Assembly (NCBI GenBank): GCA_041661405.1
Contig: JBAZUL010000007.1
Span: 10,222 to 74,221, forward strand
From: Patescibacteria group bacterium
Lineage (GTDB): Bacteria > Patescibacteriota > Patescibacteriia > Patescibacteriales > JBAZCA01
Reading direction: 5' to 3'
Length of the DNA: 64,000 bases
Shown here: positions 1 to 64,000 of the stretch, piece after piece
Numbering within the stretch: the stretch's first letter is position 1
How the letters are laid out: every line of letters begins with the position of its first letter
Program-made: the position numbers and the translations under genes
The notes under the pieces: generated by a model
What the model saw: only the letters and a program-made list of their open reading frames with translations
Database searches by the model: none
What the model was told of the DNA's origin: nothing

Positions 1-486
1 TTTGTTAAACCTGATTCAGAATCACCGGTCGGAAAAGGAGAGGGTTTATTTGGGCGAAGCGAACAAGGTAGCATTGTTGCCAAGGGAAAGCCGCGCTCCG
101 TTCCAGACGTTACATTGCCAGCCTATTTCAGCGCTGTTGGTGGAAAGCTTGAATTTCCTACAGAAAGTGAAAGTACTGAAATATTTAGCGTCCCGACCAC
201 GGTCGGCATGCGCGAATTTCGTTCAAGCGATCAGTGTAACGGGAAAAAAGCCAGCCTTCACGTGCTATATTACAGGGTGGATGCTGGAACTAAACCGTGG
301 TCGGTTTTTAAGCGAATTCTTTGGAAATATCCTGACTACGTTTTACAAAACAATTACGGAAAAGTTCCGCCAGGCGATTGTCTTATATTTCTTTTTGATT
401 CCGAGGACGCCTTGGAGCGTCCGTGGCCGAGTTGCGTTTCTTTAGATAAAGCGATAGCCGACGGGGGTTTGATTTTGAAAGAATAG
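1..486 (+). CDS. hypothetical protein, C-terminal fragment (5' end outside window)
   Basis: Frame 1 is open from base 1 (hand translation FVKPDSESPVGKGEG...) to TAG 484-486. The track ORF 115..486 is the same frame started at an internal TTG. No family recognised. Confidence 0.45.
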   Translation, partial: FVKPDSESPVGKGEGLFGRSEQGSIVAKGKPRSVPDVTLPAYFSAVGGKLEFPTESESTEIFSVPTTVGMREFRSSDQCNGKKASLHVLYYRVDAGTKPWSVFKRILWKYPDYVLQNNYGKVPPGDCLIFLFDSEDALERPWPSCVSLDKAIADGGLILKE

Positions 487-514
487 GTTTTTACGCTCAA
501 ACGCACATACTATT

Positions 515-2119
515 ATGCGCGCGCATCTGCGGAAGATAAAAAACAAACTGGAAAAAAACTGGCCTCGGCTGGCGGTTTTTTTGGCGCTTCTCGGCTGGTG
601 CAAAGTTTTTTTGACTGTGCCGATTAACCTTATCAGCGCCGATCTAGGGCGGCATATAGCCAACGGCCGACTGTTCGCGGAAAATTATCTCATTCCCCAT
701 ACCAATCTTTTTTCTTATACTTATCCAGATTACGCTTTTATCAGCCATCATTGGGGATCAGGAGTTATTTTTTATTTCATAGAAAAATACTTCGGCTTCA
801 TGGGACTGTCGGTTTTTTTTATTCTTTTGAGTTTAATCGCTTTCAGCCTGCTATTTTGGCTGGCGGAGAAAAAATCTTCTTTTTCCGTTGCCGTCGCGGT
901 ATCACTTCTCGCGATTCCGCTGATCGGCGAACGGCCGGAAGTCCGGCCGGAGGTATTCAGCTATTTTTTCGGAGCGGTTTTTCTGCTAATACTCTCTCGC
1001 GTTCAAGATTTTAAAATTTCCGCTAAGTGGTTTTTTCTGCTTCCGGTTTTGGCAATGCTTTGGGTTAACCTGCACATCTATTTTATATTCGGGATCGGCG
1101 TCATGGGCTTATTTTTAGGCGAAAATATCCTCTGGCTTTTTTACGGGGAAAAAAGAAAACAGGCAACAAGGCTGTTAAAAAATCTAATACCCGCCTTTAT
1201 TCTCGCCTCGGCCGCGACGCTCGTTAATCCTTTCGGCTGGAGAGGGGCGATCTATCCGTTTAAGATATTTGGCAACTACGGCTATCGGGTGGTAGAAAAC
1301 CAGTCAGTATTATTTTTGGAAAAGCTCGGATTTTACCAGAACTCCAACCTGGCGATTTATGAGTTCGCGGTTTTTATTTTATTATTAAGTCTTATTTTCG
1401 CTTTAATTTTAAAACGAAAAAATTTAAGCCCGGCTCTGGCGGGGCTCGGCATTACCGTAAGCGCGCTGGCATTTTTCGCCTTAAGGAATTTCGCTTTGTT
1501 CGGATATTTTATCCTGCCGGTCTTGTCGTATTTTCTTTACCGGGCAATAATCGGTCTGCGGGAAAAATACGCTTTTTTCCGCGAAAAAGAGAAAGCGGCT
1601 GTAATTGTTTTGGGAATTATTTTTTTCGTTTTCACTTTTTCCCTGCGCGAAGAAATGATTTTAATGAACGCTGGATCCGAATTAGGGCTCGCCCCCGGCG
1701 TTAATAAGTCCGCCGAATTTTTTAAAAGGGAAAAATTGGCCGGCCCGATTATGAATAATTACGACATCGGGGGGTATTTGATCTACCATCTTTATCCCGG
1801 CGAAAAAGTTTTTACCGATAACCGGCCTGAAGCTTATCCGGCGGATTTTTTTCTAAAAACATACATTCCGGCGCAGGAAGATAATGGCGCGTGGAAAGAG
1901 CTTGATGGACGCTACGGTTTTAACGTAATATATTATTACTTAAACGACGCTACGCCCTGGGGTCAGAAATTTTTAACCACCCGGATTAACGACCCGGAAT
2001 GGATTCCGGTTTATGCCGACTCTTACGCGATAATTTTCGTCAGGAACGCTCTAAAAAATAAGTCCGTGATAGAGCGCTTCCGGATTCCGAGGAAATTTTT
2101 CAATATCACTGACTATTAA
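515..2119 (+). CDS. polytopic integral membrane protein, GT-C (ArnT/PMT-like) glycosyltransferase architecture suspected
   Basis: 534 aa with more than 10 hydrophobic helices and a soluble C-terminal domain of about 130 aa. It lies directly upstream of a GT2 gene. Family assigned from architecture only. Confidence 0.4.
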   Translation: MRAHLRKIKNKLEKNWPRLAVFLALLGWCKVFLTVPINLISADLGRHIANGRLFAENYLIPHTNLFSYTYPDYAFISHHWGSGVIFYFIEKYFGFMGLSVFFILLSLIAFSLLFWLAEKKSSFSVAVAVSLLAIPLIGERPEVRPEVFSYFFGAVFLLILSRVQDFKISAKWFFLLPVLAMLWVNLHIYFIFGIGVMGLFLGENILWLFYGEKRKQATRLLKNLIPAFILASAATLVNPFGWRGAIYPFKIFGNYGYRVVENQSVLFLEKLGFYQNSNLAIYEFAVFILLLSLIFALILKRKNLSPALAGLGITVSALAFFALRNFALFGYFILPVLSYFLYRAIIGLREKYAFFREKEKAAVIVLGIIFFVFTFSLREEMILMNAGSELGLAPGVNKSAEFFKREKLAGPIMNNYDIGGYLIYHLYPGEKVFTDNRPEAYPADFFLKTYIPAQEDNGAWKELDGRYGFNVIYYYLNDATPWGQKFLTTRINDPEWIPVYADSYAIIFVRNALKNKSVIERFRIPRKFFNITDY

Positions 2120-2278
2120 CACATAGCTTAGCATTAAAACCCGCCGTTTTCGCCGCCTGCTTGCCGCTTGCTGAAAAATTATTTCACCGTATATCCAATA
2201 CGGCTCAATAATTTTTCAACTCCGCGGCGGCGCATACGGCGAAAACAATCAAGTTTTTTTTACTAACCTATGTGTTAA
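2116..2278. repeat. 163-bp imperfect palindrome filling the intergenic region
   Basis: Left arm starts TTAACACATAGCTTAG. The reverse complement of the right arm starts TTAACACATAGGTTAG. Shared blocks are GTTTTCGCCG, TGAAAAATTATT and CCGTAT. The centre is near 2197 (ACCGTAT-ATCCA-ATACGG). Confidence 0.7.
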
Positions 2279-2299
2279 TAGTCAGTGGAGGCTGATTTT

Positions 2300-3001
2300 A
2301 TGGCTGGAAAAAAAGTATCAATCATTATCCCGGTTTTTAACGAAGAAAAAACCCTCGCCGAATCTTTGGCTCGGATTTTTAAGGCTTCGGTTTTGGATTA
2401 TGAAAAAGAAGTTATAATTATTGACGATGGCTCAAGTGATGGTTCGCTTTCAATCCTCAACAGTCTGCGTTCGAAGTATGATTTTCTTCTTTTGAAACAT
2501 GCTAAAAATTCGGGCAAGGGCGCGGCGATTCGCGTTGGATTTAAAAAAGCTGGCGGAGATATTGTTTTAATCCAGGATGCCGACCTAGAATATGACCCAA
2601 ACCAGTGGCAATTGCTTTTAAAAGAGTTTGACAATCCGGGTGTCTCGGCCGTCTTCGGTTCAAGAAACATCCATCCGAAAAGACGGGGCTATTGGCATTA
2701 CGTTTTCGGGGTTAAGCTTTTAACCATGCTGACTAACCGGCTCTTCGGCTCAAATCTGACCGATGTCTATACCTGTTACAAGGCTTTTCGCAAAAGCGTT
2801 CTTGACGGGCTGGATTTGAAAGCCGACGGTTTTGAGATTGAAGCGGAAATTACCGTGAAACTTTTAAAAAAAGGCATTGCCATAAAGGAAACGCCGATTA
2901 ATTATTTTCCCCGGAAATTTTCCGAGGGGAAAAAGATAAAATTTCAGGACGGCCTGAAAGGTTTTTGGATGATAGTGAAAAATAAAACATTCGCTCGATA
3001 G
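2300..3001 (+). CDS. family 2 glycosyltransferase (polyprenol-phosphate sugar transferase type)
   Basis: Motifs VSIIIPVFNEE, IIIDDGSSDGS and QDADLEYDP. ATG 2300 is preceded by GGAGG at 2287-2291; the track ORF starts at the upstream GTG 2285. Confidence 0.85.
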   Translation: MAGKKVSIIIPVFNEEKTLAESLARIFKASVLDYEKEVIIIDDGSSDGSLSILNSLRSKYDFLLLKHAKNSGKGAAIRVGFKKAGGDIVLIQDADLEYDPNQWQLLLKEFDNPGVSAVFGSRNIHPKRRGYWHYVFGVKLLTMLTNRLFGSNLTDVYTCYKAFRKSVLDGLDLKADGFEIEAEITVKLLKKGIAIKETPINYFPRKFSEGKKIKFQDGLKGFWMIVKNKTFAR

Positions 3002-3019
3002 TCGCTAAATTTTTAATCC

Positions 3020-3577
3020 CTATTTCATCCGTGAATCAACGAACTCATAAACTTTGTCAAAAACTTCATCAGGCGAGAGACTGGTTGTATCAAGGACAAA
3101 GTCATAATGCGACGGGTTAAAAACGTCAATTTGGTAATATTTCTCATAGCGCAGGCGGTCGCTTTCCATCCGTTTTCTCTGGCTCGCTATCAGGTCATCT
3201 AGGCTATCAAGGCCGCGGTCTTCGTTCCGGTGGTCGGATTTTTTTAACTCATTGAAAATCCGCTCGGCGCCGGTTTTTTCATCCACGGTCAAAAAAATTT
3301 TTAATGAGTGCGGAATGAAATTCCAGGATTGCCGGCCGTCAATGACGAAGTTGTCCGAGGTTCTACCAAGTTTTTTTTGATATTCGTCAACTTCTGTGTC
3401 GGTGGATGGGTCGGTTTCGCCGAGCTTATTGTATTCGGCGAGGGTCATGCCCCTTTCTCCGGCCTTCTGCCTTCGGATGGCGCCGATATTATAAAGAGGC
3501 CAGCCTAATCTTTCCGCCAATTTTTTTGAAATTGTTGATTTGCCCGAGCCGGGCAGGCCGTTAAAGGAGATGATCAT
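3020..3577 (-). CDS. cytidylate kinase-like P-loop nucleoside monophosphate kinase
   Basis: Walker A NGLPGSGKST at the N-terminus. At 185 aa, the size and pattern fit the archaeal-type cytidylate kinase family. Confidence 0.55.
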   Translation of the reverse strand: MIISFNGLPGSGKSTISKKLAERLGWPLYNIGAIRRQKAGERGMTLAEYNKLGETDPSTDTEVDEYQKKLGRTSDNFVIDGRQSWNFIPHSLKIFLTVDEKTGAERIFNELKKSDHRNEDRGLDSLDDLIASQRKRMESDRLRYEKYYQIDVFNPSHYDFVLDTTSLSPDEVFDKVYEFVDSRMK

Positions 3578-3637
3578 GATATTTGATTTATAAATGATGA
3601 ATAATTAAGAAAATAAAATCATCATTCATGAATTAAT

Positions 3638-4627
3638 TTATTTTACTATGGATAAAACCTTTTTAAGATTATCCGGTAGGGGAGCGCTGAAGGACAGTTT
3701 TTCCCCGGCCAGATTTTTAAATTCAAGTTTGACCGCGACTAAAAATATCCGTCCCAAATCAAGCATCCTGTTCTTTTCCCTGGTTTCCTTTGTGCTGTAT
3801 AAGCCGTCGCCGGCAATCGGATTGCCGTAAGCGGCGAGATGGCAGCGGATCTGATGGGTGCGACCGGTTTTGGGACGCGCTTCAAGCAGGGTGTAGTTTA
3901 TGAATCTTTTCATCACCGTGAAATCCGTTAAAGCGGGTTTGCCGGGCTGGTTAGCCGGCCGGGCGGCCATTTTTCCTTCCCGGGAACGCTCAATCGGGAA
4001 AGTGATTTTTCCCCGGTCTTTTTCCACCCGGCCGTAAACCAGGGCCAGGTAAGTTTTTTTTATTTCCCGCCGTTTAAACTGCGATTTAAGGTTTAGAAAA
4101 GACTTTTGGTTTTTGGCGATCACCATAACCCCGGAAACATCTTTGTCCAGGCGGTGGACGATTCCCGGCCGGGAGGGATCTTCGCCGACCAAAGATATTG
4201 CCGGATATTTTTTTACGACCAGGCTGATTAACGAAATTTGTTCGGGTTTTTCTTCGTCCGCCGGTGCGCCGGATCCGGACAGGTCAGTAGCGCCGTGCAC
4301 CGCTATGCCGGCTGGCTTGTTTATCACCATGAATTCATCATTGTCTTCAATAATTATTTTCTTTAAATTCGGGATTACGGCTTTCGCGGCTTTACGGTTT
4401 TTAGCGGCGGTTTTTTCTTTTTCCCGCGGCGTCTGGATTTTTTCCGGAAAAAATATTCCATCCCCTTCTTTTAAGAAATAATGGGGCGGGACGGTTTTTC
4501 CGTTGGCCGTTATCTTTCCGGCGCGGATAATTTTCTGCAGCCGGCTCCTTGAAAAGCCGGGAAGTTTTTCCGCGAGGAACAGGTCCAGCCTCTTTCCGTT
4601 TGCTTGGCTTTCAATTTTGTATTCCAT
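3638..4627 (-). CDS. rluD: RluA-family rRNA pseudouridine synthase (RluD-like)
   Basis: S4-like N-terminus (RLDLFLAEKLPGFSRSRLQKIIRAG), catalytic HRLDKDVSGVMV and C-terminal GRTHQIRCHLA. Confidence 0.85.
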   Translation of the reverse strand: MEYKIESQANGKRLDLFLAEKLPGFSRSRLQKIIRAGKITANGKTVPPHYFLKEGDGIFFPEKIQTPREKEKTAAKNRKAAKAVIPNLKKIIIEDNDEFMVINKPAGIAVHGATDLSGSGAPADEEKPEQISLISLVVKKYPAISLVGEDPSRPGIVHRLDKDVSGVMVIAKNQKSFLNLKSQFKRREIKKTYLALVYGRVEKDRGKITFPIERSREGKMAARPANQPGKPALTDFTVMKRFINYTLLEARPKTGRTHQIRCHLAAYGNPIAGDGLYSTKETREKNRMLDLGRIFLVAVKLEFKNLAGEKLSFSAPLPDNLKKVLSIVK

Positions 4628-4661
4628 TATGGTCGGTTTAGCGTGTTTTAAAAATTATTAA

Positions 4662-5846
4662 TTATTTTTCCAGGAGGATTTTTTCTAAATTTTCTACCAT
4701 AATATCACTCGTAAAGTTCTTGTCAACGAGCCGGGAGGCGTTTTCCCCGAGTTGGACCCTTAGATTCCGGTTTTTTGAAAGGCGGATTATCTGGCGGGCG
4801 AGCATCTCACTTAAATCCATTTCCAGGAGACTACCGGTCTTATTCTGGATGATGATGTCTTCAAAACCGGCTCCGGCCGGGGCAATGACCGGAATTCGGG
4901 CGGCCATGGCTTTAAGAATATTGGAAAAATCGGAGAGTAGCGGCGCGTCCGCGACCGAAACGAATATTTCAAAGCTCTTCAGCCATTTTTTCGCGGCGCT
5001 CATACTGGTTCCCTCTTTGCCGGACTGCCCGGCGGAGAGCGGTGCCGGGGAATCGGAAATCATCCAGACGCGGGTGTCAATTTTTAGTTTTTTTGCCACC
5101 CAGCTCAAATTCTTTTTTTCTTTTCCGTCCCCGACGACTATGAGCTGGAGGTTAGGAATGGCTGAAACGCAGGTATTCACGGCCTGAAAAAGGATTTCCA
5201 TTTTTTGCTTTTCATTCAGGTCGGCGATGGTGCCGATGGTAAAAAATTTTCGGTGAAAGTCGCCGTTGCCAGCCAATTCGCGAAAAAGGTCGGTCTGTTC
5301 TCGATCGGTTATTCTTATGCCAGGGTTAAGCGGGCGGATGTTTTCCCTTTCCACTCCTATCCTTAAAAGATTCTCCCGGTCCCGCGGAGAAAGGGAAATT
5401 ATTTTTGCCCGCCGACAGGCTCTAAGATATGTCTTTTCCGCTAGGCCGCCTTTTTTAAATGATTTTTCTCCCGGCAGGACAAGGAAAAAAAGCCGGGCTT
5501 TAAACAGGCGCTGGAGCGGAGCGAGTATCAGCTTTTCCCTTTGACCGACGACGATTATTATCGGCGCCGGTCGTTTCCGGTTAAAAAGTAAGAAGCGGAT
5601 CAGCGCGAAAATCCGTAAAAGCGGAAGTATTAAAAAAAAGAGAACCGCGCTTTTTCGGCTGTTTACTCCGGGCCCGCGAAAAAAATTTTTTCGGTCCGCG
5701 TTCAGTTTCCTAAGGATAGGATCGTTGATATCCTTGGCGGGAGCCCAGGCGTAAAAATTCCACTCTTTGTGGTAGAGTCCTTCCAGAGCGGCGTCCAGCA
5801 GGGGATCCAGCTGTCCGAATGACCCGGCTAACAAAATATTTTTCAT
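4662..5846 (-). CDS. GT-B fold glycosyltransferase (GT4/GT1-like)
   Basis: The C-terminal half has the GT4-type pattern (LQLIVVGDGKEK ... RIPVIAPAGAGFEDII). The N-terminal half carries a hydrophobic insert. Confidence 0.6.
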   Translation of the reverse strand: MKNILLAGSFGQLDPLLDAALEGLYHKEWNFYAWAPAKDINDPILRKLNADRKNFFRGPGVNSRKSAVLFFLILPLLRIFALIRFLLFNRKRPAPIIIVVGQREKLILAPLQRLFKARLFFLVLPGEKSFKKGGLAEKTYLRACRRAKIISLSPRDRENLLRIGVERENIRPLNPGIRITDREQTDLFRELAGNGDFHRKFFTIGTIADLNEKQKMEILFQAVNTCVSAIPNLQLIVVGDGKEKKNLSWVAKKLKIDTRVWMISDSPAPLSAGQSGKEGTSMSAAKKWLKSFEIFVSVADAPLLSDFSNILKAMAARIPVIAPAGAGFEDIIIQNKTGSLLEMDLSEMLARQIIRLSKNRNLRVQLGENASRLVDKNFTSDIMVENLEKILLEK

Positions 5847-5870
5847 GAATTAATGCTTAAGGAATTTAAT

Positions 5871-7286
5871 TTAACTAAGTTTTAACAAGGACAAGTCTTC
5901 TTTGCCAATCCCCTTTAACAGATATAGCCCCAAAAAATAAATTACGGCCGCGGCCGGCATAAGAAGGAAAATATTGATATCCCTAAAAGGGAGGATCAAG
6001 GCGTACATTACGGCCGCGGCCAGGACTGACTTCAAAAGGACGGCGAGCGAAGGAAAAAACCGCGCGGTTTTCCAGACAATGTAGAACGAAAAAAAAGCGA
6101 TAACGGTTTCCGAATAGACCGTTACCCAGGCGGCGCCAATGTAGGAATAGCGCGGGATGAAAATAAGATAGCCGATTATGGAACTCGCGGCCGTAAAGAT
6201 ATAGGCCGGGATGATGCTTTTTTGCTTGTCAGCGGCGATAACGGCGTGGGCGAAAATGTTTCCCAAAAATACGGCGGCTGAGGCAAGTATTAAAATGTTC
6301 AGCACCGGTCCGGCGGCCGTAAATTCCGGACCGGCCACCAGTCCCATCACCCGCTTTGAGGTCAAGAGAGTGCCAGCCGCCATGGGGCAGGCGAGAATAG
6401 CGAGGAGGTTAAACGATTTTTGGAGCACCCGGCCGAATTTTTCCTTATCGTTTTCCGACCAGGCCAGGGTAAGGATCGGCAGGATGATGCCGGAGAAAAG
6501 GAAAGGCAGGGTAATAAGCACGTCAATCACCTTGTAGGCCGCGCCGTAAATTCCGACTTCGTTGAGCGGCCGGACAAGAGAAAGGATGATGGTGTCGGTT
6601 TTCAGGTAAAGGAGGTTAAAAAAGATGGTCAGGGCGAGCGGCCAGGATTTTTTAATTATTTCCATCCAAAGCCCCCATTCAAAACCGAATCGGATTCGCG
6701 CGAGTCCCCGGGAGAAAATATAAAGGAAGAAGAAATTTACGGCCGCCGAAATTACGGCGGCCAGGAGAATGCCGTTTAAGCCGAAGCCGGCGCGCGCGGC
6801 GATAATTACTCCGGCTAAGAGGACGACCCTGCCCGCCATTTCGGCAAGGGAGACTTTCCCCATTTTTAAATATTTTTGGAACAAGCCGACGAAAATCTGG
6901 TTTAAGGCGGCGAAGAAAAAAGAAAGCGAAGCGATAATAACGCCAGCCTTAATAGCCGTCCCGTAAGGGAAGAGAAAAACGATTATCGGTCCGGCGGAAA
7001 GGAAAATGAGCGCCGAGAAAAAACGAAGTCCGAAAAGGTTGTTTAAGATTTTTTCTTCATCCGCTTCTTTCCGGCTGATAAGGCTGACGGTAACGAGCGT
7101 CAGCCCGAGATCGGCGATGATGGCGAAAAAGGAAAGGAAAGTGATAATTGTCGTGTATTCGCCGAACCCTTCGGGACCCAGATAATCGGCCATCACCCGG
7201 ATAGAAAAAAGTCCGAGAATCGTTGATACGATTTTCCCGGCTATCTGGATCATTGTATTTTGGGCGACTCTGGCTTTAAGGCTCAT
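5871..7286 (-). CDS. Wzx-like polysaccharide flippase (MOP/PST superfamily)
   Basis: 471 aa with about 12-14 TM helices. The N-terminal pattern NTMIQIAGKIVSTILGLFSIRVMADYLGPEGFGEY is typical of PST flippases. Confidence 0.75.
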   Translation of the reverse strand: MSLKARVAQNTMIQIAGKIVSTILGLFSIRVMADYLGPEGFGEYTTIITFLSFFAIIADLGLTLVTVSLISRKEADEEKILNNLFGLRFFSALIFLSAGPIIVFLFPYGTAIKAGVIIASLSFFFAALNQIFVGLFQKYLKMGKVSLAEMAGRVVLLAGVIIAARAGFGLNGILLAAVISAAVNFFFLYIFSRGLARIRFGFEWGLWMEIIKKSWPLALTIFFNLLYLKTDTIILSLVRPLNEVGIYGAAYKVIDVLITLPFLFSGIILPILTLAWSENDKEKFGRVLQKSFNLLAILACPMAAGTLLTSKRVMGLVAGPEFTAAGPVLNILILASAAVFLGNIFAHAVIAADKQKSIIPAYIFTAASSIIGYLIFIPRYSYIGAAWVTVYSETVIAFFSFYIVWKTARFFPSLAVLLKSVLAAAVMYALILPFRDINIFLLMPAAAVIYFLGLYLLKGIGKEDLSLLKLS

Positions 7287-7343
7287 GTCTAAATCTTACC
7301 TGTTTATTGTTAAAATTGCCAGTTTGGGGTATAATGGGGATAT

Positions 7344-7817
7344 ATGAAACACTCATTCTTAATTGAGAAGAAAAAAGCTCCCTTGAGGAAAAGGAATTTA
7401 TTTTTTGGCCTTTTAATTTCCTTTTTAATTTTCGGAGCCATGTTCCAGAACAATATAAAAACCGTTTTGGCCGACTCAAATCTCTGGACCATGGTTAAGG
7501 GTGGCGACCAGGGCGGCCTTTTAGGCGAAGTGGGAGACAAAGTTTACGGCGGCGCGGACAATTCCAAAGACGTCCGGCAGATAACAGCCGAGGTGATCCA
7601 GGTATTCCTTTCTTTTCTCGCCCTGATTTTTATTATTCTTTTAATACTCGGCGGTTTTAAATGGATGATGGCGCGCGGGGATGAAACTAAAGTTACTGAA
7701 GCGCGGAATCAAATCCTCCAGGCGGTCATCGGGCTCATCATCATGCTGGCCGCTTACGCCCTTACCTATTTTGTCTTCAATACCTTAAGCAATAACGTAA
7801 TGAGGAGTTTCCGGTAG
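7344..7817 (+). CDS. small two-helix membrane protein, TrbC/VirB2-like (T4SS-pilin-like)
   Basis: N-terminal signal/TM, then LGGFKWMMARGDETKVTEARNQILQAVIGLIIMLAAYALTYFVF. The C-terminal ~70 aa align with ORF 12177..12677. Confidence 0.5.
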   Translation: MKHSFLIEKKKAPLRKRNLFFGLLISFLIFGAMFQNNIKTVLADSNLWTMVKGGDQGGLLGEVGDKVYGGADNSKDVRQITAEVIQVFLSFLALIFIILLILGGFKWMMARGDETKVTEARNQILQAVIGLIIMLAAYALTYFVFNTLSNNVMRSFR

Positions 7818-7821
7818 CATT

Positions 7822-8826
7822 ATGATTTGGTCAGTCAAAAAATCTTTTTTTCTAACAGTCTTGTTTATTCTTCTGCTAGGGTTTATTTTTTCTCTCGGAC
7901 GCGATGTGCCTGAAAAAGATCTTCGCTACGGCCTTACTTTTTCAAAAAAGAAAGCCGCGGATCTCGGCTTTGACTGGAAAAAAGTTTATGCGGCCGTCCT
8001 TGACGAATTGGGAGCCAGAAGAATCCGCCTTCCGGCCTATTGGGACGAGGTTGAGGTGAATCAGGGCCAATGGAATTGGAGCGACCTGGACTGGCAGGTA
8101 AAAGAAGCCGAAAAAAGAAACGCGGAAATTATTCTCGCCATCGGCGGTCGTCTGCCACGCTGGCCCGAATGCCACTTTCCGGCTTGGACCGGAGGTTTGG
8201 AAAAAAATCAAAAGGAAACCGCTCTGTTGAAATATATCGCGGAAACTGTTAAAAGATACAAAGATAATGGAAGCGTAAAATACTGGCAGGTGGAAAATGA
8301 GCCCTTTTTAAACCATTTCGGCGACTGCCCGAAGCCGGACAAAAATTTTTTGGATGATGAAATCGCCCTGGTGAGGTCGCTTGATTCCCGGCCGATAATC
8401 ATAACCGACTCAGGCGAGCTATCGGTCTGGATTCCGGCTGCCCGGCGCGCTGATGTTTTCGGCACGACCATGTACCGCGACACCTATTCATCCCACCTCG
8501 GCATGTATATCCATTACCCGATTACTCCCGGTTTTTTTCATTTTAAAAAGAATCTGGCCAGACTGTTCGCCAGCCCGCGAAAATGGATCGTCATAGAACT
8601 CCAGGCCGAGCCCTGGTGCCCGGTGCCTTTTGAAGAAGCGACCCAAGCCGAACGCAACCGAACCATGAGCCTTTCAAAATTTAAAGAAATGATTGATTTT
8701 TCCTCTAAAACCGGATTCGGGGAGTTCTATCTTTGGGGCGCTGAGTGGTGGTATTGGGAACGGGAAGTTAATAATAATCCGGAAATCTGGGAATACGCGA
8801 AGGAGCTGTTTAATAGAAAATTTTAA
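7822..8826 (+). CDS. membrane-anchored clan GH-A (TIM-barrel) glycoside hydrolase-like protein
   Basis: N-terminal TM helix. YWQVENEPF contains the NEP acid/base-type motif. 334 aa. Confidence 0.5.
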   Translation: MIWSVKKSFFLTVLFILLLGFIFSLGRDVPEKDLRYGLTFSKKKAADLGFDWKKVYAAVLDELGARRIRLPAYWDEVEVNQGQWNWSDLDWQVKEAEKRNAEIILAIGGRLPRWPECHFPAWTGGLEKNQKETALLKYIAETVKRYKDNGSVKYWQVENEPFLNHFGDCPKPDKNFLDDEIALVRSLDSRPIIITDSGELSVWIPAARRADVFGTTMYRDTYSSHLGMYIHYPITPGFFHFKKNLARLFASPRKWIVIELQAEPWCPVPFEEATQAERNRTMSLSKFKEMIDFSSKTGFGEFYLWGAEWWYWEREVNNNPEIWEYAKELFNRKF

Positions 8827-8956
8827 TGTAAAATTTAAATATCAAAAAGTAAAATGACAAAGATAAAATGTAAAATTATTACAGAATAACGAATTCTAAA
8901 TTATTTTTAACTTTTTGCATTGTCATTTTTCATTTTGATTTTTACATTTTGATTTG
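8826..8956. repeat. AT-rich imperfect palindrome (~60-nt arms) centred on GAATTC 8891-8896
   Basis: Left arm: AATGTAAAA..ATCAAAAAGTAAAATGACAAAG. Reverse complement of the right arm: AATGTAAAAATCAAAATGAAAAATGACAATG. The element runs into the glucokinase start. Confidence 0.55.
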
Positions 8957-8962
8957 AAAATT

Positions 8963-9829
8963 ATGAATAAGGCGGACATCCAAAAAAAATATACCATCGG
9001 CGTTGACATCGGCGGAACCAACATGCGGGCCGTCCTGTTTGACGGCGAAAAAGTTATTGCCGATTATGAATTAGCTACGCCTAAAGATAATCTTGAGCAT
9101 TTTTTAATCATGCTTAAAGCCTTGGTTGAGCCTTTGATAGAGCGAGCCGAAGCTGACCAGGCGAAAATCAAAGGCATCGGTCTGGGCGTGGCCGGAGTGA
9201 TAAACCAAAAAGACCGGCGGGTGGTTAAGTCGCCGAACCTGCCAATTATTGACGACTCTAAGCTGGCTTTTCTTCTTGAATCAAAAATTAAAATTCCGGC
9301 CATGATTGACAACGACGCCAACTGCTTTGTTCGGGCCGAGGGAACGCTCGGGGCGGGAAAAAAAGCGAAAAACGTATACGGCGCGGTAATCGGCACCGGC
9401 ATCGGCGGCGGCTGGTGGCATGAAGGAAAAGTTTACGCCGGCTGGCACGGCGGAGCCGGCGAGCCCGGACACATGATAATTGACTATAAAGAGGGCATAA
9501 CCCTGGAAGAAGCTTACCATAAGCTCACTCAGGGCAACCCGGCGCAACTGGCTGAAGAAGCTTACCGAGGCGATACGCTCGCGGAAAAAGTTTTTTCCGA
9601 AATCGGCCATGATTTGGGCGTGGCGTTCGCCAACATCGTCAACATCCTTGATCCCGAAATCATCGTCATCGGCGGGGGAGTAGTAGAATCAAGCGACCTT
9701 TTTTTAAAGCAAGCGAAAAAGACCATGGCCAAATACGTTTTTTCGCCGGAAGCGAAAAAGATAAAAATCGTAAAATCCGAACTGGGAAATCTGTCTGGCG
9801 CCATCGGCGCGGCGCTGTTAGTCGCGTAA
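8963..9829 (+). CDS. glk: ROK-family glucokinase
   Basis: Motifs IGVDIGGTNMRAVLFD, DNDANCF and GGGWWHEGKVYAGWHGGAGEPGH. ATG 8963; the track begins at TTG 8954. Confidence 0.8.
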   Translation: MNKADIQKKYTIGVDIGGTNMRAVLFDGEKVIADYELATPKDNLEHFLIMLKALVEPLIERAEADQAKIKGIGLGVAGVINQKDRRVVKSPNLPIIDDSKLAFLLESKIKIPAMIDNDANCFVRAEGTLGAGKKAKNVYGAVIGTGIGGGWWHEGKVYAGWHGGAGEPGHMIIDYKEGITLEEAYHKLTQGNPAQLAEEAYRGDTLAEKVFSEIGHDLGVAFANIVNILDPEIIVIGGGVVESSDLFLKQAKKTMAKYVFSPEAKKIKIVKSELGNLSGAIGAALLVA

Positions 9830-9854
9830 TCCGCGTATCGCGTCTCAGGAAATA

Positions 9855-9880
9855 AAAAACGGCCCTAAAAGCCGTTTTTT
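9855..9880. terminator. bidirectional intrinsic terminator between convergent genes
   Basis: AAAAACGGC-CCTAAAA-GCCGTTTTTT: a stem flanked by an A-run and a T-run. Confidence 0.6.
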
Positions 9881-9911
9881 GTTCTTCATAAATTTCCCTT
9901 TCCTTTCGGCT

Positions 9912-10274
9912 TCAGCTAAAACATACCGTCAGCTCTTTATTTAGAGCCGAGGCGATTTTCTGCAGAGTGTCTATGGTTAAGTTTTGCTCTCCAGCTTCAA
10001 TCCTTCCGACGGCGCTTTGTTTTACGCCGATTCTCTTCGCCAGTTCAGCCTGGCTGATTTTTTTCTTTCTTCTTAAATCGGAGATAGCGAGCGAAACCTC
10101 CAGCTTCTTTTTTTCCAGTTCAACCATTCTGGCAAATTTTGGATTTTTCATCTTATCTTCTATAATCCGGCTAAAGTTTATTAGCGTAACCCCATGCACT
10201 TTTTCAAGATATTTTCGGAATACCTTGGCAGGGCAGGATTTACGGTTATTTTCTTTTTTAACTCTATTTCCCAT
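9912..10274 (-). CDS. XRE-family HTH protein, second HigA-like copy
   Basis: ISQAELAKRIGVKQSAVGRIEAGEQNLTIDTLQKIASAL. Paralogous to 10286..10609. The start is uncertain (ATG 10274, 10298 or 10325). Confidence 0.65.
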   Translation of the reverse strand: MGNRVKKENNRKSCPAKVFRKYLEKVHGVTLINFSRIIEDKMKNPKFARMVELEKKKLEVSLAISDLRRKKKISQAELAKRIGVKQSAVGRIEAGEQNLTIDTLQKIASALNKELTVCFS

Positions 10275-10285
10275 ACGTTTTATAG

Positions 10286-10609
10286 CTAGCAGGCGCATTT
10301 TTCTTTTTCGTGAATCGTTACGCAAAGTTTTCCGCCGAGAGCCGAAGCGATTTTATTTAAAAACGCCACGGTAAAATTTTCCCGTCCCGCTTCCAGCCGG
10401 GCGATATTGCTCTGCGTTGTCCCGATTTTTTTTGCCAGTTCCGATTGGCTCATGTTTCGAGCCTTTCTTAATTTAAGTATGGCGTAAGAGATTTCAAGCT
10501 GTTTGCCGTATTCGTCAAAATATTTTTTAAATTCCTTATCCTTAAGCCGTTCATTTAAATATTCCCGGAAGTCAGTCGCTTTGTATTTGCTTTTGATTTT
10601 TTTATTCAT
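10286..10609 (-). CDS. higA: HigA-like XRE-family antitoxin
   Basis: MSQSELAKKIGTTQSNIARLEAGRENFTVAFLNKIASAL. ATG 10609 overlaps the toxin stop (ATGAATAA). The track start 10618 is TTG. Confidence 0.7.
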   Translation of the reverse strand: MNKKIKSKYKATDFREYLNERLKDKEFKKYFDEYGKQLEISYAILKLRKARNMSQSELAKKIGTTQSNIARLEAGRENFTVAFLNKIASALGGKLCVTIHEKEKCAC

Positions 10610-10970
10610 ATATTTCAAGATTATTTATGGCGTCAAAATAATTGTTTTCAGCTCTTTTTATTTCTTCCGGCGGCGTTTTTTGAGTTTTCTTAAGAAAAGC
10701 ATGCAGTAAAATGATTTTTTTATTGATTAACGCGAAATAAAAAATCCTGTGTTTGTTGTTTGAAAAATCCACTCTAAGCTCTCTTATTTTTCCTTTAATA
10801 TGCTTTGAGTAGGGTTCATCGAGGTATCCTTCATTTTCCAGAAGCAGGTCGATAAATTTAAATATTTTTGCCTGATTTTTATTATTCTGCCTTTCAATGT
10901 ATTCCAGCGCAGGTTGTTTCCCGTTTCCGCTGTTAACGTAAAATCTAAGTTCGTAATTATTGTATATCAT
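10602..10970 (-). CDS. higB: HigB/Gp49-like (RelE superfamily) toxin
   Basis: KIRELRVDFSNNKHRIFYFALINKKIILLHAFLKKTQKTPPEEIKRA is the Gp49/DUF891 pattern. The gene lies upstream of its HTH partner (reverse TA order). Confidence 0.7.
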   Translation of the reverse strand: MIYNNYELRFYVNSGNGKQPALEYIERQNNKNQAKIFKFIDLLLENEGYLDEPYSKHIKGKIRELRVDFSNNKHRIFYFALINKKIILLHAFLKKTQKTPPEEIKRAENNYFDAINNLEIYE

Positions 10971-11089
10971 ATAAGATATATGACTGTCAAGGGTTAAACC
11001 CGGCCTTTTCCGCCCGAGGCGGAAAGGCTAGCTTTATCCGCGTTGCCCTCCTAACCAGAGGCGGGCAGGGTCGGCAGATATGAACTTAT

Positions 11090-11518
11090 CTATACCAATC
11101 TCCCGAGCTTGTCTTTAAAAATTTTCTCGGAAGTTTTAAAAAGACCTTTTACAAAATGCAGATATTCATCCGCCTGCTTTTCCGAAACGAGAGCCGCTCC
11201 GCCGTCGTAAAGCTCGGTATTACGGGTTTTTCTCATGCTGTTGCCGAAAATAAGAATATTTTTATCATCCAATATTTCCGAAGCTTTCTCAATAATTTTT
11301 ACATGATGACCCGTCCGGCTTGATACTTTATATCCGGACAGCGCTATTAGGCTGATTCCCAGTTTAATGAGAGCGTTATAGGAAAACTGGAATTTTACTT
11401 CAACAATCGCTGAACCGGAGGCAATTTTCAAATCTCTGTAAGCGGCCGCTAAAAATTTTTCCGTCTGGGGCTTATAATAATCAGCGCGTTTAAAATATTT
11501 GGGATCAAATTTAATCAT
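11090..11518 (-). CDS. HEPN-domain protein (partner of the MNT nucleotidyltransferase)
   Basis: 142 aa, helical. MRKTRNTELYDGG resembles the HEPN R-x-x-R-N-x-x-x-Y region. It has a 4-nt overlap with the upstream NTase gene. Confidence 0.5.
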   Translation of the reverse strand: MIKFDPKYFKRADYYKPQTEKFLAAAYRDLKIASGSAIVEVKFQFSYNALIKLGISLIALSGYKVSSRTGHHVKIIEKASEILDDKNILIFGNSMRKTRNTELYDGGAALVSEKQADEYLHFVKGLFKTSEKIFKDKLGRLV

Positions 11519-12054
11519 ATCAGGCGGATATGCTTATTAATAAGGATGTTTTTCAGCAGTTCGGCTTTTTTCTTTTTGCCGAATTCTTTTTCCGTCATAT
11601 CTATAATATTAATCTCGCGGCCGAATTTTTTTTGCAGTTCCGCTATTTCCGCTTGCGCGTCCAGCGATTTGTGAGAACCGACCAATAGTAAATCTATATC
11701 GCTTTCCGCGCTTAACCGGTCATTAGCGTAAGAGCCAAAAATAACGGCCATGTTAAGGCCTTTGATTTTCTTAAGTTTTTCTTTTAAGAGGTTTTCCAGC
11801 CCATAGCTTTTTTGGAATATTTTTTTAAGTTCGGCTAAAAAGGGGTAGCCCCGGTTGATTTTATAGAGGCTCAGGTTGCCTTTTTTATTTTTTACGATTA
11901 TTCCTTCCTTTTCCAGTTCCGCCAGTTTTCTCGCCAAGTTTCCCCGATCCAGGCCGAATTTTCTTGACATCTCGTTAAGATACAGTTCTTCGCGCGGATT
12001 TAAGAGGAGGTAGCCTAAAACTTCTTTTGTTATTTTTGATTTAAAATTGAGCAT
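11515..12054 (-). CDS. winged-HTH fused minimal nucleotidyltransferase (MNT)
   Basis: N-terminal wHTH (LYLNEMSRKFGLDRGNLARKLAELEKEGII) plus an NTase motif VIFGSYANDRLSAESDIDLLLVG. Confidence 0.75.
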   Translation of the reverse strand: MLNFKSKITKEVLGYLLLNPREELYLNEMSRKFGLDRGNLARKLAELEKEGIIVKNKKGNLSLYKINRGYPFLAELKKIFQKSYGLENLLKEKLKKIKGLNMAVIFGSYANDRLSAESDIDLLLVGSHKSLDAQAEIAELQKKFGREINIIDMTEKEFGKKKKAELLKNILINKHIRLI

Positions 12055-12058
12055 AATT

Positions 12059-12112
12059 ATTAGTGTATATTATTACACTAATTAGTGTATATTATTACAC
12101 TAACCTTGTCAA
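12059..12112 (-). promoter_or_regulatory. promoter with a tandem palindromic operator for the MNT/HEPN operon
   Basis: Two exact 22-bp units ATTAGTGTATATTATTACACTA lie at 12059-12080 and 12081-12102. Each contains TAGTGTA-N6-TACACTA. On the minus strand this reads TTGACA (12112-12107), N17, TACACT (12089-12084). The repeats cover the spacer, the -10 box and the leader up to the ATG. Confidence 0.7.
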
Positions 12113-12176
12113 GCGCTCGCATTAACCCCATATTGTCATAACAATTACGTTATGCGTTGCGCGTTATAGGAGTCAA

Positions 12177-12677
12177 TCACTTCGCCCCCAAAACATTCGT
12201 CAAAACGAACGTTATAAGCGCGTAGGCGGTAAAAATAATAACCAGCCCGAGAGCGGCCCAGATCATAGTGTCCCGCCCTTTCTTCACCTTATCCGCGTTG
12301 CCCATGGCGGTCATCCACATAAATCCGCCGAAGATAAACATGGCGAGGGCGAGAGAACCGACGAGCCCGAGAGCGGCCGAGATAACTTTGCCGATCAAAA
12401 CCTGCGGCGTCCCCGCGTCCGGCAGGGGGTTGTCCAGGGTGACGGGGGCGCCGGAGGTGCCTTGATAAGGTTGTCCTTGACTAGCGCCACAATATGAATA
12501 ACCTGTGTAAGGACTTGGACAGGGTTGACTACACGTGCCGTTTGGATCTGTTCCTACCCAGGTCGGCGTTTTTCCATCGCTGGCCATACAATAGCATTCA
12601 CAACCTGCCGCGAAAGCGAAGTTTGAAAATAGTGCTAGAAAAAAAATAATAATTAGAAAAGATGCAATTTTTCTCAT
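12177..12677 (-). CDS. TrbC/VirB2-like (T4SS-pilin-like) membrane protein with a Cys-rich N-terminal ectodomain
   Basis: Signal peptide, then 6 Cys in CECYCMASDGKTPTWVGTDPNGTCSQPCPSPYTGYSYC. The paralogous core is FGGFMWMTAMGNADKVKKGRDTMIWAALGLVIIFTAYALITFVL. Confidence 0.5.
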   Translation of the reverse strand: MRKIASFLIIIFFLALFSNFAFAAGCECYCMASDGKTPTWVGTDPNGTCSQPCPSPYTGYSYCGASQGQPYQGTSGAPVTLDNPLPDAGTPQVLIGKVISAALGLVGSLALAMFIFGGFMWMTAMGNADKVKKGRDTMIWAALGLVIIFTAYALITFVLTNVLGAK

Positions 12678-12730
12678 AAAATAGATATTAATTATAAGTT
12701 CTCTGCAGTCATTTTAGCACAACCAAAGCA

Positions 12731-12776
12731 AAGAAAAAAGGGCGCTGCACGTTCGTGAGAACTGCGTTGCGCCCTT
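12731..12776 (-). terminator. possible intrinsic terminator after the orphan operon
   Basis: On the minus strand: GGGCGC ... GCGCCC stem with a 23-nt loop, followed by TTTTTTC. The large loop makes this weak. Confidence 0.35.
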
Positions 12777-12798
12777 TCTAGTTAACCTTCTCCGGGGG

Positions 12799-14367
12799 TT
12801 AACTTTTGTAAACCTCTATGACAATTTCCAGGTCCATATGCAGGGCCTCAATCTGGAATTCGCCTAGAGGCTTGATGTCCTTCATTCCCTTGTGGGTTAC
12901 CACAAAAGGCTTCCGGCCATCTTTGGGAAAGAACTTCATATCCAACATGTCCACCCGGACAATGGAACCGTCCGGGGTTTTCGCGTAGACATTGAATCGG
13001 CAGTCTCCGCGAATTGAACGAACCGGGGTTTTTTCACCTTCCCGTGTGATATACGGGTGTATCCCCGGTCCGAGTGTTGTTGAGGTGGGGCCACCGCCTC
13101 CGCTTTTATTCCCCCAGCCGGAAAAGGGAAAGGATAACCATTTTTTCGTCTGGTCATCCATCCTTTCCTCGCCTAAAGATTTTATTCTTTCGGCTTGGGG
13201 GATCGATCGGTCGGACTGAACCCCGTCTTTCAAGGCGGTGACTTTCGCCCGTTGAGCTTTGATCCAGACGTACGGGCGGGCGGAGTCGCCTTCGGCTACG
13301 GTCGCCCAGTAGGCTTTGTCAGCGGCCTTTTGGGCAATGACCCAGGTTTTGGGATCGGTCGGATCTCCGGCCGCGACCTTTGTCCAGTAAATCTGATCCT
13401 TGGCTTCTTGGGCCAAGATCCAGATTTCTCCGGACGGGTTGGCGGGCGACCAGCGATCAATCTCATCCCAGTAAACCCGGTCAGCCTCGGAGACAGTGTC
13501 CTTGGCGTTGGCCTCGCGCTCCATCCTCTCCAGTACTCGGGCTTCGGACGTAGCTTCCCGGGTCAGCTCAAATGTGTAAATCGTGAGTTGGCCGGTGCCT
13601 TGAAGCCAAAGGGTTTGGATTAGGAAGTACCAGATGAAAATTGAGATAGGTACCTGAATCCAAGCCCCCCATTTATGCCAGAATGGAGTTTTGGGGTCGC
13701 TGAGACCAAAAGCATACCAGACTGCCAGCCCGTGAGCTACCAGGAATACGCACGCCGTGTAGGCCGTGCCTCTAATGTCCTGGTAATAATCCCACCCACG
13801 GGATAATGCTATATATAAACCGGCGACATGGTTAATCAAGAGCCAGACGGGAACGCCGGTGATATTTTTCCCATCTTTGTACCACCAGTCCGGGGCTTTT
13901 TTCAGAACGACCGTCGTACCGATTAAGGTACAGAGAACGATTGTCCAGCCCCAAATGTCCGAGCTTGAGGAAGTGATGCCGATGGCGTCAATTGTCAGAA
14001 ATATGCCGCAGAAAATAGCGGCACAGATGACAACATTCTCCATCAGCTTGCTTTTAGCTCGGTCGGCTATCCAATATAGAGCGACGGATAAAATCGTAAT
14101 AATAATCCAGTTGCAGATTATTGATACGATTGCGCCGCCCAATGGGTGCCAACTCATTGCGACAAACTTCACCCGGATAACCCAGTAAGACAGGTAAGGT
14201 CCGGCATAAAGCGTCGCAACTACAGTTAGGCTGATAGTTACGATTCCTAACAGCAGAATACCTAATCCTCTCCAGAAACCATTTTCTTTTATGGTATTCT
14301 TGGTCAAGCCGGAAAGGAACCAGGCAACTCCTGCGCATATACAGACTGCCGTCAGCATTGCTTGCAT
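12799..14367 (-). CDS. orphan polytopic membrane protein with 3 tandem ~26-aa repeats and a beta-rich C-terminal domain
   Basis: 522 aa with about 10 TM helices. The repeats have consensus xDxxYWxxVAxGDxxxPxxW[IV]xAQxA. SD GAGGAGG lies 7 nt upstream of ATG 14367. No family recognised. Confidence 0.7.
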   Translation of the reverse strand: MQAMLTAVCICAGVAWFLSGLTKNTIKENGFWRGLGILLLGIVTISLTVVATLYAGPYLSYWVIRVKFVAMSWHPLGGAIVSIICNWIIITILSVALYWIADRAKSKLMENVVICAAIFCGIFLTIDAIGITSSSSDIWGWTIVLCTLIGTTVVLKKAPDWWYKDGKNITGVPVWLLINHVAGLYIALSRGWDYYQDIRGTAYTACVFLVAHGLAVWYAFGLSDPKTPFWHKWGAWIQVPISIFIWYFLIQTLWLQGTGQLTIYTFELTREATSEARVLERMEREANAKDTVSEADRVYWDEIDRWSPANPSGEIWILAQEAKDQIYWTKVAAGDPTDPKTWVIAQKAADKAYWATVAEGDSARPYVWIKAQRAKVTALKDGVQSDRSIPQAERIKSLGEERMDDQTKKWLSFPFSGWGNKSGGGGPTSTTLGPGIHPYITREGEKTPVRSIRGDCRFNVYAKTPDGSIVRVDMLDMKFFPKDGRKPFVVTHKGMKDIKPLGEFQIEALHMDLEIVIEVYKS

Positions 14368-14388
14368 ATCATTCCTCCTCGTAAAACG

Positions 14389-15507
14389 TCAGGGTTTTTT
14401 GTTTTTGCCGAGCGGATCCTTGCGGAACCACTCCTTCTCTTCCTGCTTAAGGAAGTTCCAGAGCGTTCCCGCCGCTTCTTTCCCGCCGTCCTTGATTGTT
14501 TCCATTGCCTGATGGGCACCGACAGGAACGGAGATTTCGGTGATTATCACCTCGATCTTACCGTCCTGCGCTAACTTAAGACGGTGCTGGCCTCTCATAA
14601 CCGGGGTGTAGAATATCGTCCCCGGTTTGATTTGGCCGTCTTCCGGATAGTTAGTCATCCCGACGATCGGGATGCTAAGGTCTCCGGTAAACGGAGCCAT
14701 CGCCTTGGTCACCTTGAGGGTGGCTTTGGCAAAGGGCATTACCCCTGTCCACGGAACAGGTAAGGGGCTTGGGGGCTCTTGGAGCAAATAGATAAATGTC
14801 CAATCCCCGTCAATCTTGCGATCGACGGTGATGGCCTGAGCTTCCCAATAGCCGCGGTTCCAGTCCTCAAGATATTTTTCCGCCGCGCTGTACTGCGACG
14901 GATCCCAGAGATCCCAGTTGAACAAATTTTGCCATGAAGGGATGGGAGCTGGACTCCCACCTGATCCAGGAGTGCCGGGCGTAGGTGTAGTTCCGCCACT
15001 TCCAGGTGTGGATCCTCCGGGAGCTGAAGGAGTCGTTCCGCCTGGGGTTGTTCCACTTCCAGGCGTTCCTGCGGCCGGGTTGCCTCCGAGCCAAGGCGGC
15101 ATATTGTCACCCCACCAGCCTTTAATTGTAAAAGGCACGGGTGCCGGATTTCCGCCAAGGGCAACTGGCATATTTTCCTGCCACCAGCTCTTGACCGTCC
15201 CGGTTCTCGAGGTTGGTGATAAAGAAGAAGTGAGTACCAGCGCAACTACCAAAAAAACAATTGCGCATGCGCCGATGAATCTTCTTCTATCTGCCATCAA
15301 CCAGGCTATCCCGGTTGGAATTCTGCGGACGAGAGCCGTGGCGCCTGTGAATAGCCCGCGAATGGCGCCCATAATTAGCGCGCCTCCGAACCACCAAACT
15401 GCCACACCGATTAGGGCGAGACAGGCAAGGGTTAATAATGGATGTGACCAAAGTGACGAAAAAAATCCCCAGCCGATATTAAATAAACCGCTAATGACAC
15501 TCCACAT
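14389..15507 (-). CDS. orphan membrane protein with a Gly/Thr/Pro-rich linker
   Basis: N-terminal TM helices. Two 23-aa repeats (WWQENMPVALGGNPAP / WWGDNMPPWLGGNPAA) and a ~50-aa GTP-rich linker. ATG 15507 is preceded by GGGAGAG. An alternative GTG 15525 overlaps the upstream stop (GTGA). Confidence 0.65.
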   Translation of the reverse strand: MWSVISGLFNIGWGFFSSLWSHPLLTLACLALIGVAVWWFGGALIMGAIRGLFTGATALVRRIPTGIAWLMADRRRFIGACAIVFLVVALVLTSSLSPTSRTGTVKSWWQENMPVALGGNPAPVPFTIKGWWGDNMPPWLGGNPAAGTPGSGTTPGGTTPSAPGGSTPGSGGTTPTPGTPGSGGSPAPIPSWQNLFNWDLWDPSQYSAAEKYLEDWNRGYWEAQAITVDRKIDGDWTFIYLLQEPPSPLPVPWTGVMPFAKATLKVTKAMAPFTGDLSIPIVGMTNYPEDGQIKPGTIFYTPVMRGQHRLKLAQDGKIEVIITEISVPVGAHQAMETIKDGGKEAAGTLWNFLKQEEKEWFRKDPLGKNKKP

Positions 15508-15521
15508 GTCTCTCTCCCTTT

Positions 15522-16487
15522 TCACTTCGTTGGGGTGATTTTGCGTTTTCCAGCCTCAAAGAGGTGATCTATCGTCTCAATAATCGCCTCATAGAGGAAA
15601 TATCTGCCGGTTGTGAGGCCAGTGGTTCCTTTGGTCTTGGCCTCTTCTCGGATCTTCTTTATCTTTCCGGCCAGCTCGCCGGGACCGGCAACAATCAGAA
15701 TCAAAATGATTGTCATGAACCACTTTATAATATCCAGTAAGTGATTACCGGTGGCGAGCGCCCGTTCTGCCTCGGCCAGCCCATGTTTTATTAGACCGTT
15801 GTCTACGAGTCCGGCTACAGCCCTAACCATTGCAGCATGGTCAACACCGGCCAGATACAGGACAACGAGTCCCACGTTTATTAGGATCATGTAAAAACAT
15901 ATGTCCAACATAATCCATGGGTAGGTGTCTTTTTTCTTCACTTCCTCATAAACGTAGGTCGGCGGGCCAAGAGAAAAAAACAAATTAGCCGCTATAAACA
16001 GCGGGGCTCGGGCCAAACTCTCCGATACGAGAGAGAAAATAAAGGCGACAAAGCCTACCATTAGGCCTTTTCGCTTATCTATCTTCCCGCTCCAGGTGGA
16101 GAAGAAGCCCACGATCGCCCCGTAAATCAGCGACACCCCCACATCCCCGAGGACGTGGGTTAGGAAAAGGACGACGAGGGACAAAAAATACATCAGAAAA
16201 AGGAGACCTCCTTTTTCCTTCAGTATGTCCCTTACGCCCTTTACCCGGTCATAGAGCTGATTTCCTTTTACGTCTTTAGCCAGCATCTGCTGGCCAGATT
16301 TCAGCTCTTTGACCCGCTCTTTTTTCTCTCCTCTCCAGAGGGTTATTGCCTTTGTCCGGTACCCGGGCTTGGGCGGGGCGACTGTGTTGTCGTCGTTCCA
16401 GCCGTGGTAAAGAGCCCATAGCCCCCACATAGCCAGACCGAAAACCGGGCCAACGACCACAATGACGAACAAAAAAATGCTTAACAT
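15522..16487 (-). CDS. orphan polytopic membrane protein
   Basis: 321 aa. One N-terminal TM, a basic loop, about 6 further TM helices and a charged C-terminal tail. SD AAAGGA precedes ATG 16487. No family recognised. Confidence 0.65.
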   Translation of the reverse strand: MLSIFLFVIVVVGPVFGLAMWGLWALYHGWNDDNTVAPPKPGYRTKAITLWRGEKKERVKELKSGQQMLAKDVKGNQLYDRVKGVRDILKEKGGLLFLMYFLSLVVLFLTHVLGDVGVSLIYGAIVGFFSTWSGKIDKRKGLMVGFVAFIFSLVSESLARAPLFIAANLFFSLGPPTYVYEEVKKKDTYPWIMLDICFYMILINVGLVVLYLAGVDHAAMVRAVAGLVDNGLIKHGLAEAERALATGNHLLDIIKWFMTIILILIVAGPGELAGKIKKIREEAKTKGTTGLTTGRYFLYEAIIETIDHLFEAGKRKITPTK

Positions 16488-16852
16488 GATAAATCCTTTC
16501 TGTCCCTTATGGGACTGAAGAAAACCTAAACTATATTCTAAATTTTACCCGCCAAAGAGACGATCCCTTCAGCGACTTAACTAATTTAACTGTCTGAACC
16601 ACTGATTAATACTGAATCCACTTGATTTCACTGAAAAAAATCAGTGCAATCTGCCTGCCGGCAGGCAGGTCGGGATAATCAGTGAAAATCAGTGGCTCAG
16701 ACGATGTTTATTCAATTGTCAAAGAACCTCGTTTGTAGTGTTGGACTAAAAAAACCAAAACCGTCTTCTTGACCGGCTACTGGAGCCGGCATCCCGATTG
16801 CTCGGGATAAAGATGATTTTTTGCTAATTTCAGCCCTTAAATCAAAGAACTA

Positions 16853-16897
16853 CCCCGCGCCTACAGGCACGGGATGATTTGCTCACACGCAAATCAT
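16853..16897. repeat. dispersed double-hairpin repeat, copy A
   Basis: CCCCGCGCC-TACA-GGCACGGGA, then TGATTTGC-TCACAC-GCAAATCA. Homologous to 30904-30949 and 62200-62245. Confidence 0.7.
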
Positions 16898-16961
16898 TTG
16901 ACGGCCTGCGCTCTTTATGGTGCATTTTCAGCCGACTGATAACTATAGCATAAATTCAAAA

Positions 16962-16989
16962 ACTCGTCAATATGATGACGAGTTTTTTT
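16962..16989 (+). terminator. orphan intrinsic terminator (also usable on the minus strand)
   Basis: ACTCGTCA-ATATGA-TGACGAGT followed by T6 (8-bp perfect stem). No annotated plus-strand gene lies upstream. Confidence 0.6.
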
Positions 16990-17098
16990 GGCTTAGATTG
17001 AATGTTTTTTTATTTTAAAAACTAATTCATCAATTTGTCGTATCGGCGTCAAGGCGGTTTTATTTGCTTTAATATTGGTTTTTTATTACCATTAATCC

Positions 17099-18382
17099 AT
17101 GAAATACTTTTTTATCTTAGGCAATCATCCGGCCTTGTCATTGGCTGAACTTTCGGCGGTTTTGGGGAGCGGGAACCTGGCGGCTAATAGCGAAGAGGCG
17201 GCGGTTTTTGGGTTGGAGGAAACGCGCGCAGGTTTGGATGTTGTCAGGCTGATGGCGCGTTTGGGCGGAACGATTAAGATGGGAATTGTATCCCACAACT
17301 CGAAACTCATAACCCATAACTTAAATCGTGAAAGTGGGGTTGGAAATATGGAGGATGTTTTGAAAGAGATTGAGAAGCTTTTACCTATGGAAAAAAAATC
17401 CGAGGGTAAGTTTAAGTTTGGGATTTCGGTTTATGGAAAAATTAAGCTGAACGAAAAACAGCTGGGCATGGAAGTGAAAAAAAATCTAAAAGAGCGGGGA
17501 ATAAGCGCGAGATGGGTGATAAGCCGGGAAAAACAGCTATCAAGCGTAGTGGTTGGGACTAACAACCTTACGCCGCGCGACGGTGAAACGGCGGCCAGAG
17601 GCATGGAAATAGTGATTATGAAAATTGGCGAAGAAATTTTTATCGGTAAAACATTGGCGGTTCAGCCGTTTCGGGAACTTTCCTTTCGGGATTACGGTCG
17701 GCCAGGTCGGGATGACCAATCCGGTATGCTGCCGCCGAAACTGGCGCAAATTATGATTAATCTGGCAGGGATAAAGACTGATGAATCGGATGATGGCAAT
17801 TCCATTCTTCTTGATCCTTTTTGCGGATCAGGGACGGTTTTAACCGAAGCGATTTTGATGGGCTTTCAGAATGTGATTGGCAGTGATATATCGGAAAAGG
17901 CAGTCGCGGATACAAAGAGAAATATGGAGTGGACAAAGAAGAATTTTCAATCCCGAGTACTCGGGACAATTTTCAATTTTCAATTATTTAATAGAAGCGC
18001 GACCGAACTTTCAAAGTTTGTTAAACAGGAATCTGTAGACGCCATTATTACCGAACCTTACTTAGGGCCGCAAAGAGGAAACGTTGATATTAGGAAAATA
18101 AAAAAAGAGCTGGAAAGTCTATATGGCCAGGCTCTTAGAGAATTTAAAAAAGTGTTAAAGCCGGACGGAAAGGTAGTAATGATTTGGCCAGTATTTAAAT
18201 TTAGCGGCGAATGGGCGCAAGTCGCTCCGGACTTAAACGGCTTTAAAATAATCAATCCTCTTAAATCTCCGGGCGAACCGGGTGGGTTTAAAAAAGGAAT
18301 AACCAACAGGGGAACGCTAATATACGGCCGGGAGGGGCAGAAGGTTTGGCGGGAAATCGTTGTCCTGAAAAAAGATATTTAG
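17099..18382 (+). CDS. SAM-dependent RNA methyltransferase (UPF0020/Trm11-RlmL-like)
   Basis: Motif I LLDPFCGSGTVLTEA and a motif IV-like IITEPYLGP. A long N-terminal RNA-binding-type domain (THUMP-like position). Confidence 0.6.
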   Translation: MKYFFILGNHPALSLAELSAVLGSGNLAANSEEAAVFGLEETRAGLDVVRLMARLGGTIKMGIVSHNSKLITHNLNRESGVGNMEDVLKEIEKLLPMEKKSEGKFKFGISVYGKIKLNEKQLGMEVKKNLKERGISARWVISREKQLSSVVVGTNNLTPRDGETAARGMEIVIMKIGEEIFIGKTLAVQPFRELSFRDYGRPGRDDQSGMLPPKLAQIMINLAGIKTDESDDGNSILLDPFCGSGTVLTEAILMGFQNVIGSDISEKAVADTKRNMEWTKKNFQSRVLGTIFNFQLFNRSATELSKFVKQESVDAIITEPYLGPQRGNVDIRKIKKELESLYGQALREFKKVLKPDGKVVMIWPVFKFSGEWAQVAPDLNGFKIINPLKSPGEPGGFKKGITNRGTLIYGREGQKVWREIVVLKKDI

Positions 18383-18392
18383 GATAAAAAAA

Positions 18393-18421
18393 GCCTCGCT
18401 AAAATCGCGGGGCATTTTTTT
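18393..18421. terminator. intrinsic terminator between convergent genes
   Basis: GCCTCGC-TAAAATC-GCGGGGC (one G-U pair), then ATTTTTTT, with an A-run upstream. Confidence 0.55.
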
Positions 18422-18432
18422 GTGAGTCTGAT

Positions 18433-19515
18433 TTATCTGTTAAAAAGAAAATGGCAGATATCTCCGTCCTGCATAATATACTCTTTGCCTTCGGTTCGGA
18501 TCCAGCCTTTTTCGCGGGCGGCCGCTTCGCTTCCGGCTTCAAGAAATTTTTCATAACTCATCACTTCGGCGCGGATAAAGCCTTTTTCAAAATCAGTATG
18601 GATTACGCCGGCCGCTTCAGGCGCTTTGGCTCCGACCCGGACAGTCCAGGCTTTGGTTTCATCCGGTCCGGTGGTAAAAAAAGTCTGCAGTCCGAGAAGC
18701 CTGTAAGAGGCTTTGATAAGCCGATCCAGCCCGCGGTCTTTTATTCCGAGTTCATCCATAAATTCTTTTTGTTCGTCTTCCGAAAGCGCCGCGATTTCCT
18801 CTTCAATTTTCGCGTTAATGGTTATGACTTCGCCGTTCCACAGGGATTGCCGATTGCCGATTGCGGATTGCCGATTTTTTTCCGATTCATCATCGGCGTT
18901 CAGTAAGTAAATAATTGGTTTGGCAGTAAGGAATCCAAAACTTTTCAAATATTTTTTTTCTTCCTCGTCCAGGCTAACTTCGCGAACCGCTTTTCCCGCG
19001 TCCAGGGCGTTTTTAATTTTTTCCAGAATTTCTTTCTGTCTGATAAGCTCTTTGTCGCCGCTTTTTATTTCCCGTCCGAGGCGGTCTAAAGTTTTTTCCG
19101 CGGTTTTTAAGTCGGCGAATATCAGTTCCAGATTTATGGTTTCCCGGTCGCGTTCCGGATTGACGCTTCCTTCAACGTGGATGATATTTTCGTTTTTAAA
19201 ATCTCGGACCACTTCGCAGATGGCGTCGCATTCGCGGATATGCGAAAGAAACTGGTTACCTAAGCCTTCGCCCTTATGCGCTCCTTTAACTAATCCGGCG
19301 ATGTCAACGAATTCAATCGCCGCCGGAATTATTTTTTTCGGCTTTGAAAGGCGCGCGATTTTATCCAATCGCTCATCAGGCACGCTGACTATGCCGACGT
19401 TCGGGTCAATGGTGCAAAAAGGATAGTTGGACGCCTCTACGCCTTTTTTTGTAAGGACGTTAAACAAAGTTGATTTTCCTACGTTCGGCAGGCCGACGAT
19501 TGCGATGGATAACAT
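18433..19515 (-). CDS. ychF: ribosome-binding ATPase YchF
   Basis: IAIVGLPNVGKSTLFNVLT, the central coiled-coil insert, and the C-terminal TGS-type FEKGFIRAEV...GKEYIMQDGDICHFLFN. Confidence 0.9.
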   Translation of the reverse strand: MLSIAIVGLPNVGKSTLFNVLTKKGVEASNYPFCTIDPNVGIVSVPDERLDKIARLSKPKKIIPAAIEFVDIAGLVKGAHKGEGLGNQFLSHIRECDAICEVVRDFKNENIIHVEGSVNPERDRETINLELIFADLKTAEKTLDRLGREIKSGDKELIRQKEILEKIKNALDAGKAVREVSLDEEEKKYLKSFGFLTAKPIIYLLNADDESEKNRQSAIGNRQSLWNGEVITINAKIEEEIAALSEDEQKEFMDELGIKDRGLDRLIKASYRLLGLQTFFTTGPDETKAWTVRVGAKAPEAAGVIHTDFEKGFIRAEVMSYEKFLEAGSEAAAREKGWIRTEGKEYIMQDGDICHFLFNR

Positions 19516-19644
19516 AAAATAATTATTTTTTCTTTAAACAAGACACCCCAAAAAGAGAGGCTAAGCGTATGAAACTCAGGCTAACTTACCAAAATTTTCC
19601 GGAAATTACAAATTAACCGGTTAAGCTCGTTAAAAATATGGTAC

Positions 19645-20139
19645 TTACTCAATTTTTAAAATTTCATATTCCGTTTCCCTGTCTTTGAGCTTAAGTATCA
19701 CCCGATCTCCCGCCCGTCGGCCCATCAGGATGGAACCGATCGGCGAATTGCGCGAGATAACGCCCTGGCCGGGGTTGGTTTCGGCTGAACCGAGAATAAG
19801 GAAGGTTTTTATTTTGCCGTTTACTTTAACGGTTACCCGGCTGCCAAGAACGACGCGGTTGCTTTGTCCGGGCACGATAATCACCGCGTTTTTTAGATGG
19901 TCTTCGGTTTCAATAATCCGCTGGTTTAGTCCGCGGAGCCGGCCTTTAGCGATCTGGTAAGCGGCGTTTTCGGAAAAATCGCCGTTTAAGGCGTGGAATT
20001 TAACTTCTTCAATCAAAGGCGGCCGGGATTTTTTCATCCGCTCCAGTTTATTTTTCAGTTCCTGAAATTTTTCCGCCGTAATATGCGGATCAGGTTTTAA
20101 ATGGGTATATTTGCCGGGTTTTCTAATTGGTACTTGCAT
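19645..20139 (-). CDS. greA: transcription elongation factor GreA
   Basis: 164 aa with an N-terminal coiled coil (ENAAYQIAKGRLRGLNQRI) and a C-terminal FKBP-like domain ending ILKIE. Confidence 0.8.
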   Translation of the reverse strand: MQVPIRKPGKYTHLKPDPHITAEKFQELKNKLERMKKSRPPLIEEVKFHALNGDFSENAAYQIAKGRLRGLNQRIIETEDHLKNAVIIVPGQSNRVVLGSRVTVKVNGKIKTFLILGSAETNPGQGVISRNSPIGSILMGRRAGDRVILKLKDRETEYEILKIE

Positions 20140-20209
20140 GGGTAAATGTTAGCATATTTCCATTTTTTTTGGTATTTTGCTATATTGCGTGCTATATTCC
20201 ATACATAGT

Positions 20210-21007
20210 ATGCAGGAAAAAAATTTCTTAATTGCTTTTGGCTTGTCTTTGTTCGCCGGACTTTCAACCGTCCTCGGGGCGATAATTGTCTATGGATTAA
20301 AAAGCCGGACCCCGAAAATTTTGTCTTTAGGGCTCGGGTTTTCGGCCGGGGTGATGCTTTACCTTTCTTTTTTTGAGCTTATTCCCGAAGCAAAGCGGGC
20401 GCTTTTTTCACAAGGAAACAACGGCTGGGACAGTCTGGCATTATATCTTGTTTCAGGTTTGGCAATCGCGGCCATTATAGATTTTTTCACTCATAAGTTT
20501 GTCCATGAAAAAACCGACTGTCCGGTTCCGGGCGAAAAGCGCCGGAAAAAAGGCCACTCGCTCCACAGGCTCGGAGTCTTTACCGCCCTAGCCATTGCCA
20601 TCCATAATTTTCCCGAGGGCGTCGCGACGTTCGCTTCGGCCGCTACCAATCTTTCTTTGGGCATCCCCCTCGCCCTGGCGGTCGCGATCCATAATATTCC
20701 CGAAGGCATGTGCGTCGCCTTGCCGGTTTACTGCGCGACCGGCAGTAAAAGCAAAGGCATCCTCTATACTTTGTGGGCGGGTCTTGCCGAACCGCTCGGC
20801 GCCATGCTCGCCTACTTTTTTCTTTTTCCGTTTTTCACCGCTTACATAGAAGGCGCGCTTCTCGCGGTTGTCGCCGGAATCATGATTTACGTCGCCTTGG
20901 ACGAACTTTTGCCCGCCGCCCGGGAAAACGGGGAGCTTAACCGCGCCCTCGCCGGACTGGCTCTAGGCGCGGTTTCCATGTATTTACTATTGCCGCTATT
21001 AAAATAA
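20210..21007 (+). CDS. zupT: ZIP-family zinc transporter ZupT
   Basis: AIHNFPEGVATF and AIHNIPEGMCVA motifs with 8 TM helices. ATG 20210; the track begins at TTG 20177. Confidence 0.85.
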   Translation: MQEKNFLIAFGLSLFAGLSTVLGAIIVYGLKSRTPKILSLGLGFSAGVMLYLSFFELIPEAKRALFSQGNNGWDSLALYLVSGLAIAAIIDFFTHKFVHEKTDCPVPGEKRRKKGHSLHRLGVFTALAIAIHNFPEGVATFASAATNLSLGIPLALAVAIHNIPEGMCVALPVYCATGSKSKGILYTLWAGLAEPLGAMLAYFFLFPFFTAYIEGALLAVVAGIMIYVALDELLPAARENGELNRALAGLALGAVSMYLLLPLLK

Positions 21008-21074
21008 AAGCCGACCGAACGCGGGCAGCTTTAATTTACAGGATAAGTTTCTTTTAGAAGAAAATAAATGTAGG

Positions 21075-21830
21075 TTAATTAACCTTTAACTTTTTATAAC
21101 TCTTCACCAGCCATACGCCGTCATCCGATTCCCAATACCTGTTAAGGCGGATTTGGACTTTATACCTCTCGTTTTCCAGTAAGACCACGGCATTGGTTAT
21201 CCCGCCCGAGTCGCTCTTATCGGTTGATTCAAGGGTAAGGCTGTTTAATCCGTGATTCAGCGACTTTAAATCGCCTTTTTCCAGTTCGTTTTTAACGACC
21301 GCCACCGGGTCTTTTCTCCAGACTTGGATACCCTCGTCGGCCAAGGTTTGGTAAAGCTTTAAAAATTCCTTATTGATGCTTTTGTTCACATAAACCGTGC
21401 CGTCACTGCTGTGGAACTGCGCGATTTCCTTTCTTCTTTCGTCTTCAATTTTGTAACCTAATTGCGTCGCCCGAATCGGAAGCAAAACCAGCATGAAAAA
21501 TGATAAAAGACATAAGGCAGTATTTTTAAAACCGATTTTTCCCGCCGCTTTGTCATGACGATAATAAATCCAGACAAATACCGATAAAACGAGAAACGCG
21601 CCGAGGAAGGGCAGGAAGGGAAAAAGAAAAAAAGTGAGATAATCGTTTTTAAGGAAATTCATCATCATCCCCCCGGAATTATCAGTAAAAATATTCCCGG
21701 ACGCGCTTCTTCCAACCCAAAAGATAGACGGCACCGCGAGCATGACGTAAATCAAGAAAGAAGAAAGAACGAGGAGCGGGGACAAAAAGCTGGAAAAGTA
21801 TTGGCTGATTAGGAGTAGAGAATTTTTCAT
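21075..21830 (-). CDS. hypothetical membrane protein with a C-terminal soluble domain
   Basis: 251 aa with about 4 TM helices. It has a 4-nt overlap with the upstream gene. No family recognised. Confidence 0.55.
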   Translation of the reverse strand: MKNSLLLISQYFSSFLSPLLVLSSFLIYVMLAVPSIFWVGRSASGNIFTDNSGGMMMNFLKNDYLTFFLFPFLPFLGAFLVLSVFVWIYYRHDKAAGKIGFKNTALCLLSFFMLVLLPIRATQLGYKIEDERRKEIAQFHSSDGTVYVNKSINKEFLKLYQTLADEGIQVWRKDPVAVVKNELEKGDLKSLNHGLNSLTLESTDKSDSGGITNAVVLLENERYKVQIRLNRYWESDDGVWLVKSYKKLKVN

Positions 21831-22651
21831 AGTGTGTTTTTATTATCGCTTTGTTTAATTAATAAAAGGAGCGCGTAAAAAATAATTCCCAAGCCAAAGA
21901 CTATGAGATACGGAGCGGTAGCGATATAGCGAAAATATAACGGGCTAACATCCTGAAAGATGACTTGGATGCTCATAGCCCAGCTCAAAAATATTAAAGA
22001 CAAAACGGCATTGTATGTCCACATCAGATAATTAAGCCGGGGATTTTTCAAAAGCTTTTTGCTGGTAAAAATAAAGAGTATAAGATAAACGGCGATAAAA
22101 GCGCTAGTCGCCGGAAGCTCAAATTTCCATCTCCCGTCCGGCGGAACATGGTTCATGACATAATGATAATTCGCGCTTAGAACAATAAGGGAACTGAGAA
22201 TCACGGATTTTAAAAATGAAATGTTTAAATTCAGCCGGGTATTATGTTTTGGAAAAAATATCAGATTTACTCCTCGGATAAAAATACCAACCAGCCCTCC
22301 GGCCAGATACGCAGTTGCCAAACCAAGATGGCCGTATAATTCATCCTTGTCTTTGAAAGGGTTAAAATAATTGGCCGGATTAACATGCTCGGGTTCAAGG
22401 ATAAAAGAAAAAAGTTTCGCGAAGAATATGGTTAAGAAACTGAAGAAAAGCGCGCCAATGATTATTTTGGGAAGATATTGGTAGCTCCGGTCGCCGTCCT
22501 GGATTAAGGCGGATATTATTCCCGCCATGATTGGCAATGCGAAAAGGATTACACCCCAATTCCAGGACAAGGACAAAAGATAGTCAATCCTTGAAAGTAG
22601 CAAGGCGGCGATGAAAACGGCTAATGAGTTTAAAATAAGTTGTTTTTTCAT
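21827..22651 (-). CDS. hypothetical polytopic membrane protein
   Basis: 274 aa with about 8 TM helices. No family recognised. Confidence 0.55.
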   Translation of the reverse strand: MKKQLILNSLAVFIAALLLSRIDYLLSLSWNWGVILFALPIMAGIISALIQDGDRSYQYLPKIIIGALFFSFLTIFFAKLFSFILEPEHVNPANYFNPFKDKDELYGHLGLATAYLAGGLVGIFIRGVNLIFFPKHNTRLNLNISFLKSVILSSLIVLSANYHYVMNHVPPDGRWKFELPATSAFIAVYLILFIFTSKKLLKNPRLNYLMWTYNAVLSLIFLSWAMSIQVIFQDVSPLYFRYIATAPYLIVFGLGIIFYALLLLIKQSDNKNTL

Positions 22652-23060
22652 TTTGCTTATTTGTTTATCTCATCTTTATATTAACAGTTTTCGCGGTGGA
22701 ATTAAAGAAATGGACAAATACGCATCGCGGGATATTGGTTTTGTCTAATCCCTAAATCTTATAAATAACGCCGCCATAACGGAAAAGCAGACTCATTTGA
22801 ATCTGCTTTTTCGTACTGTAATCGGGAAAAGGAATCGGATATTAGGGCCGGTTTATGAAAAACCGAAGCCTTCGGGTCTATCCGATACTTTGTTTTAGAT
22901 GCGGGGGGCTTAGGGACGATTTTAGAACTATGGATTGGGGCGGGATAATAGGAGAATTAAATTATAATAAAAAGTTTTTGAACTACTTAAAAGTGTTAAG
23001 TTGATTGTCCTTAGTGGCCAAGCTTATACTTCAAGCTTAACCACTAAGGACGATTTGTTT

Positions 23061-23516
23061 CTACCCTCTCGGCCTCATTTGTTCCCCACATTCGGAGCAG
23101 ATATAGAGGTCGGCTTCACCTCTAATAGTGAGGACTCTTTTGGGGCTGTTTGGGTATTTGCCGCATTCACAGCACTCGCCGTCCGTATCATATATCTGGG
23201 GCAAGTCGAAGTAGTCGCGGACAAATGGCAGTTCCGGCACTCTCAATCCTGTCCTGAACTGTTGAGGTCCGGCGGTTTGAGAGGGACGCCTCGTTTCTAT
23301 GCGTCTTGTTTCTGCCGGGGCGAGGGGCTTTGCCTGTTTTCCAATTTTTGGAATTACCGGAGTCCCGGGGACTTGGCGGTTGAGCAGATGACAGTCCCCC
23401 TGAAAGCACAAGAAACCACCTTCCCAGCTTACTTGCTGGCCCGGGAATTGTTTTTGCGCTTTCTTCTTCCAGCCTTTTCTTTCCGCCATAACAGCGGATA
23501 CTGCTGAATTAGGCAT
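23061..23516 (-). CDS. hypothetical protein with a C-terminal zinc ribbon
   Basis: CCECG...CSECG pair at the C-terminus. A strong SD AAGGAGG lies 5 nt upstream of ATG 23516. A hairpin TCCTTAGTGG...CCACTAAGGA (23010-23051) follows the stop. Confidence 0.55.
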   Translation of the reverse strand: MPNSAVSAVMAERKGWKKKAQKQFPGQQVSWEGGFLCFQGDCHLLNRQVPGTPVIPKIGKQAKPLAPAETRRIETRRPSQTAGPQQFRTGLRVPELPFVRDYFDLPQIYDTDGECCECGKYPNSPKRVLTIRGEADLYICSECGEQMRPRG

Positions 23517-23732
23517 TTTTGCCTCCTTCTAATAGAAAGACCAATAAGATAAAAACACTTAGCCGTTGAGTTTTCTATATCAGATATTAAGAGTATTGTA
23601 AATTGATTAAATAAAAAATGGTTAATAATAGCCATTTAATAGATGCGGAGCGGACGGGGCTCGAAAGGCATTTAGGCCTTTTTGGTACCATATAGGTACG
23701 TAGTGATTATTTCGGTATTCGTTTGACACATT

Positions 23733-23763
23733 AAAAAGAGTGCCCGGGAAAAATCCCGGGCAC
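23733..23763 (-). terminator. intrinsic terminator after the AIPR-like gene
   Basis: On the minus strand: GTGCCCGGGA-TTTT-TCCCGGGCAC (10-bp perfect stem), then CTCTTTTT. Confidence 0.7.
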
Positions 23764-23772
23764 TACTTAATT

Positions 23773-25005
23773 TTACTTTTGAGCCAGTTTTTCCTGTAAA
23801 GAGTGGATCACTACCGTGTTAGCGATATTTTGCCAGAGAACCCGACTTTTCCCGGTTTTATTCGGGTTACTGCCGTATTCCCGCTGGTGCGCTTCAAGGA
23901 CTTGGCCTACGAATGTTGCCCCGTGCTTTTTTAAGAATACTTTTGGATCTACCGCCCAATCATATTGGCCGTTCTTCTCCTCAAGCAAGAACCGGAGAGC
24001 TGCAAAGACCGGCATTGAAAAACCCTTGGATAATTTGTACCTCGCCAATTGGGAGGTAAAGGGCAATCTAATATTTACCGCTTTCCTTTTTTTCCCTTTG
24101 CCGCGGTGAGTCTCAATACCGTTCCAGTTGCCAGCTCTCTTTACTATCTTTGATTGTACGGCGAAATCTTCAAAATTAAGGTATAAATATTCGTATAATT
24201 CAACTATAGAAGGGAGAATGGAATATAGCTTTTCGTAAGTAGGCCGGTTAGCGTCGTTCATCCATTTATTAAAGCAACTCGTTACTCCCGTATATGCAAT
24301 GGTTGGCTGGTGGTTATTGTCATACAAATCCTTGTTAAGGGCTGTCATTAGGGCGGTGATCTCTTCGATTGGAAAAGTCGCGGCATCATCTCCTTTATTT
24401 TCATTTTCGAAATAGATTATCTTATCGCTATATTTTCCTAGTGCCTTCTTTATCCCTTCAAACTTTCTTTCAAGGTTTGCTATTGATTTTTCGGCCACCT
24501 GTACGCTGGTATTTCGCGCCCTTGCTAGTTTGGTAGCAAATTGGTCCGCTCCTTCTATAATCGTGACGAATATAGGAAGGTCGGACAGCGCCTCATCGTC
24601 CATTTTGTTTTTAAGCACTGCATAGCTGTGCCCCCCGTCTACGAGCCCGCCTTTGGGGTTTCCGTCCTCGTCGGCTCCGAAGTCAATAATAACTTTCCTT
24701 TCCCCCTTGTCGGAATTAGGAAAAATGACTTTTTCCGCAGATAGGAATAGGCCACGATTGCAGTCGGTGAAATATTCAGGTTCTATTTCCAGCGTTTCTC
24801 TCATTTGCTTGCATGGTTTGGCATCTGGATCTGGTTGCCGGGGGTTGGGAGTGGTTGGGATATTGGCTGGCAAATTCTTAAGCAAAATAAAAAGGAAATG
24901 CGTCTTAATGACTTCGTTTCCTTCTGGGTCGTAGTAGCGTAGCTTCCTACTGATTGTTCTGGCTTGAGAATACTCAAATTCCAAAACCTGTTTTGGTTGT
25001 GTCAT
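23773..25005 (-). CDS. AIPR-like / ParB-fold (DGQHR-like) abortive-infection-type protein
   Basis: PNPRQPD...MRETLEIEPEYFTDCNRGLFLSAEKV and GGLVDGGHSYAVL recall the AIPR pattern (N-x-R ... NNGIT ... [ND]G-x-[QH]-[TS]). Recognised from memory only. Confidence 0.4.
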   Translation of the reverse strand: MTQPKQVLEFEYSQARTISRKLRYYDPEGNEVIKTHFLFILLKNLPANIPTTPNPRQPDPDAKPCKQMRETLEIEPEYFTDCNRGLFLSAEKVIFPNSDKGERKVIIDFGADEDGNPKGGLVDGGHSYAVLKNKMDDEALSDLPIFVTIIEGADQFATKLARARNTSVQVAEKSIANLERKFEGIKKALGKYSDKIIYFENENKGDDAATFPIEEITALMTALNKDLYDNNHQPTIAYTGVTSCFNKWMNDANRPTYEKLYSILPSIVELYEYLYLNFEDFAVQSKIVKRAGNWNGIETHRGKGKKRKAVNIRLPFTSQLARYKLSKGFSMPVFAALRFLLEEKNGQYDWAVDPKVFLKKHGATFVGQVLEAHQREYGSNPNKTGKSRVLWQNIANTVVIHSLQEKLAQK

Positions 25006-25127
25006 AGATTTGTTCTAAAAATTAGTTAATTTTTCTGCCACCCAATGCAAGGTTGCTTTGATTGGCTAAGTCCGCGGCAAGGTTGCCTGCGAACTCTTCT
25101 TTCATATTACCATAAACATTTGTCTCG

Positions 25128-25340
25128 TCAAGGCAGTTTTTCACGTTCTACTGCCTTCGCCAGATCCTTGTCAATCTCATGCTCCCAAATCCTAAGGGCT
25201 TTCCACCCCGCACTTTTTAAGAGCTTAAAAGTTTTTTTGTCCCGGACGATATTCTTTTCAATTTTGTTTTTTCAGAATTTTCTGTTTGTGGCTGGCTTTA
25301 TAAAATGTTTTTTTATAACTATGCCAGAAGCAGAAATCAG
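25128..25340 (-). pseudogene. vsr: vsr (very short patch repair endonuclease) remnant, C-terminal ~70 codons with an in-frame stop
   Basis: Minus-strand translation is ...IKPATNRKF*KNKIEKNIVRDKKTFKLLKSAGWKALRIWEHEI... It aligns with E. coli Vsr VPATRTEFWLEKIGKNVERDRRDISRLQELGWRVLIVWECAL. TGA (25274-25272) falls at the conserved Trp. There is no start codon and the N-terminal half is missing. Confidence 0.7.
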
Positions 25341-25370
25341 TTAACAGATTGTATTTTTTTCAATACAACG

Positions 25371-25619
25371 TCAATTTGCCGAAATATTTTGGAAAATTTT
25401 TCTATGTCTAAGCTTTATTGATAACTCCACCCATAATCTATAATCCTCGTATTCATTAAATTCAGCATCTTTGTCTTCATCCCAATACAAACCAGTATAA
25501 CAATCCCAATCATCGCCATACCCCTTGCATACTAATACGGCATTCTCGTCCTTAAAGAATTTAGTCAGCCAGAGCAACGGCTTGATTACGCGTTTGGATA
25601 CGGGAATATCAATCTTCAT
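25371..25619 (-). CDS. small acidic Trp/Tyr-rich hypothetical protein
   Basis: 82 aa. Its ATG (25619) lies 1 nt after the stop of the DpnI-like gene. No family recognised. Confidence 0.5.
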   Translation of the reverse strand: MKIDIPVSKRVIKPLLWLTKFFKDENAVLVCKGYGDDWDCYTGLYWDEDKDAEFNEYEDYRLWVELSIKLRHRKIFQNISAN

Positions 25620-25620
25620 G

Positions 25621-26382
25621 TTAGTTTAGTTTATATTTACCTTTTTGGACGAAACTCAGATAACCTTTATCGCGAAGAAATTGCATTTGTTGCCGGATTT
25701 TGTCTTTTATATGTTGGTTGTTTGGGTGCTTCTTCCTTAATACCTCCGCAAAGGCGTATATCTCGTCTAGCTTGAATTCTTTTTTACCCAATCTGTCAAC
25801 ACAATTCATTACGTCTAAAATCCAGCCTTTAGCCGATTGCTCCTTTTCTTCCCTTAAGAATAAAGTTTTTTGCCAATTATCCAAAACTCTCTGCCTTGAT
25901 TGATGCTCTTGGTTTTTTATATAGAATATTTTTCCGCTTTCAGGAATTTGTTTTAAATCAATACTGCACATAATGTAGTTCGGCCTGTCTTTTAACCCCT
26001 GGTTCCTTTTTACTATAATATCTGGAATAAAAAAATGCTTTGGAATAACCGCAAAATTAATCACTTCATATTTTATTAGCCCATAGTTTAAAAAGAAAAA
26101 ATTTGGGTTATTCTCGCCTTTTAGCCTTTTAAGCATGGTATTGTAAGCCCCATCAGCGATTCTATTACCTGTTTTCTCTTTCTGGCTTTTTAATTCATAT
26201 TCTTCTTTACAGCCGGGACAGTAAAAATCGGCCACTTTTCGGTTATTCTCGTATTGGTTAATATTACTACCGCAAGCCGGACAGAATGATTCTTCTCCAA
26301 CCCAAGTTTCTGTCATTACTCTGATTTTTTGAGAAGTACTTTTATATAGCGCGACTTTTTTTATATCCAAAGTTACCTGCAT
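25621..26382 (-). CDS. DpnI-like (Dam-replacing family) methyl-directed type IIM restriction endonuclease
   Basis: YKSTSQKIRVMTETWV, CPACG...VADFYCPGCKEEYELKSQK (Cys4 plus D...ExK), DGAYNTMLKRL..NNPNFFFL, and a C-terminal winged helix NQHIKDKIRQQMQFLRDKGYL..GKYKL. The similarity to pneumococcal DpnI runs end to end as I recall that sequence. Confidence 0.7.
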   Translation of the reverse strand: MQVTLDIKKVALYKSTSQKIRVMTETWVGEESFCPACGSNINQYENNRKVADFYCPGCKEEYELKSQKEKTGNRIADGAYNTMLKRLKGENNPNFFFLNYGLIKYEVINFAVIPKHFFIPDIIVKRNQGLKDRPNYIMCSIDLKQIPESGKIFYIKNQEHQSRQRVLDNWQKTLFLREEKEQSAKGWILDVMNCVDRLGKKEFKLDEIYAFAEVLRKKHPNNQHIKDKIRQQMQFLRDKGYLSFVQKGKYKLN

Positions 26383-26462
26383 AGATGTAGAAATAAGTCT
26401 TTTTACTGTTCATGAAGCAATTTTATCATCTAGCTATAACAAAATCAACATCAGAATTCTCT

Positions 26463-26497
26463 AAAGACAAAATAAAACAGGACTCTTAATCCTGTTT
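26463..26497 (-). terminator. intrinsic terminator downstream of tRNA-Asp
   Basis: On the minus strand: AAACAGGA-TTAAGAG-TCCTGTTT, then TATTTTGTCTTT. Confidence 0.55.
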
Positions 26498-26513
26498 ACT
26501 TAAAATTCCCAGA

Positions 26514-26590
26514 GCGGAGCGGACGGGGCTCGAACCCGCGACCTCTGCCGTGACAGGGCAGCGCTCTAACCAACTGAGCTACCGCTCCGC
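26514..26590 (-). tRNA. tRNA-Asp (GTC)
   Basis: Reverse complement: GCGGAGCGGTAGCTCAGTTGGTTAGAGCGCTGCCCTGTCACGGCAGAGGTCGCGGGTTCGAGCCCCGTCCGCTCCGC. Anticodon loop CTGTCAC. No encoded CCA. Confidence 0.9.
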
Positions 26591-26634
26591 CCCGGGAATT
26601 TATGATGTTTATTTGTGAATTTTACAAGGCAGGT

Positions 26635-26702
26635 GACCAACTGAGACCCGGCGGCTTTGCGCCTCCGGGACGCCTTGCTCACTCGCTCGGCGCTACCGCT
26701 CC
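26635..26702 (-). pseudogene. tRNA-Asp 5'-half ghost interrupted by a 47-nt insert
   Basis: On the minus strand: GGAGCGGTAG, a 47-nt insert, then CTCAGTTGGTC. Further on comes CCTGCCTTGTAAAATTCAC, compared with the genuine GGAGCGGTAGCTCAGTTGGTTAGAGCGCTGCCCTGTCAC. It lies just 5' of the real tRNA. Confidence 0.5.
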
Positions 26703-26813
26703 AATGCTCCTTAACTCCAGCTTAATGGTTTTAAGCTAAAATTATTTTCCCTTCCAAAAACAAAAATGTCCCCTTTCGGGTTAAAAATATATTAACAAAG
26801 AAAGGGGCAGGAG

Positions 26814-27605
26814 TCAACCGGTTGTTCTCTGTCTAAGGGCTTCGTAGGCGATGACGGCGGCGGAAACTGAGACGTTTAAAGAGTCAATTTTTCCTTTCAT
26901 CGGGACGCGCGCCTTTTCATCGGCCGCGGCGAGCCAGAATTCGGAAAGCCCCTGGTCTTCTGATCCCATTAAAATGGCTGACGGTTTTTTATAATCAATT
27001 TCAGTGTAAACTTTGTCGGCCGCGGGCGTCGTAGCTATGAGGGAGATGTTCTTGTTTTTCAGGAAATCGCGAATTTCTTCTTGCGAACCAATGGCGGTTG
27101 GAACGGTAAAGATCGTTCCCTGGCTCGCGCGGATCGCGTTAGGGCTGTAAATGTCGGTTTTATCGCCGCTTACTAAAACCGCGTCCGCCCTGCAGGCATC
27201 GGCAGTCCGGAGAATAGCGCCGAGGTTGCCGGGTTTTTCTACTGATTCAAGGACAATGATTAGCGGGTTTTTTGAGAGTTTAATTTCTTTAAGTGAAGTT
27301 TCGGTTAAGCGGAGAAGGGCGAAAAGGCCGTCCGGGTTTTCCCGGAAAGAAATTTTTTTGAAGATAGCCGGCGCGATTTCGTATATATCATTGCCGCCGA
27401 TATCAGGCAGGCCGCGGTTCTTTAAAAATTCAGGGCAGTAGAAAAGGGAAGCGATTTTAACGCCAGCCTGGCGGGCAAGGGTAATTTCCCGCAGACCCTC
27501 AACAACGATTAAGCCTTGGGTCTGGCGTTTCTTTTTGCTTGATTTTAGCCTGATAATTTCTTTAATCTTTGGGTTTTCTTGGCTAGTAATAGCGATATTG
27601 GACAT
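26814..27605 (-). CDS. SpoU/TrmH-family RNA 2'-O-methyltransferase
   Basis: The C-terminal SPOUT pattern is VLESVEKPGNLGAILRTADA, LMGSEDQGLS and IDSLNVSVSAAVIAYE. ATG 27605 (MSNIAITS) is preferred over the track start 27674. Confidence 0.8.
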   Translation of the reverse strand: MSNIAITSQENPKIKEIIRLKSSKKKRQTQGLIVVEGLREITLARQAGVKIASLFYCPEFLKNRGLPDIGGNDIYEIAPAIFKKISFRENPDGLFALLRLTETSLKEIKLSKNPLIIVLESVEKPGNLGAILRTADACRADAVLVSGDKTDIYSPNAIRASQGTIFTVPTAIGSQEEIRDFLKNKNISLIATTPAADKVYTEIDYKKPSAILMGSEDQGLSEFWLAAADEKARVPMKGKIDSLNVSVSAAVIAYEALRQRTTG

Positions 27606-27765
27606 ATTTTTTTTAAGATGGGCTTGACAAGGATTTATCACTGTGCTATGATAATCAGTCAACTGAAATGACAAATTTTCGGATAAGAGAGATTAGCTGA
27701 CCGGAAGGTTCGGATATAAGTTCTTATTAAAAATATAAATAAAAATAAAATTTGTTAGTTTAGTT

Positions 27766-27888
27766 AAGGCCGACTTAAGCGGGCCAGGCACGACAAGCAT
27801 GGGGATTTTCACATTACGTTTTCATGGTCTCTGACTGGGAAAATAGTAATGGAAATTTCTTGCCTGCCCGCTCAAGTCGGCCTTTTTG
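27766..27888 (+). other. long closing-helix hairpin element (candidate sRNA, MITE-like element or terminator)
   Basis: AAGGCCGACTTAAGCGGGCCAGGCA (27766-27790) pairs with TGCCTGCCCGCTCAAGTCGGCCTT (27861-27884) around a 70-nt interior. TTTT follows on the plus strand. Confidence 0.5.
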
Positions 27889-28014
27889 TTGGCTTTGATT
27901 ATCAGCTTGTTGGCTCAGAGCCTTGCGTTAAAAAGTTCATTGAATTTTTTGCCCGGATATTTTTCCGGGTTTTTTGTATTACATTGGATGGACGCCGTAA
28001 TTCGGCGAGCGCGT

Positions 28015-30018
28015 TTACGGACTGCCGGTCGGAGTGGTTGTGCCTGAGCTGGCGTCAGCCGGTAGACTGGCAGGAGGATTAGCCGCGCCGTCGGCGTTCG
28101 GGTCCGGAACTGTCGCGTTGTCAGCCGGAATTGTTTCGCTTGCGCCGTCAGCCGGTTCAGCGGGCTTTTCAACGCCTAAAAGACAAACCGCCTGCCAGGG
28201 CCGGTAATGGGAAGAAAATCTTTTTTCTTTTACTTCGCCCGAAGCATAGGTAACCTTGTAATCAAAATAGGCATCCGCCCCGTTATGGGCGCTTTCGGTG
28301 CATTTTTTTTCGCCCGGTTTTAAGTCGGTTGTTTCAATGATTTTCGTCGGGCCGGGTTTTACGATATTGTAAATCGTCGGGTAGGTGGAAGTAGCGGCGC
28401 GGCCGTCATTCGTCCCCCAGTAATCAAAATAGATTATGTCGCCTTCTATCCGGGACTGGATCAGGACATGATGCCCGGTATCGTTTAAAAATTTAAAATC
28501 CGGCGCCGGGTCATAAATCGTCGCGTCAGTCCCGGCCGGCTCGTAATAGGAAACCCGGTAGGAATGGTTAGTCCTCGCCGTAATCGGCAGTCCGGAGGCG
28601 ATAGCTCCGCGGAAAACCGTTGTGCCGATCTGGCAAAGGCCGCCGCCGTATTCGGGAATGGTTTTGTCGCCTTTGATGACGAGCTCGGGCAGATAGCCGG
28701 TTGACTTGTCAATCGCTCCGAGGGTTTTTATGAGGGAAAATTCTTCGCCCGGTTTGATCAGGGTGCCGTTGACGTAGCTGGCGCCGGTTTTAATGTTATG
28801 GCGCCGATTTTTCGGCGAGCCGGCAAAGTTTGATTTTCCGATGCCGATTATTTCATTAATTCCTAAATCATTAACATTGCTTTCTTCTATTTCGCTTTTA
28901 ACCGCTTGCGTTATTAGCTCCGAGCGGCTGTTTTCTTTTAGCGCGAGGCCATATTCAATTTTGGCCAGGCTTTCGGCTACGTTAACCGAGAGACCGTCCC
29001 GGCCGGCCTGGAAGACCGTAACTTTGCCGTTTTCCATATTGAATTTCGCGGTCTGAGCCGGTATTTCAATTTCCGGCAGAATGTTTTTTAAAAAATATTC
29101 CCGGGTTTTTTCTTCGCTTAAACCGGTTTTAATGGCCGGGAGGTCGTTAGGGCATTCTTCCGGATGGGCGAGGCAATAAGGATAGTCTGTTTTTAAATCC
29201 AGCCATCGCGCGAGTTCGTCTTTTTCAATCACCCATTCTTTTTTTTCATAAACGATGGCGAGCGGCGCGAGGCTCAGTATTTTTTTTGCCTGAGATATTA
29301 CGCTACTTTGTTCGGCCGCGGCAAGGTTTATTTCCGGACGCGCGTCTTCATTTATTTTTAATTCCACCGAAGAAAAATTAAGGCGCCTCAAATTGTTTTT
29401 AAAAGCTGACAGGGCTTTTCCGTAATCAATGGTTTTTCCCGGCGCTTCCCCGGTAAGTTGAAATTCGCTGTTTTCATAAGCGAGTCCGGCGTTTTTAGGC
29501 GGGGTTTCCGAGGCCGCGAACCGGGTTTTCAGGAGTTCCAGGATTTTTTCATCATTCACTTCAGCCGCGAGAAAAATCCTTTCCCCGTGAATCGCCGCTG
29601 AAACTATATCCGAAGAATCGGCAAAAAATCCCTTGCCCCGGCCGTAGGAAAAAATGTTTTTTAAAGTCCGGTCTTCGTCAAAGTTAATGAGCGGAATGGC
29701 AAAATCGGCGCTCGCCCCGGGCATGGCCGGGAAGATGGTTTCCTTTTCTTTTCCTAAGTAAAAATCCACCCCTTTATTTTCCAGCTCGTTGATTTTTTTT
29801 CTCAGGACTTCCGAGGCTTCTTCCATTGTAAGGCCGCTTAATTTTTCGGCGCCAAGATAAACTCCGGGGAAGATTTTTCCCTGATAGGTTTTTTGGAAAG
29901 CGAAGACGGCAATCGCGAGGGCGAGGAAGAGAAGGAGCAAGGCGATAAAAAAAACGACTGCCAAATTGAGCAATCTGTTTTGTTTTAATTGTTCCAGTTT
30001 CATAAATAGGCTCTGCAT
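28015..30018 (-). CDS. VanW/YoaR-family protein, membrane-anchored
   Basis: N-terminal TM. VanW core GGLCQIGTTVFRGAIASGLPITARTNHSYRVSYYEPAGTDATIY. Pro/Ala-rich C-terminal tail. Confidence 0.8.
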   Translation of the reverse strand: MQSLFMKLEQLKQNRLLNLAVVFFIALLLLFLALAIAVFAFQKTYQGKIFPGVYLGAEKLSGLTMEEASEVLRKKINELENKGVDFYLGKEKETIFPAMPGASADFAIPLINFDEDRTLKNIFSYGRGKGFFADSSDIVSAAIHGERIFLAAEVNDEKILELLKTRFAASETPPKNAGLAYENSEFQLTGEAPGKTIDYGKALSAFKNNLRRLNFSSVELKINEDARPEINLAAAEQSSVISQAKKILSLAPLAIVYEKKEWVIEKDELARWLDLKTDYPYCLAHPEECPNDLPAIKTGLSEEKTREYFLKNILPEIEIPAQTAKFNMENGKVTVFQAGRDGLSVNVAESLAKIEYGLALKENSRSELITQAVKSEIEESNVNDLGINEIIGIGKSNFAGSPKNRRHNIKTGASYVNGTLIKPGEEFSLIKTLGAIDKSTGYLPELVIKGDKTIPEYGGGLCQIGTTVFRGAIASGLPITARTNHSYRVSYYEPAGTDATIYDPAPDFKFLNDTGHHVLIQSRIEGDIIYFDYWGTNDGRAATSTYPTIYNIVKPGPTKIIETTDLKPGEKKCTESAHNGADAYFDYKVTYASGEVKEKRFSSHYRPWQAVCLLGVEKPAEPADGASETIPADNATVPDPNADGAANPPASLPADASSGTTTPTGSP

Positions 30019-30039
30019 GTGTTTTTGTCCGGATATTGT

Positions 30040-30267
30040 TTAGCCGTTGCCCTCAATATTTAAGATCTCGTTTAAAATGTCTTTGGCCTTTTTTCTTTTT
30101 GCCTCTTCGGCTTCCGGCAGTGATTGAATGTTAAAATTGAGCGCCATCCCTTCATGGGCGTCGGCCGGCAGGAAATTTTTCGGAAAAATAAAGGTTTTCC
30201 GGCCGTCATCAGTAATTAGTACTGCCTTATCTTCCTCAAAGCGGTCTATTGTGAAATTTGTTTCCAT
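30040..30267 (-). CDS. DUF3006-family small protein
   Basis: TIDRFEEDKAVLITDDGRKTFIFPKNFLPADAHEG matches the DUF3006 pattern. 75 aa. Confidence 0.6.
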   Translation of the reverse strand: METNFTIDRFEEDKAVLITDDGRKTFIFPKNFLPADAHEGMALNFNIQSLPEAEEAKRKKAKDILNEILNIEGNG

Positions 30268-30270
30268 GTC

Positions 30271-30765
30271 TTAGAATTTTTCTTTGACTTTGACTGAAAT
30301 TTGCTTGGCGGTTTTGGCTTTAGGGAGAACCAAGGTGAGGATGCCGTTTTCCAGGGTCGCTTCAATCTTGTCGGCTTGGATTTCAACCGGCAGGATTACG
30401 GAGCGCGAAAAATTGCCCCAATAGCATTCGCGGAAAAGGTAATTTTCCTCGGCTACTATTTCTTCCATCTCCCTTTTTCCGCGGATGGTGAGCATATCAT
30501 TGTTAATGGAAATGTCAATGTCATCGGGCTTTACTCCGGCAATGGTGGATTTGACGATTATGTCATTCGGTGTCTGGTAAACGTCAATTGAGAGCTGGCC
30601 TTCTTCAAAATCTTCTTCCAGCCACTCCTCCGGCTGGCTACTACCAATGTTGGTGTTTTCGCCGTTGTCCGCGCCCCAAGGATCTCCGGCATTGTCCTTG
30701 TCGGCGATATTAATGACTTCAATGGAATTATTGAGGCCGGCCAGCCTTTTAAAAATATTTGACAT
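30271..30765 (-). CDS. Hsp20/alpha-crystallin small heat-shock protein
   Basis: Alpha-crystallin domain: SIDVYQTPNDIIVKSTIAGVKPDDIDISINNDMLTIRGKRE...LPVEIQADKIEATLENGILTLVLPK. Confidence 0.85.
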   Translation of the reverse strand: MSNIFKRLAGLNNSIEVINIADKDNAGDPWGADNGENTNIGSSQPEEWLEEDFEEGQLSIDVYQTPNDIIVKSTIAGVKPDDIDISINNDMLTIRGKREMEEIVAEENYLFRECYWGNFSRSVILPVEIQADKIEATLENGILTLVLPKAKTAKQISVKVKEKF

Positions 30766-30903
30766 ATGGCTTAGGAAGTCCGCGGCGGTTTTCCGCGAAA
30801 AAATTATTTTTTAGAGTAATTACTTTACTTATTATATGATGTTTTAGAAATTGAGGCAAGAGGGGCGGGCGGAAAAAAGATTCCTCGCCTTGCGGTTGCT
30901 GGG

Positions 30904-30949
30904 TCCCGCATGCCTTCGGCTGCGGGATAATTCGCTCGCACGCGAATTA
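30904..30949. repeat. dispersed double-hairpin repeat, copy B
   Basis: TCCCGCATGCC-TTC-GGCTGCGGGA, then TAATTCGC-TCGCAC-GCGAATTA. TTGACA (30951-30956) follows immediately, upstream of tRNA-Arg. Confidence 0.7.
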
Positions 30950-31033
30950 ATTGACAAACAGCCTTAAATTTATTAAATTATACAGGAAGAAGCGCGCGCG
31001 TATTGCTGGGCGAAAAGCCCTTTTATTTTTTAC

Positions 31034-31105
31034 GCGCCCATAGTTCAATGGATAGAACACCAGCCTTCTAAGCTGGATATGTTGGTCCGATTCCAACTGG
31101 GCGTA
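31034..31105 (+). tRNA. tRNA-Arg (TCT)
   Basis: GCGCCCATAGTTCAATGGATAGAACACCAGCCTTCTAAGCTGGATATGTTGGTCCGATTCCAACTGGGCGTA. Anticodon loop CTTCTAA. Confidence 0.85.
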
Positions 31106-31151
31106 CAAGGTTGTGGAATGCGTCTAAGTCTATTTAGTATTCAAATGGGTT

Positions 31152-31613
31152 ATGAAAATTTCATTCATCCAGACAGGAGGAACAATTGATAAAGATTATA
31201 AGGCCTGCGAAAAACACCACGGATATAATTTTGAGATTTCAGAACCCGCGGTTAAGCAGGTATTGAAGAAAATGGAGCCGGGGTTTACTTATGAAATATT
31301 ATCCGTATGCAAGAAAGACAGTCTTGATCTAACCGATAGAGACCGGGAAAATATTTATCAGAAATGCGAAGAACTGGATAATGATAAGATAATCATTACG
31401 CACGGGACTGATACGTTAAAAGAGACGGCAAAAAGGTTGAGTTCAATAAAAAATAAAACTATTATTTTGACCGGCGCCATGAAGCCTGAAAAGTTTCAAA
31501 ATTCCGACGCGGAATTCAATATAGGAGTGGCGGTAGGCGCTGCTGGTTTTTTAAAGAATGGGGTTTATATAGCAATAAATGGATTAGTTAAAAGATGGAA
31601 TGATTATAGTTGA
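31152..31613 (+). CDS. stand-alone asparaginase N-terminal-domain protein
   Basis: IQTGGTIDK (Thr nucleophile motif), IITHGTDTL and ILTGAMKP. At 153 aa it is roughly half of a type I asparaginase. Confidence 0.6.
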   Translation: MKISFIQTGGTIDKDYKACEKHHGYNFEISEPAVKQVLKKMEPGFTYEILSVCKKDSLDLTDRDRENIYQKCEELDNDKIIITHGTDTLKETAKRLSSIKNKTIILTGAMKPEKFQNSDAEFNIGVAVGAAGFLKNGVYIAINGLVKRWNDYS

Positions 31614-31625
31614 ATAATTACGCAT

Positions 31626-31697
31626 GGTGGCCATCGTTCAACGGCAGGACAGCGGTTTGTGGTACCGCTAACGAGGGTTCAACTCCCTCTGGCCACC
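31626..31697 (+). tRNA. tRNA-His (GTG)
   Basis: An extra 5' G(-1), then GTGGCCATCGTTCAACGGCAGGACAGCGGTTTGTGGTACCGCTAACGAGGGTTCAACTCCCTCTGGCCACC. Anticodon loop TTGTGGT. Confidence 0.85.
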
Positions 31698-31717
31698 CAA
31701 AGTATTAACTAAAAAAT

Positions 31718-31740
31718 GAGGCTTAATAGCCTCGTTTTTT
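31718..31740 (+). terminator. intrinsic terminator after tRNA-His
   Basis: GAGGC-TTAATA-GCCTC, then GTTTTTT, with an A-run upstream. Confidence 0.5.
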
Positions 31741-31861
31741 GTTGTTAGAAACATTAAAGAAATTCTGTCTATTTTGTGATATAATTAAATTATACAAGGA
31801 ATTTCCTTTACTGATGGAGTTGATTTAACCGGACTTTAATTTTAGCTAATTAAATAATTTT

Positions 31862-32347
31862 ATGCGTATAAATAATTTTTTCAAATTGGTCATAGCGGTT
31901 GGGGTATCGCAAATGGCCGGCGTTATCGGCGCGTTATTTACGACTCCGTCCATTGACGGCTGGTACGCGGGGATCGTGAAGCCTGCTTTTAATCCTCCGG
32001 CCTGGATTTTCGGGCCGGTCTGGACAACACTTTTTGCGCTTATGGGCATCGCCGCGCTCCTGGTCTGGAAGAAGGGATTGGAGCGCAGAGACGTAAAAAT
32101 CGCGCTTGGCGTATTTATCGGTCAGTTGGCTTTAAACACGCTTTGGTCAATTATCTTTTTCGGATTGCATAGTCCCGGCGGAGCGTTAATTGAGATTATT
32201 TTTCTCTGGCTGGCCATTTTGGCCACCATCATCGCATTTGCAAAAATATCTCGTCCGGCTATGTGGCTCCTTTTGCCATACATCCTTTGGGTAAGTTTTG
32301 CCGGGTATCTTAATTACGCCATTTGGGCATTAAATTATATAAAATAA
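31862..32347 (+). CDS. tspO: TspO/MBR tryptophan-rich sensory protein
   Basis: FNPPAWIFGPVWTTLFALMGIA, and WSIIFFGLHSP...LLPYILWVSFAGYLNYAIW. 161 aa with 5 TM helices. Confidence 0.85.
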   Translation: MRINNFFKLVIAVGVSQMAGVIGALFTTPSIDGWYAGIVKPAFNPPAWIFGPVWTTLFALMGIAALLVWKKGLERRDVKIALGVFIGQLALNTLWSIIFFGLHSPGGALIEIIFLWLAILATIIAFAKISRPAMWLLLPYILWVSFAGYLNYAIWALNYIK

Positions 32348-32377
32348 AAGTGCGCGAGTGTCTTTCACATATTTAAT

Positions 32378-33373
32378 ATGATTTTTGAATATCAATCAAA
32401 AAACAAAAAGATTTTACTTATTGCCTCGCTTGCAGTTTTGGCGATTGGTTTTTTAGCATTTATGTATTCGCCGGTCTTGTTTCAGGAAGGCAATCCTTGG
32501 CCGGAAATTAAAGGAATAGTCCAATTAAAATTTAATGGTAAAGACATAGTACAGTTGTCTGGTTCGGATAATAAATTTATGACCGAAAGCAAAAATGGGA
32601 CTACGATACATGATTTTATGAAAGATAGAGGTTATGAATTTACTGGACAAATGGGCTCAGGTTATTTTTTTGAGTCTGCAACAGGACAAAGTGCCATTGC
32701 TACTCATAAATACTATAGTCGCTATTATTCGCTTTGGATTATTACTGAAAACGACAATAATTTATGGACGACAACTACTGATGCTCGGGGCGTAACATTT
32801 CAATATCCCAAAGAATTGCTGGCAAAATATGTGAGCGTTGTGGAATGGCCACCGGTTATAAAAATTGAGACTGGAACATATTCTTGCCAAGCCACACCAC
32901 AGGAAATAAGCAGTATGTCGGATATCACTTCGGAGAGGTTGGTTGATAATAGAACTTATTGCGTTAATGTAAAAAATGAAGGTGCGGCCGGCAGTGTCTA
33001 TTCATCCTATATTTACACCACCGCCAAGAACGGCAAGCTTGTTAATGTCAGTTTTACTCTACAATATCCTAATTGCAATAACTACGACGAGGGACAAAGC
33101 CAAGCTTGTACCAGCGAAAGAGAAGCTTTTGACATAGATAGCACCGTTGATCGTATCGTTCAAAGCGTAGTTGCTAAACAAGAACAAAAAACTCTTGCTG
33201 AAGAATTAAGAGACTGTCTGCCTAAAAGTGATACTGCCAGTCACGAAAAATGCAACGAATTATTAAAACAGATAACAGATTACGATTCTTGTATTAATGC
33301 CGGCTTTGCTATAATGAAATCAAACCCTCCCCAATGCGCCACGCCGGATGGTCGGACTTTTATAGAAAATTAA
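32378..33373 (+). CDS. hypothetical membrane-anchored/secreted protein
   Basis: N-terminal TM, then a 300-aa soluble part with scattered Cys (C..C pairs in the C-terminal 60 aa). No family recognised. Confidence 0.55.
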   Translation: MIFEYQSKNKKILLIASLAVLAIGFLAFMYSPVLFQEGNPWPEIKGIVQLKFNGKDIVQLSGSDNKFMTESKNGTTIHDFMKDRGYEFTGQMGSGYFFESATGQSAIATHKYYSRYYSLWIITENDNNLWTTTTDARGVTFQYPKELLAKYVSVVEWPPVIKIETGTYSCQATPQEISSMSDITSERLVDNRTYCVNVKNEGAAGSVYSSYIYTTAKNGKLVNVSFTLQYPNCNNYDEGQSQACTSEREAFDIDSTVDRIVQSVVAKQEQKTLAEELRDCLPKSDTASHEKCNELLKQITDYDSCINAGFAIMKSNPPQCATPDGRTFIEN

Positions 33374-33388
33374 AAATAATCAAAAAAT

Positions 33389-33730
33389 ATGAAAGCAATC
33401 AAATGGACAGCTAGAATATTGGCATTATGCATTTTAATTTTCGCTCTGCCATTTTATTTTGGCTACGGCAATCCGTTGCCATTTGCCAAGCCCGATTACT
33501 CTTTATGGGAAAATGTCGCGCTGGCTATGATGCCACTGGTTTTTATCGGTTTAGCTTTGGGTTGGAAATATCCCAAGGTCGCCGGTTGGTTGATAATCAT
33601 ATCAATCGCAATCGGATTAATTGTCGGACTTTTAACTGAAGCAAATCTTAGTATTAACTTAGCCGTTCCTCTTATTCCGGGAATCTTGTATTTGATAGAT
33701 GGATATAAAAGACAAGTCAAAAGCAATTAA
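33389..33730 (+). CDS. hypothetical small membrane protein
   Basis: 113 aa with 4 predicted TM helices. No family recognised. Confidence 0.5.
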   Translation: MKAIKWTARILALCILIFALPFYFGYGNPLPFAKPDYSLWENVALAMMPLVFIGLALGWKYPKVAGWLIIISIAIGLIVGLLTEANLSINLAVPLIPGILYLIDGYKRQVKSN

Positions 33731-33904
33731 ATTATTTCTTCAAATTGGCCATAGCGGTCGGGGTATCTCAAATGGCTGGCTATTCTCGCAACCATTGTCA
33801 TGTTTTCTAAAATTTCAAAACCGGCCGCCTGGTTGCTTTTACCATATATTCTCTGGGTGAGTTTTGCCGGTTTTTTAAACTATTCAATTTGGCGGCTAAA
33901 CTAA
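33731..33904 (+). pseudogene. tspO: tspO remnant with a large internal out-of-frame deletion
   Basis: 33731-33780 is about 90% identical to 31870-31920 (NYFFKLAIAVGVSQMAG). 33781-33904 matches the 3' end of tspO (AILATIVMFSKISKPAAWLLLPYILWVSFAGFLNYSIWRLN*) in a different frame. There is no ATG. The junction lies at TGGCTGGC. Confidence 0.75.
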
Positions 33905-34001
33905 GATTGGATAAAATCCGGGTATACATACTGGACTTTTTCTTCCGACATGTTATGCTAAGGCCGGAGGCGTGATTCGCGCCTTTTATTTTTTATTATC
34001 T

Positions 34002-35453
34002 ATGGCCGAAGAAGTAATTTTGCGTTTTGACGAAGTAAATTTTGAATACCAGGAAAGAAAGCCGGTTTTAGACGGGGCCAGTTTTAGCGCGCGCCGGAAC
34101 GCGAAAATCACGTTAATGGGCCAAAACGGCGCGGGTAAAAGTTCAATTTTCGCCTTAATTACTGGCGAGCTAAAACCGAAATCCGGCCGGGTCTCCATTA
34201 CGAACGGCGCGACCATCGCGACAGCCAGGCAGGTTATGGCTCGGGAAGATTTGGATCTAACCGTAGAAAAATATTTTGCCAAAGCTTTTGAAATAGTGCC
34301 GCCGAACCTCGCGAGCCGGATCGCCAAAGTCCTCGGGACAGTAAACCTTGACGCGCCGGCTGACCGGCGGGTAGGCGATCTTTCCGGCGGCCAGCAGGCA
34401 AGGCTTTTACTGGCTTTCGCCCTGATCCAAAATCCGGACATCCTATTACTGGACGAGCCGACCAACAACCTGGATCAGGCCGGCATTGACCATCTGGTTG
34501 AATTTCTGATCATGTACGACAAAACCGCGATTGTAATCTCGCATGACGCCGATTTTTTAAATTGTTTTACTGAAGGGGTTATTTATCTTGATGTCTTTAC
34601 CCATAAAACCGAAACTTACGTCGGCGATTATTATTCGGTGGTGGAAGAGATTAGCAAAAGGGTGGAGCGCGAGCAGAGAAGGAACGCCCAGCTCAAAAAG
34701 CAGATTGTTGACCGCAAAGAAAAAGTGAACTTTTTCGCCAACAAAGGCGGCAAGATGCGCAAACTGGCGAAGAAATTAAAAGACGAAACCGCCGAACTGG
34801 AAGAAGATATGGTTGACGTTCGGCAGGAAGACAAAACCATCCGGCCATTCACTATTCCGGCGCAGGATATTATCGGCGAGATCGTGAAAGTGAGCGCCGT
34901 AAAAGTCATCCATAACCACGAGCCGGTCGTAAAAAAGATTGATAAGGTTCTCCGCAAAAAAACGCATTTGCTCGTTATTGGCCCTAACGGCGTTGGGAAA
35001 AGCACATTCCTCCGTTCGCTCGTTTCCGGCAAAGACAAAGAAGCCGTGATTTTGGATAATGTTACAGTCGGCTATTATAGCCAGGATTTTTCCAACCTGG
35101 ATTTTAGCGCGACGGTTTTTGATTCGCTCCAAAGCGTTTTGGCCGACGGCCTGGACGCGCAAACCATGCGCTCAGTCGCGGCCGGTTTTTTAATCGGCGG
35201 AGAACTGATGGGCCGCAAAGTCGGCGAATTATCCGAAGGGCAGAAAGGCCTCTTAGCTTTCGCGCGCCTTACGCTCATGCGGCCGGGTGTCCTTATTTTA
35301 GACGAGCCGACTAATCATATTAATTTCCGCCACTTGCCGATAATCGCCAAGGCGATTAACGAATACGAAGGCGCCATGATCATGGTCAGCCACATGAGCG
35401 ATTTTGTCAAAGAAATAAAGTTTGACGAGGTTTTGGATTTGGGGAAGTTGTAA
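34002..35453 (+). CDS. ABC-F family ATPase (two ABC domains, no TM domain)
   Basis: Walker A GQNGAGKSS and GPNGVGKST. Signatures LSGGQQARL and LSEGQKGLL. A charged inter-domain linker. ATG 34002; the track begins at GTG 33972. Confidence 0.85.
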   Translation: MAEEVILRFDEVNFEYQERKPVLDGASFSARRNAKITLMGQNGAGKSSIFALITGELKPKSGRVSITNGATIATARQVMAREDLDLTVEKYFAKAFEIVPPNLASRIAKVLGTVNLDAPADRRVGDLSGGQQARLLLAFALIQNPDILLLDEPTNNLDQAGIDHLVEFLIMYDKTAIVISHDADFLNCFTEGVIYLDVFTHKTETYVGDYYSVVEEISKRVEREQRRNAQLKKQIVDRKEKVNFFANKGGKMRKLAKKLKDETAELEEDMVDVRQEDKTIRPFTIPAQDIIGEIVKVSAVKVIHNHEPVVKKIDKVLRKKTHLLVIGPNGVGKSTFLRSLVSGKDKEAVILDNVTVGYYSQDFSNLDFSATVFDSLQSVLADGLDAQTMRSVAAGFLIGGELMGRKVGELSEGQKGLLAFARLTLMRPGVLILDEPTNHINFRHLPIIAKAINEYEGAMIMVSHMSDFVKEIKFDEVLDLGKL

Positions 35454-35526
35454 GCCATTAGCTCAATAATAATATAATTGAATAAATAGCCTCTCTGGCC
35501 TATACTTGGGTTAGGGAGTTTTTTTG

Positions 35527-36078
35527 ATGAAAAACCGTATGAAAAACGCGATAATACTGCATGGTACCGGGGATTCGCCGGAATTATACTGGTTCCCCTG
35601 GCTAAAAAAAGAATTGGAAGCGAGAGGGTACGAAGTGTGGGTGCCGGCGCTTCCCAACGCCGAATGCCCAAACTTAAAAGACTGGCTGCCTTTTATTTTG
35701 GAAAACGGAAAATTTTCTGATGAGACATTAATCGTCGGCCACTCGGCCGGAGCGCAAATTATCCTGAGCGTGCTGGAAAAACTGGAAGTTAAAATTAAAA
35801 AAGCCATTCTCGTTTCCGGTTATGCCAAAGCTTTAAGAAAAGATCCGGAGCATCAAAAAGATTCCGGAGAATATGGCTGGGACAAAATTAAAGGCAAGGC
35901 TGGAGAGTTTATTTTTATCAATTCCGATAACGACCCTTGGACCTGCGATGACAAGCAGGGAAAAATTATGCGGGAACACTTGGGCGGCCAGTTGATTGTC
36001 CGGCATGACGGCCACATGGGGTCAACCACCTATAACCAGCCATATAAGGAATTTCCATTGCTTTTGGAGCTGATTTAA
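35527..36078 (+). CDS. YdeN/RBBP9-type alpha/beta serine hydrolase
   Basis: ILHGTGDSPELYWFPWL, the nucleophile elbow GHSAGA, and C-terminal DGHM. Confidence 0.65.
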   Translation: MKNRMKNAIILHGTGDSPELYWFPWLKKELEARGYEVWVPALPNAECPNLKDWLPFILENGKFSDETLIVGHSAGAQIILSVLEKLEVKIKKAILVSGYAKALRKDPEHQKDSGEYGWDKIKGKAGEFIFINSDNDPWTCDDKQGKIMREHLGGQLIVRHDGHMGSTTYNQPYKEFPLLLELI

Positions 36079-36869
36079 TTTTCATGATTCATGCCGCAAT
36101 GGCCGCAATCGGAGAAGCTGATTTTCGGTATGGCGTTGAGTAAAAGTTTTTTTACGTTGCCGGCGTTTTGTTCCATGACTTTAAGAATCATATCCCAGGT
36201 AACGGACTCTTCCGCTTCCCGCCAGCAGTCATAATCGGTGGACATGGCGACTGACGCGTAGCAGATTCCAGCTTCGCGGGCGAGGATTACTTCGGGCACG
36301 GTGGACATGTTAATTACGTCGGCGCCGAGCGTTTTAAACATCCGGCTTTCGGCCCGGGTGGAAAAGCGCGGACCTTCAATCGTCAGCATTGTCCCCTGAG
36401 CGTGGTAATCCAGATTTAATTCCGCGGCAGATCCTATGAGCGCTTTTCTTAAACCGGGGCAGAAAGGATCAGCCATGGGCGTATGGATTACTTTATCATC
36501 ATGGAAAGTAAGGTTGCGGTGTTTTGTAAAATCAATAAACTGGTCTAAAAATATCAGGTGGCCTGGTTTTATTTCTTCGCGCATGGATCCGCAGGCGGTG
36601 GTGGCGATAATATGGGTGCAACCGGCATCTTTTAACGCCAGGATATTGGCGCGGAAAGGCACTTTAGTCGGGGGTATGGCATGGTCTTTGCCGTGCCGGG
36701 CGAGAACTACGACTGAAACGCCGCCTATTTCGCCGGTGATAAGCGGGCTGGCCGGCGGGCCATAAGGCGTTTTTGGATTGGATTCAACCGGATTTTTAAG
36801 GATTTGCGGATCATCAATTCCGCTTCCTCCGATGATGGCGATTTTTAGGTTTGGCATAACACGTAACAT
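36075..36869 (-). CDS. mtnP: S-methyl-5'-thioadenosine phosphorylase (PNP family 2)
   Basis: IAIIGGSG, TTACGSMREEIKPG and NMSTVPEVILAREAGICYASVAMSTDYDCW. Convergent 4-nt overlap with the previous gene. Confidence 0.8.
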   Translation of the reverse strand: MLRVMPNLKIAIIGGSGIDDPQILKNPVESNPKTPYGPPASPLITGEIGGVSVVVLARHGKDHAIPPTKVPFRANILALKDAGCTHIIATTACGSMREEIKPGHLIFLDQFIDFTKHRNLTFHDDKVIHTPMADPFCPGLRKALIGSAAELNLDYHAQGTMLTIEGPRFSTRAESRMFKTLGADVINMSTVPEVILAREAGICYASVAMSTDYDCWREAEESVTWDMILKVMEQNAGNVKKLLLNAIPKISFSDCGHCGMNHEN

Positions 36870-36903
36870 GGAACAAAATTGTTATGCGTTCCATGTAAAA
36901 AAT

Positions 36904-37431
36904 TTACTCTGAATCGTAATTAATTAACGACCGGACAATATAGCCCCGGTCTTTTAGTTTTTTTGAGCCCTCTAAAAAAGGCAGGTCAATTAAAAAACTG
37001 ACGCCGACTATTTTTCCCCCGAGCTCCTCTATTAAATCGCAAGCCGCCAAAGCCGTTCCGCCGGTAGCGCAGAGGTCGTCAATAAGGACGACTTTTTCCC
37101 CGGATCGGACAGCGTCTTCGTGCATTTCAATCGTGTTGCTCGCGTATTCCAGCGTGTATTCGCGGCTTATGGTTTTGGCCGGTAGTTTGCCTTTTTTTCG
37201 GACAATGGCCAGGCCGGTTTTGAGGCTGTAAGCAATAGGCGCGGCCAGCAAAAACCCTCTCGCGTCAATGCCGAGAATTTTATCAATTCCCTGGCCTTCA
37301 AATGGCTTCGCGAGAGAATCAATTGCTTCGCGAAAAGCGGCCTGGTCTAAGAGCAGGGTTGTAATGTCTTTGAAGTTTATACCGTCTTTAGGCCAGTCGG
37401 GAATTTCCCGAATTTTTAATTTTAAATTCAT
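36904..37431 (-). CDS. apt: adenine phosphoribosyltransferase
   Basis: KDITTLL..., the PRPP motif VVLIDDLCATGGTA. 175 aa. Confidence 0.9.
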   Translation of the reverse strand: MNLKLKIREIPDWPKDGINFKDITTLLLDQAAFREAIDSLAKPFEGQGIDKILGIDARGFLLAAPIAYSLKTGLAIVRKKGKLPAKTISREYTLEYASNTIEMHEDAVRSGEKVVLIDDLCATGGTALAACDLIEELGGKIVGVSFLIDLPFLEGSKKLKDRGYIVRSLINYDSE

Positions 37432-37489
37432 AATTTTTATGTTATAGTGGACAATGTTGTCATTATATTAATAAAACCAATTAAATACA

Positions 37490-38863
37490 ATGGAATCCAA
37501 TAAAGATCTTTTAACCAAGCCGATTCCCGGCTTAATCCGCCATATCGCCGTGCCGGGAAGCATCGGCTTTATTTTCAACACCCTCTATAATATCGTAGAC
37601 ACATTTTTCGGCGGCCGGATTTCAACCGACGCTCTGGCGGCCATGTCTTTGTCGTTTCCGGTTTTTTTTATTATCATTGCCATGGGATCAGGAATAGCGA
37701 CCGGGGCGACCGCCCTGATGGCGAACGCTTTAGGCGCCGGAGACGCGAAAAAAGCGCGAATTTATTCGGCTCAGGCCGTGAGTTTTACTCTCATCCTGTC
37801 GTTAATTTTAACCTGGATCGGACTCGCCTTCTCGCCTTATCTTTTTCGCCTGCTTGGCGCGGAAGGCGAATATCTTAATCTCGCCCTTGCCTATATTAAC
37901 GTAATTTTTTATGGCGCGGTTTTTTTTCTCCTGAGTTTTACCCTGAATTCGGTTCTGGTCGCCCAAGGAAACACGAAGACTTATCGCAACCTTTTAATCG
38001 TCGGTTTTTTTCTTAATATCATCCTTGACCCCTGGTTTATTTATGGCGGCTTCGGAGTCCCGGCCATGGGCATTGCCGGAGTGGCCTGGGCTACGGTTTT
38101 AGTCCAGGTAATCAGCTCGGGATATTTGTTCATAAAAATTATCCGGGCGCATTTAATTCATGACGGTTTTCGCGAGTCCCTCCGACCCCGGTTTTCTTTT
38201 TATTACGAACTGGCCAAACAGGGTTTTCCGGCCAGCCTGAACATGATGACCGTGGCGATCGGCGTTTTTGTAATTACTTTTTACATTAGCCGTTTTGGCC
38301 GGGAAGCGGTCGCGGCTTACGGCATCGCGACCCGTTTTGACCAGCTGGCGCTCCTGCCGATCATGGGAATTAACATGGCTTCCTTGGCGTTAGTCGGCCA
38401 GAATAACGGAGCCCGGCTTTTCGCGCGGGTAAGGGAGGTCATCAGGCTTTCCTTAAAATATGGCATCACTCTCGCGATTATGAGCGCTCTGGCGGTATTT
38501 TTATTTTCCCGGCTGTTAATCAACATCTTTTCTTCCGACCCGGCGGTTATCGCGATTGGAGAAGGGTATTTAAAAATTTCGGTTTTTGTTTACGCGGCCT
38601 ATACCGTATTATTTATCACCGTATCAATCCTTCAGGGGTTGAAAAAACCTTTTTACGCCGTCATCATCGGATCCTACCGGCAGATCGCGGCGCCGCTTAT
38701 TGTATTCTGGTTTTTAGCCTCTTTCCTCGGTTTCGGCCTTTTTGGGATTTGGTGGGGGATTTTTATTATTAACTGGTCGGCCGCTCTGTTCACGCTTTTT
38801 TATTTAAAGAAGAGAACCGAACAGCTGGGAATTATCGTCCGCGAGGAGCCAGAGCGTTCTTAA
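37490..38863 (+). CDS. MATE-family efflux transporter
   Basis: 457 aa with 12 TM helices. The N-terminal IPGLIRHIAVPGSIGFIFNTLYNIVDTFFGGRIS is the typical MatE repeat. Confidence 0.8.
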   Translation: MESNKDLLTKPIPGLIRHIAVPGSIGFIFNTLYNIVDTFFGGRISTDALAAMSLSFPVFFIIIAMGSGIATGATALMANALGAGDAKKARIYSAQAVSFTLILSLILTWIGLAFSPYLFRLLGAEGEYLNLALAYINVIFYGAVFFLLSFTLNSVLVAQGNTKTYRNLLIVGFFLNIILDPWFIYGGFGVPAMGIAGVAWATVLVQVISSGYLFIKIIRAHLIHDGFRESLRPRFSFYYELAKQGFPASLNMMTVAIGVFVITFYISRFGREAVAAYGIATRFDQLALLPIMGINMASLALVGQNNGARLFARVREVIRLSLKYGITLAIMSALAVFLFSRLLINIFSSDPAVIAIGEGYLKISVFVYAAYTVLFITVSILQGLKKPFYAVIIGSYRQIAAPLIVFWFLASFLGFGLFGIWWGIFIINWSAALFTLFYLKKRTEQLGIIVREEPERS

Positions 38864-38930
38864 TGCGTTATTAATTTGCCAGCTCTATAATTATACAGAG
38901 CTGATTTAATTGGACTTTATTATAAATAAC

Positions 38931-39617
38931 ATGAAACTAAAAAAATATAATCGCAAATCAGTTTATTTGTCCATGTTGGGCGCGGCAGTTTTAGTAATTT
39001 TAAGCGGTTGTTCTCTTTGGCCCGGGAATAGCCAGAAAAGCGGAAATCAAACCCGAAATAATAACCAGCCGGCGCAAAACAACGAAACTAATACGAACAC
39101 GAACGTGAACAAGAGCGGCAATACCGATAATCAGCCAGCAGGGAATACCGGCGAAGAAACCGTAAAAGAATCCGGCGCGACCATAGACCTTTCCGGAAAA
39201 GGGCTTACCGAGTTTCCGAGGGAAATTCTTTCGCAAAGGGGCGTAAAAAAATTAATCCTTTCCAATAACCGGATAAAAAGCCTACCAGCGGAAATCGGCG
39301 AGTTGGCTGATCTTGAAGAGCTGTACCTTGATGCTAACAAGCTTACTGGCGCGCTTCCGGCGGAGATAAGGAAAATGCCAAAGCTCAGAATTCTTGACGC
39401 CCATGACAATGGGTTAACCGGCATCCCGGCCGAAATCGGCCAGCTGAAAAATCTGCGGATTGTTAATTTCAGCGGCAATAAAATTGATACCATGCCGAAT
39501 GAGATTGGAAATATTAAAGGAAATCTGGAGGTTCTAAACATCTCTGGCAACGGATATTCTTCCGATGCTATACGAAGGATTGAGGACATGCTGCCCAATA
39601 CGCAGGTAATATTTTAA
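38931..39617 (+). CDS. leucine-rich-repeat lipoprotein
   Basis: Lipobox VILSGC, an Asn/Thr/Gln-rich linker, then about 6 LRRs (LILSNNRIKSLPAEIGELADLEELYLDANKLTG...). ATG 38931. Confidence 0.7.
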   Translation: MKLKKYNRKSVYLSMLGAAVLVILSGCSLWPGNSQKSGNQTRNNNQPAQNNETNTNTNVNKSGNTDNQPAGNTGEETVKESGATIDLSGKGLTEFPREILSQRGVKKLILSNNRIKSLPAEIGELADLEELYLDANKLTGALPAEIRKMPKLRILDAHDNGLTGIPAEIGQLKNLRIVNFSGNKIDTMPNEIGNIKGNLEVLNISGNGYSSDAIRRIEDMLPNTQVIF

Positions 39618-39702
39618 TTAAATCCGCAATTTACAATCTGCAATTTCTCAATTAAAAATTATTGAAGATTTAAAATTGTAAGATTGAAGATTGAATAACT
39701 CT

Positions 39703-40317
39703 ATGCCTAAAAATTTTTATTCTCTTCCGGAATTGCCTTACGGCTACGCTGACCTGGCTCCGGCCATGTCCGAGGAGCTCTTAACAATTCATCACGCCAA
39801 GCATCACGCCGCCTACGTTGCCGGCGCTAACGCCATCTTGGAAAAAATGGACAAGGCTCATGACGGCGGCGGAGAGCTTGATGTCAAGGCTGAATTAAAA
39901 GCCTTGTCATTTAATATCGGCGGCCATGTTCTTCATTCGTTATTTTGGGAAAACCTGGCGCCTGCCGGAAAAGGCGGAGGCGGCGAACCAGACGGGGAGC
40001 TTGGCGAAAAAATAAAGGAATCGTTCGGCAATTTTGAGCGTCTGAAAGCCGGGTTTACTAAGATCGCCATGACGGTTGAAGGATCGGGCTGGGCGGCTTT
40101 GACTTATTGCATGAAAACCGGACGGCTTATTCCCATGCAGATTGAAAAGCACAACACCAACCTTTATCCGAATTTTAAAATTATAATGGTTATAGACGCT
40201 TTTGAGCACGCTTATTATCTTGATTATAAGAATGAAAAGGCAAAGTTTTTTGAAGCGATTTGGAATATTATCAACTGGAAAAAAGTTGATGAGCGGTATA
40301 GGCAAGTTGCAATGTAA
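39703..40317 (+). CDS. sodA: Fe/Mn superoxide dismutase
   Basis: [32 protein letters not shown] and [13 protein letters not shown]. Metal specificity is not determinable by eye. Confidence 0.85.
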
Positions 40318-40351
40318 ATATTCGGTTTAAAACGAATTGTTCTTTTGAAAA

Positions 40352-40380
40352 AAATACCTCCCGCCTATAGGGAGGTATTT
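40352..40380 (+). terminator. intrinsic terminator after sod
   Basis: AAATACCTCCC-GCCTATA-GGGAGGTATTT (11-bp perfect stem). Confidence 0.6.
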
Positions 40381-40385
40381 TGCGT

Positions 40386-40414
40386 TTGACAGCCGGGAAT
40401 GATTTTGTTATTAT
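40386..40414 (+). promoter_or_regulatory. sigma70-type promoter upstream of nusA
   Basis: TTGACA (40386-40391), N17, TATTAT (40409-40414), about 58 nt upstream of ATG 40472. Confidence 0.55.
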
Positions 40415-40471
40415 AGTAATAAGCTAGTTTAAATTCTTTAAACTAGCCTTTTTTATTTTAATACCAACACT

Positions 40472-41962
40472 ATGTCAGAAATTTCAAACGCCATCAAACA
40501 GATTTGCTCGGAAAAAGGTTTAAGTTATGACGCGGTTTTAGCGACTATTGAAGCCGCTCTGGCCGCCGCTTACCGGAAGGACTTTGGCAACCGACTGCAG
40601 AACATCAAAGTTGAGTTTGACCCGGAAACCGCCCATATTAAAGCTTTTGACGTAAAGACCGTTGTTCCTGATTTGCCTGAAGAAGAGCTTAAAGCGCTGG
40701 AAGAAGAAAGGGAAAGGGAAAAGCTTGATCCCAAAGCAAGGGCTCTACGGGCGGAGAAAGAGAAGAAAGCGAGAAAGGAAGCAAAAGTTGAAAAGGCAGA
40801 GGCCAAGGTTGAGGAAGAAACCGTCCCAGCCGGAGTTGAAGGCGAGCCCTCCTTTGCCAAGGCTTCGGAGGGTGAAGAAGATGTAAAAAGGTTTAATCCG
40901 AAAACCGAAATTCAGCTGAGCGACGCGGCGATGTTAAAAAAAGACGCCAGCCTGGACGAAGAAATTCGGATGGAGCTTCCGGTGCCGGGGGAATTCGGCC
41001 GGATGGCCGCCCAGACTGCCAAGCAGGTAATTATCCAAAAACTCCGCGAAGCCGAGCGGGATATGGTTTTTGAGGAATTTAAAGATAAGGAAAAAGAAGT
41101 GGTATCAGGCGTAGTCCAGCGCCGGGAAGGCCGGATCGTCCTCATTGATCTTGGTAAAGCCGTCGGCATATTGCCGCCGGAAGAGCAGATCCACGGGGAA
41201 AACTATCGGCCCGGAGCGAGGCTGAAAGTTTATGTTCGGGAAGTCCGGATGGGTCACCGCGGGCCGGAAATTGTCCTTTCCCGGACTTCGGAAGAAATTT
41301 TAAGGAAAATTTTTTATCTGGAAATCCCGGAAATCGCCAATGGCCTGATTGAAATAAAGGCCGTAGCCCGGGAAGCCGGCGCTCGGTCAAAAGTGGCGGT
41401 GGCGACCGAAGCCGAAAACGTTGATCCTATCGGTTCCTGCGTGGGCCAGCGCGGCTCAAGGATCCAGACCATAATAGCGGAACTGGGCGGGGAAAAAGTT
41501 GATATTATTGAATTTGACGCTGAGCAGGAAAAATTCATCGCCAACGCCTTGTCGCCCGCAAAAATTATCAGCATCAAACTCAATAACGAAGAAAGACGGG
41601 CTTCGGTAACCGTTAACGCCGACCAATTCTCGCTGGCGATCGGAAAAAGCGGCCAGAACGTCCGGCTGGCGGCGCATCTAACCGGCTGGAAAATTGACAT
41701 TGAAGAAAATAAAAAAGAAAAAAAGAAGGAAGAAGGAGCGTCAGAAGATGAAAGTGAAACTGAAGAAAACGGTAAGGCTCTGCCCGGCGCGGAATCGCCC
41801 GAAAGCGAAACCCCGGCTGGCAATGAAAAAGCAGAGGAAAGCGCCGGAGCCGAAGAAACTCCGGAAAACGCCGTCGCCGGAAAAGACGAAAAGAAGGTAA
41901 AGAAAGAAAAAAAAGCTAAAGCTAAAAAATCGGAAAAAAATGAAGAAAAAGCTGAAGAATAA
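40472..41962 (+). CDS. nusA: transcription termination/antitermination factor NusA with K/E-rich insertions
   Basis: NTD (IEAALAAAYRKDFG), S1 (GVVQRREGRIVLIDLGKAVGILPPEEQ) and KH1/KH2 (DPIGSCVGQRGSRIQ, AIGKSGQNVRLAAHLTGWKIDI). There is also a ~90-aa charged insert and a ~90-aa acidic/lysine tail. Confidence 0.9.
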   Translation: MSEISNAIKQICSEKGLSYDAVLATIEAALAAAYRKDFGNRLQNIKVEFDPETAHIKAFDVKTVVPDLPEEELKALEEEREREKLDPKARALRAEKEKKARKEAKVEKAEAKVEEETVPAGVEGEPSFAKASEGEEDVKRFNPKTEIQLSDAAMLKKDASLDEEIRMELPVPGEFGRMAAQTAKQVIIQKLREAERDMVFEEFKDKEKEVVSGVVQRREGRIVLIDLGKAVGILPPEEQIHGENYRPGARLKVYVREVRMGHRGPEIVLSRTSEEILRKIFYLEIPEIANGLIEIKAVAREAGARSKVAVATEAENVDPIGSCVGQRGSRIQTIIAELGGEKVDIIEFDAEQEKFIANALSPAKIISIKLNNEERRASVTVNADQFSLAIGKSGQNVRLAAHLTGWKIDIEENKKEKKKEEGASEDESETEENGKALPGAESPESETPAGNEKAEESAGAEETPENAVAGKDEKKVKKEKKAKAKKSEKNEEKAEE

Positions 41963-41980
41963 TTATTAATAGAATATTTT

Positions 41981-42913
41981 ATGCCGGAGAAAATTTATGT
42001 TATTGGTCATAAGTCGCCGGACTTGGATTCTGTGGCGGCGGCTATCTGCTACGCCTATTATAAGAATAAGACCGAAGAAACTGAAGCGTACCTGCCCCGC
42101 GCGGCCGGCGGGTTAAACCGGGAAACCGAATATGTTCTTGAAAAGTTCGGTTTTAAAGCGCCGGAAATCATGCAATCGGCAGAAGGGGAAAGCATAATCC
42201 TCGTTGACCATAATGAAATGTCTCAGGCGGCCGACGGCATGGACAAAGCGGTTATCAGGGAAGTCTTGGATCACCACAAAATTGATTTTAAGTACTCCGA
42301 GCCAATCAGGTTTGAAACTTATCCCTGGGGCTCAACTTGCACTATCGTCGCCAACAAGATGTTCATGGCCGGGCTGGAGATCCCTAAAAATTTCGCCGCC
42401 CTGATGCTCTCGGCGATATTGGTTGACACGGTTATTACAAAATCCCCGACCACGACCGATATGGATCGCGACATTATAGAAAAGCTCGCCGAACTCTCCG
42501 GCATCGCGGACTGGAAGGGATTCGGCCTGGAGATTTTTAAAGTCCGTTCCAGCGCCAATGAATTAAGCGCTGAAGAGATAATCAAATACGATTTTAAGGA
42601 TTTTAATTTCAAGGCAGGCAAAATAGGCATTGGCCAGGTGGAAACCGTTGACTTAAATGATTTTAGCGGCCGGGAAGATGAGCTAATCGCCAAGCTGAAA
42701 GAGTTGATGGAAAGCGGCGGCTACCATTCGGTAGTATTATTTATCACCGATATCATGAAAGAAGGGTCGCTCTTTTTAGCGGCTACTTCGGATCGGGAAA
42801 AAGTTGAGGCGGCTTTGGGCGGGAAACTTGAAAATGACCGGATATATCTTCCCGGCGTAATTTCCCGGAAAAAGCAAGTAGCGCCGAAGTTCATGGAGGT
42901 TTTTGATAAGTAA
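41981..42913 (+). CDS. ppaC: family II (DHH) manganese-dependent inorganic pyrophosphatase
   Basis: VIGHKSPDLDSVAAAICYAYY, LVDHNE, DHHK and the DHHA2 C-terminal domain. Confidence 0.85.
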   Translation: MPEKIYVIGHKSPDLDSVAAAICYAYYKNKTEETEAYLPRAAGGLNRETEYVLEKFGFKAPEIMQSAEGESIILVDHNEMSQAADGMDKAVIREVLDHHKIDFKYSEPIRFETYPWGSTCTIVANKMFMAGLEIPKNFAALMLSAILVDTVITKSPTTTDMDRDIIEKLAELSGIADWKGFGLEIFKVRSSANELSAEEIIKYDFKDFNFKAGKIGIGQVETVDLNDFSGREDELIAKLKELMESGGYHSVVLFITDIMKEGSLFLAATSDREKVEAALGGKLENDRIYLPGVISRKKQVAPKFMEVFDK

Positions 42914-42924
42914 GAAGTTTTAAT

Positions 42925-44226
42925 ATGAATATAAATAAAAACGACTTAGGAAAATCGCAGATTGAATTAACAGTGGAACTCTCGGTGGAAGAATTCGCGC
43001 CTTATGTTTCCAAGGCGGCGGAAAAGATCGCCCGCGACATAAAAATTGACGGCTTTCGGCCGGGACACGCGCCGATTGAAATGGTAAAAAAGAAAGTCGG
43101 GGAAATTACCATAATGGAAGAAGCCGCCAACTTAGCCATTAACAAAACGATCGGCGAAATTTTTGAAAAGCATCTCGGCGAAGACCAGCCCATCGGCCGG
43201 CCGGACATTAGGATTACGAAACTGGCGCCCGGCAACCCGCTGGAGTATAAAATTATCGCCGCGGTTTTGCCGGAAGTGGAGCTCGGTGAGTATAAGAATT
43301 TCGGTCTGAAAAAAGACGAGATAAAAATAACCGATGAAGACGTTGATAAAGTTATCAGCCAGCTCGTTGAGATGAAAGCGAAAGAAGTCATTGTTGATCG
43401 CGGAGCAAAAGATGGCGATAAAGTAATCGCTGATATTGAAATGTTTCTGGACAAAGTTCCGGTTGAAGGCGGAAAAGGCAAAAACGCTTTCGTGGTTATT
43501 GGTAAACAAAACATTATCCCCGGTTTGGATAAAAAATTACTGGGCGCGAAAAAAGGCGAAACCAAAGAATTTGAGCTACCCTACCCAGATGATTTTCATC
43601 AAAAAAATCTGGCCGGTAAATTAGTTGAATTTCGGGTTAAGGTGATTGACGTTTATGAGCGGCAGCTGCCGGAAGCGGATAATGAATTAGCCAAAAGTTT
43701 CGGCGCCAAGACTCCGGAAGAGATGAAAGAGAATATAAGAAAGAGCTTAAGGGAGGAAAAATCCGGCCAGGCCGGAGCTAAGCTGGACGGCGAAATCATG
43801 GAGCGGATAGTGAAGAACTCTAAATACGGCGACATTCCCGAGGCGCTCATAAACGAAGAAGCCCATAACCTCGCGCACGAAATTGAACACCAGCTTGAAG
43901 ACCAGGGCGGAAAGTTTGAGGATTATCTCGCGAGCCTGAAAAAAACCAAAGGAGAATTCATGCTGGAACTTTCTCCCGAAGCGGTTCGCCGGATTAAAAT
44001 CGGCCTGGCTTTAAGGGAAATCATAAAAAAAGAAAAAATTGAGGTGAGTCCGGCTGAAGTGGATAAACGCCAGGAAGAGCTCTTAAAACAGTATAAAGGC
44101 TACGCTAAAGTTGAGGAAAAAATCAGCGGCGCGGATTATAAAGCGCAGATCCATTCCATGATTCTTAATAAAAAAATAAACGAAAAACTCCGGGAATGGA
44201 ATTCAGAGGGCAAAGTAACAAAATAA
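42925..44226 (+). CDS. tig: trigger factor
   Basis: N-terminal ribosome-binding GFRPGHAP motif, a central FKBP-type PPIase and a helical C-terminal domain. 433 aa. Confidence 0.9.
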   Translation: MNINKNDLGKSQIELTVELSVEEFAPYVSKAAEKIARDIKIDGFRPGHAPIEMVKKKVGEITIMEEAANLAINKTIGEIFEKHLGEDQPIGRPDIRITKLAPGNPLEYKIIAAVLPEVELGEYKNFGLKKDEIKITDEDVDKVISQLVEMKAKEVIVDRGAKDGDKVIADIEMFLDKVPVEGGKGKNAFVVIGKQNIIPGLDKKLLGAKKGETKEFELPYPDDFHQKNLAGKLVEFRVKVIDVYERQLPEADNELAKSFGAKTPEEMKENIRKSLREEKSGQAGAKLDGEIMERIVKNSKYGDIPEALINEEAHNLAHEIEHQLEDQGGKFEDYLASLKKTKGEFMLELSPEAVRRIKIGLALREIIKKEKIEVSPAEVDKRQEELLKQYKGYAKVEEKISGADYKAQIHSMILNKKINEKLREWNSEGKVTK

Positions 44227-44280
44227 TCTTTCCTGCGCTCCGTCAGCTGGCGGATTGCCGTTTTCTCTCTCAATCTGATT

Positions 44281-44748
44281 ATGAAAGCACTGGCCGAGAA
44301 CAAAAAAGCATTTTTTGATTACGACCTTTTGGAAAAATTTGAGGCCGGGCTGGTTCTATACGGCCATGAAGTAAAATCCATAAAGACCGGGCATGTTAGT
44401 CTTAAAGGGTCTTACGTAACTTTTAAGTCGCCCGCCAAGCCGGGTAAACTGCCCGAAGCGTTTCTCATCAATGCCCATATCCCGCTCTACAAATTCGCCA
44501 ATAAGAACCTGCCGCACGACCCTTTAAGGTCAAGAAAACTGCTCGTAAAGAAGAGCGAAATCAGGCGATTGATGGGCAAAAAGCAGGAGCAAGGCTTGAC
44601 ACTCGTGCCCTTGAAAATATATACTAAGCATGGCCTAATTAAGCTGGAATTCGCTCTTGGCCGGGGGCGGAAAAAGCATGATAAGCGGGAAGTGATTAAG
44701 AAAAGGGAAGCTGACCGGACGATTCGGAGAACTTTGAAAAATAAATAA
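44281..44748 (+). CDS. smpB: SsrA-binding protein SmpB
   Basis: NKKAFFDYDLLEKFEAGLVLYGHEVKSIK and the basic C-terminal tail. tmRNA lies immediately downstream. Confidence 0.9.
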   Translation: MKALAENKKAFFDYDLLEKFEAGLVLYGHEVKSIKTGHVSLKGSYVTFKSPAKPGKLPEAFLINAHIPLYKFANKNLPHDPLRSRKLLVKKSEIRRLMGKKQEQGLTLVPLKIYTKHGLIKLEFALGRGRKKHDKREVIKKREADRTIRRTLKNK

Positions 44749-44761
44749 TACAAATTACAAC

Positions 44762-45152
44762 GGGGATGATCGGCTTCGATAATAAAACTCTCTTGATTAT
44801 ACGCGAGGCGCGGGCATGGGTTACCGCGTTATCAATGCCCATAAACCATAAGTGCAAATTCTTTTGCCAGCAAAGTGCGTAATGGCGTTTTCGCCGTTCC
44901 GGCTTTCGCTCCTGTTGTAGCTTAAAGCTCACAACCATTCGCCCCGGGATTCCTGATACCGGTCAGCGGGTGTAATATCATCAGGATGCATTCGTTCGCC
45001 GCCTTTGCGAACGGATAAAGACTTAAGAGGCTGGTCGCTATTTATTTCGCCCGGTTTAATAGAATAGCGGCGAGATTTTTAAGTCGGGATATTCTCGTAA
45101 ACGCATATCAGGAGATTTATTAGACGCGGGTTCGATTCCCGCCATCTCCACC
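44762..45152 (+). ncRNA. ssrA: tmRNA (ssrA)
   Basis: 5' GGGGATGATCGGCTTCGA pairs with 3' ...GGGTTCGATTCCCGCCATCTCCACC, with a G3-U wobble in the acceptor. The candidate tag ORF GCA 44854 to TAA 44923-44925 encodes ANSFASKVRNGVFAVPAFAPVVA. Confidence 0.85.
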
Positions 45153-45161
45153 TGGAGAACT

Positions 45162-45245
45162 GCCGTGGTGGTGGAATTGGTATACACGAGAGACTTAAAA
45201 TCTCTTGAGGGCAACTTCATGTGGGTTCGAGTCCCACCCACGGCA
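45162..45245 (+). tRNA. tRNA-Leu (TAA)
   Basis: GCCGTGGTGGTGGAATTGGTATACACGAGAGACTTAAAATCTCTTGAGGGCAACTTCATGTGGGTTCGAGTCCCACCCACGGCA. Long variable arm. Anticodon loop CTTAAAA. Confidence 0.85.
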
Positions 45246-45289
45246 CAGGCTTAAAGGCTGATTTTTTCGGCCAATCAGTAAAAGCAAGC

Positions 45290-45361
45290 GCGGGTATCGT
45301 ATAGCGGCTATTATGCTACCTTGCCAAGGTAGAGATGGGGGTCCGACTCCCCCTACCCGCT
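45290..45361 (+). tRNA. tRNA-Gly (GCC)
   Basis: GCGGGTATCGTATAGCGGCTATTATGCTACCTTGCCAAGGTAGAGATGGGGGTCCGACTCCCCCTACCCGCT. Anticodon loop TTGCCAA. Confidence 0.85.
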
Positions 45362-45387
45362 CAAAGAAATTTTTGGTTTACGATTAA

Positions 45388-45416
45388 AAAACAGGGCTTA
45401 TAACGCTCTGTTTTTT
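45388..45416 (+). terminator. intrinsic terminator after the ssrA-tRNA cluster
   Basis: AAACAGGGC-TTATAAC-GCTCTGTTT (one G-U pair), then TTTT. Confidence 0.55.
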
Positions 45417-45513
45417 GTTATCAGATTTGAGTATATTTACAAAAAACTTATTAAGCTATAAACTAAAAATGGATGTTTATATCAGCATCGTATGTTTTTA
45501 AAACCCGCTTAGT

Positions 45514-46419
45514 ATGGCTAAAATAGTTGTTACCAAAAATTTACAGCTTCTGCCCGATCAAATTAAAAGAATAAAATCGCTTGGCGAAGCGGTGATATAT
45601 AATGACAATGTTTTTTCAAAAGAAGAGTGGCTGAAGAGATGCGATGAAGGGGAAATAATATGTTCTTCCAGCGGTTTTAGAGATGAGATATATGAACTTA
45701 AAGATAAATTTTTTTCATTGCCTTTTGTTAACGTAAAATGGCTGGACAAAAAAAGATTAAAAGAGAGAAATATCACGGTTTCTTACGCTCCCGGCAGCAA
45801 TAAGGAGGCTGTGGCGGAATGGGTGATCAGCATGTTATTAACGCTTTTTAGAAATTTTTCTTCGCTAACTAATATTGAAAATGCTCCGGTTGACGAAGTT
45901 CTTAAAGAGACACAGGGTCTGACCGGTAAAAGCGCGGCGATTTTAGGGAAAGGAAATATCGGAAAGGAAGTGGGAAAAATTTGCAAAGCCTTTCGGATGA
46001 AAGTTAAATATTTTGAAAGGGGAAAAAATCTGTATCAAGTTGTTAAAAACGCGGATGCGATAATAAACTGCTTAAGCACTAATAACGAGACTATCGGATT
46101 GCTTGACGGAAAATTTTTTAACTCTTTAAAAAAAGGTTCGCGTTTCATCACCTTTACTGATCAGAGAATTTGCGATGATAAAGAATTGTTGAGAGCCCTG
46201 GAAGAGGGGATATTGGCCGGAGCCGCGCATGATGCGGGAAGTTCGTTCGTAGGACGGACGGATCATCCGCTTTATAAGAATCTTTTAGGGCATTCCAAAC
46301 TTATTATCACTCCTCACATTGCTTATAATACTGATTATTCAAACAGAAAGGTTAATGATATGATGATTGATAATATTGAAGCATGGATAAAAGGGAAACC
46401 GATCAATCTGCTTGATTAA
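45514..46419 (+). CDS. D-isomer-specific 2-hydroxyacid dehydrogenase family protein
   Basis: NAD-binding AILGKGNIGKEVGKI and the catalytic region ITPHIAYNT. 301 aa. Confidence 0.7.
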   Translation: MAKIVVTKNLQLLPDQIKRIKSLGEAVIYNDNVFSKEEWLKRCDEGEIICSSSGFRDEIYELKDKFFSLPFVNVKWLDKKRLKERNITVSYAPGSNKEAVAEWVISMLLTLFRNFSSLTNIENAPVDEVLKETQGLTGKSAAILGKGNIGKEVGKICKAFRMKVKYFERGKNLYQVVKNADAIINCLSTNNETIGLLDGKFFNSLKKGSRFITFTDQRICDDKELLRALEEGILAGAAHDAGSSFVGRTDHPLYKNLLGHSKLIITPHIAYNTDYSNRKVNDMMIDNIEAWIKGKPINLLD

Positions 46420-46438
46420 TTTCAGTTTATAATTATTT

Positions 46439-49400
46439 ATGCCTTCCCGCATCTACATCCAAAGCGCCATACCTGACGCGAGATCCGGTGTTAAAAAAGA
46501 CTACTTTAACAGCCTGGGGCTTCGCATCAGGGTAAAATCCGTCAGTCTGGCGGATTGTTATGTTATTGATAAGGAATTAAACGGGGAGCAGCTGAAAAAG
46601 GCCGGACAATTGCTCGCTAATCCCCTTACCGAAACAGCGGCTGAAAAATTATGCGCTCCGGAAAATTTTCATCTGGCCGTTGAGATCGGTTTTCTTCCGG
46701 GGGTGACTGATAATGTTGGCGGAACGGCCAGGGAAACTTTGGATGACGGCTTAAAAATAAAATTCGCGCCCGCGGAAAACGTCTATTCGTCGCGGGTGTT
46801 TTTTATTGCTTTTGAAAAAAAGCCCGGAGCCGAAGACATGGAAAAAATTAAAATGAGCCTTTTTAATCCGCTTATTGAGCGGGCGGCGGTTAAGTTATCA
46901 GTTGATTTTAAAAAGGACGGCGGCATGGATTTAGTAATTCCTAAAGTGAAACTGGAAGCAAAGGCTGAAGTGGTCGAAGTCAACCTTGAGTTAAGCGACC
47001 GCGAGCTGGAAGCGCTCGGTAAGCTCGGCATAGAAAATAAAGACGGGACAAGGCGCGGACCATTGTCGCTTAGCCTTGATTACCTTAAAGCGATTAAAAA
47101 ATATTTTGATGAACAGGGCCGGAAGCCGACGGACGTTGAGCTGGAAACGCTCGCCCAGACCTGGTCAGAGCATTGCAAACATACGATTTTTGCCGACCCG
47201 ATGGATGAGCTGGAACGAGGCATATATAAAACCTACATCAAAGGCGCGACCGAAGCGATCCGAAAAAAGAAAGGCAAAAAAGACTTCTGCGTTTCGGTTT
47301 TTACCGACAATTCGGGAGCCATCGCTTTTGACGAAAATTATCTTATTACTCATAAGGTGGAAACCCATAATACTCCCTCGGCGCTTGATCCTTTCGGCGG
47401 AAGCGTTACCGGCATAGTCGGCGTTAACCGCGACTGCCTTGGTTTTGGGCTCGGAGCTAAGCCGGTGATAAATGTTTACGGATTTTGCCTGGCCGACCCG
47501 GAGGACGGAACCGAATTATTCCGCGACAAGGAAAAGAAACAGAAGATGCTATCCGCCCGGCGCATCATGGAAGGGGTGGTAGCCGGGATTAACGCCGGAG
47601 GAAACCAGTCCGGCATTCCGACTAATCTCGGATTTATTTATTTTGATCCGCGTTTCCGCGGCAAGCCTTTGGTTTTTGCCGGCACAGTCGGGATTATTCC
47701 GCGGCAGATAAAAGGCCGGTCGTCGCATATTAAAAAATCAAAACCCGGCGACCTGATAGTAACCGCCGGCGGACGGATCGGGGCGGACGGCATCCATGGC
47801 GCTACCTTTTCTTCGGAGAGCCTTGATACCCATAGTCCGGCCACGGCCGTCCAGATCGGCGATCCGATTACCCAGAAAAAAATGTCCGACGCGCTCGTAA
47901 AAGAAGCCCGGGATCTCGGGCTGTATTCAAGCATAACTGATTGCGGCGCGGGCGGGCTTTCTTCGGCTGTCGGTGAAATGGCCGAGGCGACGGGCGGCTG
48001 TATCGTCAACCTGGAAAAAGCGCCGCTTAAATATCCCGGGCTCGCGCCCTGGCAGATATGGATTTCCGAATCGCAGGAGCGGATGGTGCTTTCGGTTCCG
48101 GAAAAAAATTGGCCCGCCTTGCGCTCCCTTTTGGAAAACCGGGGAGTGGAAGCGGCTGTAATCGGGAAGTTTACCGACTCGGGAAAAGCCTCTGTTGAAT
48201 TCGGGGAAGAGACTGTCCTTGATTTGGAAATGGATTTTCTCCATAACGGCCGGCCAATTAAATCGCAGACAACTAAGAAGCCTGATGATCTGGTTACGCA
48301 AAACCTGGCTTTAACTCAGTGGAAGAAGATTGAGGGCGCGCGAACGCAACCTCTTCTGAAAAAAGATTATTCCAAAGACATCCTTAATCTGATCTCAAAA
48401 CTAAATATCTGCGGTTTTGAATTTATTACCCGCCAATATGACCACGAAGTCCAGGCCGGCTCGGTTTTAAAACCTTTGGCCGGTCGCGGGCGGATTAACG
48501 CGCAAGCGACAGTTACTCGTCCGGTTTTATCCTCTAAAAAAGGCGTGGTTTTATCAAGCGATCTTTATCCGGCTCTAAGCGAATTAGACCCGTATAAAAT
48601 GGCCGCGACTTCAATTGACGGCGCGATCCGGGCGGCAGTCGCAACCGGAGCTGATATTGATAATCTCGCGCTACTGGATAATTTCTGCTGGTCCAGCTCG
48701 GACGACCCGGAAAGGCTCTGGCAGTTAAAAGAAGCGGCTCGAGCCTGCTATGATTTTGCCACTGCCTATGGCGCGCCGTTTATTTCGGGCAAAGACAGCA
48801 TGTTTAATGATTTTAAAGGCTTTTCCGCGGACGGAAAACCGATAAAAATTTCCATTCCGCCGACGCTTCTTATTTCCGCCATAGGCGTTATTCCGGACGC
48901 GTACAGGGCTATATCGCTTGATGCCAAAGCCGCGGGTGATTATATATATGTATTAGGCGATACGGATGGCGGGATGGGCGGAAGCGAGTATCTTGCTATG
49001 CTTGGACTCGGCCTGGATCCTGGGCTGGCCGAGAAAATCGGAAAAGTTCCCGGCGTGGATCCGAATAAAAATTATCAGCTTTACAAGCTGTTTTACCAGG
49101 CAGTCCAAAAAAATTTAATCGCTTCGGCTATAAGCATAAGCCGCGGCGGACTGGCCTCAGCCTTAGTTAAAACTTTGGCCGGCGGAGGTTTTGGAGGTGA
49201 TGTCAGCTTAAAAGAACTGCCGGGGAACTGGAAGGAAAATTATCAGGCGCTTTTTTCGGAGAGCAATGGAAGAATATTGGCTACGGTTGATAAAAAAAAG
49301 GCGGCTGAATTTGAAAAAGCAATGGTCAACACAACATGTTTTAGGATTGGGCGGGTTGGCAAAAATAGCGATATAAAAATATCGGATAAAAAAAATAAAA

Positions 49401-49465
49401 TAATCTCCAGAATTACAGCGGTCGGGGCGTTGAAAGCTTATAAAAATCCGCTGAAAGATTTTTAG
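46439..49465 (+). CDS. purL: phosphoribosylformylglycinamidine synthase subunit PurL with a fused PurS-like N-terminal region
   Basis: The AIR-synthase-type core includes SEHCKHTIF, VETHNTPSALDPFGGSVTG and ITDCGAGGLSSAVGEMA. The ~200-aa N-terminal extension (GFLPGVTDNVGGTARETL, LFNPLIERAAVKL) resembles the N-domain of large PurL. 1008 aa. Confidence 0.85.
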   Translation: MPSRIYIQSAIPDARSGVKKDYFNSLGLRIRVKSVSLADCYVIDKELNGEQLKKAGQLLANPLTETAAEKLCAPENFHLAVEIGFLPGVTDNVGGTARETLDDGLKIKFAPAENVYSSRVFFIAFEKKPGAEDMEKIKMSLFNPLIERAAVKLSVDFKKDGGMDLVIPKVKLEAKAEVVEVNLELSDRELEALGKLGIENKDGTRRGPLSLSLDYLKAIKKYFDEQGRKPTDVELETLAQTWSEHCKHTIFADPMDELERGIYKTYIKGATEAIRKKKGKKDFCVSVFTDNSGAIAFDENYLITHKVETHNTPSALDPFGGSVTGIVGVNRDCLGFGLGAKPVINVYGFCLADPEDGTELFRDKEKKQKMLSARRIMEGVVAGINAGGNQSGIPTNLGFIYFDPRFRGKPLVFAGTVGIIPRQIKGRSSHIKKSKPGDLIVTAGGRIGADGIHGATFSSESLDTHSPATAVQIGDPITQKKMSDALVKEARDLGLYSSITDCGAGGLSSAVGEMAEATGGCIVNLEKAPLKYPGLAPWQIWISESQERMVLSVPEKNWPALRSLLENRGVEAAVIGKFTDSGKASVEFGEETVLDLEMDFLHNGRPIKSQTTKKPDDLVTQNLALTQWKKIEGARTQPLLKKDYSKDILNLISKLNICGFEFITRQYDHEVQAGSVLKPLAGRGRINAQATVTRPVLSSKKGVVLSSDLYPALSELDPYKMAATSIDGAIRAAVATGADIDNLALLDNFCWSSSDDPERLWQLKEAARACYDFATAYGAPFISGKDSMFNDFKGFSADGKPIKISIPPTLLISAIGVIPDAYRAISLDAKAAGDYIYVLGDTDGGMGGSEYLAMLGLGLDPGLAEKIGKVPGVDPNKNYQLYKLFYQAVQKNLIASAISISRGGLASALVKTLAGGGFGGDVSLKELPGNWKENYQALFSESNGRILATVDKKKAAEFEKAMVNTTCFRIGRVGKNSDIKISDKKNKIISRITAVGALKAYKNPLKDF

Positions 49466-49526
49466 AATCGTTCTAATGTTTGCTTGATTTTATCCGTTTG
49501 TTTAGATATACTTAAATTATTACAGC

Positions 49527-50297
49527 ATGACAAAACCTAAGGTAATCATATTTTCCGGCTACGGGCTAAACTGCGAAGAAGAAACCGCCTACGCCTTTAA
49601 TTTGGCCAGCGGCAAGGCGGAAATTGTCCATATTAATGATCTTGTTGCCGGGAGGAAAAAATTGAAAAACTATGAGATACTGGCGGTTCCGGGCGGTTTT
49701 TCCTACGGCGACGATACGGGTTCGGGCAAGGCTTACGCCAATAAACTGAAGAATCATTTAAAAGAAGAACTGAATGGATTTGTTTTAAAAGACAAACTCA
49801 TAATCGGCATCTGCAACGGTTTTCAAATATTAACCCAGACCGGCCTTCTGCCCGGGGCGCTCGCGGCTAACAAGAACGCCCGTTATCTTGACCGCTGGGT
49901 GGATTTAAAAATTACCGGAGAATCGCCCTGGCTAAAAGGCATAAAAAGTTTGTCTTTGCCTATCGCCCATGGCGAAGGAAAATATTTTGCCGATAAAAAT
50001 ATTTTGGCCGGATTGAAAAAAGAAAACAGCATTGCCTTAAAATACGTTAAAGGCGAGATTTGCGATTATCAGGATTTGGAAGCTAACCCTAACGGCGCCA
50101 TGGAGGATATTGCCGGTATAACCGGTTATGGCGGCCGGGTATTCGGCCTTATGCCGCATCCGGAACGGGGGATGTTTTTCCACCATTCGCCCGATTGGCC
50201 CGTAGAAAAAGAAAAATTGATCAGAGCCGGAAAACAGTTGCCAGAATCCGGGCCGGGCATGCAGGTTTTTAAAAACGCTATTGAATATTTTTCATAA
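49527..50297 (+). CDS. purQ: phosphoribosylformylglycinamidine synthase glutaminase subunit PurQ
   Basis: Class I amidotransferase: GICNGFQILTQTGLLPG (Cys nucleophile) and LMPHPER. Confidence 0.85.
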   Translation: MTKPKVIIFSGYGLNCEEETAYAFNLASGKAEIVHINDLVAGRKKLKNYEILAVPGGFSYGDDTGSGKAYANKLKNHLKEELNGFVLKDKLIIGICNGFQILTQTGLLPGALAANKNARYLDRWVDLKITGESPWLKGIKSLSLPIAHGEGKYFADKNILAGLKKENSIALKYVKGEICDYQDLEANPNGAMEDIAGITGYGGRVFGLMPHPERGMFFHHSPDWPVEKEKLIRAGKQLPESGPGMQVFKNAIEYFS

Positions 50298-50315
50298 TTT
50301 AAGTTTGATGATTGA

Positions 50316-50356
50316 CTGTCGGAAGACTCTTGCGCCGGCAGCTTGTTTTATTTTTT
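50316..50356 (+). terminator. possible terminator/attenuator hairpin between purQ and purF
   Basis: CTGTCGG-(12 nt)-CCGGCAG (one G-U pair), followed by CTTGTTTTATTTTTT. Confidence 0.4.
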
Positions 50357-50370
50357 AACTCAACCACGCT

Positions 50371-51774
50371 ATGGCCAAAATCGGTGAAAAATGCGCTGTG
50401 TTCGGAATTTACGGCAAAGGCTTAGACGTTTCCCGGCTGACTTTTTACGGACTTTTCGCCTTACAGCACCGGGGCCAGGAATCTTCGGGCATTGCCGTTT
50501 CTGATGGCATAGAAATTGACTGCTACAAAAATACCGGCTTGGTTACCAATGTCTATAACGAAAGAATAATTAAAAGTTTAAGAGGCCATATCGCGGTCGG
50601 CCATAACCGCTATTCAACTTCAGCCGGATCCGGCCTTGAACATGCTCATCCGGTTGTGATTGATGATAAGCTGGCTTTGGTCCATAACGGCAACCTGCCA
50701 TCAGTCGCGGCTTTAGTCGCGTTTTTAAAATCTAAAGGCCATCGCACCCGCGGCTATTCGGATTCGGAATTGATGGCTTACGCCATAAACTGGCACATGG
50801 AAGACGGAAAAAATCTGGAAGAAGCGGTAGCCGCCGCTTTTCCTTTGTTTACCGGAGCTTTTTCCGCCTTGGCTATGACTCGGGATAAGCTTGTGGCTTT
50901 CCGCGATCACTGCGGCATCCGGCCGTTCGCTCTCGGAAAATTAAACGGCGGTTATGTCTTTGCTTCGGAAACCTGCGCTTTTAAATTGATCGGCGCTGAA
51001 TTTTTACGCGAAGTTAATCCGGGCGAGATGATTATGGTTAATGACCAAGGTTTGAAATCAGTGCAGGTCGTTCCGGCTAATCCAAAAATTGATATCTTTG
51101 AGTTCGTCTATTTTTCCCGGCCGGACTCGGAAATCTCCGGACAGTTGGTTTACGATGTCCGCCGGAATTTCGGCCTCACGCTCGCCAAAGAAAATCCTCT
51201 GGACGTTGATGTTATCGTGCCGGTGCCGGAAACGGCCATCCCAGTCGCTATCGGCTACAGCAAGGGAATCGGCGTTCCTTTTGAAATGGGACTCATAAAA
51301 AACCGCTATGTCCATCGGACTTTTATTGAGCCGGACCAGCATACCCGCGATCTCGGAGTTTTAATGAAATTCATCCCGCTTTCCAATGTCCTTCGCGGCA
51401 AGCGGGTGGCTCTGATTGACGATTCCATTGTCCGCGGCACTACTTCCCAAAAACTGGTCAAAGCCATATTTGACGCCGGAGCCAAAGAAGTTCATATGAT
51501 AATCAGTTCCCCGCCTTTGGTTTATCCGGATTTTTACGGCATTGATACGCCGGAACAGGGAAGATTAATCGCGGCCCATAAAACCGTGCCGGAAATTTGC
51601 GAATTTTTAGGCGCTACTTCGCTATATTATTTATCATTAGAAGGCATGATAAAATCCACCGGCCTGCCGGCGGACAGGTTTTCCACTTCCTGTTTTACAG
51701 GCGTTTATCCGGTTGACTTAGTTGAACGGGTGAAGGACTATAAGAAACCGGAATACGGACAAAAAAGCTTATGA
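50371..51774 (+). CDS. purF: amidophosphoribosyltransferase
   Basis: N-terminal CAVFGIYG (Ntn Cys), HNRYSTSG-type VGHNRYSTSAGSG, and the PRTase motif VALIDDSIVRGTT. Confidence 0.9.
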   Translation: MAKIGEKCAVFGIYGKGLDVSRLTFYGLFALQHRGQESSGIAVSDGIEIDCYKNTGLVTNVYNERIIKSLRGHIAVGHNRYSTSAGSGLEHAHPVVIDDKLALVHNGNLPSVAALVAFLKSKGHRTRGYSDSELMAYAINWHMEDGKNLEEAVAAAFPLFTGAFSALAMTRDKLVAFRDHCGIRPFALGKLNGGYVFASETCAFKLIGAEFLREVNPGEMIMVNDQGLKSVQVVPANPKIDIFEFVYFSRPDSEISGQLVYDVRRNFGLTLAKENPLDVDVIVPVPETAIPVAIGYSKGIGVPFEMGLIKNRYVHRTFIEPDQHTRDLGVLMKFIPLSNVLRGKRVALIDDSIVRGTTSQKLVKAIFDAGAKEVHMIISSPPLVYPDFYGIDTPEQGRLIAAHKTVPEICEFLGATSLYYLSLEGMIKSTGLPADRFSTSCFTGVYPVDLVERVKDYKKPEYGQKSL

Positions 51775-52490
51775 GGATCGCAATGTTAATTTCCGGCGGA
51801 GGTACGACCATGGCCGCCATTTTAACCGCTATAAAAGATGGGCGATTAAAAAACGTGGAGCCGGTTTTGGTGATTGCTTCTAAACCTGAAGCCGGAGGAA
51901 TTGAAAAAGCCTTAGCGCTCGGAATAGCCAAGGAAGATGTAATTGTTGTCAGGACGAAAGATTTTAGTTCAAGAGAAGAATTCGGAAAAAAAATTATTGA
52001 AGAATGTAAAAAGCGCGGCGTGGAATTCATCGGCCAGTACGGATGGTTATGTTTGACTCCGGAAAATGTAATAAAAGAATTTGAGGGGATGATAGTTAAT
52101 CAGCACCCGGGGCCATTAGATCCGGGTCGGCCGGATTTCGGCGGGAAAGGCATGTTTGGCCGGGCGGTACACGCGGCCAGACTGGAATTTGTAAAAAGAA
52201 CTAATCGGGATTACTGGACTGAAGCTGTGTCACATCGTGTTACGGCCGAATATGATCAAGGCGCTGTGCTGAATGCCGTTAAAGTTCCGATTGAGCGAGA
52301 TGATAGCGTTGAAAAATTACAGGACAGGGTGTTGCGATTTGAGTATGATGTTCAAATAAAAACTTTGCAGGATTTTGCCGACGGGAATGTGAAAGAAATA
52401 ACGCGCGATGAACCTTTGGTCAGGCCGGAGGAATATGGAATTTTGGAAGAGTGTAAGAGAGAAGCAATTGAAAAATACCCTAAGGGGTAA
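51771..52490 (+). CDS. purN: phosphoribosylglycinamide formyltransferase (PurN-like, with insertions)
   Basis: IAMLISGGGTTMAAIL and NQHPGPL...(insert)...VSHRVTAEYDQGAVL. An ATGA overlap with purF. Confidence 0.7.
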   Translation: MRIAMLISGGGTTMAAILTAIKDGRLKNVEPVLVIASKPEAGGIEKALALGIAKEDVIVVRTKDFSSREEFGKKIIEECKKRGVEFIGQYGWLCLTPENVIKEFEGMIVNQHPGPLDPGRPDFGGKGMFGRAVHAARLEFVKRTNRDYWTEAVSHRVTAEYDQGAVLNAVKVPIERDDSVEKLQDRVLRFEYDVQIKTLQDFADGNVKEITRDEPLVRPEEYGILEECKREAIEKYPKG

Positions 52491-52509
52491 ATAATAATAG
52501 AAAAAATTT

Positions 52510-53790
52510 ATGGCTAAAATTCTAATCATCGGCGGCGGCGGGCGGGAGCACGCTTTAGCCTGGAAGCTAAAACAGTCGCCCAAGGTGGAAAAAATTTATA
52601 TTGCGCCGGGTAACGGCGGGATGTCAAATGTTGGAGAAATCGTGGATATTAAAACGAGCGAGTTTGATAAACTTACGGCTTTTGCCAAGGAAAAAAGCAT
52701 TGATTTTACCGTGATCGGGCCGGATGATCCTTTAGGCGCGGGGATTGTGGATGCTTTTAAGAAAGAAGGATTAAGGGTCTGGGGTCCGGTTAAAGCGGCG
52801 GCCAGGATTGAAGCCTCTAAAGCCTTTGCCAAGGATATTATGGCTAAAGAGAATATTCCGACCGCTGAATTTCGCAGTTTTGATAATTATGAAGAAGCTT
52901 TGAAATATTTGCGGGAAAAAGGCGCGCCGATTGTCATTAAAGCCTCAGGTCTGGCTCAAGGAAAAGGTGTAACTGTTTGTCAAACTTTGGAAGAAGCGGA
53001 AGTTGCTTTAAAAGACGCGATGGTCAATAAAATTTTCGGCGAAGCCGGCAATACGGTGGTCATTGAAGAATGCATATACGGACCCGAATATTCAATTCAT
53101 GCTTTTACCGATGGAAAAACTTTTAAAATGTTTCCCTCTTCCCAGGATCACAAGCCGGTGTTTGACGGCGGCAAGGGCCCTAATACCGGCGGCATGGGAA
53201 CGATCGCTCCCGTGCCATGGGTAACGTCAGAAGTTATGGATGAAGTGTCCAAAAAAGTAGTCGGACCGGTTTTGAAAGGTTTGGAGAAAGCCGGAGCGCT
53301 TTTTGTCGGACTAATTTACCCCGGCATGATGGAAACGCAAAATGGTTCGAAAGTAATTGAATTCAACTGCCGGTTCGGTGATCCGGAGACTCAAAGCTAT
53401 ATTCGGTTGTTAAAGAGTGATCTTTATGAGATTTTGGACGCTTCGGTGGACGGCCGGCTTGATGAAGTGGAAATTGAATGGCATCCGGGCTTTGCCTGTT
53501 GCGTGGCTTTAGCCTCGGGCGGCTATCCTGGATCTTACGAAAAAGGCAAAGAAATTACCGGGATTGAAGAAGCGGAGAAAATGGACGACATAATAGTTTT
53601 TCACGCCGGAACAAAACTGGAAAACGGAAAAATAGTGACGAACGGCGGCCGGGTTTTAGGAGTGACGGCCAAGGCTGATACTTTGCGCGGCGCATTGGAT
53701 AAAGCCTACGCCGCCATAAAGCTAATCAATTTTGACGGCATGCATTATAGGACGGATATTGGCTTGGAGTCCCTAAACATGAAGGTATAA
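52510..53790 (+). CDS. purD: phosphoribosylamine-glycine ligase
   Basis: MAKILIIGGGGREHALAWKL, the ATP-grasp core and GPNTGGMG. Confidence 0.9.
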   Translation: MAKILIIGGGGREHALAWKLKQSPKVEKIYIAPGNGGMSNVGEIVDIKTSEFDKLTAFAKEKSIDFTVIGPDDPLGAGIVDAFKKEGLRVWGPVKAAARIEASKAFAKDIMAKENIPTAEFRSFDNYEEALKYLREKGAPIVIKASGLAQGKGVTVCQTLEEAEVALKDAMVNKIFGEAGNTVVIEECIYGPEYSIHAFTDGKTFKMFPSSQDHKPVFDGGKGPNTGGMGTIAPVPWVTSEVMDEVSKKVVGPVLKGLEKAGALFVGLIYPGMMETQNGSKVIEFNCRFGDPETQSYIRLLKSDLYEILDASVDGRLDEVEIEWHPGFACCVALASGGYPGSYEKGKEITGIEEAEKMDDIIVFHAGTKLENGKIVTNGGRVLGVTAKADTLRGALDKAYAAIKLINFDGMHYRTDIGLESLNMKV

Positions 53791-53793
53791 TTT

Positions 53794-54468
53794 ATGATTA
53801 AACTCGTCGCTTTTGACTGGAATGGAACACTGTTTGCCGATACCCAGGCTATCCTTAAGGCGATGAACATCATCGCGAAAGCCTACGGCCTTAGGAAAAT
53901 GAGTTTGCTTCAATACCAGAAGACTTTTGAAATTCCCATTTCAAAATTTTGGACGGCAAACGGATTTACAAAAAAGTTGTTTGAAAAAGAAGGTGAGAAT
54001 GTCCAGAAAATATTTATTGAAAGTTATGAGCCGCTGGCCGACAAATGCCGAACCCGGGGCGGAGCTAAGCAAGTTTTGGGGGATTTAAAAAAACGAAAAA
54101 TTAAAGCTGTCATTTACAGCAATCACACGCGGCCGGATATTCATCGGCAGGCAAGCCGCTTAAAAATTGACGGCCATTTATCGCGGATTCTCGCGCGCGA
54201 ACATGGCGACCATTCCCATTTGCACGGAAGAAGCAAGGAAGAAAAGTTAGTGCAATATATTAAAGAGCATAAGATTAAACCAAAAGAAGTAATGACTGTC
54301 GGCGATACTCCGGAAGAGATTGAAATCGGGAAAAATCACGGATTTATAACAGTCGCTATAACCGGCGGTTACAGCACGGTTGGCAGAATAAAAAAACACA
54401 ATCCTGATTATTTAATTCATAATCTCAAAGAGCTGGCGGGGATAATTAAAAAATTGAACAAAAAATAA
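53794..54468 (+). CDS. HAD-superfamily hydrolase (phosphoglycolate phosphatase-like) embedded in the pur cluster
   Basis: Motif I reads FDWNGTL (DxN instead of DxD). Motif II is VIYSNH. Motif III/IV is K...GDTPEEIEIG. Confidence 0.65.
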   Translation: MIKLVAFDWNGTLFADTQAILKAMNIIAKAYGLRKMSLLQYQKTFEIPISKFWTANGFTKKLFEKEGENVQKIFIESYEPLADKCRTRGGAKQVLGDLKKRKIKAVIYSNHTRPDIHRQASRLKIDGHLSRILAREHGDHSHLHGRSKEEKLVQYIKEHKIKPKEVMTVGDTPEEIEIGKNHGFITVAITGGYSTVGRIKKHNPDYLIHNLKELAGIIKKLNKK

Positions 54469-54471
54469 TTT

Positions 54472-54960
54472 ATGAAACCATTAGTTGGCATTTTAATGGG
54501 ATCGGATAGCGATTTGCCGGTCATGGAAGCGACCGGAAAAATTTTAAAAGAATTTGGAGTGGAATATGAAATAACGGTTTGTTCGGCGCATCGCACGCCG
54601 GATCGGGCTCGCGAATATGCTGTTAATGCCCGGGAACGCGGTTTGAAAGTTATTATCGCCGGGGCTGGCGGAGCGGCGCACTTGGCCGGAGTCCTTGCCG
54701 CTTCCACAATATTGCCCGTCATCGGCGTGCCGATTCATTCTAAATTGGACGGCCTGGATTCGCTCCTTTCCACCTTGCAAATGCCCTCCGGTATTCCGGT
54801 GGCGACAGTAGCGATTGACGGCGCGAAAAACGCCGGGATTCTGGCGGTAGAGATTTTAGCGACATCGGATGATGGGCTAGCGGAAAAATTAGCGGATTAT
54901 AAAAAGAAGATGGCCGAGGAGGTTAATGAGAAGGCGAGGAAGGTTGAGAAAAATAACTAA
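54472..54960 (+). CDS. purE: AIR carboxylase / N5-CAIR mutase PurE
   Basis: [21 protein letters not shown] and [13 protein letters not shown]. The class (I or II) was not determined. Confidence 0.9.
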
Positions 54961-54964
54961 AACT

Positions 54965-56080
54965 ATGCAAAAATCCGAATACGCGAAATCGGGAGTGGAC
55001 TATACGGTTATGGAGCCGTTTAAGATGGCAATGATCAGCGCTGGAAAAAAGACCTTGCATTTTCCGGAAAAGCGGAATGTGTTCATCGTGAAAGACGCTA
55101 TTCACGCCCATGGCGCGGTTTTTGAATACCGAGGCAAGGATCAGCCGATCTGGTGCAAGACCCAGGAAGACTTGGGCAATAAAAATTGGATTGCCGAATG
55201 GATGTATCAAAATACCGGAAAAACTTTTTATGACTCAATTGCCATTGACACCGCGCTTATCGTGGTAAACGACGTGATCGCCCAAGGCGCTATGCCTGTT
55301 GTGTTTAATGATCAGTTGGAAGCGTCGTCCAGCGAATGGTATGGGGACGAAAAACGGGCTAAAGATTTTGCCGATGGCCTCATGCGAATCTGCGAAGAAG
55401 TGGGGATGGCTCTGCCGGCCGGCGAATCAGCCAGCTGTAAATATTTAATCAATCCAAAACCGCCAGTCAAAGAAATTGCCGCTCTTTCCGGTTCAGTAAC
55501 AGGAATTATCGCCCCGCGGGTAAATCTTATTACCGGACGCGATTTGCAGGCCGGAGATCATATTATTGCCGTTGCTTCGTCCGGTCTCCATGCCAACGGA
55601 ATTTCATTGGTTATCAGGAAAGCCTTGGAATTGCCGGAACAATTTTTAACTAAACTGCCGAACGGGAAAACTTTAGGCGAAGAAGCTTTAATCCCGACTC
55701 GGTCTTATGTGAAATTAATTGAAATAATTTTGGAACATAAAATTAAAATCCACGCCCTGCTTCCCGGCACCGGCGACGGAGTAGGAAAAATCGCTTTTGA
55801 CAAGCGCCGCTTTACCTACCGGCTTCATTCCTGGCTTCCCATCCCGCCGCTTATGCGCTATTTTCGCGAGAGCCTGGATGTCCCGATTAAAGACTGCTTA
55901 AAAACTTTTAACTGGGGCGCGGGTTATTATATTTACGCCGCCGCTGACCAGGTGGATGATATTCTGACAATCGGCAAACAGGCCGGATACGCGCTGGCTG
56001 ACGTGGGCATCGTGGAAGAAGGGAAAAGACAAGTAATTTTTGAACCCGAAAAAATCACTCTGGCGCCGCCGGGGGAGTAG
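54965..56080 (+). CDS. purM: phosphoribosylformylglycinamidine cyclo-ligase (PurM-like, divergent)
   Basis: YAKSGVDY, IAIDTALIVVNDVIAQGAMPVVF, AVASSGLHANGISLV, LIPTRSY and TFNWGAGY align with E. coli PurM blocks. ATG 54965; the track ORF extends upstream into purE. Confidence 0.75.
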   Translation: MQKSEYAKSGVDYTVMEPFKMAMISAGKKTLHFPEKRNVFIVKDAIHAHGAVFEYRGKDQPIWCKTQEDLGNKNWIAEWMYQNTGKTFYDSIAIDTALIVVNDVIAQGAMPVVFNDQLEASSSEWYGDEKRAKDFADGLMRICEEVGMALPAGESASCKYLINPKPPVKEIAALSGSVTGIIAPRVNLITGRDLQAGDHIIAVASSGLHANGISLVIRKALELPEQFLTKLPNGKTLGEEALIPTRSYVKLIEIILEHKIKIHALLPGTGDGVGKIAFDKRRFTYRLHSWLPIPPLMRYFRESLDVPIKDCLKTFNWGAGYYIYAAADQVDDILTIGKQAGYALADVGIVEEGKRQVIFEPEKITLAPPGE

Positions 56081-56117
56081 GAAATTGGTTTTGAATATAA
56101 TTTTATTAAACTCCAGT

Positions 56118-57083
56118 ATGAATAATCAGACTATTAAACAAAACTTAACCCGCGTTATTGAAAAAACCAATTTCTCTGATCTTGGCGAGCGGCGGCAGGG
56201 TAAAGTCAGGGATATTTATACTCAGCCCGATAAAATTATTTTAGTTTCCACCGACCGCTATTCGGCTTTTGACCGGAACTTGGCTTTAGTTCCGTTTAAG
56301 GGGCAGATACTGACGCAGACGAGTAAGTGGTGGTTTTCCCATACTAAGGACATTATTCAAAATCATATTATTGCTTCGCCTGACGCGAACGCGGTAGTGG
56401 TAAAAAAATGCAAGGTTATTCCGATTGAGGTTGTTGTCCGCGGCTATATTACCGGCGTGACCGGGACTTCTCTCTGGACATTATATCAGGCCGGCCAAAG
56501 GGATTTTGGCGATTTTACTCTGCCGGACGGCATGAAAAAGAATGAGAAATTGCCGGAGCCGGTCTTAACTCCGACCACTAAGTCCGACGAACATGACCGG
56601 CCGATTTCTTCCAAACAGATCGTAGAAGAAAAAATTCTGCCCGAAGAACTGTGGGACAAAATCGCGGCTACGGCGCTAAAGCTGTTCACGCGCGGACAAG
56701 AGCTGGCTTTGGCCAATGGATTGATATTAGTTGACACTAAATATGAATTCGGTCTGGATGAGAATAACGAATTAACGCTAATTGACGAGATTCATACGCC
56801 CGATTCTTCGCGCTATTGGCAGGCGGATTCATATCAGGCAAGAATTGATCAGGGTATGGAGCCGGAAAATTTTGACAAAGAATTTTTGCGGCTTTGGTTC
56901 AAAGCCAATTCTAATCCTTACGAAGATGAAGTTTTGCCTCCGGCCCCGGCTGACATGATCGCCGAACTTTCCTCGCGCTACATTCGGATTTATGAGCAGA
57001 TTACGGGAGAAAAATTAGCGGCGGATTTAGAAACGCCGGTACTGGAAAGGATTGAGAAAAATCTGGCCATGTACAAGATCTGA
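56118..57083 (+). CDS. purC: SAICAR synthetase (long form)
   Basis: GKVRDIY, ILVSTDRYSAFD, IEVVVRGYITG, LVDTKYEFG and DEIHTPDSSRYW. ATG 56118. Confidence 0.85.
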   Translation: MNNQTIKQNLTRVIEKTNFSDLGERRQGKVRDIYTQPDKIILVSTDRYSAFDRNLALVPFKGQILTQTSKWWFSHTKDIIQNHIIASPDANAVVVKKCKVIPIEVVVRGYITGVTGTSLWTLYQAGQRDFGDFTLPDGMKKNEKLPEPVLTPTTKSDEHDRPISSKQIVEEKILPEELWDKIAATALKLFTRGQELALANGLILVDTKYEFGLDENNELTLIDEIHTPDSSRYWQADSYQARIDQGMEPENFDKEFLRLWFKANSNPYEDEVLPPAPADMIAELSSRYIRIYEQITGEKLAADLETPVLERIEKNLAMYKI

Positions 57084-57127
57084 CGTGAAAAATTTTAAGC
57101 ACTAATGATAATTTTGAAATAATTTTT

Positions 57128-58519
57128 ATGAATCCATTGCAAAATATTTCTCCCATAGACGGCCGCTATAGGAAATACACTGAGCCGCTAGTCCCGTTCT
57201 TTAGCGAAGCCGCCGGAATGAAATACAAAATTCTGATGGAGTGCGAGTATTTAATCGCGCTTTCGGAAACGGACGGCGTTAAAGCGCCAAAGCTTAACGA
57301 GGCGAAAAAAACGGCGATCAGGAAGATTTATGAAAATTTTTCCGAAGCTGACGCAAAGCTGATAAGCGATATAGAATTGAAAGGGCGCGGAAAAATCAAG
57401 GCCACTAACCATGATTTTAAGGCCATGGAATATTTTATTAAGGAAAAACTCGCGAAAAACGGTTTGGCTTCCTGCGCCGAATGGGTTCATTTTGGCCTTA
57501 CTTCCGAAGACGCGGGCAACATCGCCTATGGCCTTATGGTTTCCGAAAGCCTGAGGAATGTAATAATTCCGGCCATGGAAAAAATTATTTCTCAAATTAA
57601 AAGTCTGGCCCGGGCAGGGAAGGACGCCCCGATGCTCGCCCGGACGCACGGCCAGCCGGCCTCGCCAACGACCTTTGGCAAAGAATTTAAAATTTACGAA
57701 GCGCGGCTTGAGCGTCTGGTGAAAAAAATAAAAAGCCACAAGATCCAGGCCAAGCTAAACGGCGCGACCGGAAATTATAACGCCTTGGTTGCCGCCTTTC
57801 CTAAGGTTGACTGGATTAAATTTTCCGGAAATTTTATCCGGCAGATAAACAAGCAAAGGAAAACCGGACTGGAAGTTAACCTGTTAACCACCCAAATTGA
57901 ACCGCATGACAGCTATGCGGAGCTGTTTGATATTTTAAGGCGCGTTAATACGGTTTTAACCGGACTGGATCAGGATTTATGGCGCTACATATCAGACGGC
58001 TGGATCAGCCAAAAACCGGTCGCGGGCGAAGTCGGTTCTTCTACCATGCCACATAAAATCAATCCTTGGTTTTTAGAAAACAGCGAAGGCAATCTTGGCA
58101 TGGCTAACGCGATGCTGGGGTTCTTTTCGGCTAAACTGCCAATCTCCCGCTTGCAAAGGGATTTGTCCGATTCAACGGTTTTAAGAAATATCGGCGTTGC
58201 TTTCGGACACAGCCTGATTGGATATAAATATTTGGGGAGGCAGATTGAACGGATCGCGATAAACAAAGAGAAAGCTCTGGCTGATTTAAAAAGCCATCCC
58301 GAAGTAGTTGCCGAAGCGATTCAGACCGTATTGCGAAGGGAAGGGGCGCCAATGCCCTACGAACAGCTAAAAAACCTGACCCGGGGACGCAAGCTAGGGA
58401 TTGAGGATTTTCATGAATTTATTGACGGCCTGGAAGTATCTGAAGCAGTAAAAAAAGAGCTGAAAAAAATCCGGCCGGAAAATTACCTTGGCCTTGCCGC
58501 GAAGCTCGCCAGTCTTTGA
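57128..58519 (+). CDS. purB: adenylosuccinate lyase
   Basis: SPIDGRY, HFGLTSEDA, the fumarate-lyase signature GSSTMPHKINP, and RDLSDS. Confidence 0.9.
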   Translation: MNPLQNISPIDGRYRKYTEPLVPFFSEAAGMKYKILMECEYLIALSETDGVKAPKLNEAKKTAIRKIYENFSEADAKLISDIELKGRGKIKATNHDFKAMEYFIKEKLAKNGLASCAEWVHFGLTSEDAGNIAYGLMVSESLRNVIIPAMEKIISQIKSLARAGKDAPMLARTHGQPASPTTFGKEFKIYEARLERLVKKIKSHKIQAKLNGATGNYNALVAAFPKVDWIKFSGNFIRQINKQRKTGLEVNLLTTQIEPHDSYAELFDILRRVNTVLTGLDQDLWRYISDGWISQKPVAGEVGSSTMPHKINPWFLENSEGNLGMANAMLGFFSAKLPISRLQRDLSDSTVLRNIGVAFGHSLIGYKYLGRQIERIAINKEKALADLKSHPEVVAEAIQTVLRREGAPMPYEQLKNLTRGRKLGIEDFHEFIDGLEVSEAVKKELKKIRPENYLGLAAKLASL

Positions 58520-58608
58520 TATTGGACATTTCAGGAGTAGTTTGCTAAGATAAGGGAAGTTTTGAGCTTATCAGATTATCATGTTTAAAATTAAATAATT
58601 TTTAAAAT

Positions 58609-59160
58609 ATGCGTAAAATCTGGAGACGAGCCAAACCGAAACTGGAGAAAAGATTCAGGGTTAACGAGTATATCCGCATACCCCAGGTTTTTTTAATTGA
58701 CGAAAGCAATGAGCGCGTTGGAGTAGTTTCCATAGAGGAAGCGAGAAAAAGGGCTGAGGAAGCCGGACTGGATTTGGTGGAAGTGGATCCGACGCCAAAC
58801 CCGTCGGTTGTCCGCATCATGGATTTTGGCCAGTTCAAATATACCCAGGAAAAGAAATCCAAAGCCAACCAAAAAAACAAAGCGGCTGAGCAAAAAATCA
58901 TCCGCCTTACCGTCCGCATCGGCAAGCATGACTTTGACGTCCGGGTGGACCAGGCCGTAAAATTCCTTAAAAAAGGCCATCCGCTCCTCGTCATGTTGCA
59001 GTTAAAGGGTCGGGAAAAGGCTTATCCGCAAAAAGGCGAGGAAACTATGAAAGAATTTATCGCCGCCCTGGAGCTTGTTCCGGACATGAACCTGGTCCGC
59101 ATTGAAGACTTGACAAGGAAGGGCGGAAGATTTACAATAGAGCTATCCAATAAAAAGTAG
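58609..59160 (+). CDS. infC: translation initiation factor IF-3
   Basis: RVNEYIRIPQVFLIDESNERVGVVSIEEARKRAEEAGLDLVEV. It is followed by rpmI-rplT. Confidence 0.9.
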   Translation: MRKIWRRAKPKLEKRFRVNEYIRIPQVFLIDESNERVGVVSIEEARKRAEEAGLDLVEVDPTPNPSVVRIMDFGQFKYTQEKKSKANQKNKAAEQKIIRLTVRIGKHDFDVRVDQAVKFLKKGHPLLVMLQLKGREKAYPQKGEETMKEFIAALELVPDMNLVRIEDLTRKGGRFTIELSNKK

Positions 59161-59216
59161 TTCTTCCGTTGACAATCAGGTGAATACCTGTTTTTTTATT
59201 AGCTCAATAAATAAAT

Positions 59217-59414
59217 ATGGGAAAGATAAAAACCCACAAAGCTACGGCTAAAAGATTTAAAATAACCAAAAATAAAAAAGTCCTGAAGCGGAAAGCCGGT
59301 CAGGGCCATTTTAACGCCCGCGAATCAGGAACCGTAAAACGCCGCAAAAGGCGGGATATTTTGCTCTCAAAGAGCGACGTGAAAAATATCAGGCTGATGA
59401 TGCCGTATAATTAA
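59217..59414 (+). CDS. rpmI: 50S ribosomal protein L35
   Basis: MGKIKTHKATAKRFKITKNKKVLKRKAGQGH. 65 aa. Confidence 0.9.
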   Translation: MGKIKTHKATAKRFKITKNKKVLKRKAGQGHFNARESGTVKRRKRRDILLSKSDVKNIRLMMPYN

Positions 59415-59419
59415 ATTTT

Positions 59420-59767
59420 ATGCCAAGAGTAAAACGAGCGAAAATCCATGTAAAAAAGCGGAGAAAGCTTTTTGCTAAAACCAAAGGTTATAAATGGCGG
59501 CGGAAAAATACCGTCAAACAGGCCAAAGAGGCGGTTGTTAAAGCCGGCGTTCATGCTTACGTTGACCGGAGAAAAAAGAAAAGGACCGCCCGCGGTCTAT
59601 GGCAGATCCGGATCGGCGCCATGGTCAAAAATTACGGCCTCTCTTACTCAAAGTTCATGGGCGCCCTGAAAAAGAATAACATTGCTCTGGATCGGAAAGT
59701 TCTTTCCGACCTGGCGGTTAATGATAAAAAGGTTTTTGAAAAAATCATTGAAAAGGTTAAGGCTTAA
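59420..59767 (+). CDS. rplT: 50S ribosomal protein L20
   Basis: MPRVKRAKIHVKKRRKLFAKTKGY...RRKKKRTARGLWQIRI. Confidence 0.9.
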   Translation: MPRVKRAKIHVKKRRKLFAKTKGYKWRRKNTVKQAKEAVVKAGVHAYVDRRKKKRTARGLWQIRIGAMVKNYGLSYSKFMGALKKNNIALDRKVLSDLAVNDKKVFEKIIEKVKA

Positions 59768-59790
59768 TTGCCGCTCATTTCGCGCCTAAT

Positions 59791-60018
59791 ATGAAGTATC
59801 TTCAAATAGCCCAGCCGATTATCGCCATTCTCCTCGTAGTTTCCATTCTGATGCAGAACCGGGAATCCGGGTTGTCAGGCGTTTTTGGCGGCGGCGGCAC
59901 GGTCTTTCGGACCAAGCGGGGACTGGAAAAAATACTGTTCACCGCTACTATTATTTTAGCCGCAATTTTTATCGGAATTTCTCTCGCAAGCCTGGTTTTC
60001 GGTTCCCAAGGCGCGTAA
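59791..60018 (+). CDS. secG: preprotein translocase subunit SecG
   Basis: 75 aa with two TM helices flanking LMQNRESGLSGVFGGGG. Confidence 0.75.
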   Translation: MKYLQIAQPIIAILLVVSILMQNRESGLSGVFGGGGTVFRTKRGLEKILFTATIILAAIFIGISLASLVFGSQGA

Positions 60019-60125
60019 GGCAGGATGCGGCGGGCAACTCCCGCGGAAAAATTTTCCGGGACTTGAATTTTTGCCCGGATATGTTATTATAAATATAACA
60101 TCGGGCTTCTAATTTTAAGATTATT

Positions 60126-62078
60126 GTGGACTCTAAAAAAAATAAAATTTTTTCTATTTTCAGCGCGCTAAAAGCCTCGTTTTCCTTTAACGGGATTAAG
60201 GGTTTGTTTTACCGTTTGCCGGGGATGAAAAAAGACGCCGCCCGAGCCCAGGATGAAATAGACAAAAAACTGGTTTATTCCATGTCCCGTTCAAGAGTTC
60301 CGAGCCTTAGACAGGTTAAATACATTAAAATGTATCTTAGCCCGAAGGAGGGTATCGTAATGAAAGTCTGTTTGGCGATAATATTTTTCAATCTTTTATT
60401 TTTGGGAGGAAGATTTTACAAAAACCATCTGAAAGTCGTCCCAAAGATCGGCGGCGAATACCGCGAAGGCCTGGTCGGCAGTCCGAAATATATCAACCCG
60501 CTCTTCGCTTCAACCAACGACGTTGACAGCGATATTAGCCAGCTCGTATTTTCCTCGCTTTTTAAAAGGGATAATGAAGGAAAAATCACGGGCGATCTGG
60601 CGGAAAATTACAAAGTAAGCCCGGACGGAAAAAAGTACAGCTTAAAGATTCGATCCGGCGCCAAATGGCATAATGGAAACGATTTGACGGTTGACGATAT
60701 TGTCTTCACTTTTGGCGCCATAAAAGACAGCGAATTCAAGTCAACCCTCCACTCAAGCTTCGGCGGGGTGGAAATTGAGAAAATCGACGAAGAGAATATC
60801 AGTTTTAATCTGTCCGAACCTTACGCCCCGTTCATTGAGCTTTTAACTTTCGGGATATTGCCCCGGGATATCTGGGAGCAGATTCCTCCGGCCTCGGCGC
60901 GGCTGGCTGAACTGAATTTAAAACCGATCGGTTCCGGACCCTACAGATTCAAGTCGCTCTTAAAAGACAAGAATGGCAACATCAAGGCCGTGAACCTGTC
61001 ATTAAATGAAGATTATTACGGCAAAAAGCCATATATCAAAGAGCTGACTTTTTCCTTCTTCCCTAATTACGAAGAAATGGTGGCAGGGATAAACGGCAAC
61101 CAGATTGACGGCATGAACTACCTTCCCCCGAGCCTCATGAAAGATATTGCCGCCCGGGATTCTTACAACCTGAAAAAAATCAACCTGCCCCAACTCACGG
61201 CTTTGTTTTTCAATCCGGCCAATAACGCATTTCTGGCGGATAAGCGGGTAAGGAAAGCTCTCGCCCTGGCTATGCCAAAGGAAGAAATCATGAAAGGGAT
61301 TTTCAACCAGGACGATTATAAGCTTATATATTCGCCGATTTCGTCCGACACCCCATATTATTTTGACGGAGTAAATAAATACGGATTTAATTTTGAGGCG
61401 GCGGCAAAGGGTTTTATTGAGGCCGGATGGAAGATTGAGGAAATAAATGAAGAAGCAATCCGGAAAGCCGGGGAGGAAAAAGAGTCCGAAGACGCGGCCG
61501 TTAGAGCCAAGGCCGAGGCGGTCTTGGAGCAGGGAGCGGGAAAATGGCTAAAAAACGAAGGCGGAAAATATTTTAACTTGAAGATCACTACCGTTGAATC
61601 GGAGGATAACTCCCGGTTGGCCGAAGCCATCCGGACAAATTGGGAAAAAGCCGGTATCAAAGTTATTGTGGAACTTATTCCGGCCGGGCAGATCCAGAGC
61701 CAGGTCCGCGCTAAAAGTTATGAATCTTTATTATACGGGATTACTCTAGGCCCTGATCCGGATTGTTACGCCTATTGGCATTCCACCCAGGCCGAGAAAG
61801 GGTTGAACCTCGCCAATTATAGCAATAAAACCGTTGACGCGCTCCTGGAAGACGGCCGGGTGGCGCTGGATGCGGAAATACGCAAAGGGAAGTATAAGCA
61901 GTTCCAGGAAATAATTTCCGATGAGGAGCCGGCCATATTCATTTATTCGCCTTTTTACAATTATATTCAGGATAAGAAAATAAAGAATTCCAATACCGTA
62001 AAAATTTACAATCCTTCGGATCGGTTTTCAGGGATTAGCGAATGGTACATAAAGACCGAAAAGAAAATTGTCTGGTAG
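60126..62078 (+). CDS. ABC transporter substrate-binding protein, family 5 (peptide/nickel type), membrane-anchored
   Basis: GGEYREGLVGSPKYINPLF, KWHNGNDLTVDDIVFTF and GSGPYRF. A TM helix lies at aa 80-97. The start is uncertain (GTG 60126 or a downstream ATG). Confidence 0.75.
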   Translation: MDSKKNKIFSIFSALKASFSFNGIKGLFYRLPGMKKDAARAQDEIDKKLVYSMSRSRVPSLRQVKYIKMYLSPKEGIVMKVCLAIIFFNLLFLGGRFYKNHLKVVPKIGGEYREGLVGSPKYINPLFASTNDVDSDISQLVFSSLFKRDNEGKITGDLAENYKVSPDGKKYSLKIRSGAKWHNGNDLTVDDIVFTFGAIKDSEFKSTLHSSFGGVEIEKIDEENISFNLSEPYAPFIELLTFGILPRDIWEQIPPASARLAELNLKPIGSGPYRFKSLLKDKNGNIKAVNLSLNEDYYGKKPYIKELTFSFFPNYEEMVAGINGNQIDGMNYLPPSLMKDIAARDSYNLKKINLPQLTALFFNPANNAFLADKRVRKALALAMPKEEIMKGIFNQDDYKLIYSPISSDTPYYFDGVNKYGFNFEAAAKGFIEAGWKIEEINEEAIRKAGEEKESEDAAVRAKAEAVLEQGAGKWLKNEGGKYFNLKITTVESEDNSRLAEAIRTNWEKAGIKVIVELIPAGQIQSQVRAKSYESLLYGITLGPDPDCYAYWHSTQAEKGLNLANYSNKTVDALLEDGRVALDAEIRKGKYKQFQEIISDEEPAIFIYSPFYNYIQDKKIKNSNTVKIYNPSDRFSGISEWYIKTEKKIVW

Positions 62079-62086
62079 AATAAAAT

Positions 62087-62170
62087 GGGCGAGTGGTGAA
62101 ACTGGCAGACACGCAGCGTTCAGGGCGCTGTGAGAGCGATCTCGTGGAGGTTCAAATCCTCTCTCGCCCA
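62087..62170 (+). tRNA. tRNA-Leu (CAG)
   Basis: GGGCGAGTGGTGAAACTGGCAGACACGCAGCGTTCAGGGCGCTGTGAGAGCGATCTCGTGGAGGTTCAAATCCTCTCTCGCCCA. Long variable arm. Anticodon loop TTCAGGG. Confidence 0.85.
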
Positions 62171-62199
62171 CTATAAAAAGTTTGGCTCGCAAACTGGAA

Positions 62200-62245
62200 T
62201 CCCGCATGCCTTGCGGCTGCGGGATGATTTGCTCGCACGCAAATC
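62200..62245. repeat. dispersed double-hairpin repeat, copy C
   Basis: TCCCGCATGCC-TTGC-GGCTGCGGGA, then TGATTTGC-TCGCAC-GCAAATCA. It lies just 3' of tRNA-Leu. Confidence 0.7.
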
Positions 62246-62337
62246 AAATTTAACTCTCTTAAATAACTAACTGGTCACTGATTTCTGATAAGACATCACT
62301 CATCACTGATCATCATTAACAGCAAGTATGATTACAA

Positions 62338-64000
62338 AGTACAAAGGGACCTCCCGGCCCGGAAATTTACCGCGCCAGGCAAGGCCCAAAAGAACCGGCT
62401 TCGCGAAACCGCCGGTAATGAAAAAACCGCCTTTTGAAGCGAAAGAAGCGGTCGAAGAAAAATTCGGAATGGAAGCGGGCGGAAATTATTTCCGGCGCGG
62501 CGGAGCAGTAATTACTCCTCGGCCCGCGCCAGAAGCCGGAAAACAGTCTGACGCGGGAAAATTAAAAATCATGGTTTTGGGCGGACTGGAAGAGGTCGGC
62601 CGTAACATGACGCTTTTGGAGTTTGACAAGGAGATCATAATTATTGACATGGGTCTTCAGTTTCCGGAAGAAGACATGCCCGGCATTGACTATATTATCC
62701 CCAACACATCTTATCTTGAAAATAAGCTGGATTGGATCAAAGGCGTCGTCATCACCCACGGACACATGGACCATATCGGCGGCATTCCCCATATCATGGG
62801 AAAAATCGGCAATCCGCCCATGTTTATGGGCAAGTTAACCGCCGGACTGGTTCGAAAGCGGTCGCAGGAATATCGCGACTGCCCCCAGCTCAACATTCAG
62901 GAGATTGACGAAAATTCAGTCCTGCGGCTCGGGAAAAACTTCCGGCTGGAATTTTTAAGGGTTAACCATTCAATCCCGGACGCGTTCGCGGTAATCGCGA
63001 ATACGCCTCTCGGCCGGGTGGTTCACACCGGAGATTTTAAAATTGATTATTCGCCGGTCAACGACAAGCCGGCTGATTTAAACCGGATCGCGCAAATCGG
63101 CGGGGAAGGCATCCTTTTAATGATGTCTGACTCAACCGATTCAACCCATCCGGGATACCAGATTTCCGAATCTTCCATCGGCGACGAGCTTGGAAAAATT
63201 TTTGAGCGCTCCGAGGGCCGGATTATCATCGGCACTTTCGCTTCGCAGATAAGCCGCGTGCAGAAAATTTTTGAAATCGCCGAAAAATACGGCCGGAGGA
63301 TTTTTTTGCAGGGCCGGAGTATGAACAACAACGTTGAGGTGGCTCACCAGATCGGCTACCTTAAATTCAATCCGCGGATTCTCATAAACAACGAGAATGA
63401 ACTAAGAAAAGTTCCGGATAATAAGGTGGTCATCATCGGCACCGGCGCTCAGGGCGAATCAAACGCGTTTTTAATGCGGGTGGTTAACAAAGAGCACAGG
63501 ACCATAAGCCTCCAACCCGGCGACACTGTAATTTTTTCTTCTTCGGTCATTCCGGGAAACGAGCGCACCATCCAGTCTTTAAAAGACATGCTCGTCCGGC
63601 AGGGCGCCAAAGTCATCCATTACGAAATGATGGATGTTCACGCCGGCGGGCACGCCAAGCAGGAAGACTTGAAGCTGATGATGCGGCTTTTTCGGCCGGA
63701 ATTTTTTATGCCCATTGAAGGCAACCATTACATGCTCCGGGCTCATGCCGAATTAGCCGAGCAGGTAGGCATCGCCAAGGAAAAAATCTTCGTGGCCGAC
63801 AACGGCCAGATAGTGGAATTTATCAAGTCGCCGGTAAAAGGGATTTCGGGGCGGCTTACAAGCGAAAAAGTCAATACCGACCATGTCATGGTTGACGGGC
63901 TCGGTGTCGGCGACGTATCCAATATCGTCCTTCGCGACCGTCGGGTCATGGCCGAAGACGGCATGATCGTTATTATCGCGACTATTGATTCTTCCACCGG
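62338..64000 (+). CDS. rnj: ribonuclease J (partial, 3' end outside window)
   Basis: Hand translation from ATG 62338 is open to the window edge. It shows LKIMVLGGLEEVGRNMT, the metallo-beta-lactamase motif VVITHGHMDHIGG, and the beta-CASP region DVHAGGHA. This ORF is absent from the track because it has no stop. The ~80-aa basic N-terminal extension may mean a later start. Confidence 0.85.

Follow-up and report, generated by a model that had tools for sequence, protein, structure and literature searches.

VirB2-like pilins are widespread in Patescibacteria and are often encoded away from virB4 (PMC12102498; PMC10633639; PMC12857230), and in S. epibionticum they are essential (PMC10633639). 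A survey describes patescibacterial T4SSs with arrays of such pilins in Saccharimonadia, those of S. epibionticum being encoded within SEML1_0006-0019 (PMC12102498). The locus described here lies in a 64-kb stretch of DNA (the window) from an ultra-small bacterium of the Patescibacteria and encodes a pilin of the same family (PF18895/VirB2-like), although the gene is not beside virB4, TrsD, PrgI or virB6, and its constant companions encode three membrane proteins (A, B and C) without T4SS homology.

VirB6, TrbL and PrgH are polytopic proteins that form the platform for VirB2 assembly in T4SSs of the R388 type. Protein C is similarly polytopic (8 TM segments), with an extensive hydrophilic domain at its C-terminus, its gene adjoins virB2, and its proposed role as a membrane docking or assembly site for the pilin would be analogous; it differs in having no sequence similarity to these proteins in Pfam or the PDB and no adjacent virB4, and in that unrelated anchors can take the place of its own in other lineages. 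VirB8, PrgL and TcpC are bitopic T4SS components with NTF2-like ectodomains. Protein B resembles them in its N-terminal TM segments, linker and conserved extracytoplasmic domain of ~180 aa, but has no sequence match to them, and in a low-confidence model of B the last secondary-structure element is a long helix at the C-terminus, atypical of NTF2-like folds.

We consider it possible, with a probability of about 45 %, that the genes for A, B, C and the VirB2-like pilin constitute a single envelope cassette, chromosomal and inherited vertically within a small Patescibacteria lineage, in which the three membrane proteins would act as platform or partner of the pilin. Such a platform would probably be surface-exposed.

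Organization of the gene cluster

The cluster consists of the following elements.

15522..16487, minus strand: gene A, 321 aa, ATG start
14389..15507, minus strand: gene B, 372 aa, ATG start
12799..14367, minus strand: gene C, 522 aa
12729..12779, minus strand: intrinsic terminator-like hairpin with U-run, in the C-pilin intergenic spacer
12177..12677, minus strand: VirB2-like T4SS pilin gene, 166 aa, Pfam PF18895

The original prediction had described three tightly packed minus-strand ORFs, each with a strong Shine-Dalgarno sequence, and a hairpin with a T-run after the last gene, and all of these features were recovered. NCBI and JGI call the identical three proteins (with 372 aa for B), the intergenic gaps are 14 nt between A and the ATG of B and 21 nt between B and C, and the sequences AAAGGA, GGGAGAG and GAGGAGG are found 5′ of A, the ATG of B and C, respectively. 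An alternative GTG start of B at 15525 would give a protein of 378 aa, but since it has no Shine-Dalgarno sequence 5′ of it the ATG start is preferred. The hairpin 3′ of C, which together with its U-run spans 12735-12779, has a folding energy of −27.7 kcal/mol (z = −3.35), and the related locus L001 has an equivalent hairpin and T-run after its C gene.

The trio had also been characterized as Trp-rich and polytopic. The first description fits B (5.4 % Trp) and C (5.2 %) but not A (2.2 %). A, with ~6-7 TM segments, and C are polytopic, and B, which has an N-terminal TM hairpin (two TM segments by hydropathy), is bitopic.

Proteins A and B

Protein A, whose TM segments were likewise assigned by hydropathy, has a basic loop of 66 aa following TM1 and a C-terminal tail that is also basic, both predicted to be cytoplasmic. 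In protein B the TM hairpin is followed by two WW..NMP..LGGNPA repeats, a Gly/Thr/Pro linker of ~50 aa and the conserved C-terminal domain, which is predicted to be extracellular and ends W-F-x-x-D-P-x-G-K; the inter-TM loop contains six K/R residues and by the positive-inside rule the C-terminal part lies outside. Both the repeats and the linker had been noted previously. They are present as described and are specific to the window, and the repeats are statistically real, with a local alignment score of 76 against 21 ± 5 in shuffled sequences (none of 2000 shuffles reached 76).

Protein C and its C-terminal module

Protein C comprises an 8-TM domain (aa 1-256, by hydropathy), a charged helical stalk (ELTRE..ERMEREANAK) and two further elements.

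13240..13485, minus strand: three tandem repeats of ~26 aa (xDxxYWxxVAxGDxxxPxxWIxAQxA), C aa 295-376, in the predicted extracellular stalk
12802..13074, minus strand: C-terminal beta-rich module of ~90 aa (PGxHxYxxxxGExT...RFNVY...FP...FxIxA...EIVIEVY)

The odd loops of the membrane domain contain 11 K/R residues and the even loops four, which places the long C-terminal part outside, so that B and C alike have large regions predicted to extend beyond the membrane, in agreement with the surface exposure proposed earlier. The tandem repeats, also recognized then, are statistically real, with local alignment scores of 51-70 against 19-20 ± 4 (0 of 2000 shuffles), although they are too diverged for detection by TRF at the DNA level. 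L001 has one repeat unit and distant relatives have none, and the length of the C stalk thus varies between lineages; variation in repeat number is typical of surface proteins. Only ~10 relatives of C were found among 1.84 billion representative proteins, and the residues invariant in this family are P57, W141, W162, G191-W192, W217, P225, Q256, G259, R270 and R284.

The C-terminal module has a far wider distribution. An iterated module HMM converges on 34 ORFs, and in 28 of 57 independent metagenome loci with this type of pilin a module-bearing ORF is directly 5′ of the pilin ORF on the same strand, ending 4-126 nt from it. Support from the HMM alone for membership of the window module is weak (E 0.034), and membership depends on the profile-profile comparison, in which C of the window and its L003 counterpart match the profile of 34 pilin-upstream modules over 69 columns (hhalign, 91.3 % probability, E 9.4e-7). 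The anchors that carry the module vary among loci and consist of 3 TM segments, 6-7 TM segments, or a signal peptide with TPRs. In P0009/L003 a C-terminus 54 % identical to the C module is on a different membrane anchor, and the pilin of this locus is the closest to that of the window, with which it shares 65 % identity and the CECYC...CSQPC ectodomain; L001 carries the window-type anchor, but its module has diverged and so has its pilin ectodomain. This single informative comparison suggests that modules are shuffled among anchors and co-vary with the pilins.

The placement of the module before pilins in many Patescibacteria points to a dedicated cell-surface pilin partner. As part of the cassette reading, and just as tentatively, C may be the lineage version of a widespread, undescribed class of pilin partners, which would combine a variable membrane or TPR anchor with a C-terminal beta module of ~75-90 aa and be encoded directly 5′ of a PF18895 pilin. 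The module is not mentioned in two papers on patescibacterial T4SSs (PMC12102498; PMC10633639). The description of the three proteins as orphans can be retained for A, B and the membrane domain of C, which are confined to a small lineage, but not for the C module.

The adjacent pilin

The product of 12177..12677, named 'pilin' by NCBI, matches PF18895 with an E-value of 7.8e-10 (39.1 bits, cutoff 26.6) and contains a signal peptide, a variable ectodomain with six Cys residues and a pair of TM helices with a basic loop between them. Over the two-TM core it also matches the Mycoplasma ICE pilin-like conjugal transfer family (NCBIfam Mbov_0395 pilin-like, NF045849; E 3e-8), although the score of 33.2 bits is below the family cutoff of 40 and an ICE context, a relaxase and VirB4 are all absent here. 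The gene has no Shine-Dalgarno site, and a TATAAT box is located 13 nt 5′ of its ATG, which suggests transcription from a separate promoter with a very short leader; given the terminator between C and the pilin gene, co-transcription of the two is not required. Of the cassette proteins the pilin is the best conserved (43-65 % identity), and its gene is immediately 3′ of the C homologue in 12 of 12 related loci. The gene had been noted as a Cys-rich pilin-like neighbour; it does encode a pilin, but is more than a neighbour, and the conserved unit comprises four genes.

Conservation and genomic context

Between the window and L001 the identities are 38 % for A, 62 % for the C-terminal domain of B, 43 % for C and 49 % for the pilin. 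A-like, B-position and C-like genes occur in the window order in L004-L008 and L010-L011 (~15-28 % identity), and a C-like gene is also present in L002, L009 and L012. The A homologue of L004/5, in the same position, has 28 % identity (E 1e-19), and the A-like genes of L007 and L010 were linked via hhalign (90.6 % probability, E 1.3e-6). The B-position genes outside L001 have in common with B only their architecture and a C-terminal [FY]Wxx[DN]PxGK motif, and the hhalign match to them is not significant (E 0.015). The C homologues of L002 and L004-L012 are 15-21 % identical to C, each followed after ~100-180 nt by a PF18895 pilin. The A-B-C-pilin order is thus retained down to ~20 % identity, which bears out the proposal that the trio is inherited as a unit. 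The failure to place A, B or C in a known family is also confirmed, as none has a match in Pfam, NCBIfam or the PDB sequences; neither a characterized family nor a lack of synteny emerged for any of them.

The neighbourhood includes another pilin gene.

7344..7817, plus strand: second, paralogous T4SS_pilin gene (PF18895, E 1.6e-8)

This gene is followed by genes for a GH-like TIM-barrel protein and a ROK kinase in the same conserved neighbourhood, has no module-type partner upstream, and is orthologous to the second pilin of L002, L007 and L010 (44 % identity). The order pilin, ROK kinase, glycosidase, second pilin, Polysacc_synt and GT1 is kept in L007 and L010, and partly in L002, indicating that the locus is a vertically inherited chromosomal context. 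The locus had been regarded as an accessory patch, and two TA modules (Gp49/HTH and nucleotidyltransferase/HEPN-like) are indeed directly 3′ of the pilin gene. One might therefore suppose that the trio was acquired horizontally with them as an island, with an exclusion or defence function for example, and the G+C content of the block, somewhat over the window mean, could be cited in support: A, B, C and the pilin gene have 0.50-0.54, while the mean over genes is 0.452 (SD 0.047), in keeping with an earlier impression by eye that the operon slightly exceeds its flanks. However, the GC3 z-scores of the four genes (+0.7 to +1.4) lie within the spread of the window's other core genes, and it is the TA genes that are outliers, being AT-rich (0.31-0.40). 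Moreover, the flanking order persists in distant relatives without the TA genes of the window, the flank 5′ of A is shared by L001, the closest relative, which also lacks those TA genes, and no relatives were found in viral contigs or plasmids. The mobile-cargo interpretation is thus largely refuted and we give it very little credence; the TA modules are a local insertion.

Possible functions of the cassette

The 64-kb window contains no VirB4, VirD4 or other T4SS component, and none was found in the flanks of L001, L004, L007 and L010 or in ~30 metagenome loci (8-kb flanks), so that any connection with secretion or pilus machinery is hypothetical. It could be that the cassette is a T4SS-independent envelope complex, in which the PF18895 protein is a small two-TM subunit or ligand of an A-B-C surface complex and does not polymerize, the C stalk and beta module form an exposed head, and the roles are host attachment, envelope organization or polysaccharide-linked functions; this is essentially the attachment or exclusion function of the original prediction with the pilin added. 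The absence of VirB4 near any cassette examined fits this alternative, as do the recurrent neighbours, which are housekeeping genes and envelope genes (Polysacc_synt flippase and GT1). SPFH/Band7 scaffolds are typical of membrane microdomain complexes and not of T4SSs, and in other lineages the cassette includes such a protein, at the second gene position 5′ of this pilin type; the layout of B is loosely similar (TM, globular domain, C-terminal charged helix), but B has no Band_7 match and hhalign against SPFH clusters was null. The module gave a weak hint of a beta-sandwich lectin (congerin), which is not significant (E 0.018). Against this, the pilin passes the Pfam T4SS_pilin gathering threshold, its topology is that of a canonical VirB2 with a cytoplasmic basic loop, and in the one Patescibacterium tested such pilins are in a T4SS cluster and essential (PMC10633639). 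We regard a T4SS-independent complex as rather doubtful.

A, B and C might instead be extremely diverged T4SS inner-membrane components that were split from virB4 together with virB2, with C as an extended VirB6/PrgH, B as VirB8/PrgL and A as a VirB3-like or second VirB6-like protein. The layout of C, like that of 'extended VirB6' (at least five TM segments and a large C-terminal hydrophilic domain; PMC12857230), the bitopic form of B with its extracytoplasmic domain, the adjacent virB2 and the reported failure to detect VirB6 and VirB8 in several classes of Patescibacteria, 'suggesting extreme divergence' (PMC12102498), would all agree with such an origin. It nevertheless seems unlikely to us, as Pfam and PDB sequence searches with A, B and the C TM domain found nothing similar among VirB3/6/8, TrbL and PrgH/I/L (no signal to the family profiles even at E ≤ 5-10, and none to the solved T4SS chains), VirB3 is about one third as large as A, and the cassette never adjoins virB4 in the loci examined. 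The replacement of C-type anchors by 3-TM or TPR anchors elsewhere is a poor fit to a conserved VirB6 core, and among 80 loci with this type of pilin none is matched by the HMMs of A, B and C.

For the platform-pilin cassette that we favour, gene order and its conservation, the identity of the pilin, predicted topology, and the shared module and its position come from this analysis, and from these we infer that the components interact physically and that a filament forms, as well as any link to a VirB4 encoded elsewhere; both AlphaFold2 models are unusable (pLDDT 37-38), and the mechanism below is therefore conjectural. A strong promoter and long structured leader would drive A-B-C, with termination after C and the pilin expressed from its own start signals. 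A (~7 TM) would be mostly membrane-embedded with its basic segments in the cytoplasm, B would extend outward from its TM hairpin through a wall-spanning G/T/P linker to the conserved ectodomain, and C would present its beta module outward on a helical and repeat-containing stalk. The complex could form a membrane platform for docking of the membrane-inserted pilin, through binding of the C beta module to the variable Cys-rich pilin ectodomain, and might then nucleate and anchor a surface filament polymerized from the pilin, or present the pilin at the surface. Its role would be VirB6-like, without detectable VirB6 homology, and the filament or complex may serve in host-cell contact.

Promoter and leader upstream of gene A

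Upstream of gene A are three further elements.

16942..16970, minus strand: sigma-70-type promoter, TTGACG-17 nt-TATAGT with extended −10 (TGc); 10 of 12 hexamer matches, TG present
16700..16935, minus strand: structured 5′ leader or separate small RNA, MFE −82.7 kcal/mol, z = −5.0
16708..16724, minus strand: leader motif CTTTGACAATTGAATAA, also in L001, L004 and L007

The −35 of the promoter overlaps a terminator-like hairpin, and the architecture TTGACx-17-TGCTATAAT is also present 5′ of the A-like gene in L001, L004-6, L007 and L010. The leader has no match in Rfam, and its stability was reached by none of 200 shuffles; the predicted fold has four hairpins in a multiloop with the closing stem GCCGUC/GACGGU, followed by a U-run. 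Its first ~90 nt are conserved with L001 by alignment, and the motif CTTTGACAATTGAATAA is conserved in distant loci, where it lies shortly 5′ of the A-like gene; in the window, ~190 nt with CACTGATT/CAGTGA repeats lie between this motif and the start codon of A.

Gene organization of the cassette

On sequence grounds we regard this locus as a VirB2-like pilin locus of Patescibacteria in which a new group of membrane proteins are the putative dedicated partners of the pilin. The three minus-strand ORFs of the original prediction, designated A, B and C, are present as described, and public annotation has the same proteins in a 'Patescibacteria group bacterium' MAG; a pilin gene follows them.

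Genes of the cassette
15522-16487, minus strand, gene A, 321 aa
14389-15507, minus strand, gene B, 372 aa
12799-14367, minus strand, gene C, 522 aa
12177-12677, minus strand, pilin gene

The ATG starts of A, B and C are preceded by the Shine-Dalgarno sequences AAAGGA, GGGAGAG and GAGGAGG respectively, and a hairpin with a U-run follows C, a terminator being present at this position also in L001, the locus of the closest relative. A GTG codon at 15525 was considered as the start of B and rejected, since it lacks a Shine-Dalgarno sequence, while the ATG at 15507 has one and agrees with the database protein. Hydropathy gives approximately seven transmembrane (TM) segments in A, two in B and eight in C, and by positive-inside counts the long C-terminal regions of B and C should be extracellular and the basic segments of A cytoplasmic; extracellular exposure is predicted for the conserved domain of B and for the stalk, repeats and C-terminal module of C. 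The products were described as Trp-rich, which holds for B (5.4 %) and C (5.2 %) but not for A (2.2 %). The internal repeats, three of 26 aa in C and two of the WW..NMP..LGGNPA type in B, score far above shuffled controls (0 of 2000 shuffles as high), and are visible at the protein level only, being too diverged for TRF to find any tandem repeat in the DNA. The block is indeed richer in G+C than its surroundings (0.50-0.54 against a gene mean of 0.452, sd 0.047), but this is not diagnostic, since the GC3 z-scores (+0.7 to +1.4) are like those of several core genes; the compositional outliers in the neighbourhood are toxin-antitoxin (TA) genes, with G+C of 0.31-0.40.

The gene at 12177-12677, noted from the sequence alone as Cys-rich and pilin-like, proves to encode a member of the Pfam T4SS_pilin family (PF18895, VirB2/TrbC-like), matching profile positions 3-71 of 71 (E 7.8e-10; 39.1 bits against a gathering cutoff of 26.6). 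Its hydrophobic segments (aa 4-22, 98-116 and 141-159) give the layout of VirB2, with a signal peptide, a variable six-Cys ectodomain and two TM helices joined by a basic loop, the latter having the sequence GNxxKVxKG[KR] that is kept in eight homologues. NCBI annotates this protein as 136 aa beginning at Met31, with loss of the signal peptide; the homologues in L003 and L001 support a length of 166 aa. Among the lineage-specific proteins of Patescibacteria the VirB2-like pilins are some of the most abundant, the type IV secretion systems (T4SSs) of monoderms normally lack a pilus, and to our knowledge S. epibionticum is the sole species in which pilin essentiality has been tested. A second PF18895 paralogue is encoded at 7344-7817 (E 1.6e-8), and is followed directly by genes for a GH10/GH42-like TIM-barrel protein and a ROK kinase, the three genes together taking up 7344-8826 and 8954-9829. 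This trio is syntenic, together with the Polysacc_synt and GT1 genes, in the related loci L007 and L010 and partly in L002; the glycosidase might be a helper that cuts wall or host glycans.

Relatives and synteny

A word-indexed homology search with A, B and C through 5.8 billion proteins returned the query itself and one related contig, that of L001, in which the order A-B-C-pilin is identical and the same UPF0020 methyltransferase and YchF genes adjoin. Between the two loci A is 38 % identical, the C-terminal domain of B 62 %, C 43 % and the pilin 49 %. Only eight more distant relatives were found when the C profile was run exhaustively with HMMER against 1.84 billion cluster representatives (E 1e-13 to 3e-5), and alignments of B and C found no relatives among the GTDB species representatives. 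The contigs of all eight carry a PF18895 pilin gene directly downstream of the C homologue and, where there is sufficient sequence, two or three further genes upstream that have no Pfam match. The genes in the A position are homologues of one another (BLAST E 1e-19 to L004/5; hhalign probability 90.6 %, E 1.3e-6, to L007/L010), and those in the B position share a common architecture and a C-terminal [FY]Wxx[DN]PxGK motif, their homology to B of the window not being statistically established. The four-gene cassette is conserved, its best-conserved member being a genuine VirB2-like pilin, and the suggestion that the three genes are inherited as a unit is borne out by the same order in L001 and its retention in the distant loci. 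The A-family members of L010 (4856-6100) and L007 (7679-9004) have an additional beta-rich N-terminal extension of ~140 aa, without a signal peptide, that is absent from A of the window.

The cassette lies in a vertically inherited chromosomal context, since the wider gene order is kept: the series pilin, Avd-like, ROK kinase, glycosidase, second pilin, Polysacc_synt, GT1 and pseudouridine synthase in L007 and L010 matches window positions 3638-9829, and part of it is found in L002. The Polysacc_synt flippase is a recurrent neighbour of these cassettes. The view that the genes sit in an accessory patch does not survive this conservation of flanking order in L007 and L010; it is the TA modules themselves that form a window-specific insertion, missing from the syntenic loci of relatives. 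Horizontal acquisition of the cassette was rejected on GC3 and synteny.

Insertion specific to the window
9912-12054, AT-rich insertion, G+C 0.31-0.40, containing an extra HTH gene, a Gp49(HigB-like)/HTH pair, and a pair encoding a nucleotidyltransferase and a 142-aa (possibly HEPN-like) protein

A recurrent C-terminal module upstream of the pilins

A scan of JGI metagenomes with an alignment of the pilin subtype gave more than 529 relatives, and 80 loci were retained. None of these 80 is matched by the HMMs for the A, B and C families, and the three families are therefore confined to a small lineage. In the 28 loci with at least 3 kb of upstream sequence the pilin gene nearly always has one to three genes for membrane proteins ahead of it in the same direction, and where BLAST links such genes to the C family the similarity is limited to the C-terminal ectodomain. 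An iterated HMM of this beta-rich module of ~76 residues converged on 34 ORFs with the theme PGxYxFxLKxGExTxW..P....Y..SS....Y..I..DG......P....FKI.A.....I.V. Among the 57 loci whose upstream sequence reaches 500 nt or more, 28 have an ORF with this module that stops 4-126 nt short of the pilin ORF and is encoded on the same strand. The module thus recurs directly upstream of such pilins on interchangeable anchors, which differ strongly (three TM segments, six or seven TM segments, or a signal peptide with TPR). In the window the module extends to the stop codon of C, and the pilin ATG follows 121 nt later.

The last ~90 residues of C in the window are 54 % identical to their counterpart in L003 (P0009), and the two C-termini together align with the 34-member profile at 91.3 % probability by hhalign (E 9.4e-7, 69 of 76 columns); by HMM score the window sequence alone is a weak match (E 0.034), those of L003 and L001 giving 8e-5 and 6e-5. 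In L003 the window-type module is carried on an unrelated membrane anchor, and the pilin of that locus is the closest to that of the window, with 65 % identity that includes the Cys-rich ectodomain, whereas L001 retains the window-type anchor and has diverged in both module and pilin ectodomain. This contrast, a single case, is the pattern expected if module and pilin ectodomain are functionally matched. The module has no sequence relative in Pfam or the PDB, the best match being the galectin congerin at a non-significant E of 0.018, and neither it nor its fixed place before PF18895 pilins is described in the literature searched.

In other lineages a gene for an SPFH/Band7 membrane scaffold, scoring just above the Pfam cutoff, lies two positions upstream of the same pilin type (L034 5973-7100 and L070 5969-6988; clusters c6 and c9 of the pilin-upstream membrane proteins), the order being SPFH, three-TM module protein, pilin. 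No relationship was found between these proteins and B, which has no Band_7 (PF01145) match at E <= 1 and whose profiles give hhalign probabilities below 1 % against c6 and c9.

Relationship to known families and proposed role

The statement that A, B and C fall in no recognizable family agrees with the absence of sequence relatives in Pfam, NCBIfam or the PDB. Scans of Pfam and NCBIfam gave sub-threshold noise only (SIP, RAMA, PAW, MAG2810), and sequence and profile searches of the PDB with the three proteins and the module gave chance-level matches only (CrcB, SecE, Ypt7, flagellin, and congerin at E 0.018). Profiles of the three families were also compared by hhalign with six clusters of other pilin-upstream membrane proteins and gave nothing significant, the best pairs being the C family with c12 (24 % probability) and the A family with c5 (15 %). 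We conclude from these searches that A, B and the membrane domain of C probably belong to no described family, the pilin being a member of a known one. The N-terminal two-TM region of the B homologue in L001 (P0005; 8994-9980) has similarity to Saf_2TM, a SAVED-fused 2TM effector domain (E 5.6e-5; 23.5 bits against a cutoff of 29.5). This assignment was rejected for B, since the match is below the cutoff and missing in B of the window, and we read it as generic TM-hairpin similarity.

We propose that A, B and C would form a membrane platform, functionally analogous to the VirB6 platform of classical T4SSs, in which the module of C may bind the variable ectodomain of the membrane-inserted pilin, and that this platform could anchor or nucleate pilin assembly, or display the pilin, at the cell surface for host contact. 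Published work makes such a platform plausible (PMC12102498, PMC10633639, PMC12857230): VirB2-like pilins are common across Patescibacteria and often encoded away from virB4, the pilin lying apart from the VirB4/T4SS cluster in ~40 % of the assemblies in which the two occur, neither VirB6 nor VirB8 can be detected in several Patescibacteria classes (PMC12102498), and VirB2-like pilins are essential in S. epibionticum (PMC10633639). Against it stand the lack of homology to T4SS components, the low confidence (pLDDT 37-38) of AF2 models from two-sequence alignments (C, mean pLDDT 37.3, pTM 0.23; B, pLDDT 38.0), and the absence of T4SS genes nearby, with no VirB4, VirD4 or other T4SS gene in the 64-kb window and no VirB4 in the flanks of the related and metagenome loci examined, where the large P-loop ORFs encode ABC-F, FtsK, PBP1, GyrB and similar proteins. 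A somewhat less likely reading is that the genes specify a T4SS-independent surface complex of which the 'pilin' is merely a subunit or ligand.

True homologues of VirB6, VirB8 and VirB3, diverged beyond recognition, would also account for A, B and C, and we think this unlikely. The requirement of at least five TM helices for VirB6/TrbL/PrgH agrees with the hydropathy of C (eight) and A (~7), and the architecture of B is compatible with the bitopic layout of VirB8/PrgL/TcpC (an N-terminal TM segment and an extracytoplasmic NTF2-like domain). However, none of nine C-family or five A-family members matches VirB6/TrbL (PF04610)/PrgH in Pfam at E <= 5, the family profiles of A and C find no VirB6-type chain among all PDB sequences at E <= 10, and B matches neither PF04335 in Pfam nor the solved VirB8-like chains in the PDB. 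A has no match to VirB3/PrgI, has no virB4 nearby, and at 321 aa and ~7 TM segments differs from those proteins of ~100 aa with one or two TM segments that are usually encoded beside virB4. By these sequence tests A, B and C thus appear not to belong to the VirB6, VirB8, VirB3 or SPFH families. That the cassette is mobile cargo is highly improbable, given its conserved flanking synteny and the finding of no relatives of C or the pilin in pattern scans of IMG/VR viral contigs and no match to C by tblastn among 72,556 plasmids.

A large subfamily of these pilins regularly has an upstream partner gene whose C-terminal module is undescribed, and in the lineage of the window the pilin is also paired with two more conserved membrane proteins, none of these being near virB4. 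The C module with the pilin ectodomain, A and B, and the SPFH proteins elsewhere are thereby candidates for the missing machinery that would assemble or anchor these pilins or act as their receptor. More speculative, and rather unlikely, is a generalization in which a widespread, undescribed, VirB4-independent Patescibacteria cassette pairs a small beta-module protein on an interchangeable anchor one-to-one with a VirB2-like pilin, this being enough to assemble or display the pilin with help from accessory membrane proteins (A and B here, SPFH elsewhere). Were it true, these ultra-small monoderm bacteria would have a new and minimal way of building a surface filament or an organelle for host contact, and the specificities of module and pilin ectodomain, matched to each other, would diversify together. 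The finding overturns nothing, and gives testable candidates for the handling of VirB2-like pilins in these bacteria; the position of the upstream module is a simple genomic rule for finding more partners, and Patescibacteria are now genetically tractable, so the prediction is directly testable.

Transcription signals and the A leader

A near-consensus promoter lies 455 nt upstream of A, and the same promoter architecture is seen before the A-like gene in L001, L004-6, L007 and L010.

Promoter of the cassette
16970-16942, minus strand, promoter, TTGACG-17-TGcTATAGT

The first ~235 nt of the A leader (within 16700-16970) can be folded into a junction of four hairpins with a U-run behind it (z = -5.0), and this structured element is partly conserved with L001; Rfam has no known RNA in the 610-nt region upstream of A. 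It may act as an attenuator or as a riboswitch-like leader, or be a small RNA in its own right. The motif CTTTGACAAYTnAAWAA occurs in the 5' leader just before the A-like gene in the window (16708-16724), L001 (~7935-7955), L004 (~8128-8145) and L007 (~7635-7655), at loci that share only ~25 % protein identity. In the window an insertion of ~190 nt, made up of CACTGATT/CAGTGA-type repeats, separates this motif from the A start codon. The pilin gene at 12177-12677 lacks a Shine-Dalgarno sequence, a TATAAT box precedes its ATG by 13 nt, and because of these features its transcript may be separate, possibly near-leaderless and highly expressed. We note that the window has two copies, 96 % identical, of a 27-nt double-hairpin element (GATTTGCGTGYGAGCAAATCATCCCG...), at 16869-16895 in the A leader and at 62220-62246 downstream of an SBP_bac_5 gene; the element looks like a small dispersed repeat.

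Other features of the window

A gene for an AIPR (abortive-infection phage-resistance) family protein (23773-25005) is located ~7 kb from the cassette, and a tmRNA gene followed immediately by two tRNA genes is identified by Rfam at 44762-45361. De novo purine biosynthesis genes occupy 46439-58519 and encode a PurL-like FGAR amidotransferase, PurF, PurD and adenylosuccinate lyase; Patescibacteria are generally described as being without nucleotide synthesis, and this run of purine genes is thus unusual.

Follow-up and report, generated by a model that had tools for sequence, protein, structure and literature searches.

A double-hairpin repeat that is present or absent between closely related Patescibacteria genomes

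The REP/BIME sequences of Enterobacteria and Pseudomonas are short, extragenic, imperfect GC-rich palindromes that are genome-specific, occur in clusters and tandems, and have side effects at transcript ends. MITEs, such as the Correia elements (CREE) of Neisseria, are non-autonomous and intergenic, show presence/absence polymorphism, and can adjoin promoters or form hairpins in transcripts. Rickettsia palindromic elements (RPE) are small palindromic repeats of a reduced genome that can be inserted in frame into coding sequence. In the respects just listed, the repeat analyzed here is like all three. Patescibacteria (CPR) genomes are small and have few known mobile elements, and literature searches returned no description of a REP- or MITE-like repeat in Patescibacteria.

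We analyzed a repeat made of two adjacent hairpins that occurs in a 64,000-nucleotide stretch of Patescibacteria DNA (the window, at its full length) and at related loci (denoted by L numbers). The proteins encoded around the copies and the closest public matches assign the window to an uncultivated member of the Patescibacteria (CPR). It is an undescribed repeat but one within a familiar class, and it is not a recognizable RNA gene. On balance, we consider it probable that the repeat is a structured, non-coding DNA element of the REP/MITE kind, restricted to one lineage and low in copy number, that has been copied into A/T-rich intergenic sites.

The copies, their distribution, and their conservation

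The double-hairpin repeat is a 45-66-base, non-coding sequence with three copies in the window, A (16853-16897), B (30904-30949), and C (62200-62246), all on the + strand and grouped as a single family by a repeat search of the window. A 26-nt core pattern, GGGATRATTYGCTCRCACGCRAATYA, has exactly three matches in the window, against 0.00 in shuffled sequence and 0 expected by chance. These results bear out an earlier sequence-only reading, which had placed three copies at these positions and had described hairpin 2 as directly following hairpin 1 in each; RNAfold predicted two adjacent hairpins in every copy, and as RNA both are stable (-15 to -29 kcal/mol). Hairpin 1 is GC-rich and imperfect (copy A has a C.A mismatch, and copies B and C each have a bulged T), and hairpin 2 is a perfect 8-bp AT-rich stem with the loop TC(A/G)CAC. 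Neither a regular-expression search with up to 3 mismatches nor a covariance model of CGGGAT plus hairpin 2 found further copies in the window.

The inserted block of copy A (16851..16896, + strand, ~45 nt, TACCCCGCGCCTACAGGCACGGGATGATTTGCTCACACGCAAATC[A]) is located within the 5' leader of gene 15522-16487 (minus strand). Its hairpin 1 (16854..16873, + strand) reads CCCG(C)GCC-TACA-GGC(A)CGGG, in which the C.A of the + strand is G.U on the minus strand, and its hairpin 2 (16875..16896, + strand), TGATTTGC-TCACAC-GCAAATCA, scored 52.6 bits against the covariance model. Copy B consists of hairpin 1 at 30904..30927 (+ strand, TCCCGCA(T)GCC-TTC-GGCTGCGGGA) and hairpin 2 at 30928..30949 (+ strand, TAATTCGC-TCGCAC-GCGAATTA, 50.6 bits); in its orthologue in a related MAG (L004 655-676), hairpin 2 is TAATTTGC-TCACAC-GCAAATTA. 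Directly 5' of copy B is a decayed, older hairpin-1 relic (30882..30903, + strand, TCCTCGCCTTGCGGTTGCTGGG) that, judged by its sequence and by alignment to L004, resembles the hairpin-1 type of the related MAG.

The inserted block of copy C (62181..62246, + strand, ~66 nt) lies between tRNA-Leu and the RNase J start codon (62328). Its hairpin 1 (62200..62224, + strand) reads TCCCGCA(T)GCC-TTGC-GGCTGCGGGA, its hairpin 2 (62225..62246, + strand) reads TGATTTGC-TCGCAC-GCAAATCA (50.6 bits), and a hairpin-2-like fragment, AGTTTG-GCTCG-CAAACT, occupies the 5' end of the block (62179..62195, + strand). The MAG loci L003 and L004 share the layout of block C, namely 5' arm plus loop, linker, hairpin 1, and hairpin 2. 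Elsewhere in the window, a palindrome at 60081-60101 (ATGTTAT-tataaat-ATAACAT) overlaps the -10 of a promoter-like TTGAAT...TATAAAT just 5' of an SBP_bac_5 solute-binding gene (60126); it also occurs in the related MAG with a changed center (L013 7679-7699) and, as a sequence, looks like a repressor operator.

A hairpin within 16791-16830 (ATCCCGA-ttgc-TCGGGAT) had been taken for a degenerate half copy of the repeat. This assignment did not hold: the hairpin is present, with a compensatory change, in the related MAG, though that MAG lacks copy A, and it scored only 11.5 bits (E = 4.6) against the covariance model. It belongs to the leader of gene 15522-16487 (minus strand) as a conserved structure distinct from the repeat. 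That conserved leader of ~450 nt (window 16488-16935, minus strand; L017 8790-9240; L018 345-700) precedes a 321-aa gene of no assigned family, starts from a conserved extended -10 promoter, includes the hairpin at 16791-16808, and may be an unrecognized structured leader. It contains many repeats of CACTGAT(T)/AATCAGTG at 16590-16700 that are replaced in the MAG by CATAACTC/GAGTTATG repeats. The same CACTGAT heptamer recurs in three CACTGAT-like motifs at 62277-62312, upstream of the RNase J start codon, which are partly conserved in the MAG (L013 ~9940-9985).

All nine distinct copies have in common a 28-nt core, CGGGAT-[T(G/A)ATT(T/C)GC-TC(A/G)CAC-GC(A/G)AAT(C/T)A], which genome and metagenome scans placed at ~7 independent loci, only in 3-4 related Patescibacteria genomes. 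Among 185,579 species-representative genomes, the core was found in one related MAG, JBAZCA01, with 3 copies on three contigs. A JGI metagenome scan found it at eight loci, comprising the 3 MAG copies again, 2 near-identical to A and B, 2 new ones (L007 and L009), and 1 chance match; no match was found in the viral, phage, and plasmid collections scanned. The matches set aside as chance were L006, inside a coding region (metagenome scan), and L002, inside an SDR gene (genome scan).

A covariance model, which the sequence-only reading had proposed as a check, was built and searched over ~360 kb (the window plus related loci). It returned the nine distinct copies at 49-53.5 bits, no others of the main family, and a divergent relative in L015 at 17.9 bits. 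A model match of 21 bits at L024 7080-7111 was rejected as a conserved coding segment of a U32 peptidase, and the more distant RNase J loci L021-L023 contained no family member. The copy number is 3 in 64 kb, at least 4 in the genome of the window, and 3 in the related MAG. Because the scans and the covariance model found so few copies, we regard the family as tiny and limited to one lineage; with n = 9-10 known copies, statistics on target and orientation are thin.

Rfam at the gathering threshold matched only the tmRNA and tRNAs of the window, and at E <= 10 no match on L011, L012, L016, or L018 overlapped the repeat, in agreement with the earlier reading, which had not recognized the repeat as a known Rfam motif. 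The tmRNA itself (window 44762-45152) encodes an unusually long tag peptide of 23 residues, ANSFASKVRNGVFAVPAFAPVVA.

A link of the repeat to tRNA genes had also been suggested. Copies B and C do adjoin such genes, with tRNA-Arg (31034-31106) 85 nt downstream of B and tRNA-Leu (62087-62171) 29 nt upstream of C, but the association is incidental, since other copies adjoin rpoB, gyrB, an O-antigen-ligase-like gene, and a 5' leader. A tRNA att site or integrative element was rejected as well, as the repeat shares no sequence with tRNA-Arg or tRNA-Leu and most copies lie away from tRNA genes. Between tRNA-Arg and tRNA-His, the window contains a 153-aa ORF (31152-31613) that resembles an asparaginase N-terminal domain; in MAG L004 no ORF separates the two tRNA genes, and the distance between them is just ~80 nt, which suggests a gene gained or lost between the tRNAs.

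When the nine distinct copies were compared, 98.6% of hairpin-2 cells were found to pair, with both-sided changes at two pairs (AU:5/GC:4 and UA:6/CG:2/other:1), a covariation reached by 0 of 500 shuffles. The two double changes previously noted between copy B and copies A and C are real, and such changes are also seen between orthologous copies, since the pairs A/L018, B/L004, and L007/L003 are each separated by exactly one paired hairpin-2 change. There are four hairpin-2 stem haplotypes, and all combinations of the two variable pairs are present as perfect stems. The sequence conservation of hairpin 2 at locus A (91%) is no higher than that of the flanks (91-93%). Hairpin 1 has 8-10 bp with a bulge, mismatch, or 2x2 internal loop in 8/8 main-family copies that retain it, a count that leaves out L007, which is without the 5' arm of hairpin 1. 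Its identity between orthologous copies is 79-80%, below that of the locus A flanks. Hairpin 1 is nearly the same among the copies of one genome and different between genomes, and this combination of uniformity within a genome with divergence between orthologues points to sequence exchange between copies.

The sequence-only reading had argued from the paired changes to selection on structure. That pairing is kept is correct, but selection on RNA structure does not follow, because the same pattern arises in a DNA palindrome that is subject to conversion between copies or to template switching inside the hairpin. Inter-copy conversion and quasipalindrome template switching can keep a palindrome symmetrical without selection on RNA. 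The copies at A/L018, B/L004, and L003/L007 have been retained, their hairpin 2 unbroken, over a divergence at the species level; this persistence could mean that they are useful to the host, and it counts against the explanation favored here.

Filled and empty orthologous sites

Orthologous loci were fetched via RNase J, a Trm11-like methyltransferase, and a MurE-like ligase and were compared by pairwise alignment. For copies A and C and for a copy in the murE-rpoB spacer, the exact site was found without the insertion in a related genome. Locus A is filled in the window (45-nt block) and at the same point in L018, whereas MAG L017 and L019, the latter more distant, have no insertion there (aaagaac|atttgacgg). 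Locus C is filled in the window (66-nt block) and in L016, and it is empty in MAG L013/L014 (cacaaaag|aaattaactctc). The murE-rpoB spacer is filled in L009/L024, whose source assembly also holds a contig identical to the window at C, and it is empty in L025. From these alignments, we conclude that the repeat block has been inserted and that close relatives differ in whether they have it, the main point about this repeat and one that the sequence-only reading had overlooked.

The murE-rpoB insertion removes the original stop codon of the MurE-like ligase, a new TAA being provided by GGGATAA, and thereby adds 13 residues (QDMKGPRAPSAAG) to the C-terminus of this protein. L015 is empty at the copy C site, and a divergent element lies at another position of that spacer, directly against the RNase J ATG; this element reads CCGCCATAT-TGCA-ATATGGCGG followed by GATAATTGC-AGA-GCAATTAT, and its hairpin-2 stem has one T-A pair missing from both arms. 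At the L003/L007 locus, the length difference is two 42-nt tandem units. L003 has two such units (linker, hairpin 1, 5' arm, loop) preceding the final 3' arm, and L007 has CCGGGAT and hairpin 2 only, the rest of hairpin 1 having been lost.

The 3' boundary of the inserted blocks coincides with the end of hairpin 2 in every case, and their 5' boundary varies, lying 2, 17, or 27 nt before hairpin 1. The sequence AAATTAA, whose background frequency is ~1 per 3 kb on each strand, is found 0-6 nt from all three empty sites. AAATTAA-like sequence, at or beside which new copies land, is similar to the 3' arm of hairpin 2. The murE-rpoB block is flanked by an 8-nt direct repeat, AAATTAAT, and this copy has the sole mismatched hairpin 2 (3' arm AAATTA versus 5' arm TAATTC). 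Fragments consisting of a 5' arm plus loop lie upstream of a full copy at three loci, C, L003, and L004; these fragments, together with the relic at B, indicate that new copies accumulate beside old ones.

The block ends (TACCCC.../...GCAAATCA, TTTGGC.../...GCAAATCA, and TCCAAG.../...GCAAATTA) are not terminal inverted repeats, and a fixed-length target-site duplication is absent, the AAATTAAT repeat occurring at murE-rpoB only and A and C being without a clean duplication. Donor copies with the 5' extensions of block C (TTTGGCTCGCAAACTGGAA) or of the murE-rpoB block (CCAAGACATGAAGGGA) were not found in the sequence of the window and related loci.

Other features were seen in the same spacers. 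A different, MITE-like insertion of ~125 nt with internal inverted repeats occupies the same murE-rpoB hot spot in the MAG (L026 11421-11550); it is unrelated to the double-hairpin repeat and has a 10-bp duplication, ATTAATTTAA. Another hairpin-type insertion in the RNase J spacer, upstream of the gene, was seen in a relative that is more distant (L022 9836-9945); it is a long inverted repeat that reads TGTCATCCTG...CAGGATGACA and has CCTTAATCATTAAT / ATTAATCATTAAGG inside it. Upstream of rpoB are a tandem pair of sigma-70-like promoters and a leader of ~340 nt (L024 11555-11933), conserved in L024, L025, and L026, whose hairpins with terminator-like T-runs suggest that it may be an attenuator or regulatory leader.

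Transcription context and rival explanations

Copy A lies ~40 nt downstream of a conserved minus-strand promoter (16942..16970, minus strand, TTGACG-17-(TGc)TATAGT; TTGACG-17-TGcTATAAT in L019) and would be transcribed in the minus sense. A sigma-70-like promoter of tRNA-Arg (30951..30979, + strand, TTGACA-17-TAAATT) begins 1 nt after hairpin 2 of copy B, and an hsp20 promoter-like site (30831..30859, minus strand, TTGCCT-17-TATAAT) flanks it on the other side, so that copy B lies between divergent promoters. Copy C, the murE-rpoB copy (L009), and L015 are in the plus sense, and copy A and the gyrB copy are in the minus sense; the latter, MAG copy L001, overlaps the gyrB stop codon on the opposite strand, between convergent 3' ends. 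Because the copies have no consistent orientation with respect to transcription, the repeat is unlikely to have a dedicated role as RNA. Genes in the window are mostly on the minus strand over 1-30.8 kb and mostly on the plus strand over 31-64 kb, and the switch falls exactly at locus B (~30.9 kb); a replication origin at this locus was rejected, as the GC skew stays at or above ~zero on both sides with no sign change.

The RNA explanation in its full form, which we consider unlikely, is that of a cis-acting RNA under selection, in which hairpin 1 and the U-rich 5' arm of hairpin 2 form a weak intrinsic terminator, a 3'-end stabilizer, or a processing signal. Such an element would terminate transcripts of tRNAs or mRNAs and protect the promoters that follow, and the paired changes would reflect selection on RNA pairing. 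It is consistent with the stability of both hairpins as RNA at the energies given above, with the sequence AU(G/A)AUUUGCU that follows hairpin 1, and with the similar ordinary terminators at window 59341-59370 (CGCCGCAAAAGGCGGGATATTTTGCTC) and in L023 (CCGCCGAGGCGGTGATAATTTTG); in addition, C, L009, and L003/L007 each follow a same-sense gene and precede the next promoter. However, a consensus terminator scan called no + strand terminator at A, B, or C and detected A alone, on the minus strand, by way of its flank. The sense differs between loci, the L015 element abuts the RNase J start codon, and the empty orthologous sites are without a terminator, which is evidently not needed there. The wobble evidence is mixed, in that two + strand C.A mismatches are G.U on the minus strand and three hairpin-1 loops are GNRA on that strand, but hairpin 1 of L003 has T.G on the + strand. 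A functional RNA on the minus strand, which folds slightly better in 8/9 copies and has the GNRA loops and the two G.U pairs, was not adopted, in view of the conflicting wobble in L003, the lack of a consistent U-tract or promoter, and the lack of minus-strand gene context at most loci.

Two further explanations place the function or the movement of the repeat at the DNA level. Hairpin 2 and the invariant CGGGAT foot could form an 8-6-8 palindrome that serves as a duplex-DNA operator for a dimeric regulator or nucleoid protein, acting on the adjacent tRNA-Arg, rpoB, and RNase J promoters, with hairpin 1 as an attached terminator or insulator; this, too, is unlikely. It would account for a perfect 22-bp palindrome with a conserved asymmetric 6-bp center, for the retention of hairpin 2 and CCGGGAT in L007 despite the loss of other hairpin-1 sequence, and for the keeping of orthologous copies across species. 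A -35-like TTGAC(A/G) hexamer also follows the end of hairpin 2 by 1-2 nt at A, B/L004, and L007, and the corresponding distance to the promoters is 5 nt in L003 and 27 nt in L009, but this spacing (1, 1, 2, 5, or 27 nt, or no hexamer) is not fixed, and the TTGACG by copy A is pre-existing flank that is present at the empty site. For the same reason, and with the flanks that follow the hexamer being unrelated between loci, a mobile promoter with TTGACA within the repeat was rejected. An operator is also hard to place at the gyrB copy, which lies over a stop codon between convergent 3' ends, and at the L015 copy against a start codon; a homodimer site needs no joint change of both half-sites, and the site arrives within an inserted block together with hairpin 1. 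The other explanation, a classical REP mobilized by its cognate RAYT (a Y1 HUH transposase) or a miniature derivative of IS200/IS605 ends, is in our view improbable. It agrees with an imperfect, GC-rich hairpin 1 that has a bulge or internal loop in every main-family copy and is genome-specific, as expected under co-evolution with a protein, and with the lack of a consistent target-site duplication. The element-sense strand is also G-rich (G>C) at 7/7 independent loci, and single-strand, replication-coupled insertion of the IS200/IS605 type would fit a G-rich element strand; the bias fits a replication-linked DNA mechanism, though the GC-skew test is confounded with gene orientation. Against mobilization by a RAYT are the variable left end, the very low copy number, the lack of GTAG or any other conserved tetranucleotide at the hairpin foot, the lack of inverted pairs, and the absence of a Y1_Tnp gene, no Y1 (HUH) transposase domain having been found among the ORFs of the window or the annotated loci (~360 kb examined, partial genomes).

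Proposed mechanism and known systems

In the explanation that we favor, a structured DNA repeat of the REP/MITE kind would be copied at the DNA level with the hairpin-2 palindrome as an anchor. One-sided microhomology or template switching from a donor copy is the preferred route, because it would explain the fixed 3' end, the variable 5' end as donor flank, the arm-like target, and the tandem units. Alternatively, the copying could depend on a hairpin-specific single-strand DNA enzyme (HUH/Y1-type) whose gene lies in another part of the genome. The symmetry of hairpin 2 and the uniformity of hairpin 1 within a genome would be kept up by sequence exchange among copies or by template switching inside the hairpin. 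Effects on expression would be a by-product of the landing site, in the form of RNA 3'-end hairpins, the 13-residue extension of the MurE-like ligase, and insulation between gene and promoter. We infer these steps, because neither a donor flank nor a transposase or recombinase domain was found, the domains having been looked for in the window and in ~300 kb of annotated related loci. The lack of a mobilizing enzyme in those ~300 kb and a copy number that is very low for a proliferating repeat are points against the favored explanation.

A variant that dispenses with a transposase is a self-completing hairpin module, which we judge improbable. Here hairpin 1 would move together with the 5' arm and loop of hairpin 2, and this mobile unit would seek AAATTA-like sequence complementary to its own 5' arm; the target, or microhomology, would supply or define the 3' arm, and hairpin 2 would be created on insertion. 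The murE-rpoB copy, whose 3' arm is duplicated target and mismatches the 5' arm, fits this variant without proving it, as do the AAATTAA beside the three empty sites and the fragments of 5' arm plus loop at three copies. If the variant were true, the covariation of hairpin 2 would partly be a record of target choice, and structured DNA would spread by homology guidance in a reduced genome nearly without mobile-element genes.

As a structured DNA repeat, whichever way it is copied, the family shows that short structured DNA modules still move in small Patescibacteria genomes. Its copies land between a gene and the next promoter, can alter the C-terminus of a protein, and add hairpins to the flanks of tRNAs and mRNAs. 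It also calls for caution, as even perfect compensatory changes alone are no proof of a functional RNA if the hairpin is a DNA palindrome in a sequence-exchanging repeat. The practical value is modest, as a marker of strain-level variation and a small test case for the copying of palindromic repeats.

Among known systems, intrinsic terminators are alike in having a GC-rich hairpin followed by a U-containing tract, and the combination of hairpin 1 with the 5' arm of hairpin 2 looks like genuine terminators found nearby. They differ in that the U-tract of the repeat is weak and is itself paired in hairpin 2, in that the features sought by the + strand scan are lacking, and in that two loci (A and B), which have no + strand gene upstream, have no upstream gene to terminate. 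Quasipalindrome template switching and microhomology insertion would explain a perfect palindrome through paired changes without selection, a fixed junction at a microhomology, AAATTAA[T], and an illegitimate, variable other junction; these are mutational mechanisms and not element families, and they are not known to spread a defined module of 45-66 nt to several loci. Unlike MITEs, the repeat is without terminal inverted repeats or a regular target-site duplication, is 45-66 nt long, and has a variable 5' end. RPEs are 100-150 bp and often lie inside genes, whereas this repeat is shorter and, apart from its in-frame coding insertion, intergenic.

The comparison with REPs is the closest. REPs have a GTAG foot, whereas the sequences 5' of hairpin 1 here are AACTA, TGGG, GGAA, CATG, GAGAG, and AGGGA; REPs number tens to hundreds per genome and occur in inverted pairs, whereas here there are 3-4 copies in direct orientation, with no RAYT in the ~360 kb examined. 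The most conserved part of this repeat, in contrast to REPs, is the second hairpin, which is AT-rich and perfect with a conserved loop. Hairpin 1 is a short, imperfect, extragenic palindrome as REPs are, and REP/RAYT is the closest known kind.
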